From IMG/VR virus record IMGVR_UViG_3300012971_000020, positions 6,928 through 70,927 of that record: a stretch of DNA of 64,000 bases; one strand, given 5' to 3'. The translations under genes and the position numbers were made by a program. Under the pieces are notes generated by a model. That model did not search any database and was not told the origin of the DNA. It worked only from the letters and a program-made list of their open reading frames with translations. This DNA comes from a virus (taxonomy: Duplodnaviria; Caudoviricetes). Shown here in pieces: positions 1 through 64,000 of the stretch. Position 1 is the first letter of the stretch; each line of letters begins with the position of its first letter.

Positions 1-2
1 TG

Positions 3-3000
3 AACGAGCAAGGTGGTCTGCGGCAGACCCTGAACCTGCCCCAGGATCCCCATGCTCGAGGTGCGGTCGACCGTGGCTCGGCGGCGGCGACCATGCACAA
101 CCTGTCCGACGAGTTCGGCATCTTCCGGCAGAACATGCAACAGGCCGCGGAGGGTATGGCCACCATCCTGGGGCCGGCGGTCGAAGGGTTACTCAAGGGC
201 CTGGACAAGATGTCCGCGATCCTGGACAAGATCGTCAACGGCCCGATGGGCAAGTTCGCCCAGATGATGATGGGCATCGTCGGGATCCTGTCCAGCGGCG
301 CGGGCATGGCCCTGCTCTTCGGTGCGGCTCTGCTGAAGCTGGCCACCGCCTTCACCATGCTCCGCAGCTCCGGCTCCTACGGTCTCCGCGAGGGACTCAC
401 CGGAGCCGCGACCAGCCGGATCGTCAAGGATCCGGTCACCGGTGCCTGGGGTCCTGCCCCCGGCGGCACGCTCGGTCCTCGAGGCGAGGAGCTGGCAGCC
501 AGTCCCAAGACCAGCTGGTTCATGCGCGGCATGTACAACGCCGGCGTCGTCGGCGGTGGGGTGCTCGGACGCGGAGCTCGAGGCGTACTCGGCACCGACA
601 TCGGGCAGGCCTGGTACGGCGCACGGGAGGCGGTCAGCGCCAAGATCCCGTGGACCATGAACTATCAGCGCCCGGTGGGCACCGCGGTGGACGAGTACGG
701 GTACCCGGCCAGCCTGGGCTACGGGCGTGGCCGGTCCATGCTCTCCTACGCGGCCGGTGGCGCGGGCCGGTTCATCCAGAACTTCGTCACTCCGACCTTC
801 GACCAGATGCGGTTCCGTAACGCCACCGAGCGCACCATCTGGGCCGGCAACGAGGCACCCTGGTCCGGCTTCATGCAGCGCACAAGGCTGGCCGCGCAGA
901 TGGGCGACGTGGCCACCGGGCAGTCCCAGCTGACCCAGATCCGCAAGGCCGAGCTCCAGGTGCGTCAGGACCCGATGCTGACCAACGCGGAGCGGCAGGC
1001 TCGTCTGGATAACATCGCGACACTCAAGCGGGAGGCCAAGGAGCGACTGAACTCCGCTCAGTACATGGAGCGCTCCACTCGGGAGGAGATCAACCAGGCC
1101 CAGCCGCTGATCCAGGCCAAGGCGGACGAGACCGTCGGCACCCAGCGACTGAGCACGGCGCTGAAGGATCTGGGTGTCCAGGTCGGAGGCTCCATCTTCG
1201 GCAAGGAAGGCGCGATCGCCACCGGCATGAAGGCGATGCCCAAGCTCCTCGGCACCCAGGCCGGGATGATGGGCCTGGGCATGGTCGGCGCGACCGGGCT
1301 GAGCGCGATGGGGGTGCAGAACAACGCGCTGATGTTCGGCTCGATGGGCCTGATGACCGGCAACCCCTACATCGCTGCTGCGATGGCCGGCACCGGTGTG
1401 CTCGTGGACTCCTACAACCAGTACAAGCAGGGCCAGAGCACCATCGCGGCCTACAACCAGGCGTGGCAGAAGGGCGCGCCCACCGACATCCAGCAGGCCA
1501 CCATGGACCTGCAGAAGCAGTACCAGGCCAACGAGGCTCTGAGGGCTCCGGGCAGCCTGCTCACCAAGATCCCGGTCGTGGGTGGGCCGCTCACCCAGGG
1601 TCTGGGGTACCTGGGTCCGATCGGTCAGGCACTCTCGTTCTCGCCATCCCAGATCTACCAGGGCGGCACTCAAGGCCTCGGTGACATCATCCACGGGCAC
1701 CTGCCCGGCTATACCGCCAACCAGACCGCGAACAAGTACTACGAGTCGCAGCAGAACCAGCAGAACCTGGTCGGCGCGATCAGTGCCATCTCCTCCCAGG
1801 CCGGCACGCCGCTCAAGGGCTTCAACTTCAAGTCCGACACCGACTGGCAGAAGCTCGACACGATCGTGTCCAACCTGCAGCCGGCGATGGACAAGCTGCA
1901 CGTCACCACCGACGACATCGTCAAGGCCTGGACCAACGCCGACACCGAGAAGGGTCGCCAGAACTGGGTCAAGCTCATGAACGAGCTGGTCGACCCGCTG
2001 AAGGCCGGCAAGGTCTACCCGAGTCTGCTCGCCCACGGCGGCACCGGGGCGATCATGCAGCAGGACTACATGTCCCGGCAGTCCGAGCAGTTCCAGAGCA
2101 ACGTCGGTGACTTCTACCAGGCGACCCAGGACATCTTCAGGACCGCGCAGGAGCAGGGCTCGGGCTACCTGAAGATCCTCAAGCAGGCCGAGATGGCCCA
2201 GTACCGGATCGGAGACGAGAACTCTCGAGCCTTCGACCTGCAGCTGGCGGTTGCCCAGCAGGCTCAGCAGGGACTGGCGCTGAAGGCACCGCTGATGTCT
2301 CGAGCCCAGCAGTTCCAGCAGAACATCCAGCAGGGCGAGATCTGGTCGTCCATCCCGATCACCTCGAAGACGACCCAGACCCAGTTGAACGCCATCCAGC
2401 AGGGCAAGCAGACGACTGCCCAGGGCTTCGTGGACATGGCCCAGTACTTCCAGCAGCTGCTGCTCAACCAGCAGGCCTACGACCGCCAGCGCCGGCGCAT
2501 GCAGGACGACTACGCGCTGCAGCAGAAGTACCAGCAGGAGGACTACAACCTCCAGCGGACCAGGGAGGAAGAGGACTACCAGCTGCAGCGGTCACGGGCG
2601 ATCCAGGACTACAACATCCAGGTCAGCCAGGCCAACTACGACTTCAACCTCCAGCGCAAGCGCTCGGAGGAGGACTACCAGCACTCCATCCTGGTGATGG
2701 CCGAGCAGTCGGCTCAGCAGCAGATGGACATCTACCAGCGGGTCCAGGTCCAGCAGACCTACTCGGCGTCCTGGCAGGTGTCGAACGCCGCGGACCAGCT
2801 CCAGGTGCTCAAGAACCAGCACCAGGACCTGGCCAAGCTGCGGGCCGAGGGCCTGACCAACGTGGCCATCCAGCAGCTGAAGCTGAGCGACCCGGCCAAC
2901 GCCCAACAGCTCGAGCGGGACGTGGTCGAGTTCACCCCGAAGATCATCCGGCAGATGAACCAGGTGGCCGGCACCGAGCGGGTCAAGCTGTTCAAGCAGA

Positions 3001-5051
3001 ACATGATGGACCCGGGCAACCTGCAGACCAAGGAGATGCAGTACGAGCACAACAAGCAGATGGCCCGGTCGCTGACCGACTTCCATACCCAGATGGGCCG
3101 GCTGCACGACGAGATGCAGCGGATGCTTGCCCGGATGGCGCAGGACAACATGACGATGCTGGACCGCCAGGCCGAGGACTACGCCACCATGGAGGGTCGC
3201 CAGGCCACTGCGATGCAGACCCAACTGAACCGGATGGCCTCGGACCTGGCCCACCAGGCCGACCAGATCACCGGCAGCCTGAAGTCCATCTACACCCAGG
3301 CCGCGACGGACCTGACCGGCAGCGCCGGTCAGCTGGGCCAGATCGTGCTGGACCAGTTCACCCATGTGAGCAACTCGACCAAGCCCGGCGCGATCAAGCT
3401 GATGCAGGATCTGTCCGCCATCCTGCAGGTGCCCTGGAAGATCCCGGCGGGGATCTCCAACTCCTACAGCTTCCAGAACCGCGGCACCCAGGACATGTCT
3501 CAGCACGGCTACGGCGGGCACAGCACCATAGGGTCGTTCGAGGGTGGCGTGCTGCCCGGCTACACCCCGGGTCGGGATGTGCACCACTTCCAGGGTGAGG
3601 GTGGGAACAGCCTGCACCTGTCCGGTGGCGAGGGGATCATGCGTCCGGAGTGGGTGCGCGCGGTGGGTGGTGCCGCCGCCATCGAGGCGATGAACCACGC
3701 GGCCAAGTACGGCGGGTTCGCCACCGGCGGGGTGTACCGGCCGATCAACGTCCCGGTGAGCCGAGGGATCCACGACACCAACGTCGGGTTCGGTGCTGCG
3801 CTCGACTTCGCGGCCTCGGTCGGGCATCCGGTGTACGCGGTGTCCACGGGCAACATCACCCAGTCTCGAGACATCGCCGGACCGCTGCCGACCGACCAGT
3901 TCCACGACCCGCAGTACGGGCCGTACGGTTCGTACGGTCGAGTGATGTACCTGAAGCTCGACATCGGCCCCGAGGTGCTCTACGCCCACCTGAGCAAGCG
4001 CGGCTTCAACTCCGGCGCTCGAGTGCTGGGTGGTCAGGCGATCGGTCTGTCCGGCTCCTCGGGCAACTCCTCGGGCCCGCACCTGCACTTCGGCGACAAC
4101 GACGGCAACCCGTACGAGTTCGTGGTCAACAACGACTCGAACCAGGAGTTCCATGGCAAGGGGGTCAGTGGTGACACCATCGCCGCGGCGACCACCCTGG
4201 ACAGGCAGACCCTGCGCAGGAAGCTGATGGCCCGGCTCCAGACCTACTACGAACGGGCCGAGAAGGCCGCGATGAACATGGCTGGTGCGCGGCCGATGGC
4301 TCACCACGGTGACATCTCCTCGATCATCAACCGGATGGCCAAGCAGTACATCCGGACGATGGTGACGCGCTACGGCACCGCCGGCGGAGGCGACGGTCAG
4401 CACGTCGCTGCGGCTCCGGGAGATCCCAAGGGCAACGTCGCGCTCGGACAGTCGATGGCTGCCATGGCTCCCTACAACTGGACCGGGACTCAGTGGGATG
4501 CGCTGTACCAGCTCTGGGAGCACGAGTCCGGCTGGCGCACCAACGCCGACAACCCGACCTCGCCGGCCTACGGCATCCCGCAGTCGGACCCCGGATCCAA
4601 GATGTCGGCTGCCGGTGCGGACTGGGCGACCAACCCGGCCACCCAGATCGCCTGGGGCTTGAACTACATCCAGGCCGTGTACAACAACCCGGCCCACGCC
4701 TGGTCGCTGTGGCAGAGCCGGAACCCGCACTGGTACCAGAACGGAGCGCTGTTCGACAAGCCGAACATGATCGGGGTCGGGGAGCACGGTCCCGAGGCGG
4801 TGATCCCGCTGAACGACCGCGGTGCCAGCTTCATGTCCGACGTGATGGCACACACCATGGGCGGGCGCAACGTGGCCGCGATGCGGGGTGGCTGCACCCA
4901 CGTCTACGCCACTCGGGTGGACCAGTCCACCAACTTCACCGGGGCGATCACGGTGCAGGCCAACAACCCCCAGGAGCTGATCAACCAGCTCAAGGCGCGC
5001 CAGCGGGTGATGGCTCTGAGCCGACCAGCACTGACAGGATCAGCGGCATGA
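3..5051 (+). CDS. Tape measure protein (5'-truncated) with C-terminal M23 peptidase-like and SLT/lytic transglycosylase-like domains
   Basis: Frame is open from base 3 (track ORF 93..5051, 1652 aa). Ala/Gly-rich helical and Gln-rich coiled segments; M23 motifs (YAHLS, GPHLHF); SLT-like motif LWEHESGW...AYGIPQ...NPATQIAWGLNYI; GEHGPEAVIPL motif; immediately precedes tail genes. Confidence 0.9.
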   Translation, partial: NEQGGLRQTLNLPQDPHARGAVDRGSAAATMHNLSDEFGIFRQNMQQAAEGMATILGPAVEGLLKGLDKMSAILDKIVNGPMGKFAQMMMGIVGILSSGAGMALLFGAALLKLATAFTMLRSSGSYGLREGLTGAATSRIVKDPVTGAWGPAPGGTLGPRGEELAASPKTSWFMRGMYNAGVVGGGVLGRGARGVLGTDIGQAWYGAREAVSAKIPWTMNYQRPVGTAVDEYGYPASLGYGRGRSMLSYAAGGAGRFIQNFVTPTFDQMRFRNATERTIWAGNEAPWSGFMQRTRLAAQMGDVATGQSQLTQIRKAELQVRQDPMLTNAERQARLDNIATLKREAKERLNSAQYMERSTREEINQAQPLIQAKADETVGTQRLSTALKDLGVQVGGSIFGKEGAIATGMKAMPKLLGTQAGMMGLGMVGATGLSAMGVQNNALMFGSMGLMTGNPYIAAAMAGTGVLVDSYNQYKQGQSTIAAYNQAWQKGAPTDIQQATMDLQKQYQANEALRAPGSLLTKIPVVGGPLTQGLGYLGPIGQALSFSPSQIYQGGTQGLGDIIHGHLPGYTANQTANKYYESQQNQQNLVGAISAISSQAGTPLKGFNFKSDTDWQKLDTIVSNLQPAMDKLHVTTDDIVKAWTNADTEKGRQNWVKLMNELVDPLKAGKVYPSLLAHGGTGAIMQQDYMSRQSEQFQSNVGDFYQATQDIFRTAQEQGSGYLKILKQAEMAQYRIGDENSRAFDLQLAVAQQAQQGLALKAPLMSRAQQFQQNIQQGEIWSSIPITSKTTQTQLNAIQQGKQTTAQGFVDMAQYFQQLLLNQQAYDRQRRRMQDDYALQQKYQQEDYNLQRTREEEDYQLQRSRAIQDYNIQVSQANYDFNLQRKRSEEDYQHSILVMAEQSAQQQMDIYQRVQVQQTYSASWQVSNAADQLQVLKNQHQDLAKLRAEGLTNVAIQQLKLSDPANAQQLERDVVEFTPKIIRQMNQVAGTERVKLFKQNMMDPGNLQTKEMQYEHNKQMARSLTDFHTQMGRLHDEMQRMLARMAQDNMTMLDRQAEDYATMEGRQATAMQTQLNRMASDLAHQADQITGSLKSIYTQAATDLTGSAGQLGQIVLDQFTHVSNSTKPGAIKLMQDLSAILQVPWKIPAGISNSYSFQNRGTQDMSQHGYGGHSTIGSFEGGVLPGYTPGRDVHHFQGEGGNSLHLSGGEGIMRPEWVRAVGGAAAIEAMNHAAKYGGFATGGVYRPINVPVSRGIHDTNVGFGAALDFAASVGHPVYAVSTGNITQSRDIAGPLPTDQFHDPQYGPYGSYGRVMYLKLDIGPEVLYAHLSKRGFNSGARVLGGQAIGLSGSSGNSSGPHLHFGDNDGNPYEFVVNNDSNQEFHGKGVSGDTIAAATTLDRQTLRRKLMARLQTYYERAEKAAMNMAGARPMAHHGDISSIINRMAKQYIRTMVTRYGTAGGGDGQHVAAAPGDPKGNVALGQSMAAMAPYNWTGTQWDALYQLWEHESGWRTNADNPTSPAYGIPQSDPGSKMSAAGADWATNPATQIAWGLNYIQAVYNNPAHAWSLWQSRNPHWYQNGALFDKPNMIGVGEHGPEAVIPLNDRGASFMSDVMAHTMGGRNVAAMRGGCTHVYATRVDQSTNFTGAITVQANNPQELINQLKARQRVMALSRPALTGSAA

Positions 5052-5536
5052 CCAACCAGCTCTTCACTGGTCCGGGGATGGGCCAGGCTCCCAGCTCGGG
5101 GCTGAGTTACCTGGCTGTGGAGGTCTCGTGGGGAACCCGTTGGGTGAACATCAACGACCACGAGATGTACCGGATCGCCGGTGATCAGACCATGGAGACC
5201 ACGGCCAAGAGCTGGCGCAAGGTGACCGCCCAGTCCCCTGTGCTGGGCGGCACGTACCTGGTGCATGCGGTGCCGGAGATGGTCTCCGAGCAGGTCGGGG
5301 TGTGGGTCTACGGCAGCACCCAGCCGGAGCTGAGCGACAACCTGTTCAACCTCCAGGAGCTGTTCCAGCAGTACGACTACAACATGCGCTGGACCTTCGA
5401 CGACTACCGGGAGACCTGGCACTGCCAGCTGGCCGACACCACCGTGTCCAGGGGCCAGGTCTGGACGCACAGCATCATGGCCCGGTGTCAGTTCACCATC
5501 CCGCGCTGGCCCGACCTGACCCGAGAGCACTACTGA
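5048..5536 (+). CDS. Distal tail (Dit-like) or minor tail protein
   Basis: ATGA overlap with the tape measure stop; position directly after the TMP; beta-rich composition. Confidence 0.6.
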   Translation: MTNQLFTGPGMGQAPSSGLSYLAVEVSWGTRWVNINDHEMYRIAGDQTMETTAKSWRKVTAQSPVLGGTYLVHAVPEMVSEQVGVWVYGSTQPELSDNLFNLQELFQQYDYNMRWTFDDYRETWHCQLADTTVSRGQVWTHSIMARCQFTIPRWPDLTREHY

Positions 5537-5979
5537 TGGCCGGCCGGCTCACCCTGTGGGGAGCCCAGCAGCTGCTCACCGGCTACTTCGGTCAGACCAT
5601 CGCTCCGCCGGCCAGCTTCTACGTGGCCCTGATCGTGTCCGTACCACCTACCCCGTTCATGGACGGCTCGGACCTGGACGAGCCCACCATCGAGGACTAC
5701 GCCCGGGTGGCGCTGCCCAACGACATCGTGAACTGGGCCAACGACTCCGAGCCCCAGGTGGTCTACAACATCCTGCCGCTGAACTTCCCGACCGCCACGG
5801 TGGACTGGGGGATCCTGAACTACTGGGCGATCTGTGACGCGCCGGTGGAGGGCAACAATCTGATCGTGGGCGACCTCGAGCAGCCCATCGAGATCAACGC
5901 CGGTGACCAGGCCGCGTTCGACGAAGGGGATCTGAGTGTGTCCCTCGGGCCGTTCTACCTGCCCGAGGACGTGACCTGA
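5536..5979 (+). CDS. Minor tail protein
   Basis: TGATG coupling; FYVAL...YARVAL...FPTAT.DWG...WAICDA..GN motif pattern typical of small phage tail proteins; resembles 9285..9650. Confidence 0.65.
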   Translation: MAGRLTLWGAQQLLTGYFGQTIAPPASFYVALIVSVPPTPFMDGSDLDEPTIEDYARVALPNDIVNWANDSEPQVVYNILPLNFPTATVDWGILNYWAICDAPVEGNNLIVGDLEQPIEINAGDQAAFDEGDLSVSLGPFYLPEDVT

Positions 5980-6956
5980 TGGCTCGGATCAAGATGCCGA
6001 TCGGGGCGACCCAGGTGGTCCTGGCGGCTCGAGCCAAGCCGAAGTGGATCCCGCCGGCGCTGCTCCAGGCTCCCGGCGGGCTGTACCCGATGCTGAGCGC
6101 GGCCTACGAGGTGGACGAGTACCGGCTCGACGCCGGCTGGCCGGTCGCGGTGCCGGACATCGACATCCGGATCCATGTCCTGGCCAGCTGTGACGGGGAG
6201 GTGCTGGCTCAGCGCGACGACCCGCTGTCCCTGCAGACCAACGCCGACTTCCGCTGGGTGGCCGACAGCAACTACTGGGATCCGGTGGCCTTCCAATGGA
6301 CCGCGATGTCGGGGGATGTCTCGCCCTGGGTAGCGGACCCGGCCGAGGCTCCCACCCTGTACCCGACCTACCAGTACACGGTGGGCAACGAGCGGTTCAC
6401 CGATGTCACGGTGCTGAACTTCGACTCCGACACCAACGACTTCCTGACCAACGACTTCTCCGAGGTGATGGGCGGGGTGATGGGCTACACCGTGATCATG
6501 GTGCTCAACCCGAACTCCATCTACGGCAATGACCCGAACATCGTCTCCAACGCGCTGTGGTCACCAGACAGCCTGAGCGGTGCCTACGCCGCGTTCACCA
6601 TCCAGGACCAGGCGGTGTACCTGAACACCGAGACCGGTGCGCCGCAGAAGGGGCCGAGCATCGGTGACTCGTTGGCCGACACCGCGCCGATGTATCTGGC
6701 GCTGGTGGTGAACAGGCCGCAGACGACGATCTATGCCGGTCCTGGGACCTCGAGCATCCGGTCTAAGGGTTTGGTCGCAGGCACTGCTCCTGAGTCCCTG
6801 AGCACCCAGTTCTGGCTCGGGAACAGCCCCTTGAGCGGTGCTGGGTCCATGGACATGGCGCTGATGGACCTAGGGGTCTATGCCAACCCGCTGACCAAGG
6901 CCGAGGTGCTGGCCGAGTTCGCCACCCTGAGCGGTTCCTACGGAGGCAACAAGTGA
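5979..6956 (+). CDS. Minor tail protein, LamG/concanavalin-like C-terminal domain
   Basis: 325 aa, coupled start; beta-sandwich-like pattern ending MALMDLGVYANPLTKAEV; tail operon context. Confidence 0.6.
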   Translation: MARIKMPIGATQVVLAARAKPKWIPPALLQAPGGLYPMLSAAYEVDEYRLDAGWPVAVPDIDIRIHVLASCDGEVLAQRDDPLSLQTNADFRWVADSNYWDPVAFQWTAMSGDVSPWVADPAEAPTLYPTYQYTVGNERFTDVTVLNFDSDTNDFLTNDFSEVMGGVMGYTVIMVLNPNSIYGNDPNIVSNALWSPDSLSGAYAAFTIQDQAVYLNTETGAPQKGPSIGDSLADTAPMYLALVVNRPQTTIYAGPGTSSIRSKGLVAGTAPESLSTQFWLGNSPLSGAGSMDMALMDLGVYANPLTKAEVLAEFATLSGSYGGNK

Positions 6957-6969
6957 CGGAGTCAGCATC

Positions 6970-9276
6970 GTGAAGTCGCTGTCGGCCTATGCCAGCGAGC
7001 AGGAGCAGATGGGCTTCTTCCGGATCTTCGCCACGCCTCCTGGCGGAGTGACTCGGGAGATCACCCTGTTCCGGGACGCGCCGATCAAGGTCAGCTCGGT
7101 AGTCACCCAGGATCCGTTCACCCACACCACGGCCACCCTGTCCTGTCCGCAGATCACGGTCTGGGACACCCCGGGCGAGGGCGACCTGAAGTGGCTGGTG
7201 CCGAACTGCAACATCGACATCGTCTTCGCCAACACCGGGGCCTACAACATCGACTGGAAGTGGGAGGGCTACATCGCCTCCTACAACCTGAACCTGACCG
7301 GGGCCGACTCCAGCTTCGAGCTGGACCTGAAGGGTGCCTTCTACGGGCTGGACGACTACCTGGCCATGCCGATGTACCCGAACCGGCCGATCCCCTACGA
7401 GATCCTGATCGCGATGGCCTTCGACCAGGACCAGCACCCGTGCAGCCTGGGTCGGTTCCGGATGATGTTCCCGGACTGGTGGACGCTGCGGGTCAAGCCG
7501 TTCAAGTCCCCGGACTACCTGTCCGCGCTGAAGCCCTGGGGAGTGCGGACCCACGATCCCTGGACCGGGATCACCACCCGGCAGACCGGGAGCTGGGACG
7601 CGCTGCTGAGCAGCCATGTACAGACCCTGCTGTCCAACATGTTCGCCGAGGGCGGGGCGCAGTGGAGCATCCGGAACCGTGGTGGACGTAGGCCCGAGCT
7701 CTACCTGCGCGAGATCCCCGACGCCAGCGACGACTCGATCATCGAGATCGTGCTGGGCGCACCGGGCGTGGAGCTGCAGGCATCCAGGGACTACACCCAG
7801 CGCACCGGCGTGGTCTACGGCTACGGGACCGACGAGGCCGGCATCTCCTTCTCCAACGTCCAGGTCTCACCCGACGGCAAGACCACCTACTACAAGCCGT
7901 TCGCCTGGAACCCGGAGATGTACCCGCGCACCGGCAACCCGAACTTCAACAAGAACGTGAAGCCCAAGGAGACGGTGATCCAGTTCGACGCCAACATCGA
8001 CGAGGTCGGTGCCCAACGGGTCGCGGAGGGGCAGTACCAGCGGTTCAGCGAGCCCGGGATCACCGGCAGCGTCACCCTGACCACCGACCCCCGGCTGTCC
8101 AGCGGCCAGCTGATGCCGCGGCTACTGATCCAGGGCGGGCAGACCATGCGGCTCAACGGGCTGCTCGGGGTCAGGGACGGGGTGCTGGCCCACATCACCC
8201 AGGCATCGGCGGACTTCGATCAGATGACCACCTCACTGACCTTCGACACCAAGTACCGCGACCAGCTGACCGTGGAGCAGGTCCAGGCGCGTACTCGAGA
8301 CGCGCTGAACCCGGTGCATGCGCTGCAGGTGGGCAAGTACGCCAACACCATCCAGGACCTGGTGCTGCCCTGGTCCTACTCGGCCGGCTCGGGGATGCTG
8401 CCGCTGACCGCGAAGGAGTTCTTCAACGAGAAGCTGGCTCCCTACCCGGACGCGCAGTGGCCGTTCGAGAAGTACACCAAGATGTACCCGCCCTCGAACC
8501 CGGACAGCTCGAGCTACTACGTGAAGATCGGGCCGATGGACCCGAACAACTCGACCAAGAACTGGTCGAGTGTGAAGCGGGACGGACAGCCGGACATGGC
8601 GATCCCGATCCGGCTGAGTCAGGCAGGCACCATCCGGCTGAGCCAGGTTGCGGCCTACGACAAGAACGGGAACGTGATGCGGGTCAAGTTCCACGTCAGC
8701 GTGTACATGACCGACGGGATCGCGGTGCACGGGATGCCCCAGTTCCCGGTGTCCAACACCGACCCGCTGTTTCCCAAGCAGCTGAGCGCCAGGCAGAAGG
8801 GCATCGCCGGGGTCGACGACACCTCGCGACCGGTGATCCCGACCCACTACGGGATCCCGGACACCGGCAAGCCGCACTCGGACCAGACCTACCCGTTCTA
8901 CAAGGGAGCCTGGGAGACCACCCAGCCCAACGGTGAGCAGTGGCCCTGGAACAACGCGGTGAGTGCACCGAATCCACCACCCCTGGTCGGATGGGGGAAC
9001 TTCTATGAGCCTGCCGGCTACTGGCCGGGCCGGTACTCCAAGGGCGCATCGAGGACCGGGCTGCTCCAAGACGATGCCCAGTGGCAGTGGAATGAGACCG
9101 CGCCGGCGGGGCTGGTCTCGATCACCCCGAACACCCAGACCACGCCGCAGCAGGCGAACGCCCAGCAGCAGTACGCCGGGATGGCGTTCGTGATGATCTA
9201 CTGCGACGACCAGCTGGACGAGCCGGTCTACTTCATGGGCCGCTTCATCCGGATGGAACCCGGCCAGAGCAACTAG
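6970..9276 (+). CDS. Large minor tail protein (Tal/hub-like)
   Basis: 768 aa ORF in the tail operon, high GC3 codon usage. Confidence 0.65.
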   Translation: MKSLSAYASEQEQMGFFRIFATPPGGVTREITLFRDAPIKVSSVVTQDPFTHTTATLSCPQITVWDTPGEGDLKWLVPNCNIDIVFANTGAYNIDWKWEGYIASYNLNLTGADSSFELDLKGAFYGLDDYLAMPMYPNRPIPYEILIAMAFDQDQHPCSLGRFRMMFPDWWTLRVKPFKSPDYLSALKPWGVRTHDPWTGITTRQTGSWDALLSSHVQTLLSNMFAEGGAQWSIRNRGGRRPELYLREIPDASDDSIIEIVLGAPGVELQASRDYTQRTGVVYGYGTDEAGISFSNVQVSPDGKTTYYKPFAWNPEMYPRTGNPNFNKNVKPKETVIQFDANIDEVGAQRVAEGQYQRFSEPGITGSVTLTTDPRLSSGQLMPRLLIQGGQTMRLNGLLGVRDGVLAHITQASADFDQMTTSLTFDTKYRDQLTVEQVQARTRDALNPVHALQVGKYANTIQDLVLPWSYSAGSGMLPLTAKEFFNEKLAPYPDAQWPFEKYTKMYPPSNPDSSSYYVKIGPMDPNNSTKNWSSVKRDGQPDMAIPIRLSQAGTIRLSQVAAYDKNGNVMRVKFHVSVYMTDGIAVHGMPQFPVSNTDPLFPKQLSARQKGIAGVDDTSRPVIPTHYGIPDTGKPHSDQTYPFYKGAWETTQPNGEQWPWNNAVSAPNPPPLVGWGNFYEPAGYWPGRYSKGASRTGLLQDDAQWQWNETAPAGLVSITPNTQTTPQQANAQQQYAGMAFVMIYCDDQLDEPVYFMGRFIRMEPGQSN

Positions 9277-9284
9277 GACGCGAC

Positions 9285-9650
9285 ATGGCAGACGGCAGTG
9301 TCACCGACGCACAGGCCAACCTCTGGCTGACCGACATCTCCAGCACCGGTTGGGTCTCCCTGCACTACGACAACCCGAACCTGGGCGGACCGGGCAAGCA
9401 CGAGATCTCCGGGGCCGGCTACACCCGGTACAACCCGGGCTGGACCCAGCCGAACAACCGGACCACCTGGACCAACGACGACTGCCGGTGGTCGGGCCTG
9501 GCTCAGAACAAGCTGACCTACTTCGGGGTCTGGGACCAGCGGCGCAATGGAACCCTGATGGCCTACGGCGAGCTGCCCGACCCGGTCTCGATCCCGGACG
9601 GCGGCGGCTACGTGCTGCACAAGAAGATGATCGTGATCTCCTTCGGCTGA
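9285..9650 (+). CDS. Minor tail protein
   Basis: WVSLHYDNP...EISGAGYTR...YFGVWD...G.LMAYG pattern; resembles 5536..5979. Confidence 0.65.
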   Translation: MADGSVTDAQANLWLTDISSTGWVSLHYDNPNLGGPGKHEISGAGYTRYNPGWTQPNNRTTWTNDDCRWSGLAQNKLTYFGVWDQRRNGTLMAYGELPDPVSIPDGGGYVLHKKMIVISFG

Positions 9651-9657
9651 CCTGGTT

Positions 9658-9972
9658 TTGGATACCCTAAAAACTGTGAGAGCAGCCAAGACGGCGAACG
9701 AGAAGTACCCGCAGCGCGCGCCAGTGCGCATGGAGATTGCCAGGCAGTACCTCGGTGGTACGTGCTCAGTGTGTGGTGGAGATGACCGAGTGTGCTTCGA
9801 CCACATCGACCCGGCGACCAAGATCCTCGGCATCAGCGAGGCAGCAGTCCAGATGCCTGAGGTGATGTTCTGGAGAGAGGTCCAGAAGTGTCAGCTCCTC
9901 TGTCACGAGCACCACTGGGAGAAGACGCGGGTGGACCGTAAGGTGCGAGGGCCCTACCGGAAAAGGGCATAA
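9658..9972 (+). CDS. HNH endonuclease
   Basis: CSVCG...FDHIDP...CQLLCHEHH motif; the true start may be the GTG at 9676 (TACCCT 7 nt upstream). Confidence 0.75.
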   Translation: MDTLKTVRAAKTANEKYPQRAPVRMEIARQYLGGTCSVCGGDDRVCFDHIDPATKILGISEAAVQMPEVMFWREVQKCQLLCHEHHWEKTRVDRKVRGPYRKRA

Positions 9973-10027
9973 AAAAAGACCGGGTGGTCCCTCCCCCCAC
10001 CCGAAGGTGAGGGGAGGGAGTCGGTTC
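9971..10027 (-). terminator. Intrinsic terminator of the leftward early arm
   Basis: On the minus strand a GC stem (ccctcccc..cacc-ttcg-ggtg..gggaggg) followed by T7; lies at the convergence of the tail operon and the early arm. Confidence 0.75.
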
Positions 10028-10040
10028 CTTACATGACCGA

Positions 10041-10079
10041 CCCCCGGAGGCTCCCGTGTACACGGGCTCCCTCCGGGGG
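10041..10079. repeat. Inverted repeat containing a perfect 14-bp palindrome
   Basis: cccccggag...ctccggggg arms around cccgtgtacacggg. Confidence 0.6.
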
Positions 10080-10086
10080 CCGGGGT

Positions 10087-10332
10087 CTAGTTCCAGCGCG
10101 CGTTCTTGCGCAGCTGGTCGTACTTGTCGAGCTTGGCGAGCTCGCGACGCTGGGCACCCATGATCAGCACCTTGCGCGCCCAGTAGCCCGAGACCGCCAG
10201 GGCGAAGGTGTTGACGGTGGTCCAGTTGTTGCCCTGGTCGATCCAGAAGATCAGCACGAACTGGAAGACGCCGCCGAGCAGCCAGAAGCAACAGGCGAAC
10301 CGGCCGGCGAGATCGGACTCACGCCACTTCAT
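10087..10332 (-). CDS. Small two-TM membrane protein
   Basis: 81 aa, MKWRESD...; two hydrophobic segments; ATGA coupling to the upstream gene. Confidence 0.65.
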   Translation of the reverse strand: MKWRESDLAGRFACCFWLLGGVFQFVLIFWIDQGNNWTTVNTFALAVSGYWARKVLIMGAQRRELAKLDKYDQLRKNARWN

Positions 10333-11228
10333 TCGTCGCCTTCGTCGTCCTCGATCACCGGCAGCTGCGGCATCTCGTAGACCACATCTTCCTCCTGCGA
10401 GGACTCGCGGACCTTGACCTCCTCGAGGATGTACTCGCCGGTCTTGGACCGCAGTGCCGTGCGCTGGACGTACTTCTTGCCCACGTCCTGGTTCCAGCAC
10501 TTGATGATCGCCGCGATGTAGATCTCCACGCCGTACGACTCGTGGTCGACCTTGGCTCGAGTCAGCCGATTGTTCAGCGCACGCAGCGGTGACCCCGGCG
10601 GCTCGACGTTGTTCACGTACCTGCCGATGAACATGTCCGCCTCGGCGTGGCCGTTGGTCTGGGCGATCCACCAGTGCGCAGCACCCATGGGCGTGGCGTC
10701 CGGCTTGCCGGGCGCGCTCCGGGCGTACAGGCCCATCTCCATGGAGTGCTCGACATCCTTGTGCCGGTCGACCATGTCCAGCATCTCGTCGTTGCTGACG
10801 TGGAACCGCGCGGTGCCGGCCTCGCCGCGCTCGAGCAGGTAGCACCAGCGTGCGACCGAACCGAGATAGGTGCTGTTCTGATAGCCGAGGAGCTTCAGCT
10901 CGTCAGCGATCGAACGGGGTGCACCGACATCGATGGTGCCGCGGTACTCCTCGGGTGCGTTGCGCATGACGTACCAGTACTGAGTGGTCTTGGACTGGAC
11001 CTGCGCGCTGAGCCGATGCTCCCCATCCATCAGCTCGTTCTTGTCGTTGAAGACCAGCGGGGCGACGTTCTGCCGCCACCGGCCTTCCTTCATCGCCCGC
11101 GCGTACTTGTTGACCAAGGCCTCGCGGATCTTGCGGTTGGGCATTCGGTTACGCAGAGCTTCTTGCGCCATCTGCCAGGTCCATCTCTCTGGACCCTCGA
11201 TGGGCAGCTCCTTCGGCTTCCTAGCCAT
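10329..11228 (-). CDS. ParB-like N-terminal domain protein
   Basis: NRKI...YARAMKEGRW...LVF...LMDGEHRL motif (ParB/DGQHR-type); SD gagagg upstream. Confidence 0.7.
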   Translation of the reverse strand: MARKPKELPIEGPERWTWQMAQEALRNRMPNRKIREALVNKYARAMKEGRWRQNVAPLVFNDKNELMDGEHRLSAQVQSKTTQYWYVMRNAPEEYRGTIDVGAPRSIADELKLLGYQNSTYLGSVARWCYLLERGEAGTARFHVSNDEMLDMVDRHKDVEHSMEMGLYARSAPGKPDATPMGAAHWWIAQTNGHAEADMFIGRYVNNVEPPGSPLRALNNRLTRAKVDHESYGVEIYIAAIIKCWNQDVGKKYVQRTALRSKTGEYILEEVKVRESSQEEDVVYEMPQLPVIEDDEGDE

Positions 11229-11293
11229 GACTCTCTACCTCTCATGATGGGGACCGTGAGGAGGGAGCATTCATACCTCCCTCCCCACGGGTG

Positions 11294-11575
11294 CTACTCC
11301 CTCATGCCGTTCCGATGGATCAGGAACTCCATGAACTCGGGAACCAGATCCGGGCTCATGGGCACGAGGATCTTGCTTCCGTGGTCGGCCTGATATGCGC
11401 GACCGGCCACGAACGCGAGGATTGCGATCTCACGGGGGTCGACCTCGTCCTCGCTGGTTTGTGCTCGCGTGAAGATCTCACCGAGCACGGACATGAGCTG
11501 CTCTTCTTCATCACCCCCTACGTCCACGCCAGCAGCGACGATGGCGTCTTGGGTGAATGCAGTCTCGATGTCCAT
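11294..11575 (-). CDS. Hypothetical protein
   Basis: 93 aa acidic ORF with SD and phage-like codon usage. Confidence 0.6.
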   Translation of the reverse strand: MDIETAFTQDAIVAAGVDVGGDEEEQLMSVLGEIFTRAQTSEDEVDPREIAILAFVAGRAYQADHGSKILVPMSPDLVPEFMEFLIHRNGMRE

Positions 11576-11687
11576 TCCTAAGTCCCTCCGGATCAGGCCC
11601 CGGAGGAGCAGTAGGAAGACCTACGGTTCGGAACTCGCAGGGACTGCCCCTCCGGGACGACTTGCATGCTAGAGCATGCTAGAGGGG

Positions 11688-13307
11688 TCAGTCACGCACC
11701 ATGATCTCTCCATCACTGAGGTCGACCATGTGGGCGCGCAACTGCTCGGCCACGATGTTGGCGATCGCTCGGACCAGCTCGGGCTGCTCCGGACGGTCCG
11801 TGGACTCCTGGTGCAACTGCCAGGTGGCCCGCTTGGCGTTCGCCGCCCGCACGAAGTCCTCGGTCGCGTGGGGACGACCGATGTCTCCGGTGCGGATGAT
11901 GCTGTGCTTGGTCACATCCTCGAAGGACCGGACGATGTAGGCCGGCATGTACCCCTCGACCGCGGCGTAGACCGCGTCGTAGTCCAGCTTCAGCCGCTGG
12001 GACTCCGGGATGTGGCTGTTGATCAACCGCTCCACGCCCGGGGTGTCGAGCGCGCTGACGTAGATCGTGTGGTCGATCCGGTGTCCACCGGTCATCGACT
12101 TCGGGATCTCGCCCTCGTGGTTGGTCGTCATCAGCAGCATCAGTTCTTGACCCTTGGACCGCAGCCCGTCGAACTCACCCAGCAGCTGCTGCATCGCGCC
12201 AGGACGGACGAACAGGTTCTCCACGTCCTCGATCACGATGCACGCCGGGCCACCGATGTGCTCGACGAACCGCATCACATGGGGCAGCGGCTCGTTCCAC
12301 ATGGCCTCGACGAAGGTCCAGCCGTACTCCATGCAGTACTGACCGGTGATCGCGGCAGCCATGGTCTTGCCGGTGCCGTTCTCGCCACGCAGGAGCACGT
12401 TGTTGCCGATCCGGATGTGGGTGCGCTCGGTCTTCTGCACCGGCTGGCCCTGGTGCATCCGGGGCTTGCCCGCGTCGGTGAGCTCGTAGACGGGGATCTT
12501 CTGACCCTCGTCGTCGAGCTTGTACTCACCGGCCTCGTCGAACTCCCAGATCGGGTAGCCGGCGTTGGCCTCGCGGAACTTCTCGGCGAACTTGATGATG
12601 CCCCAGACCTGGTCCATCAGCTCCCAGAAAGTGACCTGGGCGAAGGACGCGGTCTCGCGGTCCACCTTGTACACGTCGCAGAACTGCGGGTCACCGGTGA
12701 CCTGCTGCATCGCCTTGGTGCGGTAGATCGAGTTCTCCTTGATGTACTTCTCCAGGAGCATGAAGAACCCGGTGATCACCGGCTCGTACTTCTTCTGACC
12801 GTAGGCACTGATCGAGAAGCCCATGCCGTACTCGGGATGCCCTTGCGCCTCGAGCTCGAACGTGGTCTTCCAGGGCGAGAACTCCAGCGTGCCCCAGGGC
12901 ACGTAGTACTCCTCGTCGATGCCGACCTTGACCGCCATCATCTGCGGGGGCCGCGCGAACCAGCCCTCGGTGGCCTTGCCGGTCGGGGTCTTCCACAGCT
13001 CCTTGAACATCGCGTTGAAGGCCCAAGCTCCATCCTGCGGCTTGCAGTAGAAGAACTTGCTGAACTCGTAGGTCCGCGCCTGGTTGTCGATCTCCTCCTG
13101 GATCGCGTCCCGGGCTACCTCGAGCTCCATCTTCTTGCCGCCCGGCTCCTGCGGAAGAGCGATCCGGATACCACCATCGGTGCGGTACTCGAATGCCTCC
13201 TGCACGGTGATGCGCGAACTGGCGACGCCGGCCAACATCTGGTTGATGTTGTCGATGTCCTTCTTCTTGCTCTCACTACTCCAGATGTCTTGCTGTTGTG
13301 CTGCCAC
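11688..13307 (-). CDS. AAA+ ATPase
   Basis: Walker A LLRGENGTGKT, Walker B IVIEDVE, sensor TTNH, R-finger region GGHRID; start refined to GTG at 13307 after aaggag. Confidence 0.85.
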   Translation of the reverse strand: MAAQQQDIWSSESKKKDIDNINQMLAGVASSRITVQEAFEYRTDGGIRIALPQEPGGKKMELEVARDAIQEEIDNQARTYEFSKFFYCKPQDGAWAFNAMFKELWKTPTGKATEGWFARPPQMMAVKVGIDEEYYVPWGTLEFSPWKTTFELEAQGHPEYGMGFSISAYGQKKYEPVITGFFMLLEKYIKENSIYRTKAMQQVTGDPQFCDVYKVDRETASFAQVTFWELMDQVWGIIKFAEKFREANAGYPIWEFDEAGEYKLDDEGQKIPVYELTDAGKPRMHQGQPVQKTERTHIRIGNNVLLRGENGTGKTMAAAITGQYCMEYGWTFVEAMWNEPLPHVMRFVEHIGGPACIVIEDVENLFVRPGAMQQLLGEFDGLRSKGQELMLLMTTNHEGEIPKSMTGGHRIDHTIYVSALDTPGVERLINSHIPESQRLKLDYDAVYAAVEGYMPAYIVRSFEDVTKHSIIRTGDIGRPHATEDFVRAANAKRATWQLHQESTDRPEQPELVRAIANIVAEQLRAHMVDLSDGEIMVRD

Positions 13308-13405
13308 TACTGAACAACTCCTTCTTCCTAGGGGTGTTTGAGGGGTGGGAATCAGGGGTGAGGGCGGGCGGGGCACCTGTGTGAAGCTTCCGCCCGCCCT
13401 CACGT

Positions 13406-13684
13406 CTACGCCGGCTGTTGCTCCGGGCTGTCCAGCTCTCTCTGGATCGCCTGCAACATCTCCGGGCTGTAGTTCTCATGCGGCGACGAGAAGAGGATGC
13501 GTTCACCGGTGATGTCGTCCCGGGTCTCGCATGCCACCTTGGCGTTGTCGATGTTGCGGACGCCTCGTTGCTGAACGTCAGCCACGAAGTTCCTCGACCG
13601 CTTCTCGTAACGTCGAGTGGTCTGAACCACGGTGACCGTGGTCAGAATGAGGATGACCTCCTCGTCCAGTTCTATCTCTTGCAC
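13406..13684 (-). CDS. Hypothetical protein
   Basis: 92 aa, GTG start after gaggagg. Confidence 0.6.
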   Translation of the reverse strand: MQEIELDEEVILILTTVTVVQTTRRYEKRSRNFVADVQQRGVRNIDNAKVACETRDDITGERILFSSPHENYSPEMLQAIQRELDSPEQQPA

Positions 13685-13741
13685 TTGTCCTCCTCATGAC
13701 ATGAAGAAGGGGCGGAGGTCATACCTCCGCCCCTCTCCCCA

Positions 13742-14671
13742 TCAGGCCCGAGCCGCAGCCGGCGCGACCGTACGGGTGGTCGTGGGCTGGGTGGGCGTGG
13801 GCGGCTCCTCGGTGAGAGGAGCACCCTCGACCAGGTTCGGCTCCAGGATGTGCAGGGCCTCGTTGACGCCCTGCTGGATGCCGATCCTGACCTGACCCTG
13901 GTCGTAGGTGGCCTTGAAGTCCTTCGCGTTCAGAGCCGAGTTCTCGCGAGCCTTCCAGGCGTCGAACAGGGAGTTGGTGGTTCCCTTGCTGCCCTTGCGC
14001 ATCTCGTCGAGCGCGTAGATCTTGCCAGCGACCTGGGACTTCTGCTTCTTGTCCAGGTCCGTACGCTGCAGCTCGGTGTTCATCTCGCGCAGCTTCACGT
14101 CCAGCTGCACCTTCTGGTCGGGCGTGACAACCCGAAGCAGCGGGGCACCATCGCCACCGTTGCCGTTGCCGTTCGGCTTGTGCGCGGTGGGCTCGAGGAT
14201 GTCGAGCTTGCCGAACACCAGCAGACCGAGCACCCAGACCAGCGTCACGCCGGCGATCACCGGGTGACCGAAGGCCAGCGACGTGGCGACACCGGCGACC
14301 GTGCCGAAGCACATCTTCACCGGCCACGTTGCCCAGTTCCAGGCCGTGGCTCCTGCGTTCTTGACGTTGGTCCAGGCTGTTCTGGTGGCTGGGGGTACGT
14401 GCTCCTTCATCCAGGACCAGGCCGAGCTGGCCTTCTTCTTGACCCAGTGGGCTGCGTTCTGAGCCTTGTGCCAGACCCAGGTGGCTGCGGACTTGACCTT
14501 GCCCCAGAACCAGGACCAGCCACGCTTGACGTGCTGTACCACCGTGGTTGCTGCCTCGGTGGTGGTGACTACGGCACCGCGCATCCATGCGCGAACGCCC
14601 TCAGCCACGTCGGCGGATTCCCCATTGACCAGGTCAATGTTCGGAACCGCCTCAAGAGGTGCGGTTGACAT
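13742..14671 (-). CDS. Membrane protein with Trp-rich amphipathic ~11-mer repeats
   Basis: VKRGWSWFWGK/VKSAATWVWHK/AQNAAHWVKKK/ASSAWSWMKEH repeats followed by a hydrophobic hairpin. Confidence 0.7.
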   Translation of the reverse strand: MSTAPLEAVPNIDLVNGESADVAEGVRAWMRGAVVTTTEAATTVVQHVKRGWSWFWGKVKSAATWVWHKAQNAAHWVKKKASSAWSWMKEHVPPATRTAWTNVKNAGATAWNWATWPVKMCFGTVAGVATSLAFGHPVIAGVTLVWVLGLLVFGKLDILEPTAHKPNGNGNGGDGAPLLRVVTPDQKVQLDVKLREMNTELQRTDLDKKQKSQVAGKIYALDEMRKGSKGTTNSLFDAWKARENSALNAKDFKATYDQGQVRIGIQQGVNEALHILEPNLVEGAPLTEEPPTPTQPTTTRTVAPAAARA

Positions 14672-14691
14672 GATGTCTCACTTTCTTGGTT

Positions 14692-14730
14692 GGACATGCA
14701 GAAACCCCCTGGTCATAGGGACCAGGGGGT
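14692..14730 (-). terminator. Terminator-like hairpin in leader L1
   Basis: 11-bp stem 14704-14714/14720-14730 followed on the minus strand by TTCTGCATGTCC. Confidence 0.65.
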
Positions 14731-14792
14731 TGGTGTGCCGGGTTCGTTCGCCCCGGACTTCAGATGTCCGGGTGCATTCGTCCCGGGCACAT
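14692..14792 (-). ncRNA. Putative structured leader or small RNA L1
   Basis: Long imperfect hairpin 14734-14791 between the promoter and the terminator. Confidence 0.4.
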
Positions 14793-14796
14793 GACC

Positions 14797-14825
14797 ATTA
14801 TATCACATACACGACATATTGGCCA
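14797..14825 (-). promoter_or_regulatory. sigma70/SigA-type promoter PL1
   Basis: TGGCCA-17 nt-TATAAT with an extended TG; spacer contains ATGTCGTGT. Confidence 0.7.
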
Positions 14826-14828
14826 CAC

Positions 14829-15185
14829 TTATGTGATGCGATTCCCGCGTTCCTGCGCGTGTCGCTGGTTGTCCTCCTCCCGGTGCTCGTAGCACAGGGT
14901 CTTGTACCAGCCATGCGGGGCTTCGTTCTCACCGGGCTGGCCACACCACTCGCAGATGGTGAAGGACAACGCCTCCTGCTCGTGTACGTAGTCCCGGGCC
15001 TGCTTGACCGAGGACTCCGGAGTGCCCTCCGTCGCGGCCCAGTAGAACCGGAGACCGCCGAACTTCTCCTTGATCTGCAGCACCTCGTACGGTCCGCAGT
15101 AGTCCAGGATTCGCGCGTCGATCTCATCGATCAGCGGCTGCCAGCCGTCACCTACGTACTGTCGTTCTGTAGCGAGTTCAGCCAC
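14829..15185 (-). CDS. Hypothetical phage protein (QIKEKFGGLRFY family)
   Basis: Characteristic GW..LI...QIKEKFGGLRFY...CEWCG...LC pattern; aggag SD. Confidence 0.7.
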   Translation of the reverse strand: MAELATERQYVGDGWQPLIDEIDARILDYCGPYEVLQIKEKFGGLRFYWAATEGTPESSVKQARDYVHEQEALSFTICEWCGQPGENEAPHGWYKTLCYEHREEDNQRHAQERGNRIT

Positions 15186-15394
15186 TTGGACTCCTTCAGC
15201 TCATAGATGTTGGTCACCTCGGCGTCCTCCGTCGGATGCCGAGCCTCGCAGTTGTCGCAGTACGGGGAGTCGGGAGACTCCACGTCGTTGGCGCACCGGT
15301 TCAGATGCGTGCCACTCGGAACCGGGTGGATGATCACGCAGATACACCGGTGAGTCTGACCCTCCTCACGCCTCGGGATCGGGATCTCGCTCAT
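15152..15394 (-). CDS. Hypothetical Cys/His protein
   Basis: 80 aa, CxC...C...CxxC pattern. Confidence 0.55.
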   Translation of the reverse strand: MSEIPIPRREEGQTHRCICVIIHPVPSGTHLNRCANDVESPDSPYCDNCEARHPTEDAEVTNIYELKESKWLNSLQNDST

Positions 15395-15659
15395 GGAGCT
15401 CCTTCCGGTTCTCGAACTCGCCCTTGATCCGGATCCAGGACTGACATGCGTGCTGGAACCAGATCAGCCAGCCGATCGCGGTGTCGCGATCCAGGACCGA
15501 GTTGATGTGCGGGAGCGGGATCAGCTCCATCTGTGGCTTCGAGAGCCCACCCGAGTGGACCTCGATCTGATCGCTGATCCCGTCCCACCGGAAGGTGAGC
15601 ATGCGCTCGTGATCGTGGAAGGCCATGTAGGTGGTGACCTCAGTGAACGCTTGCGTCAC
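15366..15659 (-). CDS. Hypothetical protein
   Basis: 97 aa, operonic. Confidence 0.55.
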   Translation of the reverse strand: MTQAFTEVTTYMAFHDHERMLTFRWDGISDQIEVHSGGLSKPQMELIPLPHINSVLDRDTAIGWLIWFQHACQSWIRIKGEFENRKELHERDPDPEA

Positions 15660-15751
15660 TGCCCACCCCCAGCACGACCATCAGCCAGAGCCCGACCAAG
15701 AACAAGCCGGCAACGAAAGCAGCAGATGAGTGCCCAGTTCGTCTTGCTCAT
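15656..15751 (-). pseudogene. Small membrane protein gene, apparently frameshifted by one extra base
   Basis: MSKTNWALI is followed, after skipping one T, by AAFVAGLFLVGLWLMVVLGVG in GC3-rich codons; the unshifted frame is T3-rich and implausible. Confidence 0.4.
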
Positions 15752-16008
15752 GAGGCCAACCAGCTCTTCTCGGTGATGTCCTGACCCAGGCCACGACGCA
15801 GGAACCTGGTCACGGCTTTGGCTGCCTCGTACCGATCGACATGTGGTCCGTCGGGTTTGGGCCAGCGGCGCTGTCCGAACTCCATCGTGGGAGTGACGGG
15901 GGCTGTGCGGACGACACGCCCACGCAGGACAGTGCATTGTTCGCCCGGCTTGGCCCGACACATGTGAACAGGGCAGTCCACATCGATCGCATTGACCTTG
16001 TCGTTCAT
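15748..16008 (-). CDS. Zn-finger protein (Cx4CxAxPGxxC...HxxR)
   Basis: CPVHMCRAKPGEQC...HVDR. Confidence 0.65.
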   Translation of the reverse strand: MNDKVNAIDVDCPVHMCRAKPGEQCTVLRGRVVRTAPVTPTMEFGQRRWPKPDGPHVDRYEAAKAVTRFLRRGLGQDITEKSWLAS

Positions 16009-16205
16009 GGGATGTGCTCTCCCTTCGCCAGGGACTCGATCAGCCTGTCGACTGCCTTCTTCTCCTGTGGCAGCAGCGTGTTGTACATGGCGATGATGCG
16101 AGTGGGCTCGGAGTCACCGGTGGAAGGCTGACGCTTCCGGCGCTCATCGGCCTCCATGCACCGTGCGATCCGCTCGAGGGCAGCGGCGACCCGTCCATCC
16201 GGCAT
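16005..16205 (-). CDS. Hypothetical protein
   Basis: 66 aa, coupled at both ends. Confidence 0.5.
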   Translation of the reverse strand: MPDGRVAAALERIARCMEADERRKRQPSTGDSEPTRIIAMYNTLLPQEKKAVDRLIESLAKGEHIP

Positions 16206-16426
16206 CAGCGGTACCCCTTCCCGGTCCAGGTGTGGCAGTTGCCGCAGTAGCCCTCGCGTACGTCGTTCGGGTTGTGCGAGGTCATTCCGCACTGGGGGCA
16301 GGTGAACGTGTTCTGAGGGTGCTCGGAGCAGTGTCGGCCCGAGCAGGGGGTGATCACTCCGGCCACGATCTGGCTGGGGTGCTCCGGGCGGATCACCCGG
16401 CTGTCGATTGTGCGGTGGTTCGCCAT
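16205..16426 (-). CDS. Zn-ribbon hypothetical protein
   Basis: FTCPQCGMTSHNPNDVREGYCGNCH; SD upstream. Confidence 0.65.
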   Translation of the reverse strand: MANHRTIDSRVIRPEHPSQIVAGVITPCSGRHCSEHPQNTFTCPQCGMTSHNPNDVREGYCGNCHTWTGKGYR

Positions 16427-16496
16427 CTCTTCTGTCTTCCTCTCTTGGATGGGTGAGGGCCCGGGTAGATGTGCACCCGGGCCCTCGCTGGTGGAA

Positions 16497-16754
16497 TCAG
16501 TCGTTGATCCCTGGACCGTCCATCGCTTCCTCGATGGTGAGCAGGGCATCGGACATGCCGTTGACCCAGCCCTCGGTCGTGTTGCGGTTGCGACGCTTGA
16601 CCCTGCCCTCGGTGAGCTTTCTCAGCTCCTCGTGCTGCTTGCCGCGCAGCTTGATGAGCGCGAGGTTGATGCGCTCGAGGCACTCGATCGCCTCTTCGCC
16701 GTCCTCCACGTCGAGGACGAGGTGCATCGGGACATCGGCGCGGTGCTTACTCAT
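16497..16754 (-). CDS. Hypothetical protein
   Basis: 85 aa, operonic. Confidence 0.55.
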   Translation of the reverse strand: MSKHRADVPMHLVLDVEDGEEAIECLERINLALIKLRGKQHEELRKLTEGRVKRRNRNTTEGWVNGMSDALLTIEEAMDGPGIND

Positions 16755-16914
16755 GGATGTGAGCCTTCGCGCTGATCAGCCGGACTCCGTGTACACCCTG
16801 CAGTGTCTTGGTGGGGGTAGACGGGGGTTCCTTGCAGGGCTCGCCTGGCTTGGCTTTGCAGACCGTGCACTCCTGTGCCATGGCCAGCTCGAACAGCGTG
16901 GTGTAGTCGTTCAT
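16747..16914 (-). CDS. Zn-finger protein (CxxCxAxPGxxC...HxxR)
   Basis: CTVCKAKPGEPC...HGVR; gaggag SD. Confidence 0.65.
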   Translation of the reverse strand: MNDYTTLFELAMAQECTVCKAKPGEPCKEPPSTPTKTLQGVHGVRLISAKAHIHE

Positions 16915-17057
16915 TGACTCCTCATCTCTACCAACAGTCGTCCCCAGGCCGAGCCGGTCGGCTCCCACAGGTGGCGGACACCACCGCCAGCGCGGCGCAC
17001 CGTGTAGTGCACCCGGTCGGGCTGGCTCGCGTGGAACCAGACCTTGAGAACGGTCAT
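16911..17057 (-). CDS. Hypothetical 48-aa protein
   Basis: ATGA coupling on both sides; below the track length cutoff. Confidence 0.45.
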   Translation of the reverse strand: MTVLKVWFHASQPDRVHYTVRRAGGGVRHLWEPTGSAWGRLLVEMRSQ

Positions 17058-17392
17058 CGGACGATCACCGTCTCGTCGTCGACGATCTCCAGCTTGTGGT
17101 AGTGCTTGTACTCACCCGAGGTGGCGGAGGCGATCATCTTCGCTGAGTCCATGACCAGCGGGTTGACCTGGATGTGCTTGTGCAGGGGCTCGGCCTTGGC
17201 CTTGACCCTGGGTGTGCGCTTCTTGGTGACCGCCTTGCGGATCCTCCGCGGGGTGGCCACCTCGATCACCGGTGCCTCCTTGTCCGCGGCGTTCGCGGCC
17301 AGGTTGGACTTCGGGGCGTCACCGGTGGTGGTGGTGTACGCCAGTTGTGAGCCGGACTCCGGCTCGGTGTTGCCTGTCTTCCTGTCAGACAT
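17054..17392 (-). CDS. Hypothetical protein
   Basis: Basic central region, C-terminus KLEIVDDETVIVR; purine-rich SD. Confidence 0.6.
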   Translation of the reverse strand: MSDRKTGNTEPESGSQLAYTTTTGDAPKSNLAANAADKEAPVIEVATPRRIRKAVTKKRTPRVKAKAEPLHKHIQVNPLVMDSAKMIASATSGEYKHYHKLEIVDDETVIVR

Positions 17393-17409
17393 GACTCTCT
17401 TCTCTCTCT

Positions 17410-17697
17410 TCATGGAATGACCTGGGGCAGATGCTCCGGGCCGAGGTAGTGCTGACATCCGCAGTACATGCCGGGTCGTTTGTCGCTCCACCAGACCCGG
17501 TAGAAACACTTCCCGGTGTCCTGGTTGTGGAACGCCATGTGGTGGCCGCAGCCACAGATGGCGTTGAGGTCTCCCATCCTCAACTCCGTGGATCGGCCAG
17601 ACCCCCGCCGGCCGAGCCAGTAGCCGATCAGCACCAGCGGTGCTGCCAGCCATGCGCCCAGGATCACGTTCCCTAGGGCGCTGAAGATCACGGTCAC
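17410..17697 (-). CDS. Membrane-anchored Cys/His protein
   Basis: N-terminal TM, then CGCGHHMAFH...C...CGCQHY. Confidence 0.55.
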   Translation of the reverse strand: MTVIFSALGNVILGAWLAAPLVLIGYWLGRRGSGRSTELRMGDLNAICGCGHHMAFHNQDTGKCFYRVWWSDKRPGMYCGCQHYLGPEHLPQVIP

Positions 17698-17702
17698 GAC
17701 GG

Positions 17703-17897
17703 CTACTCGTGATCGAGCATGTCGTCGAGCACCGAGAACGGAACCTTGTCGTTGAAGATCAAGGGCCTGTCCGAGGACTGCTCGTTGATCTTCTGCTGCT
17801 CGCGGTACATCCGCCAGCCGAACTCGTAGCCGAACGCCCAGCCGCCGGTGGCGAAGGCGATGATCAGCAGGATCCACAGTGGGGTGTTCATCTTCAT
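17703..17897 (-). CDS. Small membrane protein
   Basis: N-terminal TM; gaaagg SD. Confidence 0.6.
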   Translation of the reverse strand: MKMNTPLWILLIIAFATGGWAFGYEFGWRMYREQQKINEQSSDRPLIFNDKVPFSVLDDMLDHE

Positions 17898-17978
17898 TCG
17901 TTTCCTTTCATGGGGTGGGGTGGAGCAGGCCAGGGCAGTCTTGTCCGGGTCGTCCTGGCCTGCTCCGGCACTACGTGA

Positions 17979-18467
17979 TCAGTGCTTGATCACGAGCTCA
18001 TGGCCGTAACTAGCGGCCAGGGTGGTGGCGATGTCGACCACGTTCGCGATGTTCAAACCACCGTTGAACAGTGCGGTCTCGTCCTCCTCGATCCCGATCA
18101 GCTCGCAGGCCCGGAACTCGATGTCATGGACCTCGCCGAAGATGTCCATGCAGTTGTCGGCGGTGACCTCGTCGCCAACCTCCGGCTCCTCGTCGTCGGT
18201 GATCATCTTGTCGCCGTACATGACCACGATCGTGCCGGCCACACAGCCCGTGGACGGGCAGACGACGTGCCGGCTGAGCTCGGTGGTGGAGTCGACCTTC
18301 TCCTTGGTCACGGTGCCTGAGCCCCAGCTGGCCTGCATCCAGCGGAGCCAGCCCTTCTTCTCCGGGCGCTCAAGTTCGGGGTGCTTGAGGTAGTAGCGCT
18401 CGAGCTTGTCGTCGTCGTATGCGTGTTGTACTGCTTCCTGCAACCGAGTGAACTGCTTGGTATCCAT
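17979..18467 (-). CDS. Hypothetical protein
   Basis: CPSTGCVAG motif; start refined after ggaaagg. Confidence 0.6.
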   Translation of the reverse strand: MDTKQFTRLQEAVQHAYDDDKLERYYLKHPELERPEKKGWLRWMQASWGSGTVTKEKVDSTTELSRHVVCPSTGCVAGTIVVMYGDKMITDDEEPEVGDEVTADNCMDIFGEVHDIEFRACELIGIEEDETALFNGGLNIANVVDIATTLAASYGHELVIKH

Positions 18468-18583
18468 CTCTGCCTTTCCTGGTAGGGGTGGAGCTGCCAG
18501 ACTGGTAGCTCCTTTCATGGTTGGGCAGGGCCCCGGGCGGATTGACTCCCTTCCCGGGGCCCTGTTGATCCCGCTTCTACAGG

Positions 18584-19033
18584 TCACACATGAGCGTCGA
18601 TGGCGGCGGCGACCGCCTCGAGCTCTGCTGCCTCGTTCCGAGCGTTACGGGCAGCCATCCGGAGCATGGCGGCAAGGGCCAGATCGGGCTCCTGCCCTGC
18701 CGCCTTCTCCCAGCGCTCCGCGATCCGGTAGAGACGAGTCGAGGCGTGACGAGCCTGGTTGGACTCGCCACGCTTGGAGGTCTCGTTCCATCCCGCGCGG
18801 AGCGTGTAGTGGTTCTTCGGGGCCGGCACGCTGACCACCAGGTCCGGATCGAACAGGTGGAGATCGAGCGCAGCGTTGCAGACCCTGTTGGGGGACAGGC
18901 CAAGTGACAGTGCCACCTGGTCGTAGCGCCCACCGTTGGGGTTGGTGAGCAGCCATGCCTTGACCCAGGTCATGGCGTCGAACCTCTTGGAGCCGGGCTG
19001 TGGCTCCTGTCGCCCAGTCACGACAAGGGTCAC
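18584..19033 (-). CDS. Putative (winged) HTH DNA-binding protein
   Basis: YDQVALSLGLSPNRVCNAA helix-turn-helix-like segment. Confidence 0.5.
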   Translation of the reverse strand: MTLVVTGRQEPQPGSKRFDAMTWVKAWLLTNPNGGRYDQVALSLGLSPNRVCNAALDLHLFDPDLVVSVPAPKNHYTLRAGWNETSKRGESNQARHASTRLYRIAERWEKAAGQEPDLALAAMLRMAARNARNEAAELEAVAAAIDAHV

Positions 19034-19863
19034 TTCCCCTCACCGAGCAGGACCCGCAGCTCCTCCTCGAACCTCGAGTCGGAGATCGGGAGGGCGAAGC
19101 CACCGGCCCAGGACTCGAGCTTCCGAGCGTTGTACCGCAGCGACTCCGCCACCTTGATGGCGGCGTCGGCACCTTCACTGTCGTGCTGGTAGTTCGCCAC
19201 GATGTCGTCGACCATGGCCGACACCTCGAGCAGCACACCCAGCATGGCCAGCCCACCGCGCAGCCGCGGGGGTGAGGACTCGGTACCTCGAGCCTCGCGT
19301 TCCTTGGCACCGCGGGCGATCGACTGCTGCATCGCCCTGCCCGCGTCGGACTTGGTGACCGCCTTGTTCACCGCCCGGAGCAGGTTGGGGTTGTCCACGA
19401 TCACCTGCGCCACGGCATCGGGCTGCGCCTCGATGATCGCCGCGATCCGGTACTTGGTCGTACCTTCGACGGTGTCGGCCCAGCCCTTGCCGGTCAGCTC
19501 CTTGGTGAACTCGCGCAGCGTCAGCCCAGCCTTCTCGGCCTGGCCGATCTTGCGGAGCAGAGTGCCGTCCACCTCGATGTGCTGACGTGCGATCTCGATC
19601 GCCCAGCGGGGCTTGATCTTGATCCGCCTTGCCTTGGAGACACCCAGGAAGGCAGCCCCAGCCTGCTTGCGCTGCCGGACGTAGGAGTCCGACTGGCCGG
19701 TGATCTCCATCACCAGCACCTTGGCTGCGGTGGCCTTCTTCGAGTCGGTGATCCGACCCAGTTCTGTGGTGAGCTGCCACCAGGCACCTCGCCACTCGCC
19801 GTCCGCCTTCCGACGGTCGGCCTCTGCTGACTTCTCAGCCAGCGCCAACTGCTTGATATCCAC
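19030..19863 (-). CDS. Hypothetical protein
   Basis: Helical; start refined to GTG at 19863 after aggagg. Confidence 0.65.
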   Translation of the reverse strand: MDIKQLALAEKSAEADRRKADGEWRGAWWQLTTELGRITDSKKATAAKVLVMEITGQSDSYVRQRKQAGAAFLGVSKARRIKIKPRWAIEIARQHIEVDGTLLRKIGQAEKAGLTLREFTKELTGKGWADTVEGTTKYRIAAIIEAQPDAVAQVIVDNPNLLRAVNKAVTKSDAGRAMQQSIARGAKEREARGTESSPPRLRGGLAMLGVLLEVSAMVDDIVANYQHDSEGADAAIKVAESLRYNARKLESWAGGFALPISDSRFEEELRVLLGEGK

Positions 19864-19978
19864 GATAGGCAATCCTCCTAGGTTGTATGTCGTGTGAATA
19901 CCGGATTCGTTTGATCTTGTCTACAAACAGAAGGACCCGGACCTGCCGCACGGGGATACGACAGGTCCGGGCCCTCGT

Positions 19979-20977
19979 TCAGGCAGCCCGATCTCCCCCG
20001 ATGATCGGAACGCCTGGCTGCTGACACTCGCGGCGCATCGAGTAGTTCGCCATCTGCTTCAGCGCACCCTCGTTGTGCCGGATCGCCAGCAGCTGACCTA
20101 CCCAACCATCGGGTGTGGGTAGGACACCATGCTCACGGTCATACATCTCCGAGGCGACACACAGGTTGGCCAGCCGGCACCCGTGCTCGTCGATCAGGGA
20201 GATGTTCCCGTGCACTCCGCCACCACCGCGGAGCTCGTACAGACCGCCCTCTGAGCCCCGCACATGGATGCTCTCGGCTTCCACCCACTGGACTCGCTGT
20301 TCGGCCGTCAGAAGCGACAGGAACAGCTCCTCGGCCCTGTTGTGGGCCTCGGTCGCCTGCGCCTGGAGCCGTTGCTGCTGCTCCAGGCGTCGACGGTTCT
20401 CAGCCTCCCGTCGACGCTGCTCGATATCGCGTGTGCGCTGCACCTCGGCTTCGATGACCGCGATGGCTTCGCGGGTCGGCAGGATGGCCTGACGAGCAGC
20501 CTCCTCGACATGGGCGATGGCGGTGTTCCATCGGTTCCAGGTCTCGGCCTGTTCGTCGGTCCAGACGTACCGGAAGTGGTTCCCGGTAGCCGTGGTGGTG
20601 GTCGCGGTCCAGCTGTTCCAGATCTCATCCCTGGTCACGTTGATCCACCCCGCTGTGTTGGTGGTGGTGAGCGTGATGTAGGGCGTGTTGACCGAGGTGA
20701 TGGCAGCACCACCGGCGGTGATGTTCCAGTCGCCCGTGGTGTAGGTGATCCCACCGGTCGGGGCGTACCTCTGCCATGACTGGTCGGAGCCGATCCGTTC
20801 CCAGCCCTGATCGCCTGGCAGAGCTCGAACCGCAGCCATGCGCGCTGGGTGCGTGCGCCGGCCGTACAGGTACCGGCGATGTCGTGCCGGCCAACGCTGG
20901 TCCAAGCAAGGCTGGCCTTCCACGGCTCGACATCTCGGACATGCCGCTGCCCAGACCTTCCGCCGTCGCCTAGCCAC
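19979..20977 (-). CDS. Multi-domain hypothetical protein: N-terminal Zn finger, Thr/Trp-rich linker, coiled coil, Cys-containing C-terminal domain
   Basis: CPRCRAVEGQPC...HPAR; EQRRREAENRRRLEQQQ; HGNISLIDEHGCRLANLC. Confidence 0.65.
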   Translation of the reverse strand: MARRRRKVWAAACPRCRAVEGQPCLDQRWPARHRRYLYGRRTHPARMAAVRALPGDQGWERIGSDQSWQRYAPTGGITYTTGDWNITAGGAAITSVNTPYITLTTTNTAGWINVTRDEIWNSWTATTTTATGNHFRYVWTDEQAETWNRWNTAIAHVEEAARQAILPTREAIAVIEAEVQRTRDIEQRRREAENRRRLEQQQRLQAQATEAHNRAEELFLSLLTAEQRVQWVEAESIHVRGSEGGLYELRGGGGVHGNISLIDEHGCRLANLCVASEMYDREHGVLPTPDGWVGQLLAIRHNEGALKQMANYSMRRECQQPGVPIIGGDRAA

Positions 20978-21212
20978 CGACCAACTGCTTGGTCATGATG
21001 ATCTTCGACTGGGTCGGGTCGAACTCCCGGATCACCTCGCCCTGCTCGCCCTTCGGGTCGACGGTGTAGGCGATCATGCCCTTGTCCTTGGCCTTGTGGA
21101 ACGCCTCCTTCGCGGCCTTGACCTCGTCCTTGTCCCGCGGATCCCACATGATCCGCAGGTCCCCGTCGGCGGTGGGGATGGACAGCATGCTCTTCTCGAG
21201 TACTTCAGTCAT
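20970..21212 (-). CDS. Small protein ending in di-glycine (...KQLVGG)
   Basis: 80 aa, gaaagg SD; C-terminal GG; overlaps the next gene by 8 nt. Confidence 0.7.
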   Translation of the reverse strand: MTEVLEKSMLSIPTADGDLRIMWDPRDKDEVKAAKEAFHKAKDKGMIAYTVDPKGEQGEVIREFDPTQSKIIMTKQLVGG

Positions 21213-21308
21213 CTGTGTTGCCTTTCTGTGTCGGAACAAAGTAAGGCCCCGACCTGATCACCCGTGGGAATCAGGCCGGGGCCTAGGTTCACCCCGGAGC
21301 GGCTCTGA

Positions 21309-21611
21309 TTACTCCGTGGTGAGATCGTGCGGGCACCCGACGTGCCCGGTGGTGATGGGCTTGAAGGACAGCGTCTGGTCGTCCTTCTCCAGCCCCTGCA
21401 GCGTGACCTGCACGACGTGCGTGTGCTCGACCGGGGGCTCGACCATGCCGGCCAGCATCTGCGCGTACTGCCGAGTCGCGGTACCGATGGTCGGGTGGTA
21501 CATGTCCTTGCTGTCTCCGGTGCAGAACAGCCAGACCACGCGGTAGTGGTCAGCGCGAGAGTTCACGCTCGAGGGCGCGCTGGTCTCGATGACGCTGTTT
21601 GATTCGGTCAA
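21309..21611 (-). CDS. Hypothetical protein
   Basis: TTG start after gagagg. Confidence 0.55.
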   Translation of the reverse strand: MTESNSVIETSAPSSVNSRADHYRVVWLFCTGDSKDMYHPTIGTATRQYAQMLAGMVEPPVEHTHVVQVTLQGLEKDDQTLSFKPITTGHVGCPHDLTTE

Positions 21612-21858
21612 GGTTCAGTTCCTCTCTCATGGATTGTCTGCCCTTGTGGAACCCGTGCTCGTAGATGACCTTGATCATCGCGATCCGCTGGACGTGGAAC
21701 CGGACTGGTAGCCCGGTGCCCTCCAACTTCTCGCCGTCTGCACGGCGGATGCAGGGCTCACCCGTCTTGGCGTGGCAGAACTCGCAGGGCAAGTGCCGCG
21801 CCAGGTACTGCATCACCTCATGTGGCACTGGAACGATCTGTTCCCGTTGGGGTGCCAT
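21550..21858 (-). CDS. Zn-finger protein (CxxCxAxxGxxC...HxxR)
   Basis: CEFCHAKTGEPC...HVQR; strong SD. Confidence 0.6.
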   Translation of the reverse strand: MAPQREQIVPVPHEVMQYLARHLPCEFCHAKTGEPCIRRADGEKLEGTGLPVRFHVQRIAMIKVIYEHGFHKGRQSMREELNLDRIKQRHRDQRALERELSR

Positions 21859-22063
21859 CTCCTCTCCTTCCTGGTTGATGGGTTCAACCTCCACCACCCA
21901 CGCCGTGCCATAGCCGGACCCCCGACCGGCAGGCACCACATCCCCCCAGATGCAGGCGTGGGTGATGGGCCATGAACCCATCGTCATGACGGCAGAAGAA
22001 CCGGCCCGGGAGAGCATGCCCCACGGCGTGATGGGCGGGCCGGTCCTACGTCTACTGCGGTGA

Positions 22064-22474
22064 TCAGTCCATCACCATGTACAGCACTGGCGCGCCCGGT
22101 CCGTCCTGCTGGACCGACCAGTTGTAATACACACCGGACACACTCATCGAGTGCGCCGGCTGGATCGTGGTGCTGTCAGCCACCTGACGCATCAGGCCCA
22201 GCCCACCGTGCAGTGCGTTCACCATGCAGCCGGCGGCGTGGAACTCTGCCGGTGTCCTGGCTGCCACCCAGAGCTCGGTGTTGTGGTCCTTCAGCCCTGC
22301 GCTACCTGGTGGCGGGTCGCACTTCTCGTACGCTGCTCGGAAGTCCGGCCGAGCGCCCGGCCCGGCGGGGGTAAACCGGAGCCGGGCGACGGCCAGGAGG
22401 GCGGTGGCGGCAACTGCCACCGCCAACCCGAGGGAAAAGACGACGTACATCGCGCGCCGCTCCTGCTGGGTCAC
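22064..22474 (-). CDS. Membrane-anchored exported protein
   Basis: N-terminal TM (VVFSLGLAVAVAATALLAV); GTGA coupling. Confidence 0.6.
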   Translation of the reverse strand: MTQQERRAMYVVFSLGLAVAVAATALLAVARLRFTPAGPGARPDFRAAYEKCDPPPGSAGLKDHNTELWVAARTPAEFHAAGCMVNALHGGLGLMRQVADSTTIQPAHSMSVSGVYYNWSVQQDGPGAPVLYMVMD

Positions 22475-22848
22475 ATCTCCTCCTTGCCGGGGATGACGAC
22501 CGCGTGGGGACGTACCTGAGCGACGACGTGCTCGGTCACCGCGTCGAAGAACTGGTGGATCCCAGCCTCGACACCGGTGCCGATCCTGCGCTTGGGCTCG
22601 TCGGAGAGCACGAACACCGAGTAGTCGGTGACGTTCGAGATCTCCCAACAGCCCGGGATGTGGAAGCCGGCTCCGATGACCAGCTTCTCGAGGTACTCCG
22701 TACCCCTCTCGCTGACGTGCTTGGTTGGCCTGTCCGCCCCTATCCGCTTGGCCACGGAGTGGATCACACCCTCGGTCTCGAGAACCTTGATCTCGTAGGT
22801 CGAGTTCAGGGTTTCGATCCGGTAGATCGTGCTGATGTTGATTCGCAT
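22471..22848 (-). CDS. Hypothetical protein
   Basis: 125 aa, first gene after leader L2. Confidence 0.65.
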   Translation of the reverse strand: MRINISTIYRIETLNSTYEIKVLETEGVIHSVAKRIGADRPTKHVSERGTEYLEKLVIGAGFHIPGCWEISNVTDYSVFVLSDEPKRRIGTGVEAGIHQFFDAVTEHVVAQVRPHAVVIPGKEEM

Positions 22849-22877
22849 GGGTCTTCCTATCCCTTGGTTTGTTGGTT

Positions 22878-22920
22878 GGGCATGCGAAAGCCCCCGGCAG
22901 TCTCGGGTCTACCGGGGGCT
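22878..22920 (-). terminator. Terminator-like hairpin in leader L2
   Basis: Stem agcccccggtag/ctgccgggggct (G-U wobble only on the minus strand) followed by TTCGCATGCC. Confidence 0.65.
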
Positions 22921-22970
22921 CTCAGGCCTCAGCGTAACGCACACATTCGGGTATGCGGTCGCTGAGACAT
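22878..22970 (-). ncRNA. Putative structured leader or small RNA L2
   Basis: Hairpin gtctcagcg..cgcatac-ccgaat-gtgtgcg..cgctgaggc between the promoter and the terminator. Confidence 0.4.
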
Positions 22971-22976
22971 ACCTAT

Positions 22977-23005
22977 ATATTACCATATTCAGGCTATACA
23001 GGCAA
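22977..23005 (-). promoter_or_regulatory. sigma70/SigA-type promoter PL2
   Basis: TTGCCT-17 nt-TAATAT with an extended TG, in an AT-rich island. Confidence 0.7.
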
Positions 23006-23018
23006 TATATGCACTACA

Positions 23019-23387
23019 TCAGAGGGTTTCGAGCCCTTTTTCGGGGTCGAAACCGGTCCTGGCGATCTTCTCGGCCTTGGCGAAGGTGTCCAGCACCTCC
23101 TGCTTGTCCACGGCCCAGTTGTCGTTCCAGTCCGGGATGGTGTTGGCGCACGGGTGGTTCTTCTTGAAGACCTGCTCCATCAGGTCCTCGAGCTCGACCA
23201 GCTCGGGGACATCCCGACGAACGATCTGGTACTGCTGGTTGTCGTAGCCACGGCTGTACAGGATCGCGCCGATCGCGCAGACCTGCCGGCCGTTCGGACC
23301 GCGCTCGCTGCCGCGCCACCAGCCGTGCTCCTCGAGGTACTCCCGAGAGTCGGCGAGCCAGTCGGCCACTCGCGTCATCATGCCCAT
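23019..23387 (-). CDS. DUF6197-like protein
   Basis: GW.RG...VCAIGAI...IPDWND...QEVLDTF pattern. Confidence 0.6.
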   Translation of the reverse strand: MGMMTRVADWLADSREYLEEHGWWRGSERGPNGRQVCAIGAILYSRGYDNQQYQIVRRDVPELVELEDLMEQVFKKNHPCANTIPDWNDNWAVDKQEVLDTFAKAEKIARTGFDPEKGLETL

Positions 23388-23746
23388 CAGTCGTCCCTCT
23401 CGATCATCTTGATGGCGTGGTCGAAGGTGTCGACCACCTCGGTCTGGGTCCGACCGGGGAAGTCGTTCCAGTTCGGGATGCCGTGCCAGGTCATCCCGGT
23501 CACCTCGACCGCTGCTGCGATCAGCGTGGCGTTGGCGATGCCCTCGGATGCGTCCATGCACACCTTGAACTCACCGCTGCTCAGACTCTCGTTCCTGATG
23601 CCGTAGTAGGCCATGTTGATGGCCTGGGCGGCACATACCTGCTTGCCGTCGTCGGACATCGCCGTGCCTTGCGTCCAGCCCCTCTTGACCAGCTCCTTGG
23701 CCCGGGTCAGGACGTTGATCACTTGCTCCCTCAGTGGTGCGTACAT
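23387..23746 (-). CDS. DUF6197-like protein (tandem paralog)
   Basis: GWTQG...VCAAQAI...IPNWNDFPGRTQTEVVDTF. Confidence 0.65.
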   Translation of the reverse strand: MYAPLREQVINVLTRAKELVKRGWTQGTAMSDDGKQVCAAQAINMAYYGIRNESLSSGEFKVCMDASEGIANATLIAAAVEVTGMTWHGIPNWNDFPGRTQTEVVDTFDHAIKMIERDD

Positions 23747-23770
23747 CTGCTTCCTTTCATGGTGGGGGTA

Positions 23771-24238
23771 CTACTCGTCGGGCTCATCCGCGACGTGGGT
23801 GAGCTCCTTCGGATACATCACGACCATCTGGTCGCTGCGTGCGGACTCGGCGGCGGTGACCGTACGGTTCCCCAGCCACCGGTCCACGGTGTCTAGGAAG
23901 GTGGTCAGAAACGACGCCTCAGCGTCCTCTGGATGCTCGTCACCGGGCGTCCAGCCGGTCCAGCGTGTGACTAGCACGCTGTGTCCTTCCTCGGCCTGCT
24001 CGCGGGTTGCGTACCGCATGCAGTCCAGGTCCCTACTCGAATCCGGACCGAAGACCATCGACTCGAAGATCAGCGGCGGACCCTGGCCGAAGCTGTGGTC
24101 GATGCCGATCCACACCGTGCTGATGTGGACACCGCCGGGCAGCTCGGTCCGGCCGATGATCCGTCCGCTGGTGTCTGAGAACAGCCGACCCCACTCGTAC
24201 ATGTCGATCGGCTGACCCTCCATGCCGTAGTAGGTCAT
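23771..24238 (-). CDS. Conserved hypothetical phage protein
   Basis: ISTVWIGIDHSFG.GPPLIFESMVF...RYAT...GH pattern. Confidence 0.65.
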   Translation of the reverse strand: MTYYGMEGQPIDMYEWGRLFSDTSGRIIGRTELPGGVHISTVWIGIDHSFGQGPPLIFESMVFGPDSSRDLDCMRYATREQAEEGHSVLVTRWTGWTPGDEHPEDAEASFLTTFLDTVDRWLGNRTVTAAESARSDQMVVMYPKELTHVADEPDE

Positions 24239-24522
24239 GTCTTCCCTTCGTCCACTCGCTTGTCCCACTCCTTCCGGAAGGCGATCTTCTCCTCCTGGGT
24301 CTTGGGCACCGGATCGTCGTCGTAGGCACCCAGGACGAACTCCAGACCGGCACGGAGCTCGGACTTGGTCGGGTCACGGTTGACCGCCCGCTGGAAGGCA
24401 CGGCGGATCTCCACCACCGCGTCGGCCATCAGGTCGGCCGGCTCATCACCCCAGAGACCGATGGGCTCCTGGCCGGTCATCTGGGAGATGCCGCCGTTGG
24501 TACCTGCGTCCCACCAGCCCAT
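24235..24522 (-). CDS. Hypothetical protein
   Basis: MGWW...WGDEPAD; coupled. Confidence 0.6.
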   Translation of the reverse strand: MGWWDAGTNGGISQMTGQEPIGLWGDEPADLMADAVVEIRRAFQRAVNRDPTKSELRAGLEFVLGAYDDDPVPKTQEEKIAFRKEWDKRVDEGKT

Positions 24523-24995
24523 CACTTCTTCGCCCCTAGCCACGGACCGAGCATCACCTGGGCGTCCTTGAGCGCCGGCTCGAAGCCGTTGTCCCAGGGG
24601 AACAGGCCGTTCATGTCCGGCCAGACCAGCTGCAGGGCCGAGATGTCGCCGAACAGACTGGTGGCCATGGACAACGGGTAGTTGTCGTTGTGCACGTCCA
24701 GCACCTCGACCACCGCCACCGGATGGTTGGCCAGCACCTCCTCGACCAGGCTGTCCGGGGTGAACCGGAAGCCGTCCTCAATCAGGTGTACCGCAGCCCA
24801 GAGCACGCCGTGGGCGTTCTCCTGGGGTAGACCCATCACCACCAGCTCGGGGTGGCTGTAGGTGTGGGTCAAGCCGACCGAGTAGTTCCAGACCACGCCC
24901 GGGTCACCCTGCCGGGGGAAGATGAACATGTCCTCCCAGCCGTGGTCCTCGATGTGCTGGAGGACCGACTCTTCTACTTCCTTCCTACCCTTCAC
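24522..24995 (-). CDS. DUF4262-like protein
   Basis: IEDHGW...WNYSVGL...HPELVVMGLP...ALQLVWPD..G.FPW. Confidence 0.75.
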   Translation of the reverse strand: MKGRKEVEESVLQHIEDHGWEDMFIFPRQGDPGVVWNYSVGLTHTYSHPELVVMGLPQENAHGVLWAAVHLIEDGFRFTPDSLVEEVLANHPVAVVEVLDVHNDNYPLSMATSLFGDISALQLVWPDMNGLFPWDNGFEPALKDAQVMLGPWLGAKK

Positions 24996-25303
24996 GGTTG
25001 TTCCTCTCCTAACTTCTTGCAGGTAGCGCAGACACCGAAGGTGAAGATCACCTGGGTCTCACCTCGCATCCGCACCGTGGTTCCTGTGTAGAAGTCGGTC
25101 GGCCACGGGCAGTAGACACCGCAGTTGTCGCAGGTGCGCTCCCAGTGATCGAACTCCTCCTTGCTGGCGTTCTCCTCGGGCTCGGTGAGCGGAGTCATCA
25201 CGAAGTGCGTGGGCAACTTGCTCACATCCCCCATGTGCTCCTCCATCAGAGCCAGCCGTTGGTCGACCTTGGCGGCTAGCCAGGCCGGCTCTGACTCAGG
25301 CAC
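24992..25303 (-). CDS. Hypothetical Zn-binding protein
   Basis: CDNC...CATC. Confidence 0.55.
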   Translation of the reverse strand: MPESEPAWLAAKVDQRLALMEEHMGDVSKLPTHFVMTPLTEPEENASKEEFDHWERTCDNCGVYCPWPTDFYTGTTVRMRGETQVIFTFGVCATCKKLGEEQP

Positions 25304-25613
25304 GAGCCTTCTCCTCGGCGTAGCGGTAGCCGAGTGCCCAGGCATCCATGTAGATCGCGATCATGAACGCCAGCTCTTCCACGTTGGCATCGGGCCGACC
25401 GACCTGCCGCAGGGCGAACCTGACTCGTTGCAGTGCGGTGTAGGTCAGGGACTCGAAGTCGATCATGGTGGCCACGATCTCGGTGACATCCTTCTTGCCC
25501 TCGCCGGCCTGGCCATCGAACCAGTTGATCGCGCTGGACAGCTTCCAGAAGTCTGGATGCTGCGGGCGCTTGGGGAACCTCGGATCCCGGAGCGGATCGA
25601 TGAACTCACTCAT
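25296..25613 (-). CDS. Hypothetical protein
   Basis: 105 aa, operonic. Confidence 0.6.
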   Translation of the reverse strand: MSEFIDPLRDPRFPKRPQHPDFWKLSSAINWFDGQAGEGKKDVTEIVATMIDFESLTYTALQRVRFALRQVGRPDANVEELAFMIAIYMDAWALGYRYAEEKARA

Positions 25614-25851
25614 CGGGGTTCACCAGCCTGCCGGTGGCATCGACGCCCTCCTTGGTCATCCGCTCCACCTGCTCGGAGATCATCTGCGGGGCGTACTGCA
25701 GCGCAGCCAGCATCACCACCGGGTCCTCGTCGAGATCGAACTCGACGGTGACCCGGACGGTGGGACATCCGATGGTGACCCGGATGCCCATCTCGGTGAG
25801 CTGGGTGTCGGTCTTGAAGATGATGCTGCGGGGATCTTCGTCGATGATCAT
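25606..25851 (-). CDS. Hypothetical protein
   Basis: 81 aa, operonic. Confidence 0.55.
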   Translation of the reverse strand: MIIDEDPRSIIFKTDTQLTEMGIRVTIGCPTVRVTVEFDLDEDPVVMLAALQYAPQMISEQVERMTKEGVDATGRLVNPDE

Positions 25852-26120
25852 CAGTTCATCCCTTGCAGGGAATGGGGACCGGTGATCTCCATCTGGTAGC
25901 CCATCTGACCCAGCACCTCCCTGACCCCATAGAGCAGGTCGCTGATGGCGTCTCGGGGGTCGCCGTAGCCGTGCATCCGCAAGCCGGCCTTGCTGTCGTC
26001 GTTGAAGTAGATAACGGTCTTGATCCCGTCGTACTCACCCTGTTCCAGCGGCGCACACATCTGGTCGATCAGCTCCGACAGCTGGTCGTAGGCCTCGGTG
26101 TGCATGTTCCATTCATCCAT
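25851..26120 (-). CDS. Hypothetical protein
   Basis: 89 aa, gaaagg SD. Confidence 0.6.
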   Translation of the reverse strand: MDEWNMHTEAYDQLSELIDQMCAPLEQGEYDGIKTVIYFNDDSKAGLRMHGYGDPRDAISDLLYGVREVLGQMGYQMEITGPHSLQGMN

Positions 26121-26125
26121 CTTCT

Positions 26126-26350
26126 CTACCTTTCATGGGGGTTCTGGGTGATCACGTAGTCCTGCTCGAGCACGGTCCAGGAGAACTGCGGCTTGCGATC
26201 CGCCTCCCTCTTGATCCGGGCCAGGTTGCCTCGAGGGATGTCCTCGAAGTAGACCCTGCGCAGTTCCTCGTAGGCACCCTCACAACTGCTGTGCAGCGTG
26301 GCGTACAGCCCGGTGTCCTCGTCGTTGGTGACGAGCACGTAGAGCTTCAT
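26126..26350 (-). CDS. Hypothetical protein
   Basis: 74 aa, aggagga SD. Confidence 0.55.
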   Translation of the reverse strand: MKLYVLVTNDEDTGLYATLHSSCEGAYEELRRVYFEDIPRGNLARIKREADRKPQFSWTVLEQDYVITQNPHER

Positions 26351-26358
26351 GACTCCTC

Positions 26359-27606
26359 CTAGATGTGCACGTCGACCACGGCCAGGTACACCTCGTCGGG
26401 CAACCGGTCGAGCAGCTTGGAGAACTCGCGCTCCCAGATGGACTGCTCCTTCTCGTTCGAGACGGTGCCGAACCAGCCCATCCGACCCTGCTCGTGCCAC
26501 TCACCATCGAGGAGCAGCGCGTGGGTCTCGGCTACTCCTGCTCGAGCACGAGCCACATAGGTCTCGCGTCCACCGGTGTGCACGCACCACATCTCGACCG
26601 GGTCGTCCATGAACGGCAGCAGGTTGACCTTCTGCAGGGCCTGGATCCATACCTGGTCGTGGTACTGCCGGCGGGCCTCGTCGATGATCCCGCGACGTTG
26701 GTCGGTCCAGTCCTCGACCGACACCGGAGCGACCACGCTGCGTTGCTCGATCGCCTCCTGCACCGCCTGAGCGTCGGGGGTGCTGGCCTGGGCCTTCAGC
26801 ACGTAGCCGTCGTAGGTCTCGTCCGGGTCCTGGTCGTGGTCGAAGTAGACCCGGCGCACCGTCTCCTGCCAGGACTCCGGCAGCGGCAGACCCACGGTGG
26901 CCTTCTCGAACTCGTCGTAGATCTGGTCGGCCTGAGTGCCGGCCATGGCCCGCATTGCCTCGAAGTCGATGTCGCCCTTGCGCGCGAGATCGGCCCTGGC
27001 CTCGAAGTTCTCGTCCTCGGGATCACCGAAGACGCCACCGTTGCCGAGCACGGCATCCTGGGAGCCGTCGTAGGTCTCGATGGTCTCCTCACCGAAGACC
27101 CGGTCGTCTCCGACTGGATGACCCTCGGTCAGCTTCTTGCGCCACTGGGGGAGCGGGACACCACCCAGGCTGACCTTCGGCTTGAGCTGGTAGAACCCGT
27201 GCCATCTGCCACCGAGCTCCCACCAGTCCCAGCGAGACCGGCGGTTGTAGGTGCACAGGTAGCCGAACCGGTCGTTCTCCGCGTCGTAGATGCCGCGGTC
27301 CCGACCGTTGCTGTGGTACCCACCCACGGCCATCTTGGTCCACTCGTTCCAGGCCTCGAGGTTGCCCTCGGTCACGTACTCCTCGAACGGCGCGATCGGA
27401 CCATCACCATCCTCGGTACACGAGTCTGGGTTGGCCCGGTAGTACTCCACGGCCATCTCGACATGCTGAGCCTCGAGCCACTCGGGGTAGGGCTCGACAT
27501 CCTCTTTGTTCTCATCGAACGGATCGAGCAACCACTCGAGCTGACCCAGTGCTTCTTCTGCTGTTTCCGCATCACGAATCACCACAGTCACTGTGGAGTG
27601 ACTCAT
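26359..27606 (-). CDS. Conserved hypothetical phage protein
   Basis: 415 aa; LDPFDEN...YN..SRWDWWELGGRW...GEWHEQG.MGWFG...VVDVHI pattern; first gene after leader L3. Confidence 0.75.
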   Translation of the reverse strand: MSHSTVTVVIRDAETAEEALGQLEWLLDPFDENKEDVEPYPEWLEAQHVEMAVEYYRANPDSCTEDGDGPIAPFEEYVTEGNLEAWNEWTKMAVGGYHSNGRDRGIYDAENDRFGYLCTYNRRSRWDWWELGGRWHGFYQLKPKVSLGGVPLPQWRKKLTEGHPVGDDRVFGEETIETYDGSQDAVLGNGGVFGDPEDENFEARADLARKGDIDFEAMRAMAGTQADQIYDEFEKATVGLPLPESWQETVRRVYFDHDQDPDETYDGYVLKAQASTPDAQAVQEAIEQRSVVAPVSVEDWTDQRRGIIDEARRQYHDQVWIQALQKVNLLPFMDDPVEMWCVHTGGRETYVARARAGVAETHALLLDGEWHEQGRMGWFGTVSNEKEQSIWEREFSKLLDRLPDEVYLAVVDVHI

Positions 27607-27637
27607 CTTCTCGTCCTCTCATCGGTTGGGGTTATGC

Positions 27638-27691
27638 GGACATGCAAAAACCCCCGCATCCGACGGTATGGCTACCGTCCGACACGGGGGT
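27638..27691 (-). terminator. Terminator in leader L3
   Basis: Long stem with G-U wobbles on the minus strand followed by TTTTTGCATGTCC. Confidence 0.7.
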
Positions 27692-27750
27692 CAGTGCTTT
27701 GACAGGGCTCCTGCCCTCCAGGGAACCGAGGGCAGGCGTCATTAACGCAC
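27638..27750 (-). ncRNA. Putative structured leader or small RNA L3
   Basis: Nested stem gtgc..tgac..cctgccctc/gagggcagg..gtca..gcac before the terminator. Confidence 0.4.
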
Positions 27751-27756
27751 AAGTAC

Positions 27757-27785
27757 ATTATATCAAAAGCACTACAAAAGCACAA
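27757..27785 (-). promoter_or_regulatory. sigma70/SigA-type promoter PL3
   Basis: TTGTGC-17 nt-TATAAT with an extended TG. Confidence 0.7.
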
Positions 27786-27909
27786 TGGCCAGTGACAACG
27801 GATTGTCACCGGCCTTTCGGGAGGATCGATGCCCCGCAGGGCGGGGCCTTACTCGTTGGCCTCCATTGGAGACCTGTGCGGAACCTCCATGAGCTGAGCT
27901 CATACGTAT

Positions 27910-27938
27910 ATATTACTACAAACACGACATGCAGTCAA
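27910..27938 (-). promoter_or_regulatory. sigma70/SigA-type promoter PL4
   Basis: TTGACT-17 nt-TAATAT; spacer contains ATGTCGTGT at the same offset as in PL1. Confidence 0.75.
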
Positions 27939-27940
27939 TA

Positions 27941-28180
27941 CTATACGTGCACTCCCCAGCCGGTGTAGGTGCTCTTGGTGGAGATCATCACCTCGAGGTG
28001 GACCCGACTGATCGACTCGGTGGAGTTCGGCTTAATCAGCGACTCCAGGTGTGCTCGAGACACGACCTCGTTGATGTTGACCTTGAGCAGCGCCTCCAGG
28101 TGCTCCCGGGAAACCACCTCGTTGGGGTTCGGGACCAGCAGCGTCTCGACGTGCTCACGGGAGACTCGTTCCTGGGTCAT
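27941..28180 (-). CDS. Small tandem-repeat protein, 4 x (V/I)SRxH(V/L)Ex(L/M)
   Basis: 79 aa with four ~17-aa repeats; coupled to the upstream structural gene. Confidence 0.6.
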   Translation of the reverse strand: MTQERVSREHVETLLVPNPNEVVSREHLEALLKVNINEVVSRAHLESLIKPNSTESISRVHLEVMISTKSTYTGWGVHV

Positions 28181-29241
28181 ACGACATCGAACCCGGCCTG
28201 CAGTGCGTTCACGTCCGAGACCGTCCAGAGGGCACTGTTGGACGGCTTCACGTAGTAGTTGCCACCCCAGATGGCGGTCCAGGAGCCGGTGACCATGGGC
28301 TGGGAGCTACCGGAGGTGATGGTGCCGCCGGACTCCTTGATCGTGGTCTTGATGTTGGCCGTGCCGGCGTCGGACTTCTGGCAGTACAGCCCCTCCCGGA
28401 TCCCGTAGACCAGGTTGGCGTTGGCCGGCAGGTCGTTCAGGTTGTACAGGTCTCGAGTCCCGGTGGTAGCCGCCGCGGTGGAGACGTAGTCGGTGGTGTT
28501 CACCGGGATCTCGTCCACGGCACCCCAGTTGGGTGCGGTCGATGGCGTCCAGCCGGTGGTGTCACCGGCGGCGGTGGGCACCATGGTGACGATCTTCAGG
28601 TCACCCAGGAAGTCGTTGTTGGGCCGGCCCTGGGTAGCGGTGGCATCGACACCGTCGCAGATGTAGATGTCGTCATAGTTGTTCGCGAACACCCCACCAC
28701 CAGAGAAGAACTTGGTCGAGAGCACGCTGCCGGTGACCGAGGAGGTGGCGATCCCGGACAGGTTCAGTACCTCCTTGTCATCGAGCCGGACTACACAGCT
28801 GCCGGCGGAGGTGTGCAGCACACCCTTCATCGCGTAGTGGTGCCACTCCTGGTAGAAGATCGGCTGGTGTCCAGACGACGTGCCGAGCAGGGTGCCAGTG
28901 GGACTGGTACGTCTGGCTTCGATGAAGCCGGCGGTGTTGACGGTGATGCACAGCTGACAGGTGGGGTTCGCACCCGGGGCATCGGAGCAGAAGCCGATCA
29001 CCAGCGAGTTGGACCCACCCAGTGACCCGGATCCGAAGTAGCAGGCGGTGCCCATGATGCAGGTGGCCGCTGCCGAAGGCAGGTTGATAATCCGTCCGTT
29101 GCCGTTACCCGGACCATTGCCGGCTCCGTTGGAGGAGCCGTCTCGTCCAGTTCCAGCGCCGGACCAGGGGTTGGCCGAGACGTACTCCGGCTTCGGGACC
29201 AGGACGGCATCCTGGAGGCCGTCGAAGAAGAGCAGGGTCAT
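28177..29241 (-). CDS. Virion structural or minor tail protein (LamG-like plus beta domain)
   Basis: Gly/Ser/Thr-rich; YDDIYICDG...FLGD.KIVTMVP...VDEIP...KSDAG pattern seen in tail appendage proteins. Confidence 0.65.
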
Positions 29242-30503
29242 GTCGCCACCACCTGGACGGTCAGATCGCTGCCGGCGGTCGAGGATCCGATCTGAGCCAC
29301 GGTCACGGTCAGGTACTCACCGCTTGCCCAGGAGGTCACCGCGGGCGTTCCGGTGGCCGTGTTGGACCCGGCAGCGATGCTCGGACGGCCGGTGCCCCCG
29401 GTGAAGATGGTGGTCCCGTTCTTCAGCACGTCCACGATCACCGCCGAGCCGGCTGGAGCAGCACCGACCGAGGCTCGGACCGCACTGATCGTCCTCGAAG
29501 CACCGGTGTCGTTGTACATCCGAGCGGTCCCGGTGGTCACCGTCAGACCGCCGCTTACTCCCCACAGATAGGTGGTCGGACCGGCTGGTCCGTTCGCTCC
29601 CTTCAGGGAGGAGATCATCACCGGCCAGAGCACTCCGGACCCGGGAGTGAAGGACAGGTCCAGGCCGTAGTTGGGACCGGTCGCCCCACCGGTGGGCGGA
29701 TAGACCCCGATCCCGGTGGAGTTGTACCAGTTCTGGACCGGAGTGATGTCGGTGGTACCGGCCACTGTGGAGCTGTTGTAGCCGAACCCGACGCCGTTGC
29801 AGTCGTAGGCGATCACCACGTTCTCACCCACGGTCACGGTGTGCGGGGTGATCGGTACCTCCTCCCAGCCCACCGGGTGTCCGGCCTCGCTGCTGGTGGC
29901 CGAGGTGATCAGAGTGCCGGTGGAGGTGTAGAGCCGGACCGCTCGCGAGGTGACCGAAGTGTCGGCCCGGTAGAACCGGATCGCGGTGACGGTGCCGATC
30001 ACGTTGAACTGACACTGGGTGCCGAAGCTGTAGGTACCGGATCCGGCTCCGGGTGGAGTGACCACGGTGTAGATGTGCTCCGCAGCCGGGATGCCGCTGG
30101 CCTTCGGGCCGTACTCGGTGGTGCTCACGGTGTCGATGTAGAAGTCACCCGGGTTGCCGGTTCCCGTGCTCGGAGCTCCGATACCGGCGAGAGTGAGGTT
30201 GCCCTGGGGACCGGTGGCACCGGCCAGACCGGTGGGTCCGATAGGCCCTTGTGGTCCAGTGACGCCGGCTACGCCCTGGATTCCCTGGATCCCTTGCGGT
30301 CCCGGTGGTCCATTAGGGCCGATCGGACCGGGAATGCCGGCCTGTCCGGGAACACCGACCAGGACACTGGGCTCCTGGGTGTAGACCGTGGCACTGCCTA
30401 CCGGTACCTCGACGGTGACATCACTGACGTTGGCCGAGGCGAACTTCTGGACCGTGCCCAGGTCCAGGTCCAGGTTGATCACCTCGACCGGATCGACACT
30501 CAT
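29238..30503 (-). CDS. Collagen-repeat tail fibre-like protein with DUF4082-like domain
   Basis: GxY repeats; G.VTAIRFY...VRLY..TG.L...GW.EVPIT; C-terminal [25 protein letters not shown]. Confidence 0.75.
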
Positions 30504-30868
30504 GGACGGGTCACATCCAGCTCAGCTGCGAACGAGCCGGCGATCACGGTCCACGGATCACCACCACCACCATCGTTGAGCTGCAGGTCCCAGACCCCCT
30601 TCTGGGTCTCGTTGGAGCCCAGCCAGGTGGTCACTGCTGGTCCCGGCCACTTCACCTGACAGATCCCGTTGGTGGCATCCAGGATGGTGATCACCGCATC
30701 CAGGTGAGCCACGTCGGGTGGAGAGGTACGAGCCTGAGCGGTGATGGTGTACCCGGTCAGGTCGACCGCGATCCCGCCGGCTCGGATGGTGAGCTGGAAC
30801 TGGTTCCGGTCGCCGGCTCGGACTCCAGCGAGGTCCACGGGAGCCGGGGAGAGATCGATCTCCGCCAT
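30500..30868 (-). CDS. Tail fibre adaptor-like beta-sandwich protein
   Basis: RAGD..QFQLTI...[13 protein letters not shown]...GVWDLQL pattern; similar to 45718..46104. Confidence 0.6.
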
Positions 30869-30912
30869 GCCACCAGCCTATGAAGGGACTCCATCCATAC
30901 CGTGGGAGTGAG

Positions 30913-31158
30913 ATGGCAGCCTGGAAGGACAAGTCCACCGGTGAGCAGCTGGTCCTGTTGATCGCGTTCACCGTCTGCGGCTATGTGGTCGTGGTCGGGA
31001 TGACTCTGGTGTTCCTGGCGATCTTTAGGCCCAGTGACTCAACTTCTAACGCAGCGAAGTCGATCGCGGGCATCATCAACACACTGATCGGTCTGCTCGC
31101 CGGCTTCCTGGCCGGAAGGACCGAGCTGAGGACTCGAGACAGGGATGGCGAAGGGTAA
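30913..31158 (+). CDS. Two-TM membrane protein
   Basis: Two hydrophobic helices, 81 aa. Confidence 0.65.
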
Positions 31159-31756
31159 GACATCGGTGCTGGGAGTGCTGGCTTATGGGGCGTCAGCTCT
31201 ACTCGTCCTGGGTGGAGTCACCTTCGCCACCGTCGCTCCGAGTCTCTCCTCCGGTGAGGCGGCGCAGGTACCCGCTACCTCGAGTCCTACGGGGTCTGGT
31301 TCCAGTACTGGACCAGCTGGGCCACCAGGACCGACAGGACCCAGAGGACCAAGAGGGCACTCAGGCCCGCCAGGACGAACAGGATCACCAGGACAGCGAG
31401 GTCAGACAGGCGTAGCTGGTGCCACGGGCCAACCAGGAACCACAGGATCACCAGGTCAGCCAGGAGGAGCAGGACCACGAGGCCAATCAGGAGCTCGGGG
31501 TCCACAAGGCCAGCGTGGGGCCGATGGCAAGCCAGGGAAGGACGGGAAGACCGGTCCTCGAGGTCCGAGAGGAGTACCAGGACCACCTGGACCCTCCGGT
31601 GCACCTGGATCGGTGGGGCCGTCCGGTGCTCCTGGTACCCCCGGTCCTACGTGCCCACCTGGTTACACCGGTATGCAGCTGGGTGTGCACGAGCGTGATC
31701 CCACCGACCAGACGATCACGATCTTCGCCTGTGTTCTCGATGGTCAGGTGCCGTGA
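31145..31756 (+). CDS. Membrane-anchored collagen-like protein
   Basis: N-terminal TM or signal, long G-x-y run, C-terminal Cys pair. Confidence 0.75.
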
Positions 31757-32010
31757 GGCGGCAGCTCCCCTTCGCTCCGGCTGGGGCCTCCGCTACGGGG
31801 GCTTCCGCCGCCGAAGGCACAACGAATCATCTATATATGGAGTTAAGGCGCGCGCGCGCGAGGCTCCATGCCCTGCAGGTCACTCACGGAGCACTATGGT
31901 CTCTGACCTAGGAACCGCTTAGGGCGTTCTGGTAGTCACCCGGTTGTCCTGTACGCCTGGTATCACAGAGCCAGGCCTGGCCTCTGGTCCGAGTGCGGAG
32001 AAGGTGGTGG
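31757..32010. other. Non-coding region, candidate replication origin
   Basis: GC hairpin 31757-31813, AT-rich aatcatctatatatggagttaa, alternating GC run 31848-31860; lies upstream of the helicase/primase operon. Confidence 0.3.
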
Positions 32011-32133
32011 ATGAACTACCATCGACACCGCGACACTGACATCGCGACCGTAGCCCTCGTCATCGGGGGCTGCAAGAGGCCCCGGGGTCCAGCCGACCGG
32101 CCGGGGCCTCTTTTATGTCCTGAACCCGGGTAG
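32011..32133 (+). CDS. Putative 40-aa leader peptide overlapping a terminator
   Basis: ggagaaggtgg SD; MNYHRHRDTDIATVALVIGGCKR... Confidence 0.35.
   Translation: MNYHRHRDTDIATVALVIGGCKRPRGPADRPGPLLCPEPG
32074..32114 (+). terminator. Intrinsic terminator
   Basis: 12-bp stem aagaggccccgg/ccggggcctctt followed by TTATGTCC. Confidence 0.75.
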
Positions 32134-32213
32134 TACAGACCGATCTTCGTGACAGAACGAACCCGCACCCAGATGTGGTTTCGGGCTCACCCCAACGGGC
32201 GTACGTTGCCAGG

Positions 32214-32576
32214 ATGCCGACGGTCTGGATGCGTGCCGATCCCAAGCACCGCCGGCGTTTCCACCGCACCCCCGACTGCCACCAGCTGACCAAGGGCGTG
32301 GCCAAGGGTGAGGATCATCAGCTGCTCCAGCTGGACCTGACGCAGTGCCAGGCTCGTCCCTGCGCCACCTGCTATCCCGACGCGCCTCGAGTCAAGATGC
32401 GGCATCCGTACTGCCCCATCTGCGAGTCGACCTACGCCTGCCGGCACAACGGCGGAGTGGAGGTGGTGCTGCCCGATGGGCGTCACCGATACCTCTGGCC
32501 GGACAGCAACCAGATGCCGTACTACAGACATGTAATACAAGAGCAGGCATTGCAGGACAAGCCAGCTACCACATAG
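32214..32576 (+). CDS. Hypothetical Zn-binding protein
   Basis: FHRTPDC...PCATC...CPIC; TACGTT 6 nt before the ATG (leaderless). Confidence 0.65.
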   Translation: MPTVWMRADPKHRRRFHRTPDCHQLTKGVAKGEDHQLLQLDLTQCQARPCATCYPDAPRVKMRHPYCPICESTYACRHNGGVEVVLPDGRHRYLWPDSNQMPYYRHVIQEQALQDKPATT

Positions 32577-32579
32577 AGT
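32550..32579 (+). promoter_or_regulatory. Putative promoter for the helicase operon
   Basis: TTGCAG-18 nt-TAGAGT. Confidence 0.45.
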
Positions 32580-32628
32580 GAGCAGTTCCCGGACGAGCGT
32601 GTGAGACGAGCACACGAAGGGACCAACC

Positions 32629-33933
32629 ATGGCAGGAGCCTCGGCTGAGGCATTGCTGATCTCAGCCCTGATCAACACCGGTACGGTCGGTGCTGAGTGC
32701 CAGTACGGCATCAGCGCCGCGGACTTCGTCGGCTACTCCGAGGAGTACAACTGGCTGGTCAACTACCTGGAGACCTACGGCGAGCAGCCCTCGGCCCCGG
32801 TGTTCGCGGTGAAGTTCCCCGGCTTCCCGGGCAGCGAGCACGCCAACGTGCGCTCGGCAGCCCAGGCGGTGCACGACGGGGTGAACCGCAGGCGGATGGC
32901 CACCGCGGTCACCGAGGCCACCCAGATGATCGCCCTGGACCAACTGGATGCGGCCTACGACCTGCTGAAGAACTCCCAGCCCCGGAGTGCGGCACCGCTA
33001 CCTCGAGCACTGCTCACCGATGCCACTCATCTGGACGAGTGGCACGCCCGGCATCGGTCGATCGAGTTGCCCTACCCCACCCTGCAGCGGCACACCGGCG
33101 GGATCCGCGCCGGCAACCTGTGGTACGTCGCGGGTCGGCCCGGCCAGGGCAAGTCCGCGCACCTGTCGAACTTCGGCCAGCACGGGGTGCTGACCGGCAA
33201 CCGGGTGTTGATGTACAGCCTGGAGATGAGCATCGAAGAGGTCCGGGCCAGGTTCCACGCCAGCCTCGGTCAGGCGATGGGCTACAAGGCGCTGACCCTG
33301 ACCAACCTGCGCGACCGGGTGGTCGACGAGGCCATGTACCGGCGGTTCATGGACGAGCTCTCAGAACGCCTTCTGACGGCCGGAGGATGCCTGGACGTAC
33401 ACACACCCGCCGACGGTCCTGTGAGCCCCTCAGTGGTGGCCTCCAGGGCCTCTGAGTACGACCTGGTGATCATCGACTACGTCTCCCTGATGGCTGCCGA
33501 CGGTGGTGGCTCGGCGGTGGACGACTGGCGGGTGCTGGCCAAGATCAGCAACAGCCTGAAGCAGATTGCTCTAGCACAGAAGTGCGCATTGCTCTGCGCG
33601 GCCCAGATCAATCGCGACGGGGACACCGGCAGCGCTCCCCCGAAGCTGAAGAACCTGGCCCAGTCCGATGCCCTGGGTCAGGACGGCGACGTGGTGCTGA
33701 CCATGCGCAGCAAGCCGCACGACGTGGCCACCGCGTTCAGCATCGAGAAGAACCGGCACGGCACCTCCGGCATCCACTTCCACACCACCTTCGACCCCAA
33801 CCACGGCCGGTATGAGGAGATCACCGCGGACGCCGCGGAGGACCTGGTGATCAACGCCGAGGTGATGGCCGAGGACGGCCCCACGATCCCCCACCCGAAA
33901 CTGCGGGTGATCAAGAGCAAGGACGAGCTATGA
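32629..33933 (+). CDS. dnaB: Replicative DNA helicase (DnaB family)
   Basis: GRPGQGKS, YSLEM, IIDYVSLM, AQINR, IEKNRHG motifs. Confidence 0.92.
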   Translation: MAGASAEALLISALINTGTVGAECQYGISAADFVGYSEEYNWLVNYLETYGEQPSAPVFAVKFPGFPGSEHANVRSAAQAVHDGVNRRRMATAVTEATQMIALDQLDAAYDLLKNSQPRSAAPLPRALLTDATHLDEWHARHRSIELPYPTLQRHTGGIRAGNLWYVAGRPGQGKSAHLSNFGQHGVLTGNRVLMYSLEMSIEEVRARFHASLGQAMGYKALTLTNLRDRVVDEAMYRRFMDELSERLLTAGGCLDVHTPADGPVSPSVVASRASEYDLVIIDYVSLMAADGGGSAVDDWRVLAKISNSLKQIALAQKCALLCAAQINRDGDTGSAPPKLKNLAQSDALGQDGDVVLTMRSKPHDVATAFSIEKNRHGTSGIHFHTTFDPNHGRYEEITADAAEDLVINAEVMAEDGPTIPHPKLRVIKSKDEL

Positions 33934-34064
33934 GCATGACCATCCCCAAGCCGAGGGTGCAGATGCCGATCAGCCACTACCTGTGGCTGGGCATCACCCG
34001 GTTCAAGTGCATCGAGCCGCACTGCGACGGCAAGCACCATGTGTGGTGCTCATGCGGGCACTGA
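33930..34064 (+). CDS. Small Cys/His protein (44 aa)
   Basis: ATGA coupling; C..HC..KHH..CSCGH. Confidence 0.4.
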   Translation: MSMTIPKPRVQMPISHYLWLGITRFKCIEPHCDGKHHVWCSCGH

Positions 34065-34879
34065 CCCTGAGCGAGGCGCTGCGCTACGGGCACGGGGTGG
34101 AACGTCCCTTCCTGTGCCCGGAGCACGGTGACTCGAGACCCAGCGCGAGCGTGAACATCGTCAAGGGCGTGTGGTACTGCTACACCTGCCATGCGCACGG
34201 TGACCTGACCGGTGAGGCGAAGCTGGCCGAGCCCGACTACGGGCAGATGGGTCTGTGGATCGACCACAAGCTGAACGGGCACACCACCTACCCCGAGTCC
34301 TGGCTGAACCAGTACGACGCCGGCCCGGTGCATCCCTACTGGCTGGAGCGGGTAGGCGAGTCAGCCGCCCGCGAGTTCAGACTGGGCTATGACCCGCTGG
34401 CAGACGCCGTCACCTACCCGCTCAGAGACGCCTCCGGCCAGGCCATGGGGGTGGTCCGACGGAGCCTGGGGGATGTAGGTCCGAAGTACCGATACCCAGC
34501 CGGCGTCGACGTAGGGCATCTCCTGTTCCATTACACCCCAGACCACCGCGATGCGGTGGTGTTGTGCGAGGGCGCGTTGGATGCGATCGCCCTGTGGAAC
34601 GTGGGGATCGACGCCTTCGCCATCTACGGATCACGCCTCTCCGAGTACCAGGTCGAGCTGATCGACAAGATCGATCCGGTCAGCGTCTACACCTGCTACG
34701 ACCTGGACAACGCCGGCTGGCAGGCGCACCGGGAGACCGACAAGCTGCTCCGCGGACGGCTGGTGGTCCGGCTGACCTGGCCCAAGCACTGGGGCAAGGA
34801 CATCGACGAAGTCAGTGAAGGTCATCGGCGTGTTGTAGTCAAAGGTCTGGTCTCGTCGGGTCTCGCGTGTATAGAGTGA
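34052..34879 (+). CDS. dnaG: DNA primase (Zn-finger plus TOPRIM)
   Basis: CPEHGDSRPS...WYCYTC; VLCEGALDA; CYDLDNAG. Confidence 0.88.
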   Translation: MRALTLSEALRYGHGVERPFLCPEHGDSRPSASVNIVKGVWYCYTCHAHGDLTGEAKLAEPDYGQMGLWIDHKLNGHTTYPESWLNQYDAGPVHPYWLERVGESAAREFRLGYDPLADAVTYPLRDASGQAMGVVRRSLGDVGPKYRYPAGVDVGHLLFHYTPDHRDAVVLCEGALDAIALWNVGIDAFAIYGSRLSEYQVELIDKIDPVSVYTCYDLDNAGWQAHRETDKLLRGRLVVRLTWPKHWGKDIDEVSEGHRRVVVKGLVSSGLACIE

Positions 34880-34883
34880 CTGC

Positions 34884-35249
34884 ATGCCAGAGGACTACGA
34901 GTACGAATCGGGGCACAAGACCCCGAGGGAGAAGCAACAGCAGGTTCTGACGGCTCTCGCTCGAGTGGGCCGTGCCGGCCTCACCTCGCGCGAGTTCGCG
35001 AAGATCATGACGCCCGGTGACGAGTCGGCGGTCAACGGCTGGGGATCAGCGTTCTCGGTGCTGCACAAGCAGGAGCACCTGATCGTGGCCCTGGCCGAGC
35101 GCCGCGAGGATCACCACGTCTACGTGATGCCCGAGTACATCGACGACCGGCTGACCTGGCCGGGCTATGAGCACAAGGGCACGGGAGCGCCGTGGGTGAT
35201 CGTCCGGGAGATCCACTGCAAGACGTGCACCTGCAACCAGGAGAACTGA
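34884..35249 (+). CDS. Hypothetical protein (wHTH-like)
   Basis: GLTSREFA...AFSVLHK...YVMPEY; TAGAGT 6 nt before the ATG. Confidence 0.6.
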   Translation: MPEDYEYESGHKTPREKQQQVLTALARVGRAGLTSREFAKIMTPGDESAVNGWGSAFSVLHKQEHLIVALAERREDHHVYVMPEYIDDRLTWPGYEHKGTGAPWVIVREIHCKTCTCNQEN

Positions 35250-35629
35250 TGGACAACCCGTTGGTAGATGACTACCTCGAGGCCAGGCGGGAGCGTGATC
35301 GTGCCGTGGCCCGGTACGAGGAAGCCTCCGCCCGGCTGATCAAGCAGATGGAGGCCGACCAGCGGAAGAGCTTCCGGTGGCAGGCAGATGGCCACGCTCA
35401 GACGCTGACCTACGTGCAGAACCGCACGACGGTGGTCGACGAGCCCGGTCTGCGCAAGGCACTGACTGCGAAGGTGTTCGACCGGTACACGAAGCGGGTG
35501 ATGGATCGGAAGCTGATGGAGGCCGCGCTGGACGCCGGTGACGTGGACTACAAGGTGTTCGCGAAGTACGCCCAGATCAAGCCCAGCAAGCCGTTCCTGA
35601 AGTACTCGACGAAGGACGCCGATGAGTAG
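35249..35629 (+). CDS. Hypothetical coiled-coil protein (Gam/Gp157-like, weak)
   Basis: N-terminal coiled coil plus beta region; replication context. Confidence 0.55.
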   Translation: MDNPLVDDYLEARRERDRAVARYEEASARLIKQMEADQRKSFRWQADGHAQTLTYVQNRTTVVDEPGLRKALTAKVFDRYTKRVMDRKLMEAALDAGDVDYKVFAKYAQIKPSKPFLKYSTKDADE

Positions 35630-35849
35630 TCCGAGCATGGGCCGAGTGGTGCACTACCGCTCCTACGGCAGCAAGGACGGCCGGTACGAGCCGGCCTGCC
35701 GGGCGGCGATGGTGACCGAGGTCCACGATGACGAGGAGGTCGGGCTCGTCACCTTCAACCCGACCGGGATCTTCTTCGACCGGCGTGTCCGGCACGACGA
35801 GGATCAGGACCCAGGAACCTGGCACTGGCCAGAGACGGTAGGAGACTAA
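35622..35849 (+). CDS. Conserved hypothetical phage protein
   Basis: PSMGRVVHY...RAAMVT.V...FNPTG...GTWHWPE. Confidence 0.65.
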   Translation: MSSPSMGRVVHYRSYGSKDGRYEPACRAAMVTEVHDDEEVGLVTFNPTGIFFDRRVRHDEDQDPGTWHWPETVGD

Positions 35850-36157
35850 TGGCCAAGATCGTGGATGCCAGCGAGGTCAAGAGGACCACGCGCAAGGCAC
35901 CGGCGACCCGGATGATCGAGTCGTTGCCGCCTGGTCACATGACCGCGCGTCAGGTGGCGGAGAAGTTCGACGTGAATATCGAGACGATCCGTCGGTTGTC
36001 GCGCGCCAAGACCCCGGACGGCAAGGACAAGTTCCACGCGCCGTCCAAGGCAGTCCAGGCCGGCGAGCTGGTCATCTGGGTCTACACCCCCGATGACGTG
36101 GACGAGCTGGCGGAGTACTTCGGGGAGGCCCCCGGGAAGACGAGGAAGCGTTCGTGA
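35849..36157 (+). CDS. HTH DNA-binding protein (MerR/excisionase-like)
   Basis: MTARQVAEKFDVNIETIRRL...WVYTPDDV. Confidence 0.7.
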   Translation: MAKIVDASEVKRTTRKAPATRMIESLPPGHMTARQVAEKFDVNIETIRRLSRAKTPDGKDKFHAPSKAVQAGELVIWVYTPDDVDELAEYFGEAPGKTRKRS

Positions 36158-36399
36158 AGGTAGAGCCAACCATGAAGGGAGACACGTCCTACGTCCTGTT
36201 CACCGGCGACACGATCACCTGTGGGGTCACCCACCAGATCGATGTCGGTCGGGACAGGTCGTGGGTCAAGTACGAGGCGACCACCAAGGTCCAGCCTGGT
36301 GAGAGTGCAAACGACGCAGAGACACGGGCCATCGGCCACGTCAACGAAGCCGTCATGGAAGCAGTACTCAGAACAGTCGAGAGTGTGAGGAACGCCTGA
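36154..36399 (+). CDS. Hypothetical protein
   Basis: Operonic. Confidence 0.55.
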   Translation: MKVEPTMKGDTSYVLFTGDTITCGVTHQIDVGRDRSWVKYEATTKVQPGESANDAETRAIGHVNEAVMEAVLRTVESVRNA

Positions 36400-37151
36400 T
36401 GCAGTTCGGAAAGAGCAAGGAAGAGATCAACGAGCAGATCCCCAGTGGTGGTGGCGACTTCATGCGCTACCTCAAGGACGGGGACACGACCTTCCGCATC
36501 CTGCAGGAGGTCCCGGAGTGGAAGTACTTCGCGGAGCACTTCAACCCCAACGGCTACTCGTTCCCCTGCAACATGCAGGAGGACTGCCCGGGGTGTACCA
36601 GTGACAACGAGAAGATGAGCAAGCGGCAGAAGCGGGCCGCGTTCAACGTGCTTCAGTCCGCGCAGGGCCAGGACTACGTCAACGTCTACAAGGTCGCGAT
36701 CACCGTCGCGGACAAGCTGGAGAACCGGTACAACCGGCTGCAGACGATCACCGACCGGGACTACACGATCACCCGGTACAAGACCAGCGGTGACCGGTAC
36801 GACTTCGACGTGGAGGGTGGCATGTCCACGCCGGTGGACCTGAGCAAGTACGAGCTCAAGGACGTGGAGGCGATGCTGGCCCAGCAGTGGGAGGACTCCT
36901 GGGGCAACGGCCAGCAGGCCCAGGCCAATCGTCAGGGGCTCGAGCAGCCGCGGCGTGGTGCGATGGTGATCAGCCGCGAGCAGCCCGAGGATCCCCCTTT
37001 TAAGGAGCAGGTCGTCAGGGAGGCCGACCTGCGCCAGATGAGCAAGGAAGACCTCCTGCTGCTGATCAAGAAGGACATGGGTGCTGCTCCGCCCGAGTCC
37101 CTGAGCACGGTCAACGAGATCGTCGACTGGCTGATCGGGCTGCAGCCCTGA
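36399..37151 (+). CDS. Single-stranded DNA-binding protein (gp32-like)
   Basis: FMRYLKDGDTTFRIL...EHF...PC...CPGC...RDYTITR pattern; replication context. Confidence 0.7.
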   Translation: MQFGKSKEEINEQIPSGGGDFMRYLKDGDTTFRILQEVPEWKYFAEHFNPNGYSFPCNMQEDCPGCTSDNEKMSKRQKRAAFNVLQSAQGQDYVNVYKVAITVADKLENRYNRLQTITDRDYTITRYKTSGDRYDFDVEGGMSTPVDLSKYELKDVEAMLAQQWEDSWGNGQQAQANRQGLEQPRRGAMVISREQPEDPPFKEQVVREADLRQMSKEDLLLLIKKDMGAAPPESLSTVNEIVDWLIGLQP

Positions 37152-37157
37152 GTGGAC

Positions 37158-37195
37158 GCGAGCGGGGCCCGAGCCCCCGTTAAGGCCCCGCTCGC
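37158..37195. terminator. GC-rich hairpin (terminator or processing site)
   Basis: 12-bp stem gcgagcggggcc/ggccccgctcgc. Confidence 0.5.
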
Positions 37196-37254
37196 CCCTC
37201 CCCCCGGCTCCATCTGTAGATGAAACGACCCACCATGAGGAACGTGACGCGGGA

Positions 37255-40023
37255 ATGAGGATCATCCGTACCCCGCGCATCGAGCGGATCCCGTTCTGGC
37301 ATCTGCACGCGCACAGTCGGTACAGCGTGAACGACGCCATGCCCACGGTCGAGGCGATGGTGTCTCGAGCAGCGGCGATGGGGCAGCCGGCGCTCGCGAT
37401 CACCGACCACGGGAACATGGCGGCGTCGGTGGAGTTGTACCAGCACTGTAGGAAGATGGGGATCGCTCCATTCCCAGGGTCCGAGCTGTACTTCGTGCCC
37501 GACACCGCGCAGTACCGCTCGGACCGGGCGAACCGCCAGGTGAAGGCGACCATGTACCACCTCGGTGTGGTCGCCTACACCACGCAGGGCTACGAGAACC
37601 TGGTGCATCTGAGCACCGCGACCCACCACAACCACCACTGGAAGCCGCTCGCGGACTACGCGATGTTGGCTCAGTTGGCCGATGATGGACGCACTGCAGG
37701 GCTCGCGGTCACGACGGGGTGCTTCTTCGGGTATCTGACGCAGAGCCTCCTGAGCGGCGGGGAAGGCGCAGCCCTGCAGTACCTACACACCCTCGCATCG
37801 TGGTTCCCAGGCTCGGTCTACGTGGAGGTACAGAACCACAACATCACCCACGAAGAGGGCATCACCGATGAGCACATCGCGGACGCGCTGGTCGGACTGG
37901 CGGACCAGGCTGGGCTACCCGTCGTCATCACCCAGGACTCCCACTACCTCGAGCCAGGAGACCGACCCGACCACGATGGACTCAAGCGACTCGTCGCCTT
38001 CGGCCCAGATCCAGACGACGCTGTTTTCCCCGGTGATGGGTTCCACCTGTGCCACACCGGATGGGTTGCAGACCATCATGGTCAACGTCGGCTTGCGCGA
38101 GGAGTGGAAGGACTGGGTGATCTCCTCGGCCGTCACACACTCGAGATCGGTGTCCTTGACTCTTACTCGTACTCGGTCCCCGAGGTCGTAGCCGATCCGC
38201 AGCGGGCGATGGAGGCCCGGACTCGAGCAGCGCTCGAGGGCCGGTTCGCACCGCGGAAGGTGCCAGATCGCTACCAGTCCAAGCTGGGCGAGGAACTGGG
38301 CGTGATCGGAGCCTCGGGGATGGCCGGCTACATGATGCTGGTCTGCCAGGTGACCGACTGGTTGCGCGCTCAGGACATCATGTTCCAGACTCGAGGCTCC
38401 GCGGCCGGATCCATCGTGTGCTGGCTCCTGGGTATCTCCAACGTCGACCCCATCGAGTGGGACCTACGCTTCGAGCGCTTCCTGAGCAAGGACCGGACGA
38501 AGCCTCCGGATGTGGACCTTGATGTGGCCCACGACCGACGTGACGAGCTGCTCGAGATGTTGAACACCCGGTTCACGGCTCATCAGATCGGGTCGTGGGC
38601 CACCTACTCGCTGAATGACACCGAGGACGAGTTCGGTGACACCCAACGAGGGTCTCTGCGGGTCCGGTACTTCACCGCTGCTGGGAAGAAGGACGAGGGA
38701 GCAACCTCCTGGTCTGAAGTTCCCGCAACCGACAAGTCTATGTTGGCTTCCCTGTCCGCCAGGCATCTGTACAAGGGCATGGGCACGAACGCCGCGGGCA
38801 TCGTGCTGACCAGCAGCCAGGCCGAGTTCGAGCGGCTGGTGCCGATGGCCTACATGGCCAGAGCGGCGGGAGACGGCTACGTCACTCAGTACGGGAAGAA
38901 CCAAGTCGAGTCCTTAGGCCTGGTGAAGCTGGACGCCCTGGGTCTGAAGACGATGACCGTGCTGGACCGTACCATGCGCTTGCTTGGTCTACCCATCACC
39001 CGCATAGGTGACATTGAGTACCGTGACGCGCCCGCCTACCAGTTGATCAGGAGCGGGAACACCGAGGGCATCTTTCAGCTCGAGGGCCGGTCAACGATGT
39101 GGGGGCTGAGGGACCTGAAGCCGACCACCATCCGCGATGTGATAGCGGCGATGGCCCTGTTCCGGCCGGCCACCATGAACACCGGTGCCACCCGGTTCTT
39201 CATCGCTCATAAGCATGGCAACGCGCAACTTCCAGAGCGGCATCCAGTACTTCAGCGGGTGACGGCTGACACCCACGGCATCCTCCTCTACCAGGAACAG
39301 GTCATCGACGTGCTGCGGGCGCTCGGGCTGGGTGCTGATGATCTGACCGCCTTCCTCAAAGCCGTGAAGGCTAGCAACAAGGAGATCGGAGACGCGGGTC
39401 GAGTGATCGACTCCTACATGAACTGGGTGATCGAAGAGTGCGCCGAACAGGGGATGAACCAGGATGACATCGACTACATCACCGACGCGATCTCGGGGTT
39501 TGCTGAGTACGGCTTCAACCGCGCTCACGCGACTGTCTACGGCATCACTGCGTACCGCGCTGCGTACCTCGCTGCGCGTCACCCACTGGAGTTCCACACG
39601 GCTCTCCTCGGTGTGGCAGCAGGTGGAGACTCAGCCAAGGAGAACCGATACCTCCGTGCTACGCGACGACGCGGCCTACGTGTGCTCGCTCCCGAGATCA
39701 ACGCGAGCGGTGCCACCTACCGAGTCGATGAGGTACGTGGTGCTGTCCGAAAGGGCCTACAGAGCATTGACGGGGTCGGAGCCATTACCGCCGGCCGACT
39801 GGAGGCCCTCCAACCATTCGCTGACCTTGACGATCTGGTACGGCGAGCGGGTGCCGCCGGGATCAGCGGGTTCAAGGAGTACGACCCGGGAGATCCACAT
39901 ACCTTGACCGGGATCCTCGGGAAGCTGTTCGAGTCGGGGGCCCTCACGACCCTCATCCATGGAAGGACGAGCCATGAGTTACTGCCAAGCGATGGTGCTG
40001 GTGCCCAGCCAGAGCCGACCTGA
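37255..40023 (+). CDS. dnaE: DNA polymerase III alpha subunit (family C)
   Basis: PHP motifs HLHAHSRYS, TDHGN, TQDSHY; RGSAAGS; PDVDLD; KLDALGL; YQEQV; YGFNRAH. Confidence 0.95.
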   Translation: MRIIRTPRIERIPFWHLHAHSRYSVNDAMPTVEAMVSRAAAMGQPALAITDHGNMAASVELYQHCRKMGIAPFPGSELYFVPDTAQYRSDRANRQVKATMYHLGVVAYTTQGYENLVHLSTATHHNHHWKPLADYAMLAQLADDGRTAGLAVTTGCFFGYLTQSLLSGGEGAALQYLHTLASWFPGSVYVEVQNHNITHEEGITDEHIADALVGLADQAGLPVVITQDSHYLEPGDRPDHDGLKRLVAFGPDPDDAVFPGDGFHLCHTGWVADHHGQRRLARGVEGLGDLLGRHTLEIGVLDSYSYSVPEVVADPQRAMEARTRAALEGRFAPRKVPDRYQSKLGEELGVIGASGMAGYMMLVCQVTDWLRAQDIMFQTRGSAAGSIVCWLLGISNVDPIEWDLRFERFLSKDRTKPPDVDLDVAHDRRDELLEMLNTRFTAHQIGSWATYSLNDTEDEFGDTQRGSLRVRYFTAAGKKDEGATSWSEVPATDKSMLASLSARHLYKGMGTNAAGIVLTSSQAEFERLVPMAYMARAAGDGYVTQYGKNQVESLGLVKLDALGLKTMTVLDRTMRLLGLPITRIGDIEYRDAPAYQLIRSGNTEGIFQLEGRSTMWGLRDLKPTTIRDVIAAMALFRPATMNTGATRFFIAHKHGNAQLPERHPVLQRVTADTHGILLYQEQVIDVLRALGLGADDLTAFLKAVKASNKEIGDAGRVIDSYMNWVIEECAEQGMNQDDIDYITDAISGFAEYGFNRAHATVYGITAYRAAYLAARHPLEFHTALLGVAAGGDSAKENRYLRATRRRGLRVLAPEINASGATYRVDEVRGAVRKGLQSIDGVGAITAGRLEALQPFADLDDLVRRAGAAGISGFKEYDPGDPHTLTGILGKLFESGALTTLIHGRTSHELLPSDGAGAQPEPT

Positions 40024-40330
40024 GGGACGGTTCACGGTGTGCGGAGTCGAGCCGGCCGAACTGCATCACAAGCTCACCCGAGCGCGTGGTGGACTGTTGC
40101 TGGATGCGGTGGGTGAGACCTACCACCACATCTACCTGTGCCGAGAGCACCACAGCTACGCCCATGACACCGACCAGGGCTACACCAGCGGGCTGATGAT
40201 CAGGGGCTTCGTGACCACCGCCACCGATGGTCAGCCCTGGTACTCGGGCAACGACGAGTACCTGCTCGAGCACTACGGAACCTGGCGGGAGGGGATCGGT
40301 GAAGTTCAGCGAGACGCTCACCAAGACTGA
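39974..40330 (+). CDS. HNH-like nuclease
   Basis: C...HHKLTRARGG...LCREHH..AH. Confidence 0.6.
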   Translation: MSYCQAMVLVPSQSRPEGRFTVCGVEPAELHHKLTRARGGLLLDAVGETYHHIYLCREHHSYAHDTDQGYTSGLMIRGFVTTATDGQPWYSGNDEYLLEHYGTWREGIGEVQRDAHQD

Positions 40331-41054
40331 TCCTGGACTGATGATCAGCCCGCGTCACGACCAGTGGCTGATGCACAACGACCACCCGATCTACACCGCG
40401 ACCGCGGTCTCGTTCGCGGTCAAGATGCTGCAGAGCAGAGATCGGGACCGGACCAGGTCGCTGAGCGCGAGTGGGCTGGGTGACTGCGCCCGCTACCAGC
40501 AGTTCGTGTGGCTGGGGATGCGCAAGCTGCCACCCACGCCTACCCAGGCCCTGAAGATGCACAACGGCGCGTTCATGCACCTGAGGTGGCAGATGGCAGG
40601 GCTGACGGAGGGCTGGCTGGCCGATGCCGAGGTACCGGTGCACCACGAGACGCTGAAGCTGCGCGGGACGATGGACGGGCTGCTCGAGGGCGGCTCGATC
40701 CTGGAGCTGAAGTCCATCAACGCCAACGGCTTCCGTCGGGTGCAGACCTTCGGACCACTGGTGCCACACCTGTTCCAGATGGCCACCTATGTCTTGTGCA
40801 CGATGCGCAAGAAGGGGGTCTTCCTCTACGAGTGCAAGGACAACCAGGAGTACGTCGAGATCCCGGTCACGCCGGCCGACCTGCCGATGATCGAGGCTCG
40901 AGCACGCGCGGAGAACATCCTGGCAGCGGTGGAGCGGCGCGAGCTGTACGAGCCACTGAGCAAGTGCCTGGATCAAGAGGGCTGGGTGTACAACTCCTGC
41001 CCGTTCCGCGACCGGTGCCTGAAGATCCGGAACTGGGATGAGGCGGTGGCATGA
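40299..41054 (+). CDS. Cas4-like PD-(D/E)XK exonuclease
   Basis: SASGLGDCAR, G...H, GTMDG..ELKS, QMATY, C-terminal C...CPF...C. Confidence 0.8.
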   Translation: MKFSETLTKTDPGLMISPRHDQWLMHNDHPIYTATAVSFAVKMLQSRDRDRTRSLSASGLGDCARYQQFVWLGMRKLPPTPTQALKMHNGAFMHLRWQMAGLTEGWLADAEVPVHHETLKLRGTMDGLLEGGSILELKSINANGFRRVQTFGPLVPHLFQMATYVLCTMRKKGVFLYECKDNQEYVEIPVTPADLPMIEARARAENILAAVERRELYEPLSKCLDQEGWVYNSCPFRDRCLKIRNWDEAVA

Positions 41055-41236
41055 AGATCGAGAACAGGTTCGCCCAGGAGCGTGCGCTGTGTGAGCTGCT
41101 CGGCCTGGACGCCAACCAGACCGTCAATGTGGTCGTGGAGTGGAGTGCCGGCGAGCCCACGGTGGCGCGCTGGGAGGGCTACAAGGTGTTGACCGATGAG
41201 GAACTGGTCGCACTCGGGGAGTTGCTGAGCAGATGA
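41051..41236 (+). CDS. Hypothetical protein
   Basis: Coupled, 61 aa. Confidence 0.55.
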   Translation: MKIENRFAQERALCELLGLDANQTVNVVVEWSAGEPTVARWEGYKVLTDEELVALGELLSR

Positions 41237-41664
41237 AGATCGAGCGCACCGTGGTCTCCCCAGAGGTCGCGAGAGGGGCTACAGCACGGTTCTCCCGCTC
41301 TCTGACCGAGGTGGTGGTACTGGAGGGCCTCCCGCCTGTGGAAGAGCTCCACGACGAGCTCCTGACCTACGCCAACGTGATCCTGGGCAGGGCGGATCCG
41401 CCCACCGGTGTCGATGGCTACCTGGACCTGATGGAGGTGGCCGCGGCGTACTACGCGCGCGCGAAGGAGATCGACATGTACATCCACTGGGAGGAGCAGC
41501 AGCGCAGAGTGATCAGGGGCAGCCCGTACTACAAGTTCCGGACCGGGCAGCTCAGGTCGTTCATCGAGATGGCCAAGATGATGGCCGACCTGGGGTCGCG
41601 CAGGTTGAGCAACGAGCGACTATTGTTCGAACAGCGATACGACGCCGGGAATGGTGAGTCGTGA
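41233..41664 (+). CDS. Hypothetical helical protein
   Basis: 143 aa, coupled. Confidence 0.6.
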   Translation: MKIERTVVSPEVARGATARFSRSLTEVVVLEGLPPVEELHDELLTYANVILGRADPPTGVDGYLDLMEVAAAYYARAKEIDMYIHWEEQQRRVIRGSPYYKFRTGQLRSFIEMAKMMADLGSRRLSNERLLFEQRYDAGNGES

Positions 41665-41897
41665 GTGATGAGGACATCGCCCAGAACCTGATCGCGTCTC
41701 GAGCGGCGCGCAGGGCAGCCGAGTACAGCTACATGCTGGCCATCGGTCGCGCGAAGGATGCCGGCTGGCCGAACACCCGAATCGCGCGAGCATGTGGAGT
41801 GACCGAGACCTCGATCCGCAACTACTGGAAGCGGAACGAAGCACAGACTAGACAACTACAGCGCATACATAAGGCGAGATATATCGTTCCCCAGTAG
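41661..41897 (+). CDS. HTH DNA-binding protein
   Basis: GWPNTRIARACGVTETSIRNYW. Confidence 0.65.
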   Translation: MSDEDIAQNLIASRAARRAAEYSYMLAIGRAKDAGWPNTRIARACGVTETSIRNYWKRNEAQTRQLQRIHKARYIVPQ

Positions 41898-41925
41898 TGC
41901 GTACCCGCGAGGACGTGAGGTAGAG

Positions 41926-42696
41926 ATGGTTGAGTCAGGGATCACGATCGATGTCATGCACTGCAGCATGCAGTTTAGTGACCGCACGCCGCAGAAGAAG
42001 TCCGACGCGGCCAAGATCCTGGAGCGTGCCGATCGCAGGAAGGTCTGGTGGATCACCGGCACCGAGGCGGGAGCTGGAGCATCCACGGATCTGAGAGCGG
42101 CCCTGGAGAAGGAGTGCAAGGCGCACAACTTCCGCTTCCACGTCGCCGGCGACACCTGGATCGCGGTGAACAGAGACATGATCGAGCCCAAGTCCTACGA
42201 CCGCGGCGCGACCAAGATCCTGGACTCGAGCCAAGGCGTGGGTAGGCACAGCGATCGCATGCTGACCTGGGCTTCCTTCACCAACCCGCTGGTCGGGAAG
42301 GTGTCGGTGGCGTGCTGCCACTACCTCCTCCAGGGCTCCAAGCCAGGCGATGTGAACTACGCGCTGAACAAGAAGATCGCGACCACGATCGGGGACTGGG
42401 GCAAGAAGGCTGGCGCGAAGGCAGCCCTGGCGTTCTACGGAGGCGACCAGAACATCCAGGACCGCTCTCTGGACACGTTCCTGGGTGCTCCCTTCACCTC
42501 CCTGGCTGACGAGCTCGGCAAGTACGAGTCCACCGGTCATGGGCAGATCGACGTGATCGCCTCCTACAACCACGACGGCCGGGTGAAGGGCAAGTACTGG
42601 CGGGCCCTGGACGACAAGGAGTTTCCGCTGAACACCGACCACTACGCCACCGAGGGTGGGTTCCTGGCCATGCCGGTGAAGACACCCAAGAGGTAG
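41926..42696 (+). CDS. Endonuclease/exonuclease/phosphatase (EEP) family protein 1
   Basis: HCS..., GTEAG, GGDQN, QIDVI, NTDHY motifs. Confidence 0.7.
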   Translation: MVESGITIDVMHCSMQFSDRTPQKKSDAAKILERADRRKVWWITGTEAGAGASTDLRAALEKECKAHNFRFHVAGDTWIAVNRDMIEPKSYDRGATKILDSSQGVGRHSDRMLTWASFTNPLVGKVSVACCHYLLQGSKPGDVNYALNKKIATTIGDWGKKAGAKAALAFYGGDQNIQDRSLDTFLGAPFTSLADELGKYESTGHGQIDVIASYNHDGRVKGKYWRALDDKEFPLNTDHYATEGGFLAMPVKTPKR

Positions 42697-42709
42697 TAGC
42701 TTGTACCAC

Positions 42710-42991
42710 ATGCCACAGGTACATATCACGTTGTCCCAAGAGCTACTGGATGCTATCGACCGGCACAAGGATGTACGCATCCCGCGTTCTGCCTACATCC
42801 GGGATCTGATCGAGCGAGACGTTCGGGGTGACCAGATCTCGAAGGCGGTCGTCGATCTGGGTACGCAGACGATCACCGGCGGTCTCGAGGATGCCGGCGA
42901 GGCCATGCGCCGAGCTGACCAGGAATGGGCGCGCACGCATCGGACTCGCTGGCCTCCTGGGATCAAGATCCAGCGGACAGATCCGACATGA
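42710..42991 (+). CDS. Ribbon-helix-helix (CopG-like) regulator
   Basis: VHITLSQELLDAID...RSAYIRDLIE. Confidence 0.7.
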   Translation: MPQVHITLSQELLDAIDRHKDVRIPRSAYIRDLIERDVRGDQISKAVVDLGTQTITGGLEDAGEAMRRADQEWARTHRTRWPPGIKIQRTDPT

Positions 42992-42998
42992 TGTAGGT

Positions 42999-44033
42999 AT
43001 GGCTGCTGACCCGCCGGCGGACAAGAAGGACAAGAAGAACAAGCCGCTGCCCAAGTTCCGGCACATCCACTGCTCATCCAGGTTCGATCGCTCCGCGGAC
43101 TCGCTGGATGCCGATGTCACCACCTGGCAGGGCGAGAGCTCGGTGATCACCCTGACCGAGGTCGAGGGCGGTGCTCGAGCAGCGGCTCTGGCTGCCCAGG
43201 GCTGGGGCTACTACAACGCCAAGGCCAACGCCAACCAGGACAACTGCGCGATCTGCTGGGACAAGTCGGTCTGGCGTTGCACCTTCCGCAACATCAAGAA
43301 GCTGAACAACAACCCCTACTACCGCGCGCAGGTGAACAAGCTGGCCCAGCCGATCTACTCCTGCACGGTCGGCCTGAAGCGCGTGGATGACGGCAAGACC
43401 CTCCTGGTCTCTGTCACCCACTTCCCGTCCTTCGTCGAAGCCAACGGTCACTGGTCGCACATCGGTGATCAGTGGCAGGGCCGGAAGCAGGCCTGGCTCA
43501 GCTCACTGCACAACTGGGCCGCGCACACCCAGGACCTGGACCGCAAGCAGCGCATGGACGCCCAGCTGATCGTGGCGGACTGGAACGTCAACCTGAAGCA
43601 GAAGTGGGTCGTCGACATCATCATGAAGGCCTGGGGAGGGTCGGACTTCTACCAGCTGGCCTGGCAGAGCTTCCCCAACGAGGGCGGCTCGCTGCACACC
43701 GCACCGCAGGACGTTCCCTACGTGGCACCGGACAAAAGCCATGGCGACGGGATCATCGACGGCTCGCTGTTGCGGGCCCTGCAGACCACGGACGGGCCGA
43801 TCCTGATGGCGCGAGTGCAGAGCAGTGACCACAGGCCATTCAAGGAGACCCTGGAGTTCACCAAGGACTCGGCCCAGCCCATGCATCCCTGGGCACCGAA
43901 GGGCGACATCAAGGACGGGGTCGCGTGGTGGGGATTCGGCGACTACTTCGACGACGAGATCTTCCAGATCTGGCGGGTCGACGAAGAGGGCAACACGATT
44001 CTGAAGTCCAACGACAAGGGGCCAGTGGGATGA
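42999..44033 (+). CDS. EEP family protein 2
   Basis: HCSS, LTEVE, VADWNVN, IIDG, SSDHRP motifs. Confidence 0.7.
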   Translation: MAADPPADKKDKKNKPLPKFRHIHCSSRFDRSADSLDADVTTWQGESSVITLTEVEGGARAAALAAQGWGYYNAKANANQDNCAICWDKSVWRCTFRNIKKLNNNPYYRAQVNKLAQPIYSCTVGLKRVDDGKTLLVSVTHFPSFVEANGHWSHIGDQWQGRKQAWLSSLHNWAAHTQDLDRKQRMDAQLIVADWNVNLKQKWVVDIIMKAWGGSDFYQLAWQSFPNEGGSLHTAPQDVPYVAPDKSHGDGIIDGSLLRALQTTDGPILMARVQSSDHRPFKETLEFTKDSAQPMHPWAPKGDIKDGVAWWGFGDYFDDEIFQIWRVDEEGNTILKSNDKGPVG

Positions 44034-44575
44034 CGATCATCGGTATCGACCTAGGCGTGCACAAGATCGCGCTGGCGTGCCTGGAGTCCACTAGTGAGGG
44101 TGGCCGGCTGATCGATGCGACCAGCTACGAAGCGCCCTACAGCAAGCCCAGGGATATCCAGCTGCACGAGCTCGGCATGGTCGTCCATGACTGGGTCTAC
44201 ATGCACAACGCCAGCTCGGTGTGGATCGAGGACGTGCTGGTGGGCAACAACCACAAGTACTCCCTCGGTCTGGCCGAGACCAAGGGCGCGCTGCTGGCCT
44301 ACCTGGCTCACGGCCGGCTGTCTGACGGGATCGACATCAGGACGGTCAACGTCGGGGCGTGGAAGAAGAGCGTGGTCGGGAATGGACATGCGTCCAAAGA
44401 CGACGTGAGGAACTACATCCATGTGACCCATCCGGCGTACGCTCCGCTGTGTGGAGATGACCAGGACCGGTACGACGCCGCCTGCATCGCCCTCTACGGC
44501 CGCTCCATCGATGAGCGCGCCGACGAGCTATCTGCTGGACGCCTGGTTGGACTTGACGGGTCAGCACAGTCCTGA
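44030..44575 (+). CDS. ruvC: Holliday junction resolvase (RuvC-like)
   Basis: IIGIDLG, VWIED, WKKSVVGNGHASK, DRYDAACIA. Confidence 0.88.
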   Translation: MTIIGIDLGVHKIALACLESTSEGGRLIDATSYEAPYSKPRDIQLHELGMVVHDWVYMHNASSVWIEDVLVGNNHKYSLGLAETKGALLAYLAHGRLSDGIDIRTVNVGAWKKSVVGNGHASKDDVRNYIHVTHPAYAPLCGDDQDRYDAACIALYGRSIDERADELSAGRLVGLDGSAQS

Positions 44576-45023
44576 CATCGACTCCGAACGCTGGGTCAGC
44601 TACAACATCGACGACCTCTATCCCGAGTGGCATCAACGAGCGCACTGTGCCGGGGTAGGGGTCGACTACTACTTCGGCGAGGACACCGACAAGCCGACCA
44701 TGTCCATCCAGCAGGTCAGGCGTGCGTCCAAGCTGTGCGATGTCTGTCCGGTCTACTACGAGTGCCTGACCTGGGCGCTGACCACGCGCGAGGAGTACGG
44801 GGTCTGGGCCGGCACATCTGGTCGAGTCAGGCGCAGGATCTTCAAGCTGCTGGATACTGGCACGGAGACGCTGGACCAAGTCATCGAGGTGTTCCGCCAT
44901 GGACAAGGTGATCGATATCGCCTCCCCCAAGCCGACGCGCCGGCGAAAGCGGCCGTCATCACAGGATGGCGAACGCGCCACGGTCGCCTACGACCTGTTG
45001 TTACGCGGCAAGTCGCACTCTGA
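44511..45023 (+). CDS. whiB: WhiB-family transcription factor
   Basis: W..RAHC...YF...CDVCPV..ECL.WAL...GVWAG; start uncertain. Confidence 0.88.
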   Translation: MSAPTSYLLDAWLDLTGQHSPDIDSERWVSYNIDDLYPEWHQRAHCAGVGVDYYFGEDTDKPTMSIQQVRRASKLCDVCPVYYECLTWALTTREEYGVWAGTSGRVRRRIFKLLDTGTETLDQVIEVFRHGQGDRYRLPQADAPAKAAVITGWRTRHGRLRPVVTRQVAL

Positions 45024-45360
45024 GGTCGCTCGGCTGATCGGGGCCGAGGACAGCAGCATCGTCTGGCGGATTGTCTCCGAGCGGTTCGCGATGGATGCGA
45101 ACTACCTGTCCCAGCAGGAGCGCAAGACCATGCTGGCCAGCGAGGTGCTGCGCCTGAACGCGGTCCAGGACGCGCACTGGGAGGCCGCGATGATGGGCGA
45201 CATCGCCAGCGCGCGAGTGGTCCTCGAGGTGATCAAGACCAGGGCCAAGATCACCGGCCTGGAGACCGTGGACCCGGTGGTGCAGAAGAACCTGGTGCTG
45301 GTGATGGGCGAGAAGGAGCAGGACTACATCGAGGCTCTGCGCAAGGTCTCGGACGACTAG
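44899..45360 (+). CDS. Terminase small subunit (HTH type), putative
   Basis: HTH then RLN.VQ.AHW.AAMMGD..SA..VL.VI..RAKITGLE pattern. Confidence 0.6.
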   Translation: MDKVIDIASPKPTRRRKRPSSQDGERATVAYDLLLRGKSHSEVARLIGAEDSSIVWRIVSERFAMDANYLSQQERKTMLASEVLRLNAVQDAHWEAAMMGDIASARVVLEVIKTRAKITGLETVDPVVQKNLVLVMGEKEQDYIEALRKVSDD

Positions 45361-45382
45361 CCAGAACGGTCATGCTGGTGTC

Positions 45383-45721
45383 ATGAGGGCTGTGTCCGCG
45401 TTCGGCATCGTGCACAAGTCGCTCAACCCCAGGAACGTGGCTGCGGTGGAGCGGGTCGCCGCGCGAGCCGAGACCGCCGGCGCGGAGCAGCACCAGAATC
45501 TCGGCATCCAGTGGGCCAAGGGCAAGCTCAAGGCCAGGGAGGCCGGCAAGGACATGTCCCGCCGGCTGGCTGGTAGGTCGATGGGCGTCGAGCGGCATGG
45601 TCTGTCCAAGCCCCAGCTCCAGCGGGTCAACCCCTGGATGGCGCAGGGCAACGCGGGTCAGAATCAGGCCAAGGCCGCACTGCGTCAGGTGCGAGCTCCC
45701 AGTAAGAGGAACCTGCCATGA
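45383..45721 (+). CDS. Basic protein with SAFG-tag N-terminus
   Basis: MRAVSAFGIVHKS...; leaderless CATGCT-6-ATG. Confidence 0.65.
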   Translation: MRAVSAFGIVHKSLNPRNVAAVERVAARAETAGAEQHQNLGIQWAKGKLKAREAGKDMSRRLAGRSMGVERHGLSKPQLQRVNPWMAQGNAGQNQAKAALRQVRAPSKRNLP

Positions 45722-46104
45722 GTGCTGCGAACGTGCCGATCGAGATCGACCAGGGCGAGGACTGGTCGGCTCAGATCACCTACACCGATGATCTGGACAA
45801 CCCCTACAACGTGATCGCGCCGTGCCGGATGGACATCAAGAACAAGCTCGGACAGACCCAGCTCACCCTGTCCACGCCGACCACGACACCACCGGACGGG
45901 TCCATCCCGCAGATCAGCGTCAGCTCGGCCGCGGGCCTGATCCAGCTGCACATCGAGGACACGGTCACTGCCAGCCTGATCCCGGGCAACTACATCTACG
46001 ACCTGTTCGTGACCGTCAACGATGGCAACGAGTACGCCGGCAACCAGCGGATGCGGCTGATCTACGGCGATGTCGCGGTCAACCAGCGAGTGACCCAGAT
46101 GTGA
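45718..46104 (+). CDS. Tail fibre adaptor-like beta-sandwich protein
   Basis: IEIDQGEDWS...RMDIK...YIYDLFV...RLIYG.V.V; similar to 30500..30868. Confidence 0.65.
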   Translation: MSAANVPIEIDQGEDWSAQITYTDDLDNPYNVIAPCRMDIKNKLGQTQLTLSTPTTTPPDGSIPQISVSSAAGLIQLHIEDTVTASLIPGNYIYDLFVTVNDGNEYAGNQRMRLIYGDVAVNQRVTQM

Positions 46105-46111
46105 GGACGAG

Positions 46112-46561
46112 ATGAAGAGCGCCTTTGGTGTGGAGCATGGTCAGATCAGCAAGATGAACGTGAAGCCGTTCATGGGCAACCTGGCTCCCATGGGCGCGCT
46201 CGAGCACACCGGTCTGGTCGGTGCCGGTGGAGCGACCTCGGCCAGGAAGCTGGGTCAGGCGATGACCGGCAGCCGGGTCCAGCCCAGGCTGTCCCAGGCC
46301 ACCCAGCGCAGCAACGCAGTGCTGAACCGGAAGGCAGCCAAGACCTCGGGCAGGCGAGCTGCCAAGCAGCTGGCGCAGGGTGCCGGTACCGGAGGAGCAT
46401 CACCCGCGGTGGAGTCGGCCAACATCGGCTGGCAGCAGCGGGCCAGTGCCTTCGCCGGGCTGAGCCAGCCCAACCGGGCAGCTCCCGCCGGCATGCGCGG
46501 ACCGATCGCTGGTCGGGCGTCTACCACCAAGTCTCGAGCGATGAGGAGTGCGTTCCAGTGA
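46112..46561 (+). CDS. Basic protein with SAFG-tag N-terminus
   Basis: MKSAFGVEHGQISKM... Confidence 0.65.
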   Translation: MKSAFGVEHGQISKMNVKPFMGNLAPMGALEHTGLVGAGGATSARKLGQAMTGSRVQPRLSQATQRSNAVLNRKAAKTSGRRAAKQLAQGAGTGGASPAVESANIGWQQRASAFAGLSQPNRAAPAGMRGPIAGRASTTKSRAMRSAFQ

Positions 46562-47253
46562 CGAACGTCGTACGCCTGGTCAATGGCGGGTCGATCCAGG
46601 TCAAGACTGGAGTGATTCAGGGGATCGGTCCGATCGGCCCGATGGGGCTGACCGGTCAGGACGGTCCACAGGGTCCAGCCGGCGCGCAGGGAGATCCCGG
46701 CCCGATGGGCCAGATCCTGCAGTCGGCATCGATGACCATCATCAACACCTCGAACGCGATCAGCGCCAACACCGACACCCAGCTCACCTGGGGCTCCAAC
46801 CCGTATGACGATCTGGGCTGCTTCTCCGGCAACAACTGCACGCTGAGTCAGATCGGTGACTACAACCTGTCGGTCTGGGTGGCCTTCGCAGACGCCGCTG
46901 CGGGCTCGCGGGAGATCTGGATGAGCTGGGCATCCAACACCAACCTGCTGGCTCGTTGTACCCGGCAGTCCGTGGCTGGAGCGCCGTTCTACGTGGATCT
47001 GTCCTTCGTGATGCGGGTAGGTCCGCTGATCAACCTGCCGCCACTACAGCTGAACGTGTACGCGCGCAGCAGCCAGGCCACCTCGATCTCGGTCGGCAGC
47101 TGGTCGGCGGCGCGGCTGGGCTCGGGACCGATGGGCCTGCAGGGCGTCCAGGGCCCGAAGGGCGATCAGGGCATCCAGGGTCTGCAGGGCAATCCCGGCA
47201 CCACCAGCGCGCCCAGCACTCCGTACGCCAACTACGGCGCGCTGCACACCTAG
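46558..47253 (+). CDS. Collagen plus C1q/TNF-like tail appendage protein
   Basis: Short GxY runs flanking a beta-jelly-roll-like segment (G.YNLSVWVAF). Confidence 0.65.
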   Translation: MTNVVRLVNGGSIQVKTGVIQGIGPIGPMGLTGQDGPQGPAGAQGDPGPMGQILQSASMTIINTSNAISANTDTQLTWGSNPYDDLGCFSGNNCTLSQIGDYNLSVWVAFADAAAGSREIWMSWASNTNLLARCTRQSVAGAPFYVDLSFVMRVGPLINLPPLQLNVYARSSQATSISVGSWSAARLGSGPMGLQGVQGPKGDQGIQGLQGNPGTTSAPSTPYANYGALHT

Positions 47254-47864
47254 CGGATCACCGGTGCCGGTGAGTCACTGCGGTTGACCACGGTGCGCTG
47301 GTTGCCGAACTCCTTGATGTGGTTGCCGGCGGTGGATCGGAACACCCTGATCCAGTCCGGGTTCGAGTGCGTGCTCGGAGGATTGTCGGGCACGAACGGC
47401 AGGTTGCGGTTGACCATGATGTTGTTGCCGGCGTGGCTGTCCAGGATCGAGATCTGACCGTCGTTGTGGTTGACCATGATGTTGTTCTTGGTCGTCACCT
47501 GGCAGATCAGCACGTCGTGGCTCTTGAAGACGTGCACGTTGTTGCCCACCAGCGGGTCGAACTTGCAGGTCGGAGGACCGATCTGGACCAACCCGGTCAC
47601 GCCCTTGGCCTGGATGTTGTGCGCGACGTTGGTATCCACTAGCAGGTTGGCAGCTCCGGCCTTGGCATGAACTCCGCCAGTGACGGTGACCCCTGCTGGG
47701 ATGGTGCAGCTCGAGCCGGCTAGCACGGTCACGTTGTGCACGGTGCCGTGCAGCGTGGTGTCGCAGTTCTTGACGTTGTGCCCAGTGGGGGCCGCAGTCG
47801 CCTTGGGGATGCACAGAACGATCGGGATCAGGGCGATCGCGGCCACGGTGAGTGTCTTGATCAC
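47250..47864 (-). CDS. Secreted beta-helix-like protein (moron)
   Basis: Signal peptide ending ATA-A; repeats GNNVHV/NNIMVN/GNNIMVN/GNHIK; opposite strand, with its own TACAGT-6-GTG promoter. Confidence 0.7.
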   Translation of the reverse strand: MIKTLTVAAIALIPIVLCIPKATAAPTGHNVKNCDTTLHGTVHNVTVLAGSSCTIPAGVTVTGGVHAKAGAANLLVDTNVAHNIQAKGVTGLVQIGPPTCKFDPLVGNNVHVFKSHDVLICQVTTKNNIMVNHNDGQISILDSHAGNNIMVNRNLPFVPDNPPSTHSNPDWIRVFRSTAGNHIKEFGNQRTVVNRSDSPAPVIR

Positions 47865-47922
47865 CTCGGCACTGTATGTGGTGTCCTGTCCCAGCGCCGA
47901 ATCACACGGCTAGCATTCCTCC

Positions 47923-49137
47923 ATGGTCTACGACCAGGCTCAAAGTCCGCGGCTTGGTCAACGTGTCCCCATCGAGTCCACCTACGTGCAGATGGTCGAC
48001 GACGAGAACCTGATGGAGTCGGCCTACCCGGGCCAGCTGATCTACCAGACCTCCACTCAGATGCTCCTGGTCTGGGACGACGAGCACGTCAATCCCGATG
48101 GCAGCAAGGGGATCTGGCTCGAGGTCGTGGGTGGTACCGCTGGACTGCTCACCTTCGTCGGTCCAGGAGCAGACAGCGGTGCCATCCCAGCGGTGACTCC
48201 GCCCACCTCGGGCAACACCGGAGACCTGTGGTTCGCCACCGACCCGGTGCGCTATGAGCTGGACACCTCCGGCGATCCGGTCCTGGACTCCGATGGCAAC
48301 CCAGTGGTGGTCTATCCGGGCGGACTGCACCAGCAGTACCGAGCCACCGGACCGGGCGCGAACAGCATCGATCCGTCCCAGCCGACCTACTGGGAGGCCG
48401 TGCAGGACGGCTCGATCGTGCCGATCGGCAACCAGGCGCAGGGCAACACCAACTCGATCTCGGACCTGTACACCCAGCTCTTCGGCACCAACACCTCGCT
48501 GGCCGCGGCCGAGGACAACATCGCCATGGTCGCGATGATGCACACCTTCGACACCGTGGAGCCGACTGCCGCCGACGAGCGGATGGAGGGCTCGTTCTGG
48601 TTCGTGACCAGCGACGACGGCACCGAGTTCACCGAGATGTGGAACGTCGTCGACGGCAAGTGGAACCAGACGGTCTGGGACGAGGACACGCTGGGCTTCC
48701 GGGATGCCACCAAGATCACCACCGGGGTGCTGGATGGGTCGCTGATCGCACCCAACTCCATCGAGCGCTCGATGATGGACGCGGACACCGTGCAGGCGGT
48801 GGAAGCCCTGACCGCCGGGGACCTGGTCAACATCTACGACACCGGCACCTACTTCGGCGTACGACGTGCCTCTGCGGCCATCGGCTCGGGCTTCCCGGCT
48901 CACGGGTTCGTGCTGGACGACTGCGCGCTGGGCGGGATGGTGCACGTCTACAGCTCGGGCTTCAACGACCAGATCAAGACCGTGCTCGCGCCCGGGGTGC
49001 AGTTCCTGAGCGTCAACGCCGGTCAGTGTGATGAGAGTCCTCCTCAGGCGGTGGGCTGCCTGGTCCAGAGAGTGGGGTTCGCGACCAGCCAGTTCAAGCT
49101 CAACTTCGGGATCTCGGTCCAGGTGCTGATCACCTGA
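47923..49137 (+). CDS. Minor tail or tail fibre-associated protein
   Basis: 404 aa acidic; leaderless TAGCAT-6-ATG; tail module context. Confidence 0.6.
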   Translation: MVYDQAQSPRLGQRVPIESTYVQMVDDENLMESAYPGQLIYQTSTQMLLVWDDEHVNPDGSKGIWLEVVGGTAGLLTFVGPGADSGAIPAVTPPTSGNTGDLWFATDPVRYELDTSGDPVLDSDGNPVVVYPGGLHQQYRATGPGANSIDPSQPTYWEAVQDGSIVPIGNQAQGNTNSISDLYTQLFGTNTSLAAAEDNIAMVAMMHTFDTVEPTAADERMEGSFWFVTSDDGTEFTEMWNVVDGKWNQTVWDEDTLGFRDATKITTGVLDGSLIAPNSIERSMMDADTVQAVEALTAGDLVNIYDTGTYFGVRRASAAIGSGFPAHGFVLDDCALGGMVHVYSSGFNDQIKTVLAPGVQFLSVNAGQCDESPPQAVGCLVQRVGFATSQFKLNFGISVQVLIT

Positions 49138-51458
49138 TGGCCATCCAGTGGGGCAACTGGGAGTACTCCGGCGGCAACGGGATGCGGGTCGGGGTGGACA
49201 TCAGCGTCGAGTCCTCGATCACCCACAGCGAGGCCGGCTGCACGTTCACCATCGACTACTACACGCAGAACCAGTACAGCTACTCAGACCCGCAGATCCT
49301 GCACTTCTCCGGCCAGATCGTCGACAACATGTCGATCAACAACAACGCCGGTGGTGCTGCGGTCAAGCGGATCACCCTGACCTACGTCTACAACTACGGC
49401 GCGCACGAGTACGGCTCGAGCCCCGGTCGACGGACCTTCGGCTGCTCGATCTCGGGTGCCTACAACGGGGTCACGCCGAGTGTGTCCGCCTCGGCTGCGA
49501 TCACCGCTCGGCCCTACGGCCAGCCCAGCGCACCGGACACCAGCACGTCCAACCTGGTCCACACCGCCAGCAACGACCTGAAGTTCACCTGGACCAACAA
49601 CGACACCATCGGTGAGCCGTACCAGAACATCAAGATCCAGCAGAACCGGGACAGCGCCGGCTGGCACGACATCGACACCGTCGGTCCGGGGCAGACCTCG
49701 TATACCGACACCGGCGTGGCCAGCAACCACTCCTACCAGTACCGCTGCTACGCCACCGGGGTCACCGCGGCCGGAGTGACCCCGGCAGACTCCGGCTACA
49801 GCCTTGCGGCCGGACCCGCCTTCTCTCCGCCGGCGGCTCCCAGCGGCTGTGCCTATAACAGCTCCACGCATGTGGTGAGCTGGACGAACAACACCGGCTA
49901 CTCCTACTCGCTGTCCGGCTTCCTGTTCAACGTCTACCAGTCCAAGGACCGGGGTGTGACGTGGACGCTGCGCGGCACGGTCCCGGGCAACACCACCAGC
50001 ATGAACGACACCGCGGGCTGGGACGCCACGGTGCCGATCCGGTATCGAGTCAACGCCGAGGTCGACTTTCCGACCTACTACTCGGCCTACTCCAACCAGA
50101 CCGCGGACACCGTACCGGCCTCTGCGCCGGCTCCCAACGCGCCCTCGCTGCTGGATCCCAACGGCCCGGTCCTGGACGGCTCCAAGCCGATCCGGATGAC
50201 CTGGAAGCACAACCCCACCGATGGCAGTGCCCAGACTCAGTACTCGCTCCAACATCGTTCGCCACCGGGAACCGGCACTTGGACCACGGTGGGACCGATC
50301 ACCAACTCGGTGGCTCAGTACACGCTGCCGGTGACCTACTCGACCGGGGTGACCGTCGAGTGGCAGGTGCAGACCTGGGGAGCCGGCCCGACCGCTAGCC
50401 CCTTCTCGGCGCTGGCCTCGTTCTCCACCGCTCCGTCCACGGTCACCAAGTACCCGCTGTACCTGAACCCGATCACCGGCGCGCTCGAGGCCGATCACAC
50501 CGGTGGCTCGAGCAGCGGTGGAGGCGGTGGCTACACACCGGGCACACCACCCAACGTGCAGACCTTCGGAGCAGGAACCTCCACCTGGACCAAGCCTGCC
50601 CAGGCGATCTGGGTCGAGGTCGAGATCGTCGGTGGCGGTGGGTCGGGTGCTGGAGCCGGCAACCCGACCACGAACAACATCTCAGCCGGTTCTGGTGGCG
50701 GCGGTGGTGGCTACTGCCGACGGATCTACGACGCCTCGGTGCTGGGCTCGACCGCGACCGTGGTGGTCGGCGCAGGAGCCAGTCCCAAGGCTGCCGGCAA
50801 CAACGACGGCAACGCCGGCGGGAACTCCAGCTTCACCTCCGGCACGGCCACGGTGCTGAACGCCGGTGGCGGTGGAGCCGGTCAGAACGTGGCCTCGGTC
50901 AGCAACAACACCTCGGGCGGCGGCGCAGGCGGGACGGCCACCGGTGGCCACGTCAACATCCCCGGTGAGCCCGGTGAGACGCTGCGCGTGGAGTCGGTGA
51001 CCGGGGACTGGCCGATCATCCTGTCCCTGCTCGGTGGGGCGTCGCATCTGGGCACCTACACCGCGTCTCCCGGTACTCCGCAGGGCTCCAGCGGTCGTAC
51101 CGCGACGCCGTACGGCTGTGGTGGCGGCGGCTCGATGGCTCGAGGCAGCTCGCCCGGTGGTCCGTTCCAGGGTGGCACCGGGACCGATGGCATCTGCATC
51201 ATCACCACGCACTTCAGCAACACCGGGCCTACTGGACCACAGGGCCCTGCTGGTATTCCCTACTACCAGACCTTCAACTTCGTCTCCGCCGTCACCACCT
51301 GGAACATGGCGCACGGACAGGGACGCAAGAGCCTGTCGGTCTACGCCATGGACTCTGGTGGCAGCCAGCTGATCGGGGATCTGACCTATCCCGACAACAA
51401 CAACATGCAGATCACCTTCGCCGCTCCGGAGAGCGGCACCGCCACTGTGTACGGATAG
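49137..51458 (+). CDS. Tail protein with FN3-like domains and a glycine-rich domain
   Basis: Trp/Tyr FN3 spacing (LKFTWTNN...YQYRCYA); VEVEIVGGGGSG...GGGGGG gly-rich domain. Confidence 0.7.
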   Translation: MAIQWGNWEYSGGNGMRVGVDISVESSITHSEAGCTFTIDYYTQNQYSYSDPQILHFSGQIVDNMSINNNAGGAAVKRITLTYVYNYGAHEYGSSPGRRTFGCSISGAYNGVTPSVSASAAITARPYGQPSAPDTSTSNLVHTASNDLKFTWTNNDTIGEPYQNIKIQQNRDSAGWHDIDTVGPGQTSYTDTGVASNHSYQYRCYATGVTAAGVTPADSGYSLAAGPAFSPPAAPSGCAYNSSTHVVSWTNNTGYSYSLSGFLFNVYQSKDRGVTWTLRGTVPGNTTSMNDTAGWDATVPIRYRVNAEVDFPTYYSAYSNQTADTVPASAPAPNAPSLLDPNGPVLDGSKPIRMTWKHNPTDGSAQTQYSLQHRSPPGTGTWTTVGPITNSVAQYTLPVTYSTGVTVEWQVQTWGAGPTASPFSALASFSTAPSTVTKYPLYLNPITGALEADHTGGSSSGGGGGYTPGTPPNVQTFGAGTSTWTKPAQAIWVEVEIVGGGGSGAGAGNPTTNNISAGSGGGGGGYCRRIYDASVLGSTATVVVGAGASPKAAGNNDGNAGGNSSFTSGTATVLNAGGGGAGQNVASVSNNTSGGGAGGTATGGHVNIPGEPGETLRVESVTGDWPIILSLLGGASHLGTYTASPGTPQGSSGRTATPYGCGGGGSMARGSSPGGPFQGGTGTDGICIITTHFSNTGPTGPQGPAGIPYYQTFNFVSAVTTWNMAHGQGRKSLSVYAMDSGGSQLIGDLTYPDNNNMQITFAAPESGTATVYG

Positions 51459-51467
51459 GACGAGACC

Positions 51468-53108
51468 ATGCCGATTACCTTCAGCTCTGCGGTGAACCTG
51501 CGAGGGCTGCCGGTTCAGAACATCGCCATCCAGCAGGGCGCGTCGAACCCGGTCACCGGCGTGCTGGGCCAGCTGTTCTACAACACCGCCGGCTCGATCC
51601 TCTACGTTTGCACCAACGCCACCGGTCCGGTCTGGACGGCGGTGGGCTCCGGTGCCGGCGGTCCGCCGTCCGGCACGGTCGGTGGCATCGACATCGGGGG
51701 CAGCTACCCGAACAGCCTGACCATCAACGGCAACGCGGTCACCTACGCCAAGATCCAGACGATGGCGGCAGCCACACTGCTCGGCAACTCGTCTGGAGCG
51801 ACCGCGACCCCGGGTGCGGTGTCCTTGGCTGCCGATCTGGGGTTCAACGCCGGTCAGGTCACGGTGGCCGCGTGGACCGCCGGTGATCTGACCAAGGCGG
51901 CCGGTAACACCACTCCCACCATCAACAACAACGTGGTCACCCTCGCCAAGCTGAACACCAACGTGAAAACGGCGCTGGATGGTGGCTCGGCTGGCAACAC
52001 GGCACCGGCACTACGCCAGCTCGGCACCTCCACCGACATGGCGCTGCCCGGGAACACGCCGCTCAACCTGATGGTGAAGGCCAACGCCTCGCTGGACCTG
52101 AACACCCAGAAGATCGTCAACCTGGTCGATCCCACCGGAGCTCAGGACGCGGCGACCAAGAACTACGTGGACGGCATCGCGCAGGGTCTGGATGCCAAGC
52201 AGTCGGTCAGGGCTGCCTCCACCGGTTCCAACCTGCCGTTGTCCGGTACGGCCGCACTCGATGGTGTGGCGATCGCGGTGAACGACCGGGTCCTGGTCAA
52301 GGACCAGACCACACCGCCTGCCAACGGCATCTACATCGTCGCGGCTGGTTCCTGGACTCGAGCACCGGACATGGATGTCTGGGCCGAGGTGCCGAGTGCC
52401 TTCGTCTTCGTCGAGCAGGGCACGGCACTGGCCGATACCGGCTGGGTGTGCACCGCCGACCAGGGCGGCACGTTGGGCACCACCAACATCACCTGGACTC
52501 AGTTCTCCGGAGCCGGTGCCATCCTGGGTGGCGCTGGTCTGGTCAAGACCGGTCAGGTCATCGATCTGGTGGCCGGTGACACCTCGCTGACGGTGAACGC
52601 CGATGAGGTGCACGTCAACACCGCGGTGATCGCCACGGTGGCCTCTCTGGCCTCGTACGTACCGACCTCGAGGACGTTGTCCAACGGCACCGGGATCACC
52701 GGTGGTGGTGACCTGTCCGCCAACCGCACGCTGGCGGTGGATACCACCGTGATCGCGCCACTTGCCTCGCCGACGTTCACCGGCACGGTCACGGTGCCCA
52801 CGCCAGGCGTAGGAACCTCGGCAGCGACCAAGACCTACGTGGACAACGCCATCGCCGGTGTCCCGCAGGGCACGGTCAAGAAGGCCGTGGTCAACCTGCC
52901 GGTGGTCTCCACGGCCGGCACCGGGGTGGATGTGATCCACAACCTGGGTAGCTACGACGTGCAGGTGATGTTCCTGGCCGGCGCAGTGGGATCTACCTCG
53001 GGTGCTCAGGAGTTCATGGCCTGGAACGTGAAGGACAACAACACCATCACGGTGACCGCCGACCTGACCATCCCGGCCAACACCTACCGCTGCGTGATCG
53101 AGACCTGA
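51468..53108 (+). CDS. Tail fibre protein
   Basis: DAATKNYVD, GLDAKQSVRAAST, DRVLVKDQT..NGIY, LASPTFTG, AATKTYVD motifs. Confidence 0.75.
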   Translation: MPITFSSAVNLRGLPVQNIAIQQGASNPVTGVLGQLFYNTAGSILYVCTNATGPVWTAVGSGAGGPPSGTVGGIDIGGSYPNSLTINGNAVTYAKIQTMAAATLLGNSSGATATPGAVSLAADLGFNAGQVTVAAWTAGDLTKAAGNTTPTINNNVVTLAKLNTNVKTALDGGSAGNTAPALRQLGTSTDMALPGNTPLNLMVKANASLDLNTQKIVNLVDPTGAQDAATKNYVDGIAQGLDAKQSVRAASTGSNLPLSGTAALDGVAIAVNDRVLVKDQTTPPANGIYIVAAGSWTRAPDMDVWAEVPSAFVFVEQGTALADTGWVCTADQGGTLGTTNITWTQFSGAGAILGGAGLVKTGQVIDLVAGDTSLTVNADEVHVNTAVIATVASLASYVPTSRTLSNGTGITGGGDLSANRTLAVDTTVIAPLASPTFTGTVTVPTPGVGTSAATKTYVDNAIAGVPQGTVKKAVVNLPVVSTAGTGVDVIHNLGSYDVQVMFLAGAVGSTSGAQEFMAWNVKDNNTITVTADLTIPANTYRCVIET

Positions 53109-54478
53109 TGCCGATCAACTACTCTTCGGCACTCCAGCTGCGCCAGATGGCCACGCCCGCGGCTACGCCACCGGCCTCGAGCACGTTGCTGTACGTCAAG
53201 AGCGACAACAAGCTGTACTACAAGGACTCCACGGGGACTGAGGCGCTGGTCGGGCCGCAGTCCGGTGGAGTGCCCGACCCGCTCACCCTGGGCACGCTGA
53301 ACGTCTCCACCATCAATCCGAACGCCGCGGTCAGTCCGGTCATCAACATGCGTGGGGCCTCCACCGATGGCAACGGCACCATCACCGGAGGCAGGACGGG
53401 CACCAACCCGGTCATCCAGGTCACCTCACCGACCAGCGGTACCAGCCCGCACACGTCCACGGCGATGGTGATCAGCGGCTCGGCCGCGGGGCCGGGCGGG
53501 TTCTGGTTCCAGTCCAACGGTCCGGGTGATGGTGCGACCCTGGCCTGGGGCAACAGCTCGGGTGGCAACCAGGGTCAGCTCAACTGCGACAACGGCGCGA
53601 TCACCATCAACGGGACCGGCGGGATCACCACCAACGGTGGCGGGGTCAACTTCAACGGCGGCGCGGCGTCCAACGTCGGCGGGGTCACCCTGAACGCCGC
53701 GACCAACAACTTCAACTCCAACGGCGGCAACCTGAACCTCGCCGGTGGCAACATCAACATCAACGGCGGCACCATCTCGACGGGTTCGAGCACCACGCTG
53801 TTCATCTCGACCCCGAACATGGCTGGCACGATGAACATCGCCTCGGGGTCCAGCATCTCGGCCCGGATCCAGACCACCTCCGGGAACTCGGTGGTCTTCA
53901 TGCCGAACTCGATCATCGTCGGGAACAACAACTACAACGGTGCGTCGCCCGGCCCGAACAACACCTCCGCGTTCCACGGCGAGCAGATCCACTCCTGGAA
54001 CAACGGCATCTTCCTGGAGGACCTGAACGGCGGCGGCGGCACCACGGCCAACATCAACAACGCCGGTCGCATCGTCCGTACCTCCACCGAGCGGATGAAG
54101 AAGAACGTCAAGCCGATGACCATGGAGGAGGCCAGCTCGGTGATGGGGCTGGAGTCCTACACCTTCCAGTTCCGCAAGACCGACGACGACCTGGTGCAAG
54201 ACCCGCGGCGCTATCCCGGGTTCATCGCGGAGCAGGGTGCCGAATGCGGAGCCGAGCTCTGGGTGGGCCGGCAGCACAAGGTGGAGCGGGACGAGGAGAC
54301 CGGAGCAGCGACCGACATCGTTCGGGACACCGAGGGCGAGATCATCTACTTCCGGACCGCGGACATCACGGTGGCGCACAACGTGCTGATCAAGGAGCTC
54401 TACACCGAGATCGAGTCCCTGGTCGAAGAGCTGGCCGAGCTCCGCGAAGAAGTGACAGCCCTGAGAGCATCGAAGTAG
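53108..54478 (+). CDS. Tail fibre/spike with C-terminal intramolecular chaperone (peptidase S74-like)
   Basis: Gly/Asn-rich shaft; STERMKKNV...FRK...GFIAEQ...LIKEL...coiled-coil end. Confidence 0.8.
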   Translation: MPINYSSALQLRQMATPAATPPASSTLLYVKSDNKLYYKDSTGTEALVGPQSGGVPDPLTLGTLNVSTINPNAAVSPVINMRGASTDGNGTITGGRTGTNPVIQVTSPTSGTSPHTSTAMVISGSAAGPGGFWFQSNGPGDGATLAWGNSSGGNQGQLNCDNGAITINGTGGITTNGGGVNFNGGAASNVGGVTLNAATNNFNSNGGNLNLAGGNININGGTISTGSSTTLFISTPNMAGTMNIASGSSISARIQTTSGNSVVFMPNSIIVGNNNYNGASPGPNNTSAFHGEQIHSWNNGIFLEDLNGGGGTTANINNAGRIVRTSTERMKKNVKPMTMEEASSVMGLESYTFQFRKTDDDLVQDPRRYPGFIAEQGAECGAELWVGRQHKVERDEETGAATDIVRDTEGEIIYFRTADITVAHNVLIKELYTEIESLVEELAELREEVTALRASK

Positions 54479-54486
54479 GAGGAGCC

Positions 54487-54819
54487 ATGGCGTACACAGA
54501 CTCAGCGATGGGGCAGTTCGTAGCCTCGATCCCGGACCAAGCCCAGACCCCGAACGTGCCGGTCGACCTGGGCAAGCTGGCCAACCTGATCGAGAAGCGC
54601 GTGGTCGGGATCTACGCCACGCCCGCTGCTCGAGACACGGCCACCGCCGGCAAGACGGTGCCCGGGATGATGGCGATCACCGTCGACACCTTCAGCCTCT
54701 GGTACTACAGCGGCTCGGCCTGGGTGGGCTACCCGGCCGGCTCGTTCGCGGTCCGCTACGGAGCCGCTGCGCCGGCCAGCACGCTGGGCAACAACGGCGA
54801 TATCTACTACCAGATCTGA
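54487..54819 (+). CDS. Small tail-associated protein
   Basis: ggagg SD; YATPAARD...GMMAIT.DT..LWYY.G.AW; ends GNNGDIYYQI. Confidence 0.6.
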   Translation: MAYTDSAMGQFVASIPDQAQTPNVPVDLGKLANLIEKRVVGIYATPAARDTATAGKTVPGMMAITVDTFSLWYYSGSAWVGYPAGSFAVRYGAAAPASTLGNNGDIYYQI

Positions 54820-54825
54820 GGTCCG

Positions 54826-55932
54826 ATGCCAGTCTGGGTGAAGGACGACACGGGCACCTGGCAGGTGGCCAAGCGCGTCTACCGGAAGAACAACGGGGTG
54901 TGGACGCCGATCACCGCCAGCTACATCAAGGTCGGCGGGGTCTACCAGCAGGGCTACCTGTACGACACCACGCCGCCGGACCCGCCGCAGATGAGCCTGG
55001 AGCTGATCGAGAACTTCGATGACAAGAACAACCTGACCCAGCGCTACATCAAGGTCGGGGTCAGGGCCAACGCCACCAGCAACGATCCCCAGCTCCAGCG
55101 GATCCGGGTGCTGACCACCTACAACAAGGCGGCTCCGACCAGCGCCACCGGCCAGACCCGGACCGAGACCCCGGACTCCGACTGGCCCAATGAGCGGTGG
55201 AGCGACTGGATGTACAACTACTGGGGCGACCACAAGGACACCAGCGCGTGGTCCTACAAGCAGTGGACGGTCAACCCCGGGCCGAACACCAAGATCCCTG
55301 CGGACACCGACTTCTTCTTCGGTGCCTGGTCGCAGGACTGGAACAACAACTGGTCGATCCAGTCCACCCAGATGAAGCTGCACACGCCCAAGCCGACGGT
55401 GGACACCATCCCACCGATCAAGAAGGAGTCCTACTTCTACCCCAACCAGACCGGCTCGTTCCGCGGTGGCGGCTGGCACGGTGGCGACCTGATCCAGCAG
55501 AACAGCCCGCGGAGCGTGGGCCTGTTCCTCTACGGCGCTCAGCTCACCCAGGCGATCGCCGGCAATGCCACCATCCAGTCCGCCCAGCTGCTGTTGATCC
55601 GGCAGGGAGCCAATGTCGACATCGGCATGCCCAGCGCTGCCATGCACCTGTTCTGGAGCACCTACGGCCAGCCGTCCGACCTGTCCGGGGTGACTAGCCT
55701 GACCCGCCATGAGCCGGTCGACATCGGCCCGCTGGACAAGGGCTCGAGCAAGTGGTTCGACCTGCCGCCTGCCTACTACAACGACCTGAACACCAACATC
55801 AAGTGCCTGGGCCTGGACTACAAGTCCTCAAGCGCCACGGGAGCAGGACCCGCCGATTATTCAGACGTTGTTTCCCAGGCGACCAACGTCAAGGTGGGAG
55901 CGTTGCATGTCACCTGGACAGTCCCATCGTGA
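54826..55932 (+). CDS. Minor tail protein
   Basis: VWVK...GTW...KRVY.K..GVW N-terminus; Trp-rich. Confidence 0.6.
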   Translation: MPVWVKDDTGTWQVAKRVYRKNNGVWTPITASYIKVGGVYQQGYLYDTTPPDPPQMSLELIENFDDKNNLTQRYIKVGVRANATSNDPQLQRIRVLTTYNKAAPTSATGQTRTETPDSDWPNERWSDWMYNYWGDHKDTSAWSYKQWTVNPGPNTKIPADTDFFFGAWSQDWNNNWSIQSTQMKLHTPKPTVDTIPPIKKESYFYPNQTGSFRGGGWHGGDLIQQNSPRSVGLFLYGAQLTQAIAGNATIQSAQLLLIRQGANVDIGMPSAAMHLFWSTYGQPSDLSGVTSLTRHEPVDIGPLDKGSSKWFDLPPAYYNDLNTNIKCLGLDYKSSSATGAGPADYSDVVSQATNVKVGALHVTWTVPS

Positions 55933-55958
55933 CGAGACAGAGAGGACACGATAGAACC

Positions 55959-56165
55959 ATGAGCGAGACAGAGCCCGAGGTCGAGGCCGAAGAGACCGAA
56001 GAGGAATACGACAACCCTGGACTCAAGGGGCAGATCCAGTACCCCGAGCCCGAGGTCGATGCCGAGCGGGCGGCTGCGTTCGCTGCGGGCCTGGTGGACA
56101 CTCTCGAGCCGGAAGAGGACGAGGGCGAGGCCGATGAAGGCGACGGTGAAGATGACGGTGAGTGA
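55959..56165 (+). CDS. Very acidic small protein
   Basis: MSETEPEVEAEETEEE...DGEDDGE. Confidence 0.55.
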   Translation: MSETEPEVEAEETEEEYDNPGLKGQIQYPEPEVDAERAAAFAAGLVDTLEPEEDEGEADEGDGEDDGE

Positions 56166-56319
56166 TCCCAACCCCGAGCCAGTGGGCGAGCCGGACGAGG
56201 TGACCGAGTTCGACGAGGAGAACGTCGCCGGTGACGAAGTGATCGAGGCGGACGGCTCTGACGACCCCGGAGAAGGTGGCAACACCGGAACCGAGGAGGG
56301 TGAGGAGGACGAGTCATGA
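56158..56319 (+). CDS. Very acidic small protein
   Basis: (M)SDPNPEPVGEPDEV...EEGEEDES; ATGA-coupled to the endolysin. Confidence 0.5.
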   Translation: MSDPNPEPVGEPDEVTEFDEENVAGDEVIEADGSDDPGEGGNTGTEEGEEDES

Positions 56320-56789
56320 AACCCGTCCCCGGACGTATCGCCGGCACGCCGTACGGACGACGCGGACCGTACTGGTCCTGCAACCGCGACAGCCGCGGCT
56401 GGGGCATCCACACCGGGATCGACTATCCGGCTCCGGTGGGTACCACGGTCGTGGCCGCGCGTGGTGGCAAGGTCGTCTACGCCAACCACGGTTCAGCCTT
56501 TGGCTGGCACCAGATCGAGATCCTGCCGGGTGACGGCACCCGGGACTTCTACGCCCACATGTCCAAGCGCAGCGTGCCCAACGGTGCTCGAGTCCGCGCC
56601 GGCCAGAAGGTCGGTGAGGTCGGGGCCGAGGGCAATGTGACCGGAGCTCATCTCCACTTCGAGCGGCACTCGGTCGCGGTCGGCGGCTGGAGCTGCGCCA
56701 TCGTGCGCAACCCGCAGCCATCCATCGACTACCAGCCTCCGGCGAAGAAGACCGCCAAGAAGGCGACGAAGAAGACAGCGAAGCGCTAG
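56316..56789 (+). CDS. Endolysin, M23 peptidase
   Basis: HTGIDY (HxxxD), YAHMS, HLHFE; Lys-rich PAKK tail; adjacent to the holin. Confidence 0.88.
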   Translation: MKPVPGRIAGTPYGRRGPYWSCNRDSRGWGIHTGIDYPAPVGTTVVAARGGKVVYANHGSAFGWHQIEILPGDGTRDFYAHMSKRSVPNGARVRAGQKVGEVGAEGNVTGAHLHFERHSVAVGGWSCAIVRNPQPSIDYQPPAKKTAKKATKKTAKR

Positions 56790-56810
56790 CTCAATGAAGT
56801 AGGTGCGGCC

Positions 56811-57029
56811 ATGGCCGTGTTCAACGGAGACATCGTCAAGAATGAACCGGCTCTGATCTCCGGTCTGGTCAGTGCAGTGATCGCGTTGGCCATCTCGTTC
56901 GGGGCCAGCCTGAGTGATGACCAAGTTGGCTCGATCATGGCCGTGGTCTCGATCGTGCTGGCCATCGTGGTACGGAAGTTCGTCACCCCGACCAACAAGA
57001 CTGCGGTTACTCCACCCACTACAGACTAG
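56811..57029 (+). CDS. Holin
   Basis: EPALISG.V.A...FG..LS.DQ...I...RKFVTP, two TMs. Confidence 0.8.
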   Translation: MAVFNGDIVKNEPALISGLVSAVIALAISFGASLSDDQVGSIMAVVSIVLAIVVRKFVTPTNKTAVTPPTTD

Positions 57030-57041
57030 TAGTGTGTGGAC

Positions 57042-57365
57042 ATGCCCAAGATCGTACGAGTCACAGGCAGTTTCGAACACAGAGGTCGTCCGGTCCAGGG
57101 CCTGGTCCGGTGCACGCCGGAGAGGCTCTGGGTGATCTGCGATCAGATCCCCTGGGCCTGTCTGGCACCGGAGGTCCAGCTCGATCATCTCGAGGGTCGA
57201 TTCTTCGTCAGCCTGACGCCCACCGACTCCGATCCGGTGCCCTGGTACTACGTGATCGAGACACCGGCAGGGGCGTACCGTCTAGCCGTTCCCTACCGAG
57301 CGAAGGCCTGGACGCTGAAGGAGCTGATCGTTGTCAATCGTCTTGGGCCGCGGGCCCCGCACTGA
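57042..57365 (+). CDS. Hypothetical beta-rich protein
   Basis: Leaderless TAGTGT-6-ATG. Confidence 0.55.
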   Translation: MPKIVRVTGSFEHRGRPVQGLVRCTPERLWVICDQIPWACLAPEVQLDHLEGRFFVSLTPTDSDPVPWYYVIETPAGAYRLAVPYRAKAWTLKELIVVNRLGPRAPH

Positions 57366-57372
57366 CGACGAT
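57331..57372 (+). pseudogene. Orphaned 5' end of the large terminase gene
   Basis: aaggag SD plus TTG; encodes MSIVLGRGPRTDDD, compared with terL MPIVLGRGPRSDDE. Confidence 0.65.
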
Positions 57373-57394
57373 CGGATTGCGGTTACTATGAACC

Positions 57395-57835
57395 ATGGCA
57401 ACCGATCCTGCTCTCCGCGTCCTGAAGCGCATCGATATCACCGAGCCTGGCTGCTGGGTCTGGCCAGGGTCGAAGACCCCGAACGGGTACGGCACGGTCA
57501 ATGCTCGTCCGCCCTACGTAGATCGACAGAAGCCCCTGCTGGTGCACCGGGTGATGTACCAGCACTTCATCGGAGACATCCCGGAAGGTCTGGAGCTGGA
57601 TCACCTGTGCCGGGACAGGCTGTGCTGCAACCCGGTCCATCTGGAACCGGTAACCAGGCTGGAGAACATCCATCGGGGCAGCAAGTACCAGCCGGACAGT
57701 TGCATCCGCGGGCATCCCTACCCAGAGTTCATGTACGTCAGGCCCAACGGCTACGTGTGCTGCCGGGAGTGTGGGCGGATCTACGACAGTCGGAAGGCGC
57801 GCCGTGCCCATCGTTCTAGGCCGAGGCCCTCGTAG
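57395..57835 (+). mobile_element. Free-standing HNH homing endonuclease
   Basis: CWVWPG...GYG...LVHRV.Y...ELDHLCR.R.CCNP.HLEPVT..EN..RG, C.RGH...C.EC; flanked by duplicated terL starts. Confidence 0.85.
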
Positions 57836-59306
57836 CGACGATGAGCTCTACGAGCTGGTCAAGGCCCTGTGGGGTATCACCATCCCCCGACACAAGGTGT
57901 GCGACGACCACGACGCACCCTTCGACGCCTTCGCCGAGGCCTACTTCCGCAGGATGCCCTCGATCCTGATCCACGGGTCTCGAGGACTGAGCGGCAAGTC
58001 TCGCCTGATGAGCATCCTCGGGCTGACCGTGGCCAGCGTCCTGGGCTCGGATGTGAACATCGTCGGCGGCTCGCTGAACCAGTCGATCAACATCCACAAC
58101 ACCATGCGCAACGCCTGGGAGTCCGACAACGCTCCCCGCTACCTGATCCGGGAGGAGACCGCGACCCGGATCAAGCTGACCAACAAGTCGATCATCATGC
58201 CGCTCACGGCCTCCCAGAAGTCGGTCCGTGGTCCGCACCCGCCGTCCCTGCTGCTGGACGAGATCGACGAGATGGACCTGGAGATCTTCGACGCATCCCT
58301 GGGTCAGCCGATGCCCCAGGAGAACTGGAAGGGCGACATCATCCGGCCGATGACGGTGATGACCTCGACCTGGCAGTACCCGGACAAGACCTTCGCCGAG
58401 GTCCAGCAGCGGTTCATCGACCGGGACGAGAAGATCTTCCGCTGGTGCTACAAGGACACCTCCAACCCGATCGACGGCTGGCTGGACGAGGAGACCATCG
58501 CCCAGAAGCGCCAGGAGATCCCGCGCGAGATGTGGCGGGTGGAGTACGACCTGGGTGAGCCGTCCATCGGCAACCGTGCCTTCGACACCGACGCGGTGGA
58601 GCGGATGTTCTCCCTGCCGACCGACACGATCAAGGAGAAGGTTCAGAAGGACTACGAGGAGTACCGGTTCGAGGAGTTCAAGATGGACCGGGAGTACGTG
58701 ATCGGCGCGGACTGGGCGCAGTCCCAGGACTGGACGGTGATCACCGTCGCGGACGTGACCTTCTTCCCGTGCAAGGTGGTGCACTGGCTGCGCTGCCGGC
58801 GGCGTCCCTATCCGGTGATGATCGGCTACTTCAACAAGCTGATGAAGGAGTTCAACGCCCAGGGGATCCACGACGCGACCGGGCTCGGCGCGGTGGTGGC
58901 CGACTACCTGGACCAGCGGGCTCGAGGCTTCCTGATGACCGGGATGAACCGGGACAACATGCTGAGCGAGTACATCAGCTCGGTGGAGAACGACCGCTGG
59001 AAGGTGCCTCGGATCTCCACCTTCTACAAGAACCACCTGTACTGCTCGGTGGAGCAGGTCTACGCCCGGGGCAAGGAGTACCACCTGCCCGACGAGGTGT
59101 GCTCGATGGCGCTGGTCTGGAAGTGCGTGTCCAACCGGGCGATCCCGGCGATCCCGGTGGTGCTGGCCGGCAACAACGACCCGACCTGGATCGAAGAGGA
59201 GATGCGCTACAACAAGGACGCCAAGCGTCCGGCTAAGAACTGGGTCATCGGCACGGTGGAGAACAAGACCCAACAGACCAGCCAGGACCTGGACCTGATG
59301 GTGTGA
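57804..59306 (+). CDS. terL: Terminase large subunit
   Basis: HGSRGLSGKS (Walker A), LLLDEIDE (Walker B), MTST, IGADWAQSQDWTV nuclease domain; start refined to GTG at 57804 after ggaagg. Confidence 0.9.
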   Translation: MPIVLGRGPRSDDELYELVKALWGITIPRHKVCDDHDAPFDAFAEAYFRRMPSILIHGSRGLSGKSRLMSILGLTVASVLGSDVNIVGGSLNQSINIHNTMRNAWESDNAPRYLIREETATRIKLTNKSIIMPLTASQKSVRGPHPPSLLLDEIDEMDLEIFDASLGQPMPQENWKGDIIRPMTVMTSTWQYPDKTFAEVQQRFIDRDEKIFRWCYKDTSNPIDGWLDEETIAQKRQEIPREMWRVEYDLGEPSIGNRAFDTDAVERMFSLPTDTIKEKVQKDYEEYRFEEFKMDREYVIGADWAQSQDWTVITVADVTFFPCKVVHWLRCRRRPYPVMIGYFNKLMKEFNAQGIHDATGLGAVVADYLDQRARGFLMTGMNRDNMLSEYISSVENDRWKVPRISTFYKNHLYCSVEQVYARGKEYHLPDEVCSMALVWKCVSNRAIPAIPVVLAGNNDPTWIEEEMRYNKDAKRPAKNWVIGTVENKTQQTSQDLDLMV

Positions 59307-59442
59307 GAGGTACCACCCTGGAGGAGGGTGCGGTCGAGCCCAAACAAAAGTTAGTCAGGGGTGACAGCCACGTTTGGGATTCGCCGATGCAACACCAACT
59401 CGGCCGTACCCGCCGGCGTGACAGTACCCAGACACTGAGACT

Positions 59443-60987
59443 GTGAGCAGCGCATTCGGAGTCGAGCACATCGCCAAGGCCGAGCGCCCCTGGTACAAGC
59501 GCGACGCCCAGGGCCGGTTCGCAGCCTGGTCGGCGAAGCCGAAGCCGCACGTCATGCCCGACGGGAAGAGCGCGGAGGGTGTCCCCTTCGACGACGACGA
59601 GTACGAGGACGAGGCCGAGTCCACCCGGGTGGACAAGAAGAGCATGTGGGCCAACGAGGGCACCGCACACCACAAGGAGTCGGTCCGACAGCTCGAGCTT
59701 GCTCACGACTACTATCGGTACCGCGGTGAGCACGACATGGCCGACGAGGTGGCCGACGACGTGGAGGAGTCGATCCGCCGGCACCACAAGTACCTGAAGA
59801 CCGGCACTACCGGGTTCGACGAGCAGAAGAAGTGGCTGGATCGCCGGGTGAAGCTACTGAACGAGCAGGATGTCAAGAAGTCCATGGTCGAGCCCGGGGT
59901 CTTCCGCGCGGCTAGGGCGATGACCGGGTTCGAACGTAACGTGGTCCGTACCGGTGGTCAGTACAAGGCTGCCCATGGCGTGAGCGAGGCTGGTCAGCGA
60001 TTCAAGGAAGTCCACGAGGCGGCGCACAAGCTAGCCAAGACCCCGATGTTCTCCTCGAACAGGGTCCAGGTGACTCCGGGGCTGGGGAGTGGGAGTGGCG
60101 GAACGGTGCGGCTCGGCTCCGCGAAGCGGGGGCGCTCGTTTGTTGGTGGCCAGGCCTCAGCGGAGCATGCACCGATGGTGCAGGCCCACGAGGAGCAGCA
60201 CGCGAACGTGAAGCGGAGCAGCTACCGGCTGCACGGCCAGGTGATGCAGGACCCGGAGAAGCTGCTGCGGGAGGAAGGGAGAGCTGACTACCACTCCCAT
60301 GGTCACTACTCCCACATCGACTTCAACAACGCCTCGGCGTACGCCACCGGTGCTCGAGCAGCGAAGCAGACCGAGACCCATGGCAAGGACGCACCCTTCT
60401 TCACCCACGAGGAGCACAAGATGCTCCAGGGGCACGGGCTGACCCAGACCCGTGAGGAACTGACCAACGAGCGGGTCATGCAGGGTGCGGCCAAGCAGGT
60501 CGATGCGAACACCCCGCACTACCGACTGTCCGAAGGTGAGCGAGGACACAAGGCGTTCAAGGCCTACGCCGACCTGCATGATCAGATGCGAGCCAAGGGC
60601 GTCCCGGAGAAGGGCGCGGTGGCGCAGCCGAAGTCCAAGCCAGCGGCGCAGACGGCACAGCCGAGGCAGTGGCGACCGGTCACGCCACCGCAGGCTCGAG
60701 CAGCGGCCAGTACCTCGAGCTCGGTGGCTCAGGGCTCCAACTCGCTGAGGGCACGGCTGTTCAGCCGGAAGAACGTGAACAAGGGACTGAACGCGCGGAA
60801 CATGGCTGCTCTGGAGCGGGTGGGCCGCGGGCTGGGCAAGGAGAACATGCGAGCCCAGGACTGGGCCAACGCCAAGCTCGCCAGCCGGCTGTCCGGTCGA
60901 GCCCAGAAGGACAGCATCCAGACCAGGCGAGCCAAGATCGACATGGCTCGAGCAGTGCGGCATGTGGGTCAGCAGCCGCTGCCGTGA
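59443..60987 (+). CDS. Basic modular protein with SAFG tag and HExxH metallopeptidase-like motif
   Basis: MSSAFGVEHIAKA; RDAQGRF; AHEEQHA...REEGRAD. Confidence 0.7.
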   Translation: MSSAFGVEHIAKAERPWYKRDAQGRFAAWSAKPKPHVMPDGKSAEGVPFDDDEYEDEAESTRVDKKSMWANEGTAHHKESVRQLELAHDYYRYRGEHDMADEVADDVEESIRRHHKYLKTGTTGFDEQKKWLDRRVKLLNEQDVKKSMVEPGVFRAARAMTGFERNVVRTGGQYKAAHGVSEAGQRFKEVHEAAHKLAKTPMFSSNRVQVTPGLGSGSGGTVRLGSAKRGRSFVGGQASAEHAPMVQAHEEQHANVKRSSYRLHGQVMQDPEKLLREEGRADYHSHGHYSHIDFNNASAYATGARAAKQTETHGKDAPFFTHEEHKMLQGHGLTQTREELTNERVMQGAAKQVDANTPHYRLSEGERGHKAFKAYADLHDQMRAKGVPEKGAVAQPKSKPAAQTAQPRQWRPVTPPQARAAASTSSSVAQGSNSLRARLFSRKNVNKGLNARNMAALERVGRGLGKENMRAQDWANAKLASRLSGRAQKDSIQTRRAKIDMARAVRHVGQQPLP

Positions 60988-61008
60988 CAGGACAGCCAGA
61001 CTGAGAGT

Positions 61009-62019
61009 GTGATCAGCGCGTTCGGAGTAGACCACGGTGGTGCGGTCAGCAAGTCGGAACGGCACAAGCGCGAGGCCGGTGCTGCGCTGGCCGGTGCCGG
61101 TGGACTGACCGCTGCCGGCGGGTTCATGGCCGGTGGCGTGCCGAGGGCCAAGGTCGACTCGATCAAGCTGCGGCACATCACCGAGAACCCCGCGGTCTCG
61201 AATGCACCCACCAAGCGCGCCAAGGCCAAGGAGATCGTCCGGAACATCCCCAAGGCCCGGAAGGGCTGGCAGGGCGGCATGGGCGGGTTCCGGGAGAGCG
61301 CCCACTACATCGTCGAGTCCACCGCGGGCAAGAAGCTGGCCGAGCGTGGTCCGGTGCACGAGATGACCCACGGGCAGGCGTTCAGCCACGGCGTGAGCGA
61401 GGGCAAGATCGAGCCCGAGCGGGTGATCATGCGGCAGATGAAGAATGTGCGCCGGGTGGGCCATGGGGTGCTGGGGGCTGGCCTCGGGATGACCGCCGGT
61501 GGAGTTGCGCTGGCTACGCACAAGCACCACGAGGTGAAGAAGGCCGACAGCAGCAACCGCAAGCGTGCTCAGACCGCCTCCGCTACCACCCTCGGTGTCG
61601 GGGGAACGGCTGCCGCGGCCAGCTACGGCGCGAAGCGAGTGTTCCGGGGCCAGGAACGGAAGTGGGAGGGACAGGCCAGGAAGCTGGTCGCTGAGTCTGG
61701 GCGGATGGCACCGGGGCTGGGCACGGAGATGGAGCGGTCGGATCCCAAGTCCAGGTGGAAGGGTCAGCTGATCCCGAAGAAGCTCGAGCAGAAGGCGATC
61801 AACGAGGGCGCGCTGGCTTCCAAGACCAAGCAAGCGGCCATGGAGGTCGGGCACATGCGCGGTGCGGCTCGGCAGGCTGCCTACTTCGGGCGGACCCACC
61901 ACGTCCACGCCAAGATCGCCGGCAAGGCGACGAAGGGCTCGCTGGCGGTGGCCGGCCTCGGTGCCGCAGGCTTAGTTGCGGACAAGGCTCACCGCAGTTG
62001 GAAGAAGAACTATGGCTGA
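61009..62019 (+). CDS. Basic protein with SAFG-tag N-terminus
   Basis: MISAFGVDHGGAVSKS; Gly/Ala-rich hydrophobic hairpins. Confidence 0.7.
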   Translation: MISAFGVDHGGAVSKSERHKREAGAALAGAGGLTAAGGFMAGGVPRAKVDSIKLRHITENPAVSNAPTKRAKAKEIVRNIPKARKGWQGGMGGFRESAHYIVESTAGKKLAERGPVHEMTHGQAFSHGVSEGKIEPERVIMRQMKNVRRVGHGVLGAGLGMTAGGVALATHKHHEVKKADSSNRKRAQTASATTLGVGGTAAAASYGAKRVFRGQERKWEGQARKLVAESGRMAPGLGTEMERSDPKSRWKGQLIPKKLEQKAINEGALASKTKQAAMEVGHMRGAARQAAYFGRTHHVHAKIAGKATKGSLAVAGLGAAGLVADKAHRSWKKNYG

Positions 62020-63958
62020 TGTGAGGCTCCCCGACGGCCGGGACATCTCGGTCTGGGACGAGGACAACGCCGGGGATGCGATCCCCAAGAACGTCGGCCC
62101 GTTCATCGAGCTCGGCGTCACCGGTGTCAAGCGCGTCTCCGGGTACATCGACGAGGAGTTCCTGCCTGCCCTTCGCGGTCGCAAGGCGGTCCGGGTCTAC
62201 CGGGAGATGTCGGCCAACGACTCCATGGTCGGAGCCCTGCTGTTCAGCATCGACAAGCTGATCCGCGAAGTGGAGTGGAAGGTGCTGCCGGCCGACCAGT
62301 CACCGATGAACGTGCAGGCCCAGGAGTTCCTCGAGTCCTGCATCGACGACATGAACATCCCCTGGGACAGCTTCATCGGTGAGGTGCTGTCCATGCTGGC
62401 CTACGGCTGGAGCTGGCACGAGATCGTCTACAAGCGCCGGCTGGGCCCCTGGCAGAACGACCCGCGGAAGCGATCCAAGTTCTCCGACGGGTTGATCGGC
62501 TGGCGGAAGATGCCGATCCGCGCTCAGGAGACCCTGATGCGCTGGTCGTTCGACGACACCGGTGGGATCCGGGCGATGGTGCAGATGGCACCCCCGAAGT
62601 ACCAGATGACGGTGATCCCGATCGAGAAGAGCGTGCTGTTCCGGACCGCCATCGCCAAGGGCAACCCGGAGGGCTACAGCCTGCTGCGGAACGCCTACCG
62701 GCCCTGGTACTTCAAGAAGCGGCTGGAGGAGTTCGAGGCGATCGGCGTCGAGCGCGACCTGGCCGGTATGCCGGTGGGCAAGGTACCTGCCGATTACCTG
62801 ACCGCGCAGAAGGGCACCCCGCAGGCCAAGACGGTGGACGCCTTCCGGAAGATGGTCCGCGGCGTACGGCGGGATGAGAACGAGGGCCTGGTCCTGCCCA
62901 CCCAGTACGACCCGGACACCAAGCAGCCGATGTTCGACTTCGAGCTGATGAACTCCGGCGGCACCCGGCAGTTCGACACCAACTCGATCATCCAGCGCTA
63001 CGAGCAGCGGATCCTGATGACGGTGCTGGCTGACTTCATCCTGGTCGGGCACGAGGACACCGGCAGCTACAGCCTGCACACCGACAAGACCGGGATCTTC
63101 CGGAGCGCCCTGAACGCCATCGCCAAGACCATCGCGGACACCCTGAATCGCTATGCAGTACCTAGGTTGTTCGCCGTCAACGGCTGGAAGCTGGACGAAC
63201 TGCCGCGGTTCGAGCCCACGAACGTAGATCCTCCTGCGCTGGACCAGCTGGCCGCGTTCATCTCCGCCACGGCCACCGCCGGCATGACCTGGTTCCCGGA
63301 CCCGGAGCTGGAGAAGTACCTGCGCGAGATCGCCCGGCTGCCGGAGATGACCGACGAGGATGTGGACTTCAAGCGCATGCAGCTCCAGCAGCAGCAGGCC
63401 ATGGAGTACGGCCAGAACCAGATGGACCTGCTCGGGATGAGCCAGAAGGCCGACATGATGAGCCAGGGCGGGATGACCCAGGAGCAGGCCGAGATGCAGG
63501 CCCAGCAGCCCACCCCGGACCAGCAGGCCCAGCAGCTCCAGATGGCCCAGGACCAGTTCGACGTGCAGAACCAGCCGCCGCCTGAGGACCCGAACGCCCA
63601 GCCGCAGCACGACCGGCAGATGCAGATGATGGCTGCCCAGGAGAAGACCGCCCAGGCCCAGCACGGCCGGGACAAGGAGAAGATGCGGCTGAGCGACACC
63701 ATGGCCGGCCGGGAGCATAAGCGGGGCAAGGAGATGATGCGGCTCAAGGACCGCTCAGCGGCAGCCAACGCGAAACTCCAGGGCAAGGCGATCAAGGACA
63801 AGGACCGCTCGGCCGGGATTGCTGCCAAACTGCAGTCACAGTCCATGCGCGACAAGGCCCGGTTCGCCCGGAGCGCACCGGTCAACCAGCCGGCGAAGAA
63901 GGCGGCAGCCAAGAAGACGACGGCCAAGAAGCAGCCACCGAAGAAGCGAGGCCGCTGA
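62012..63958 (+). CDS. Portal protein (DUF935/Mu gp29-like) with a long C-terminal extension
   Basis: VYREMSAND..VGA.L...GWSWHEIVY...GNPEG.SLLR.AYR.W..K...E.IG.ERD..G.P motifs; follows terL. Confidence 0.88.
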   Translation: MADVRLPDGRDISVWDEDNAGDAIPKNVGPFIELGVTGVKRVSGYIDEEFLPALRGRKAVRVYREMSANDSMVGALLFSIDKLIREVEWKVLPADQSPMNVQAQEFLESCIDDMNIPWDSFIGEVLSMLAYGWSWHEIVYKRRLGPWQNDPRKRSKFSDGLIGWRKMPIRAQETLMRWSFDDTGGIRAMVQMAPPKYQMTVIPIEKSVLFRTAIAKGNPEGYSLLRNAYRPWYFKKRLEEFEAIGVERDLAGMPVGKVPADYLTAQKGTPQAKTVDAFRKMVRGVRRDENEGLVLPTQYDPDTKQPMFDFELMNSGGTRQFDTNSIIQRYEQRILMTVLADFILVGHEDTGSYSLHTDKTGIFRSALNAIAKTIADTLNRYAVPRLFAVNGWKLDELPRFEPTNVDPPALDQLAAFISATATAGMTWFPDPELEKYLREIARLPEMTDEDVDFKRMQLQQQQAMEYGQNQMDLLGMSQKADMMSQGGMTQEQAEMQAQQPTPDQQAQQLQMAQDQFDVQNQPPPEDPNAQPQHDRQMQMMAAQEKTAQAQHGRDKEKMRLSDTMAGREHKRGKEMMRLKDRSAAANAKLQGKAIKDKDRSAGIAAKLQSQSMRDKARFARSAPVNQPAKKAAAKKTTAKKQPPKKRGR

Positions 63959-64000
63959 TGCCCTACAAGTCCATCCAGCAGATGCGGTTCATGCACGCCC
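63958..64000 (+). CDS. Start of a head-region gene (3'-truncated)
   Basis: TGATG coupling; MPYKSIQQMRFMHA... Confidence 0.55.
   Translation, partial: MPYKSIQQMRFMHA

Follow-up and report, generated by a model that had tools for sequence, protein, structure and literature searches.

Why would a phage promoter fire into a hairpin and a transcription terminator before it reaches its first gene? This layout recurs in the leftward arm of an uncultured phage of high-GC bacteria, known from a 70.9-kb record of which the window analysed here is a 64-kb stretch. A preliminary description of this DNA counted three such units (U1-U3, with promoters PL1-PL3 and leaders L1-L3), and proposed that either each unit makes an RNA of ~80-110 nt or the genes downstream require antitermination.

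We found eight related uncultured phage genomes (G001 and G003-G009), and counts over nine genomes refer to this phage plus these eight. The relatives were recovered by three routes, with the 415-aa protein encoded after unit 3, with the terminator pattern and with the polymerase; scans with the ATPase, or with the proteins encoded after units 1 and 2, returned none. Megablast and blastn searches of 50,697 phage records matched no isolated-phage relative. The top protein matches are to Gordonia and Brevibacterium phages, with the DnaE-like polymerase at 35% identity. U2 and U3 occur in nine genomes and U1 in seven, and the units are syntenic in the eight relatives although many of the genes around them lack orthologues. 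As the preliminary description had it, the layout is conserved while the leader sequences differ: the same architecture stands at the syntenic positions in all eight relatives. A metagenome scan adds one more gene closely homologous to the 415-aa gene, inside a leaderless operon, so the unit is tied to a position in this lineage and not to that gene.

PL1, PL2 and PL3 lie where they were first described, all on the minus strand and near consensus. The original count of three units was too low, however, as PL4 heads a fourth unit with a structured leader of its own.
14797..14825, minus strand: PL1, TGGCCA-17-TATAAT with a TG extension, sigma-A/sigma-70-type, with homologous promoters in six relatives
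22977..23005, minus strand: PL2, TTGCCT-17-TAATAT with a TG extension, with promoters at the same position in eight relatives
27757..27785, minus strand: PL3, TTGTGC-17-TATAAT with a TG extension, the -35 TTGTGC being kept in relatives
27910..27938, minus strand: PL4, TTGACT-17-TAATAT, promoter of the fourth unit (U4), immediately upstream of PL3

The predicted promoters all have either 17-nt-spaced -35 and -10 hexamers or an extended -10, as in sigma-A/sigma-70-type promoters, and the -10 boxes are conserved across the relatives' units. For PL4, the -35 TTGAC(A/C/T) and the start-region ATGAG are conserved in G001 and G003. With both strands counted, the extended -10 pattern TGnTAnn[AT]T has just four matches in the whole 70.9-kb record, PL1, PL2 and PL3 among them. 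Over the nine genomes (550 kb), whose kinship inflates part of the statistics, there are 19 matches; 12 are inside units, each with a strong terminator 70-135 nt downstream. The label “early” given to PL1-PL3 is suggested by gene content.

In the PL1-PL3 leaders, a 5' hairpin domain starts at nt 1-3 of the predicted transcript and the terminator comes next.
14735..14790, minus strand: L1 5' hairpin domain, in whose closing stem transcript nt 1-5 pair with the nucleotides just before the terminator
14700..14731, minus strand: L1 intrinsic terminator, a stem followed by TTTCT
14692..14699, minus strand: GCATGTCC tail of L1, a generic actinobacterial terminator tail
22926..22968, minus strand: L2 5' hairpin, containing a CAGCGACCGCATACCC-like motif common to the relatives' U2 leaders
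22885..22924, minus strand: L2 intrinsic terminator, a stem followed by TTTC, with a GCATGCCC tail at 22878-22885
27694..27750, minus strand: L3 5' hairpin domain, paired from nt 1
27646..27692, minus strand: L3 intrinsic terminator, a long stem followed by TTTTT, with a GCATGTCC tail at 27638-27645
27780..27903, minus strand: U4 leader, a conserved multi-helix RNA with a terminator-like hairpin (27787-27814) at its 3' end that abuts the PL3 -35

Compared with shuffled sequences, the leaders are unusually stable (z of -6.5, -6.3 and -4.8 for L1, L2 and L3, and -5.25 for U4), and in 10 of 12 leaders the portion before the terminator alone has z < -2. The first paired nucleotide falls at position 1-3 in 11 of the 12, where 6.7 are expected. 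The closing stem of L1 is retained in seven genomes with a GC<->AU exchange, and the U4 structure has 36 consensus pairs, 11 of them with compensatory changes across four genomes. The G-U pairs noted in the L2 and L3 stems are indeed present in the minimum-energy folds of the minus-strand RNA; on the opposite strand they become A-C mismatches, which supports the minus-strand orientation. A search of Rfam, both at gathering thresholds and in E-value mode, matched no family above noise. The comparison of homologues proposed alongside that search finds structural conservation, with compensatory changes in the terminator stems. Leader lengths range from 60 to 185 nt in relatives, and the poorly conserved interiors of U1-U3 from 20 to 120 nt. 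One relative carries a tRNA-like insert within its U3 leader, which would fit a use of the slot for stable-RNA expression; a tRNA search of the window returns none.

The terminators themselves are of a familiar kind: a GC-rich hairpin followed by a U-tract, with compensatory changes in the stem, in a form used at cellular gene ends. The stems of the PL1-PL3 units have energies of -24 to -33 kcal/mol and are followed by 3-5 U in the window and mostly by 5-6 U in relatives. Of the 13 pairs of the U1 terminator, 10 are changed on both sides with 98.9% still paired, and none of 500 shuffles does as well; the U3 terminator has compensatory changes in 7 of its 15 pairs over nine genomes. These terminators lie 25-40 nt upstream of an SD and ATG, and across all units the SD and ATG are closely coupled at 25-75 nt downstream. 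Within the window, the pattern G{3,}[CT]{2,6}GCATG with a hairpin occurs only at the PL1-PL3 unit terminators. The hairpin-plus-tail form is also used at gene ends in cellular genomes, where 95 of 120 hits have the hairpin; they are mostly in Streptomyces and other Actinomycetota, some directly 3' of tRNA genes. The GCATG(T/C)CC tail, first described as part of the shared architecture, was rejected as a special element, being a generic terminator tail of viral and cellular Actinomycetota; the accompanying caveat that such tails are common in actinobacterial terminators is correct. The CCAACC described as another shared element is not conserved in relatives, where only a C/A-rich spacer precedes the SD. 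The combination with a promoter is what is rare elsewhere: a promoter precedes a GCATG-tail terminator at 1 of 79 viral and 2 of 92 cellular loci.

The first genes behind the units and the end of the arm are as follows.
13742..14671, minus strand: first gene after unit 1, 309 aa, no family match
22471..22848, minus strand: first gene after unit 2, 125 aa, no family match
26359..27606, minus strand: first gene after unit 3, 415 aa, phrog_10079 (function unassigned)
9965..10025, minus strand: final terminator of the leftward arm, a strong hairpin followed by T7 and an ATGCCC tail, conserved in relatives

The 309-aa gene is followed by a 92-aa ORF and then by an AAA ATPase gene (11688-13403). Along the arm of ~20 kb, PL4 and PL3 stand at the head, PL2 in the middle and PL1 ahead of the ATPase cassette. 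The same operons in relatives also have terminators directly before genes without a promoter; in G004, three promoterless terminators fall within 1.3 kb, and the next promoter comes only after a further 9 kb of genes. RNA polymerase must therefore often pass such terminators, by leakage or by a dedicated mechanism.

Our preferred reading, held with moderate confidence, is that these are promoter-proximal termination units, which yield short RNAs with both ends base-paired and hold back the cassettes downstream. A host sigma-A-type promoter would fire into a short non-coding leader, and the nascent RNA would first fold its own 5' end into a hairpin and then form a canonical actinobacterial intrinsic terminator. 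Folding of the leaders leaves the 5' hairpin undisturbed, and until the 3' arm of the terminator has been transcribed its 5' arm is largely unpaired. We find no mutually exclusive antiterminator fold and no sequestration of the terminator 5' arm in the leaders, so termination is the default outcome predicted from sequence, at which a large share of transcripts would stop. A classical attenuator or riboswitch, which switches between mutually exclusive antiterminator and terminator folds, was rejected as a candidate on the same grounds. Termination would yield a compact RNA, ~85-105 nt long here and 60-185 nt in relatives, which is probably stable because both its ends are paired. Of the two outcomes originally proposed, termination with a small RNA is the default predicted, and nothing specific to lambda N/nut or HK022 put was found. 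Each cassette would be expressed from the read-through fraction only, which may be a fixed leak or be raised by a phage or host factor, and the units would split the 20-kb arm into cassettes, acting as promoter-proximal attenuators that also halt transcription arriving from upstream. We infer promoter activity, termination, RNA stability and read-through from sequence features whose rarity, conservation and compensatory substitutions are observed. Points against this reading are the short U-tracts (3-6 U), with which termination could be weak, and the promoterless terminators that polymerases must pass in relatives.

The strongest competitor, which we regard as possible though clearly less probable, is that the units are mainly small-RNA genes with trans-acting products (for host takeover, anti-defence or control of phage genes), and that their position before genes is secondary. 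The units are built like an sRNA, with a promoter of their own, a 5' hairpin, a single-stranded spacer and a terminator; all units are nonetheless tightly coupled to the SD and ATG downstream, and the poorly conserved interiors of U1 and U3 speak against their acting in trans through a specific sequence. The best case is the short form of U2 present in six genomes, where the unpaired loop CGACUGCAU and the spacer AUACAGGCGA are almost invariant, whereas one pair of the stem switches GC<->CG. The U2 of this window lacks that spacer, however, and we find no conserved target complementary to the spacer or loop in the nine phage genomes; a scan with a 16-nt U2 motif finds nothing beyond the G001 lineage and chance matches. 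The tRNA-like insert in U3 is also in keeping with small-RNA genes, and StxS shows that a by-product RNA can gain a function.

Dedicated processive antitermination is the next candidate, and we think it rather doubtful. Here polymerases from PL4 and PL3, or from every unit, would be made terminator-resistant by a phage protein or by a structured leader RNA in cis, in the style of lambda Q, HK022 put or conAn2, and the terminators would gate the timing of expression and screen out unmodified polymerases. Many serial terminators in one arm, several of them promoterless in relatives such as G004, would suit such a mechanism, but phage terminators often leak, and sequential read-through of leaky terminators is seen in LUZ7. 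The layout resembles PR'-tR' in having no gene from promoter to terminator; the search for Q covered PF03589 and PF06530, with a third Q family outside it, and found neither in the 70.9-kb record (estimated at 87% complete). A NusG-like gene (PF02357) is also absent from the genome, and none of the ~40 arm proteins belongs to a known antiterminator family. Operon-head RNA systems have a precedent in Gram-positive elements in conAn (PMC8191782), and the conserved multi-helix RNA of U4, with its 11 compensatory pairs, occupies the head of the arm. In 25 leaders, no boxA/boxB (5-bp stem, GNRA-like pentaloop) matches within one mismatch of the consensus sequences. With no boxA/boxB, Q, NusG-like or Rfam match, and with leader interiors too variable for a common put-like RNA, the analogues first suggested, lambda N/nut and HK022 put, gain no specific support.

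We consider it unlikely, though worth stating, that control of the arm lies with an RNA-based system of a kind so far undescribed in actinophages. Under one version of this idea, the U4 RNA may make RNA polymerase resist the six to eight downstream terminators, in the manner of put or conAn2 without a known protein, and PL3, PL2 and PL1 may then mainly supply short stable RNAs. In another, the terminators may tell fresh polymerases from those arriving from upstream, for instance by delayed NusG loading. The promoter-terminator slots may also be general sites of stable-RNA expression, the tRNA-like element included.

Similarly improbable is a main role of the hairpins in RNA stability or processing, with minor termination and constitutive read-through. 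The 5' hairpin would guard the 5' end of the mRNA, as pairing from nt 1-3 in nearly all leaders allows, and the terminator-like hairpin the 3' ends of upstream messages, as might the hairpins directly before promoterless genes in relatives. The U-tracts of the window are short enough for this reading, but mycobacterial RNA polymerase tolerates imperfect U-tracts, most relatives have 5-6 U, and in cellular Actinomycetota the same combination of hairpin, U-tract and tail follows tRNA and other genes. Leader-peptide attenuation, in which ribosomes on leaderless mini-ORFs disrupt the terminator, was rejected as highly improbable: ATG, GTG or TTG does follow each -10 in the window by 5-7 nt and two frames stop in the terminator loop, but no short ORF is conserved in the leaders, the peptides of the window and G001 are unrelated, the frame in some relatives crosses the terminator or lacks a start, and third-position codon GC is low for this genome.

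How the early genes of actinophages are timed and dosed is poorly understood, and several known systems bear on the preferred reading of promoter-proximal termination. Type III toxin-antitoxin loci (ToxIN) consist of a promoter, a non-coding RNA, a terminator and a protein gene, and the terminator sets the RNA-to-protein ratio. The order of elements is the same here, but no leader holds the tandem repeat array of such loci, and Pfam gives no match, ToxN-like or other, for the downstream proteins. HK022 put and conAn2 of pLS20, a structured RNA after an operon-head promoter in an operon with several terminators (PMC8191782), share with our units a structured RNA just downstream of an operon-head promoter and a multi-terminator operon. 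They differ in that no sequence or model match is found here, the second hairpin of each unit is the terminator itself, the interiors are not conserved, and no ConAn1-like partner was identified.

By analogy of layout, lambda PR'-tR' appears closer than N/nut or HK022 put. In this Q-controlled region, which gives the 6S RNA (StxS in Stx phages), a short RNA is the default product and the downstream genes need read-through (PMC7547250). The likeness lies in a strong promoter and an intrinsic terminator within ~100-200 nt with no intervening gene; here, however, no gene of the Q families searched was found, four units are iterated in one arm instead of a single late unit, and the host is presumably an actinobacterium. 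In the cluster A mycobacteriophages L5, D29 and StarStuff, Pleft gives an abundant stable non-coding RNA, and in L5/D29-type phages transcript levels drop by >90% before the first early genes (PMC5712189). Such a layout is thus less new among actinophages than the preliminary description implied. There too an actinophage early promoter leads into a stable non-coding RNA and expression falls before the genes, but the L5 region is ~500 nt long with no evident stem-loop terminator, while here leaders of 60-185 nt end in explicit terminators in several places; the search of 50,697 phage records gave no blastn match to the L5/D29 right-end region. The RNA and the fall in L5/D29 are known, but without a visible terminator or mechanism. 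This lineage offers what looks like a compact version readable from sequence: in each of four short units the promoter, the 5' hairpin and the host-type terminator are explicit, and conservation over nine genomes supplies natural compensatory variants. At ~150 bp the units are small enough for synthesis and assay, and possible gene-dosage parts for actinobacteria. The closest analogues thus appear to be lambda PR'-tR' (StxS) and the L5/D29 Pleft RNA.

Read on the minus strand, the sequence bears out the three sites at which the preliminary description saw an early promoter firing into a structured leader and a terminator, and it reveals a fourth that was absent from that description. The promoters of these four units (U1 to U4, each a promoter, a leader and a terminator) are the following.

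14825-14797, minus strand: PL1, TGGCCA-17-TATAAT with a TG extension
23005-22977, minus strand: PL2, TTGCCT-17-TAATAT with a TG extension
27785-27757, minus strand: PL3, TTGTGC-17-TATAAT with a TG extension
27938-27910, minus strand: PL4, the fourth unit, TTGACT-17-TAATAT

The pattern TGnTAnn[AT]T has four copies in the whole genome (both strands), three of which are PL1, PL2 and PL3. Beginning at the seventh base past each of these -10 boxes, the RNA fold comprises a 5' hairpin domain followed by a strong hairpin with a U-tract, and the whole leaders of U1, U2 and U3 have z-scores of -6.5, -6.3 and -4.8 against dinucleotide shuffles. The PL4 leader is also structured (125 nt, z -5.25); the 12-bp hairpin at its end (27814-27787) adjoins the -35 of PL3. 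A hairpin-associated G-run with a few pyrimidines and GCATG after it has three matches in the window, all of them the U1-U3 terminators, and an SD and start codon are found 25-40 nt beyond each.

The units lie in a leftward arm (minus strand, ~10.1-30.9 kb) of about 45 mainly small ORFs, few with a family match: an AAA ATPase, DUF4262, DUF6197, a collagen-like/DUF4082 protein and two phage zinc-finger DNA-binding domains. Genes read in the rightward direction encode, among others, a DnaB-like helicase, a primase, a DnaE-like polymerase, tail-fibre-like proteins, terminase and portal. The 70.9-kb IMG/VR record, of which the window covers bases 6928-70927, has a G+C of 64%. The closest isolates are Gordonia and Brevibacterium phages, with a polymerase identity of just ~35%; together with the gene content, this identifies an uncultured actinophage. 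That the leftward arm holds the early genes is a reasonable guess. PL4 is separated from the divergent region by four genes at 27941-30868 (minus strand), for proteins of 122 aa, 421 aa (collagen-like/DUF4082, tail-fibre-like), 354 aa (phrog_2448) and 79 aa. The related genome G001 lacks counterparts of all four, and its U4/U3 pair comes first in the arm, within the divergent region; from this arrangement, the four genes upstream of U4/U3 look like an insertion. At the start of the rightward genes, a 203-aa collagen-repeat ORF (31145-31756, plus strand) follows a small membrane protein; its G001 version is longer.

We recovered eight related syntenic uncultured genomes (G001, G003, G004 and G005-G009), with 40-80% identity over shared proteins and 72-79% in the polymerase; the contigs of G001, G003 and G004 stem from soil. 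Units occur at matching places of the leftward arm: all nine genomes have U2 and U3, seven have U1 (the contigs of the other two stop short of its position), and the U4 comparison covers four. Many genes flanking the units have no orthologue between genomes, so that the units mark conserved positions among cassettes that vary. Across 25 leaders, the -10 is TATAAT, TACAAT, TATACT, TAATAT or a near variant, hairpins begin at nt 1-4 of the predicted RNA (nt 6 in one), and all end in a strong terminator after a total of 60-185 nt. On a 2.7-kb soil contig, a homologue (L150:1349-2542) with 66% identity to the 415-aa gene that follows U3 overlaps the ORF before it and lacks a leader, therefore the U3 unit is not tied to this gene.

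Covariation in the relatives supports the shared layout originally described. The U1 consensus of seven genomes consists of a 13-bp terminator and a 5-bp closing stem, in which the transcript start pairs with the bases immediately 5' of the terminator; paired cells make up 94% and both sides have changed in 11 of the 18 pairs, values reached by none of 500 shuffles, with slid controls at 38-53% paired. The terminator helix alone has double changes in 10/13 pairs, while the closing stem does less well, at 82% paired with a single GC<->AU exchange (3:3). Compensatory changes are found in 7 of the 15 pairs of the U3 terminator (nine genomes) and in 11 of the 36 consensus pairs of U4 (four genomes). 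The short form of U2 (six genomes) combines a 7-bp 5' hairpin, in which one pair flips GC<->CG, with a loop that hardly varies and an unpaired spacer that does not vary at all. The parts before the terminator have z below -2 against shuffles in 10 of 12 leaders. The 5' end is paired within 3 nt of the start in 11/12, where 6.7 are expected (P ~0.008), modest evidence because the sequences are related.

The terminators themselves are of a common form, and the caveat that GCATG-like tails abound in actinobacteria proved well placed. An 18-nt tail pattern finds more than 117 loci in IMG/VR; 111 of 118 matches have a stable hairpin closed by the G-run, mostly immediately before an SD and start codon. 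CATG lies within 4 nt of other hairpin-plus-T sites in these loci in 9/64 cases, ~7x the chance rate. The hairpin is present in 95 of 120 matches sampled from a cellular collection that has a single genome for each species; matches are mainly from Actinomycetota (Streptomyces, Kitasatospora, Rothia, Nocardia, Microbacterium and others), several directly 3' of tRNA genes. Loci L006-L122 (IMG/VR) and L240-L359 (genomes) document the form, a GGGGG-closing hairpin, T3-5, then (C/T)GCATG(C/T)CC, as very common in Actinomycetota and their phages. Since it is so widespread in viral and cellular Actinomycetota, we take the U1-U3 hairpins to be host-type intrinsic terminators. The likeness of the three tails as a special shared element is rejected, the tail being generic.

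The distinctive feature of the units is the promoter ahead of the terminator. A consensus-like -10 (TAYAHT) 40-190 nt upstream of the terminator occurs in one of 79 distinct high-GC viral loci, itself a relative of the window phage, and in 2/92 cellular loci, both apparently within coding sequence. The extended -10 pattern has 19 copies across the nine related genomes (550 kb): 12 are within units, each with a terminator 70-135 nt downstream, and the remaining seven, outside units, have no such terminator. Two heptamers, TGTAGTG and GTGTATG, recur in or beside unit promoters of the window and its relatives (6/16 and 5/16, against 0.04 and 0.02 expected), at varying positions relative to the -10; they may be regulator sites or -10-like boxes that overlap. 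The few copies elsewhere (e.g. G003 + 43775, G004 + 12608) may mark further promoters. Sites in the window are:

27776, 23018 and 14812, minus strand: heptamer sites

We propose that RNAP would initiate at a unit promoter, the RNA 5' end would then be locked in a hairpin and the terminator would form next; many transcripts would end there, and downstream cassettes would be served by read-through. The default predicted from sequence is thus termination soon after initiation. Both ends of the predicted terminated RNA are within helices, as expected for a stable RNA, which supports this default. We lean towards units acting as promoter-proximal attenuation with a stable short RNA as by-product. 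The U3 leader of G006 (L376:15635-15700, minus strand) has a tRNA-like element between 5' hairpin and terminator. The Rfam tRNA model gives it 48.1 bits, where the gathering threshold is 29, and it has canonical D and T arms, an anticodon loop of just 3 nt and no ARAGORN call; G008, closely related to G006, has this leader too but lacks the insert. The insert fits a promoter-terminator slot used for stable-RNA expression.

That the short RNAs act in trans is possible, if less probable, and compatible with the other readings. Dedicated processive antitermination, less likely again, also stays in play. In relatives, terminators of the same type stand directly before genes without a promoter, three in a row within 1.3 kb in G004, therefore terminator passage is routine in the arm. 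Their T-tracts in G003/G004 are:

L230:7304, L238:571, L238:337 and L237:19243, minus strand: promoterless terminators between a stop codon and an SD and start

Passage may be either leak, as measured in other phages such as LUZ7, or a factor not found in searches of this genome. No Q-family or NusG-like gene is found in the 70.9-kb genome, and about 40 leftward-arm proteins match no known antiterminator family. The suggested lambda nut analogy finds no boxA/boxB-like elements in 25 leaders, the leaders have no tandem repeats, and the Rfam search that the preliminary description pointed to returned no match for them. The paired RNA ends would also suit RNA-stability elements only, a more doubtful reading still. 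A classical attenuator or riboswitch switch is rejected because leaders folded up to the terminator loop retain the 5' hairpin and leave most of the terminator 5' arm unpaired, with no competing fold, and leaderless mini-ORF attenuation is rejected because frames and peptides are not conserved.

Two other window sites concern terminator placement. Ahead of the replication genes, an ORF-poor 420-nt region (31757-32175, plus strand) ends in a strong terminator of the same tail type (~32060-32115; TTTTATGTCC), with the next start codon ~60 nt further on. This repeats the promoter-distal logic on the opposite strand; G001 has extra DNA at this place and does not conserve the region. At the junction at 19897-19976 (minus strand) the elements follow convention: directly after a stop codon comes a 20-bp hairpin whose T-rich tail is weak, next an AT-rich stretch containing a weak promoter-like site, and finally an SD and GTG at 19872.

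Amongst known systems, the nearest logic to the proposed attenuation is that of lambda PR'-tR', a constitutive promoter with immediate termination whose short RNA can be functional (StxS) (PMC7547250); no Q-family gene was found in the window phage. The conAn2-type operon-head antiterminator RNAs are a functional analogue only of the idea that the U4 RNA might make RNAP terminator-resistant (PMC8191782). The nearest actinophage parallel is the Pleft RNA of L5/D29, abundant and stable, with a >90% drop before the early genes by a mechanism that is not known (PMC5712189). In this actinophage lineage the promoter-hairpin-terminator units are iterated, compact and conserved.
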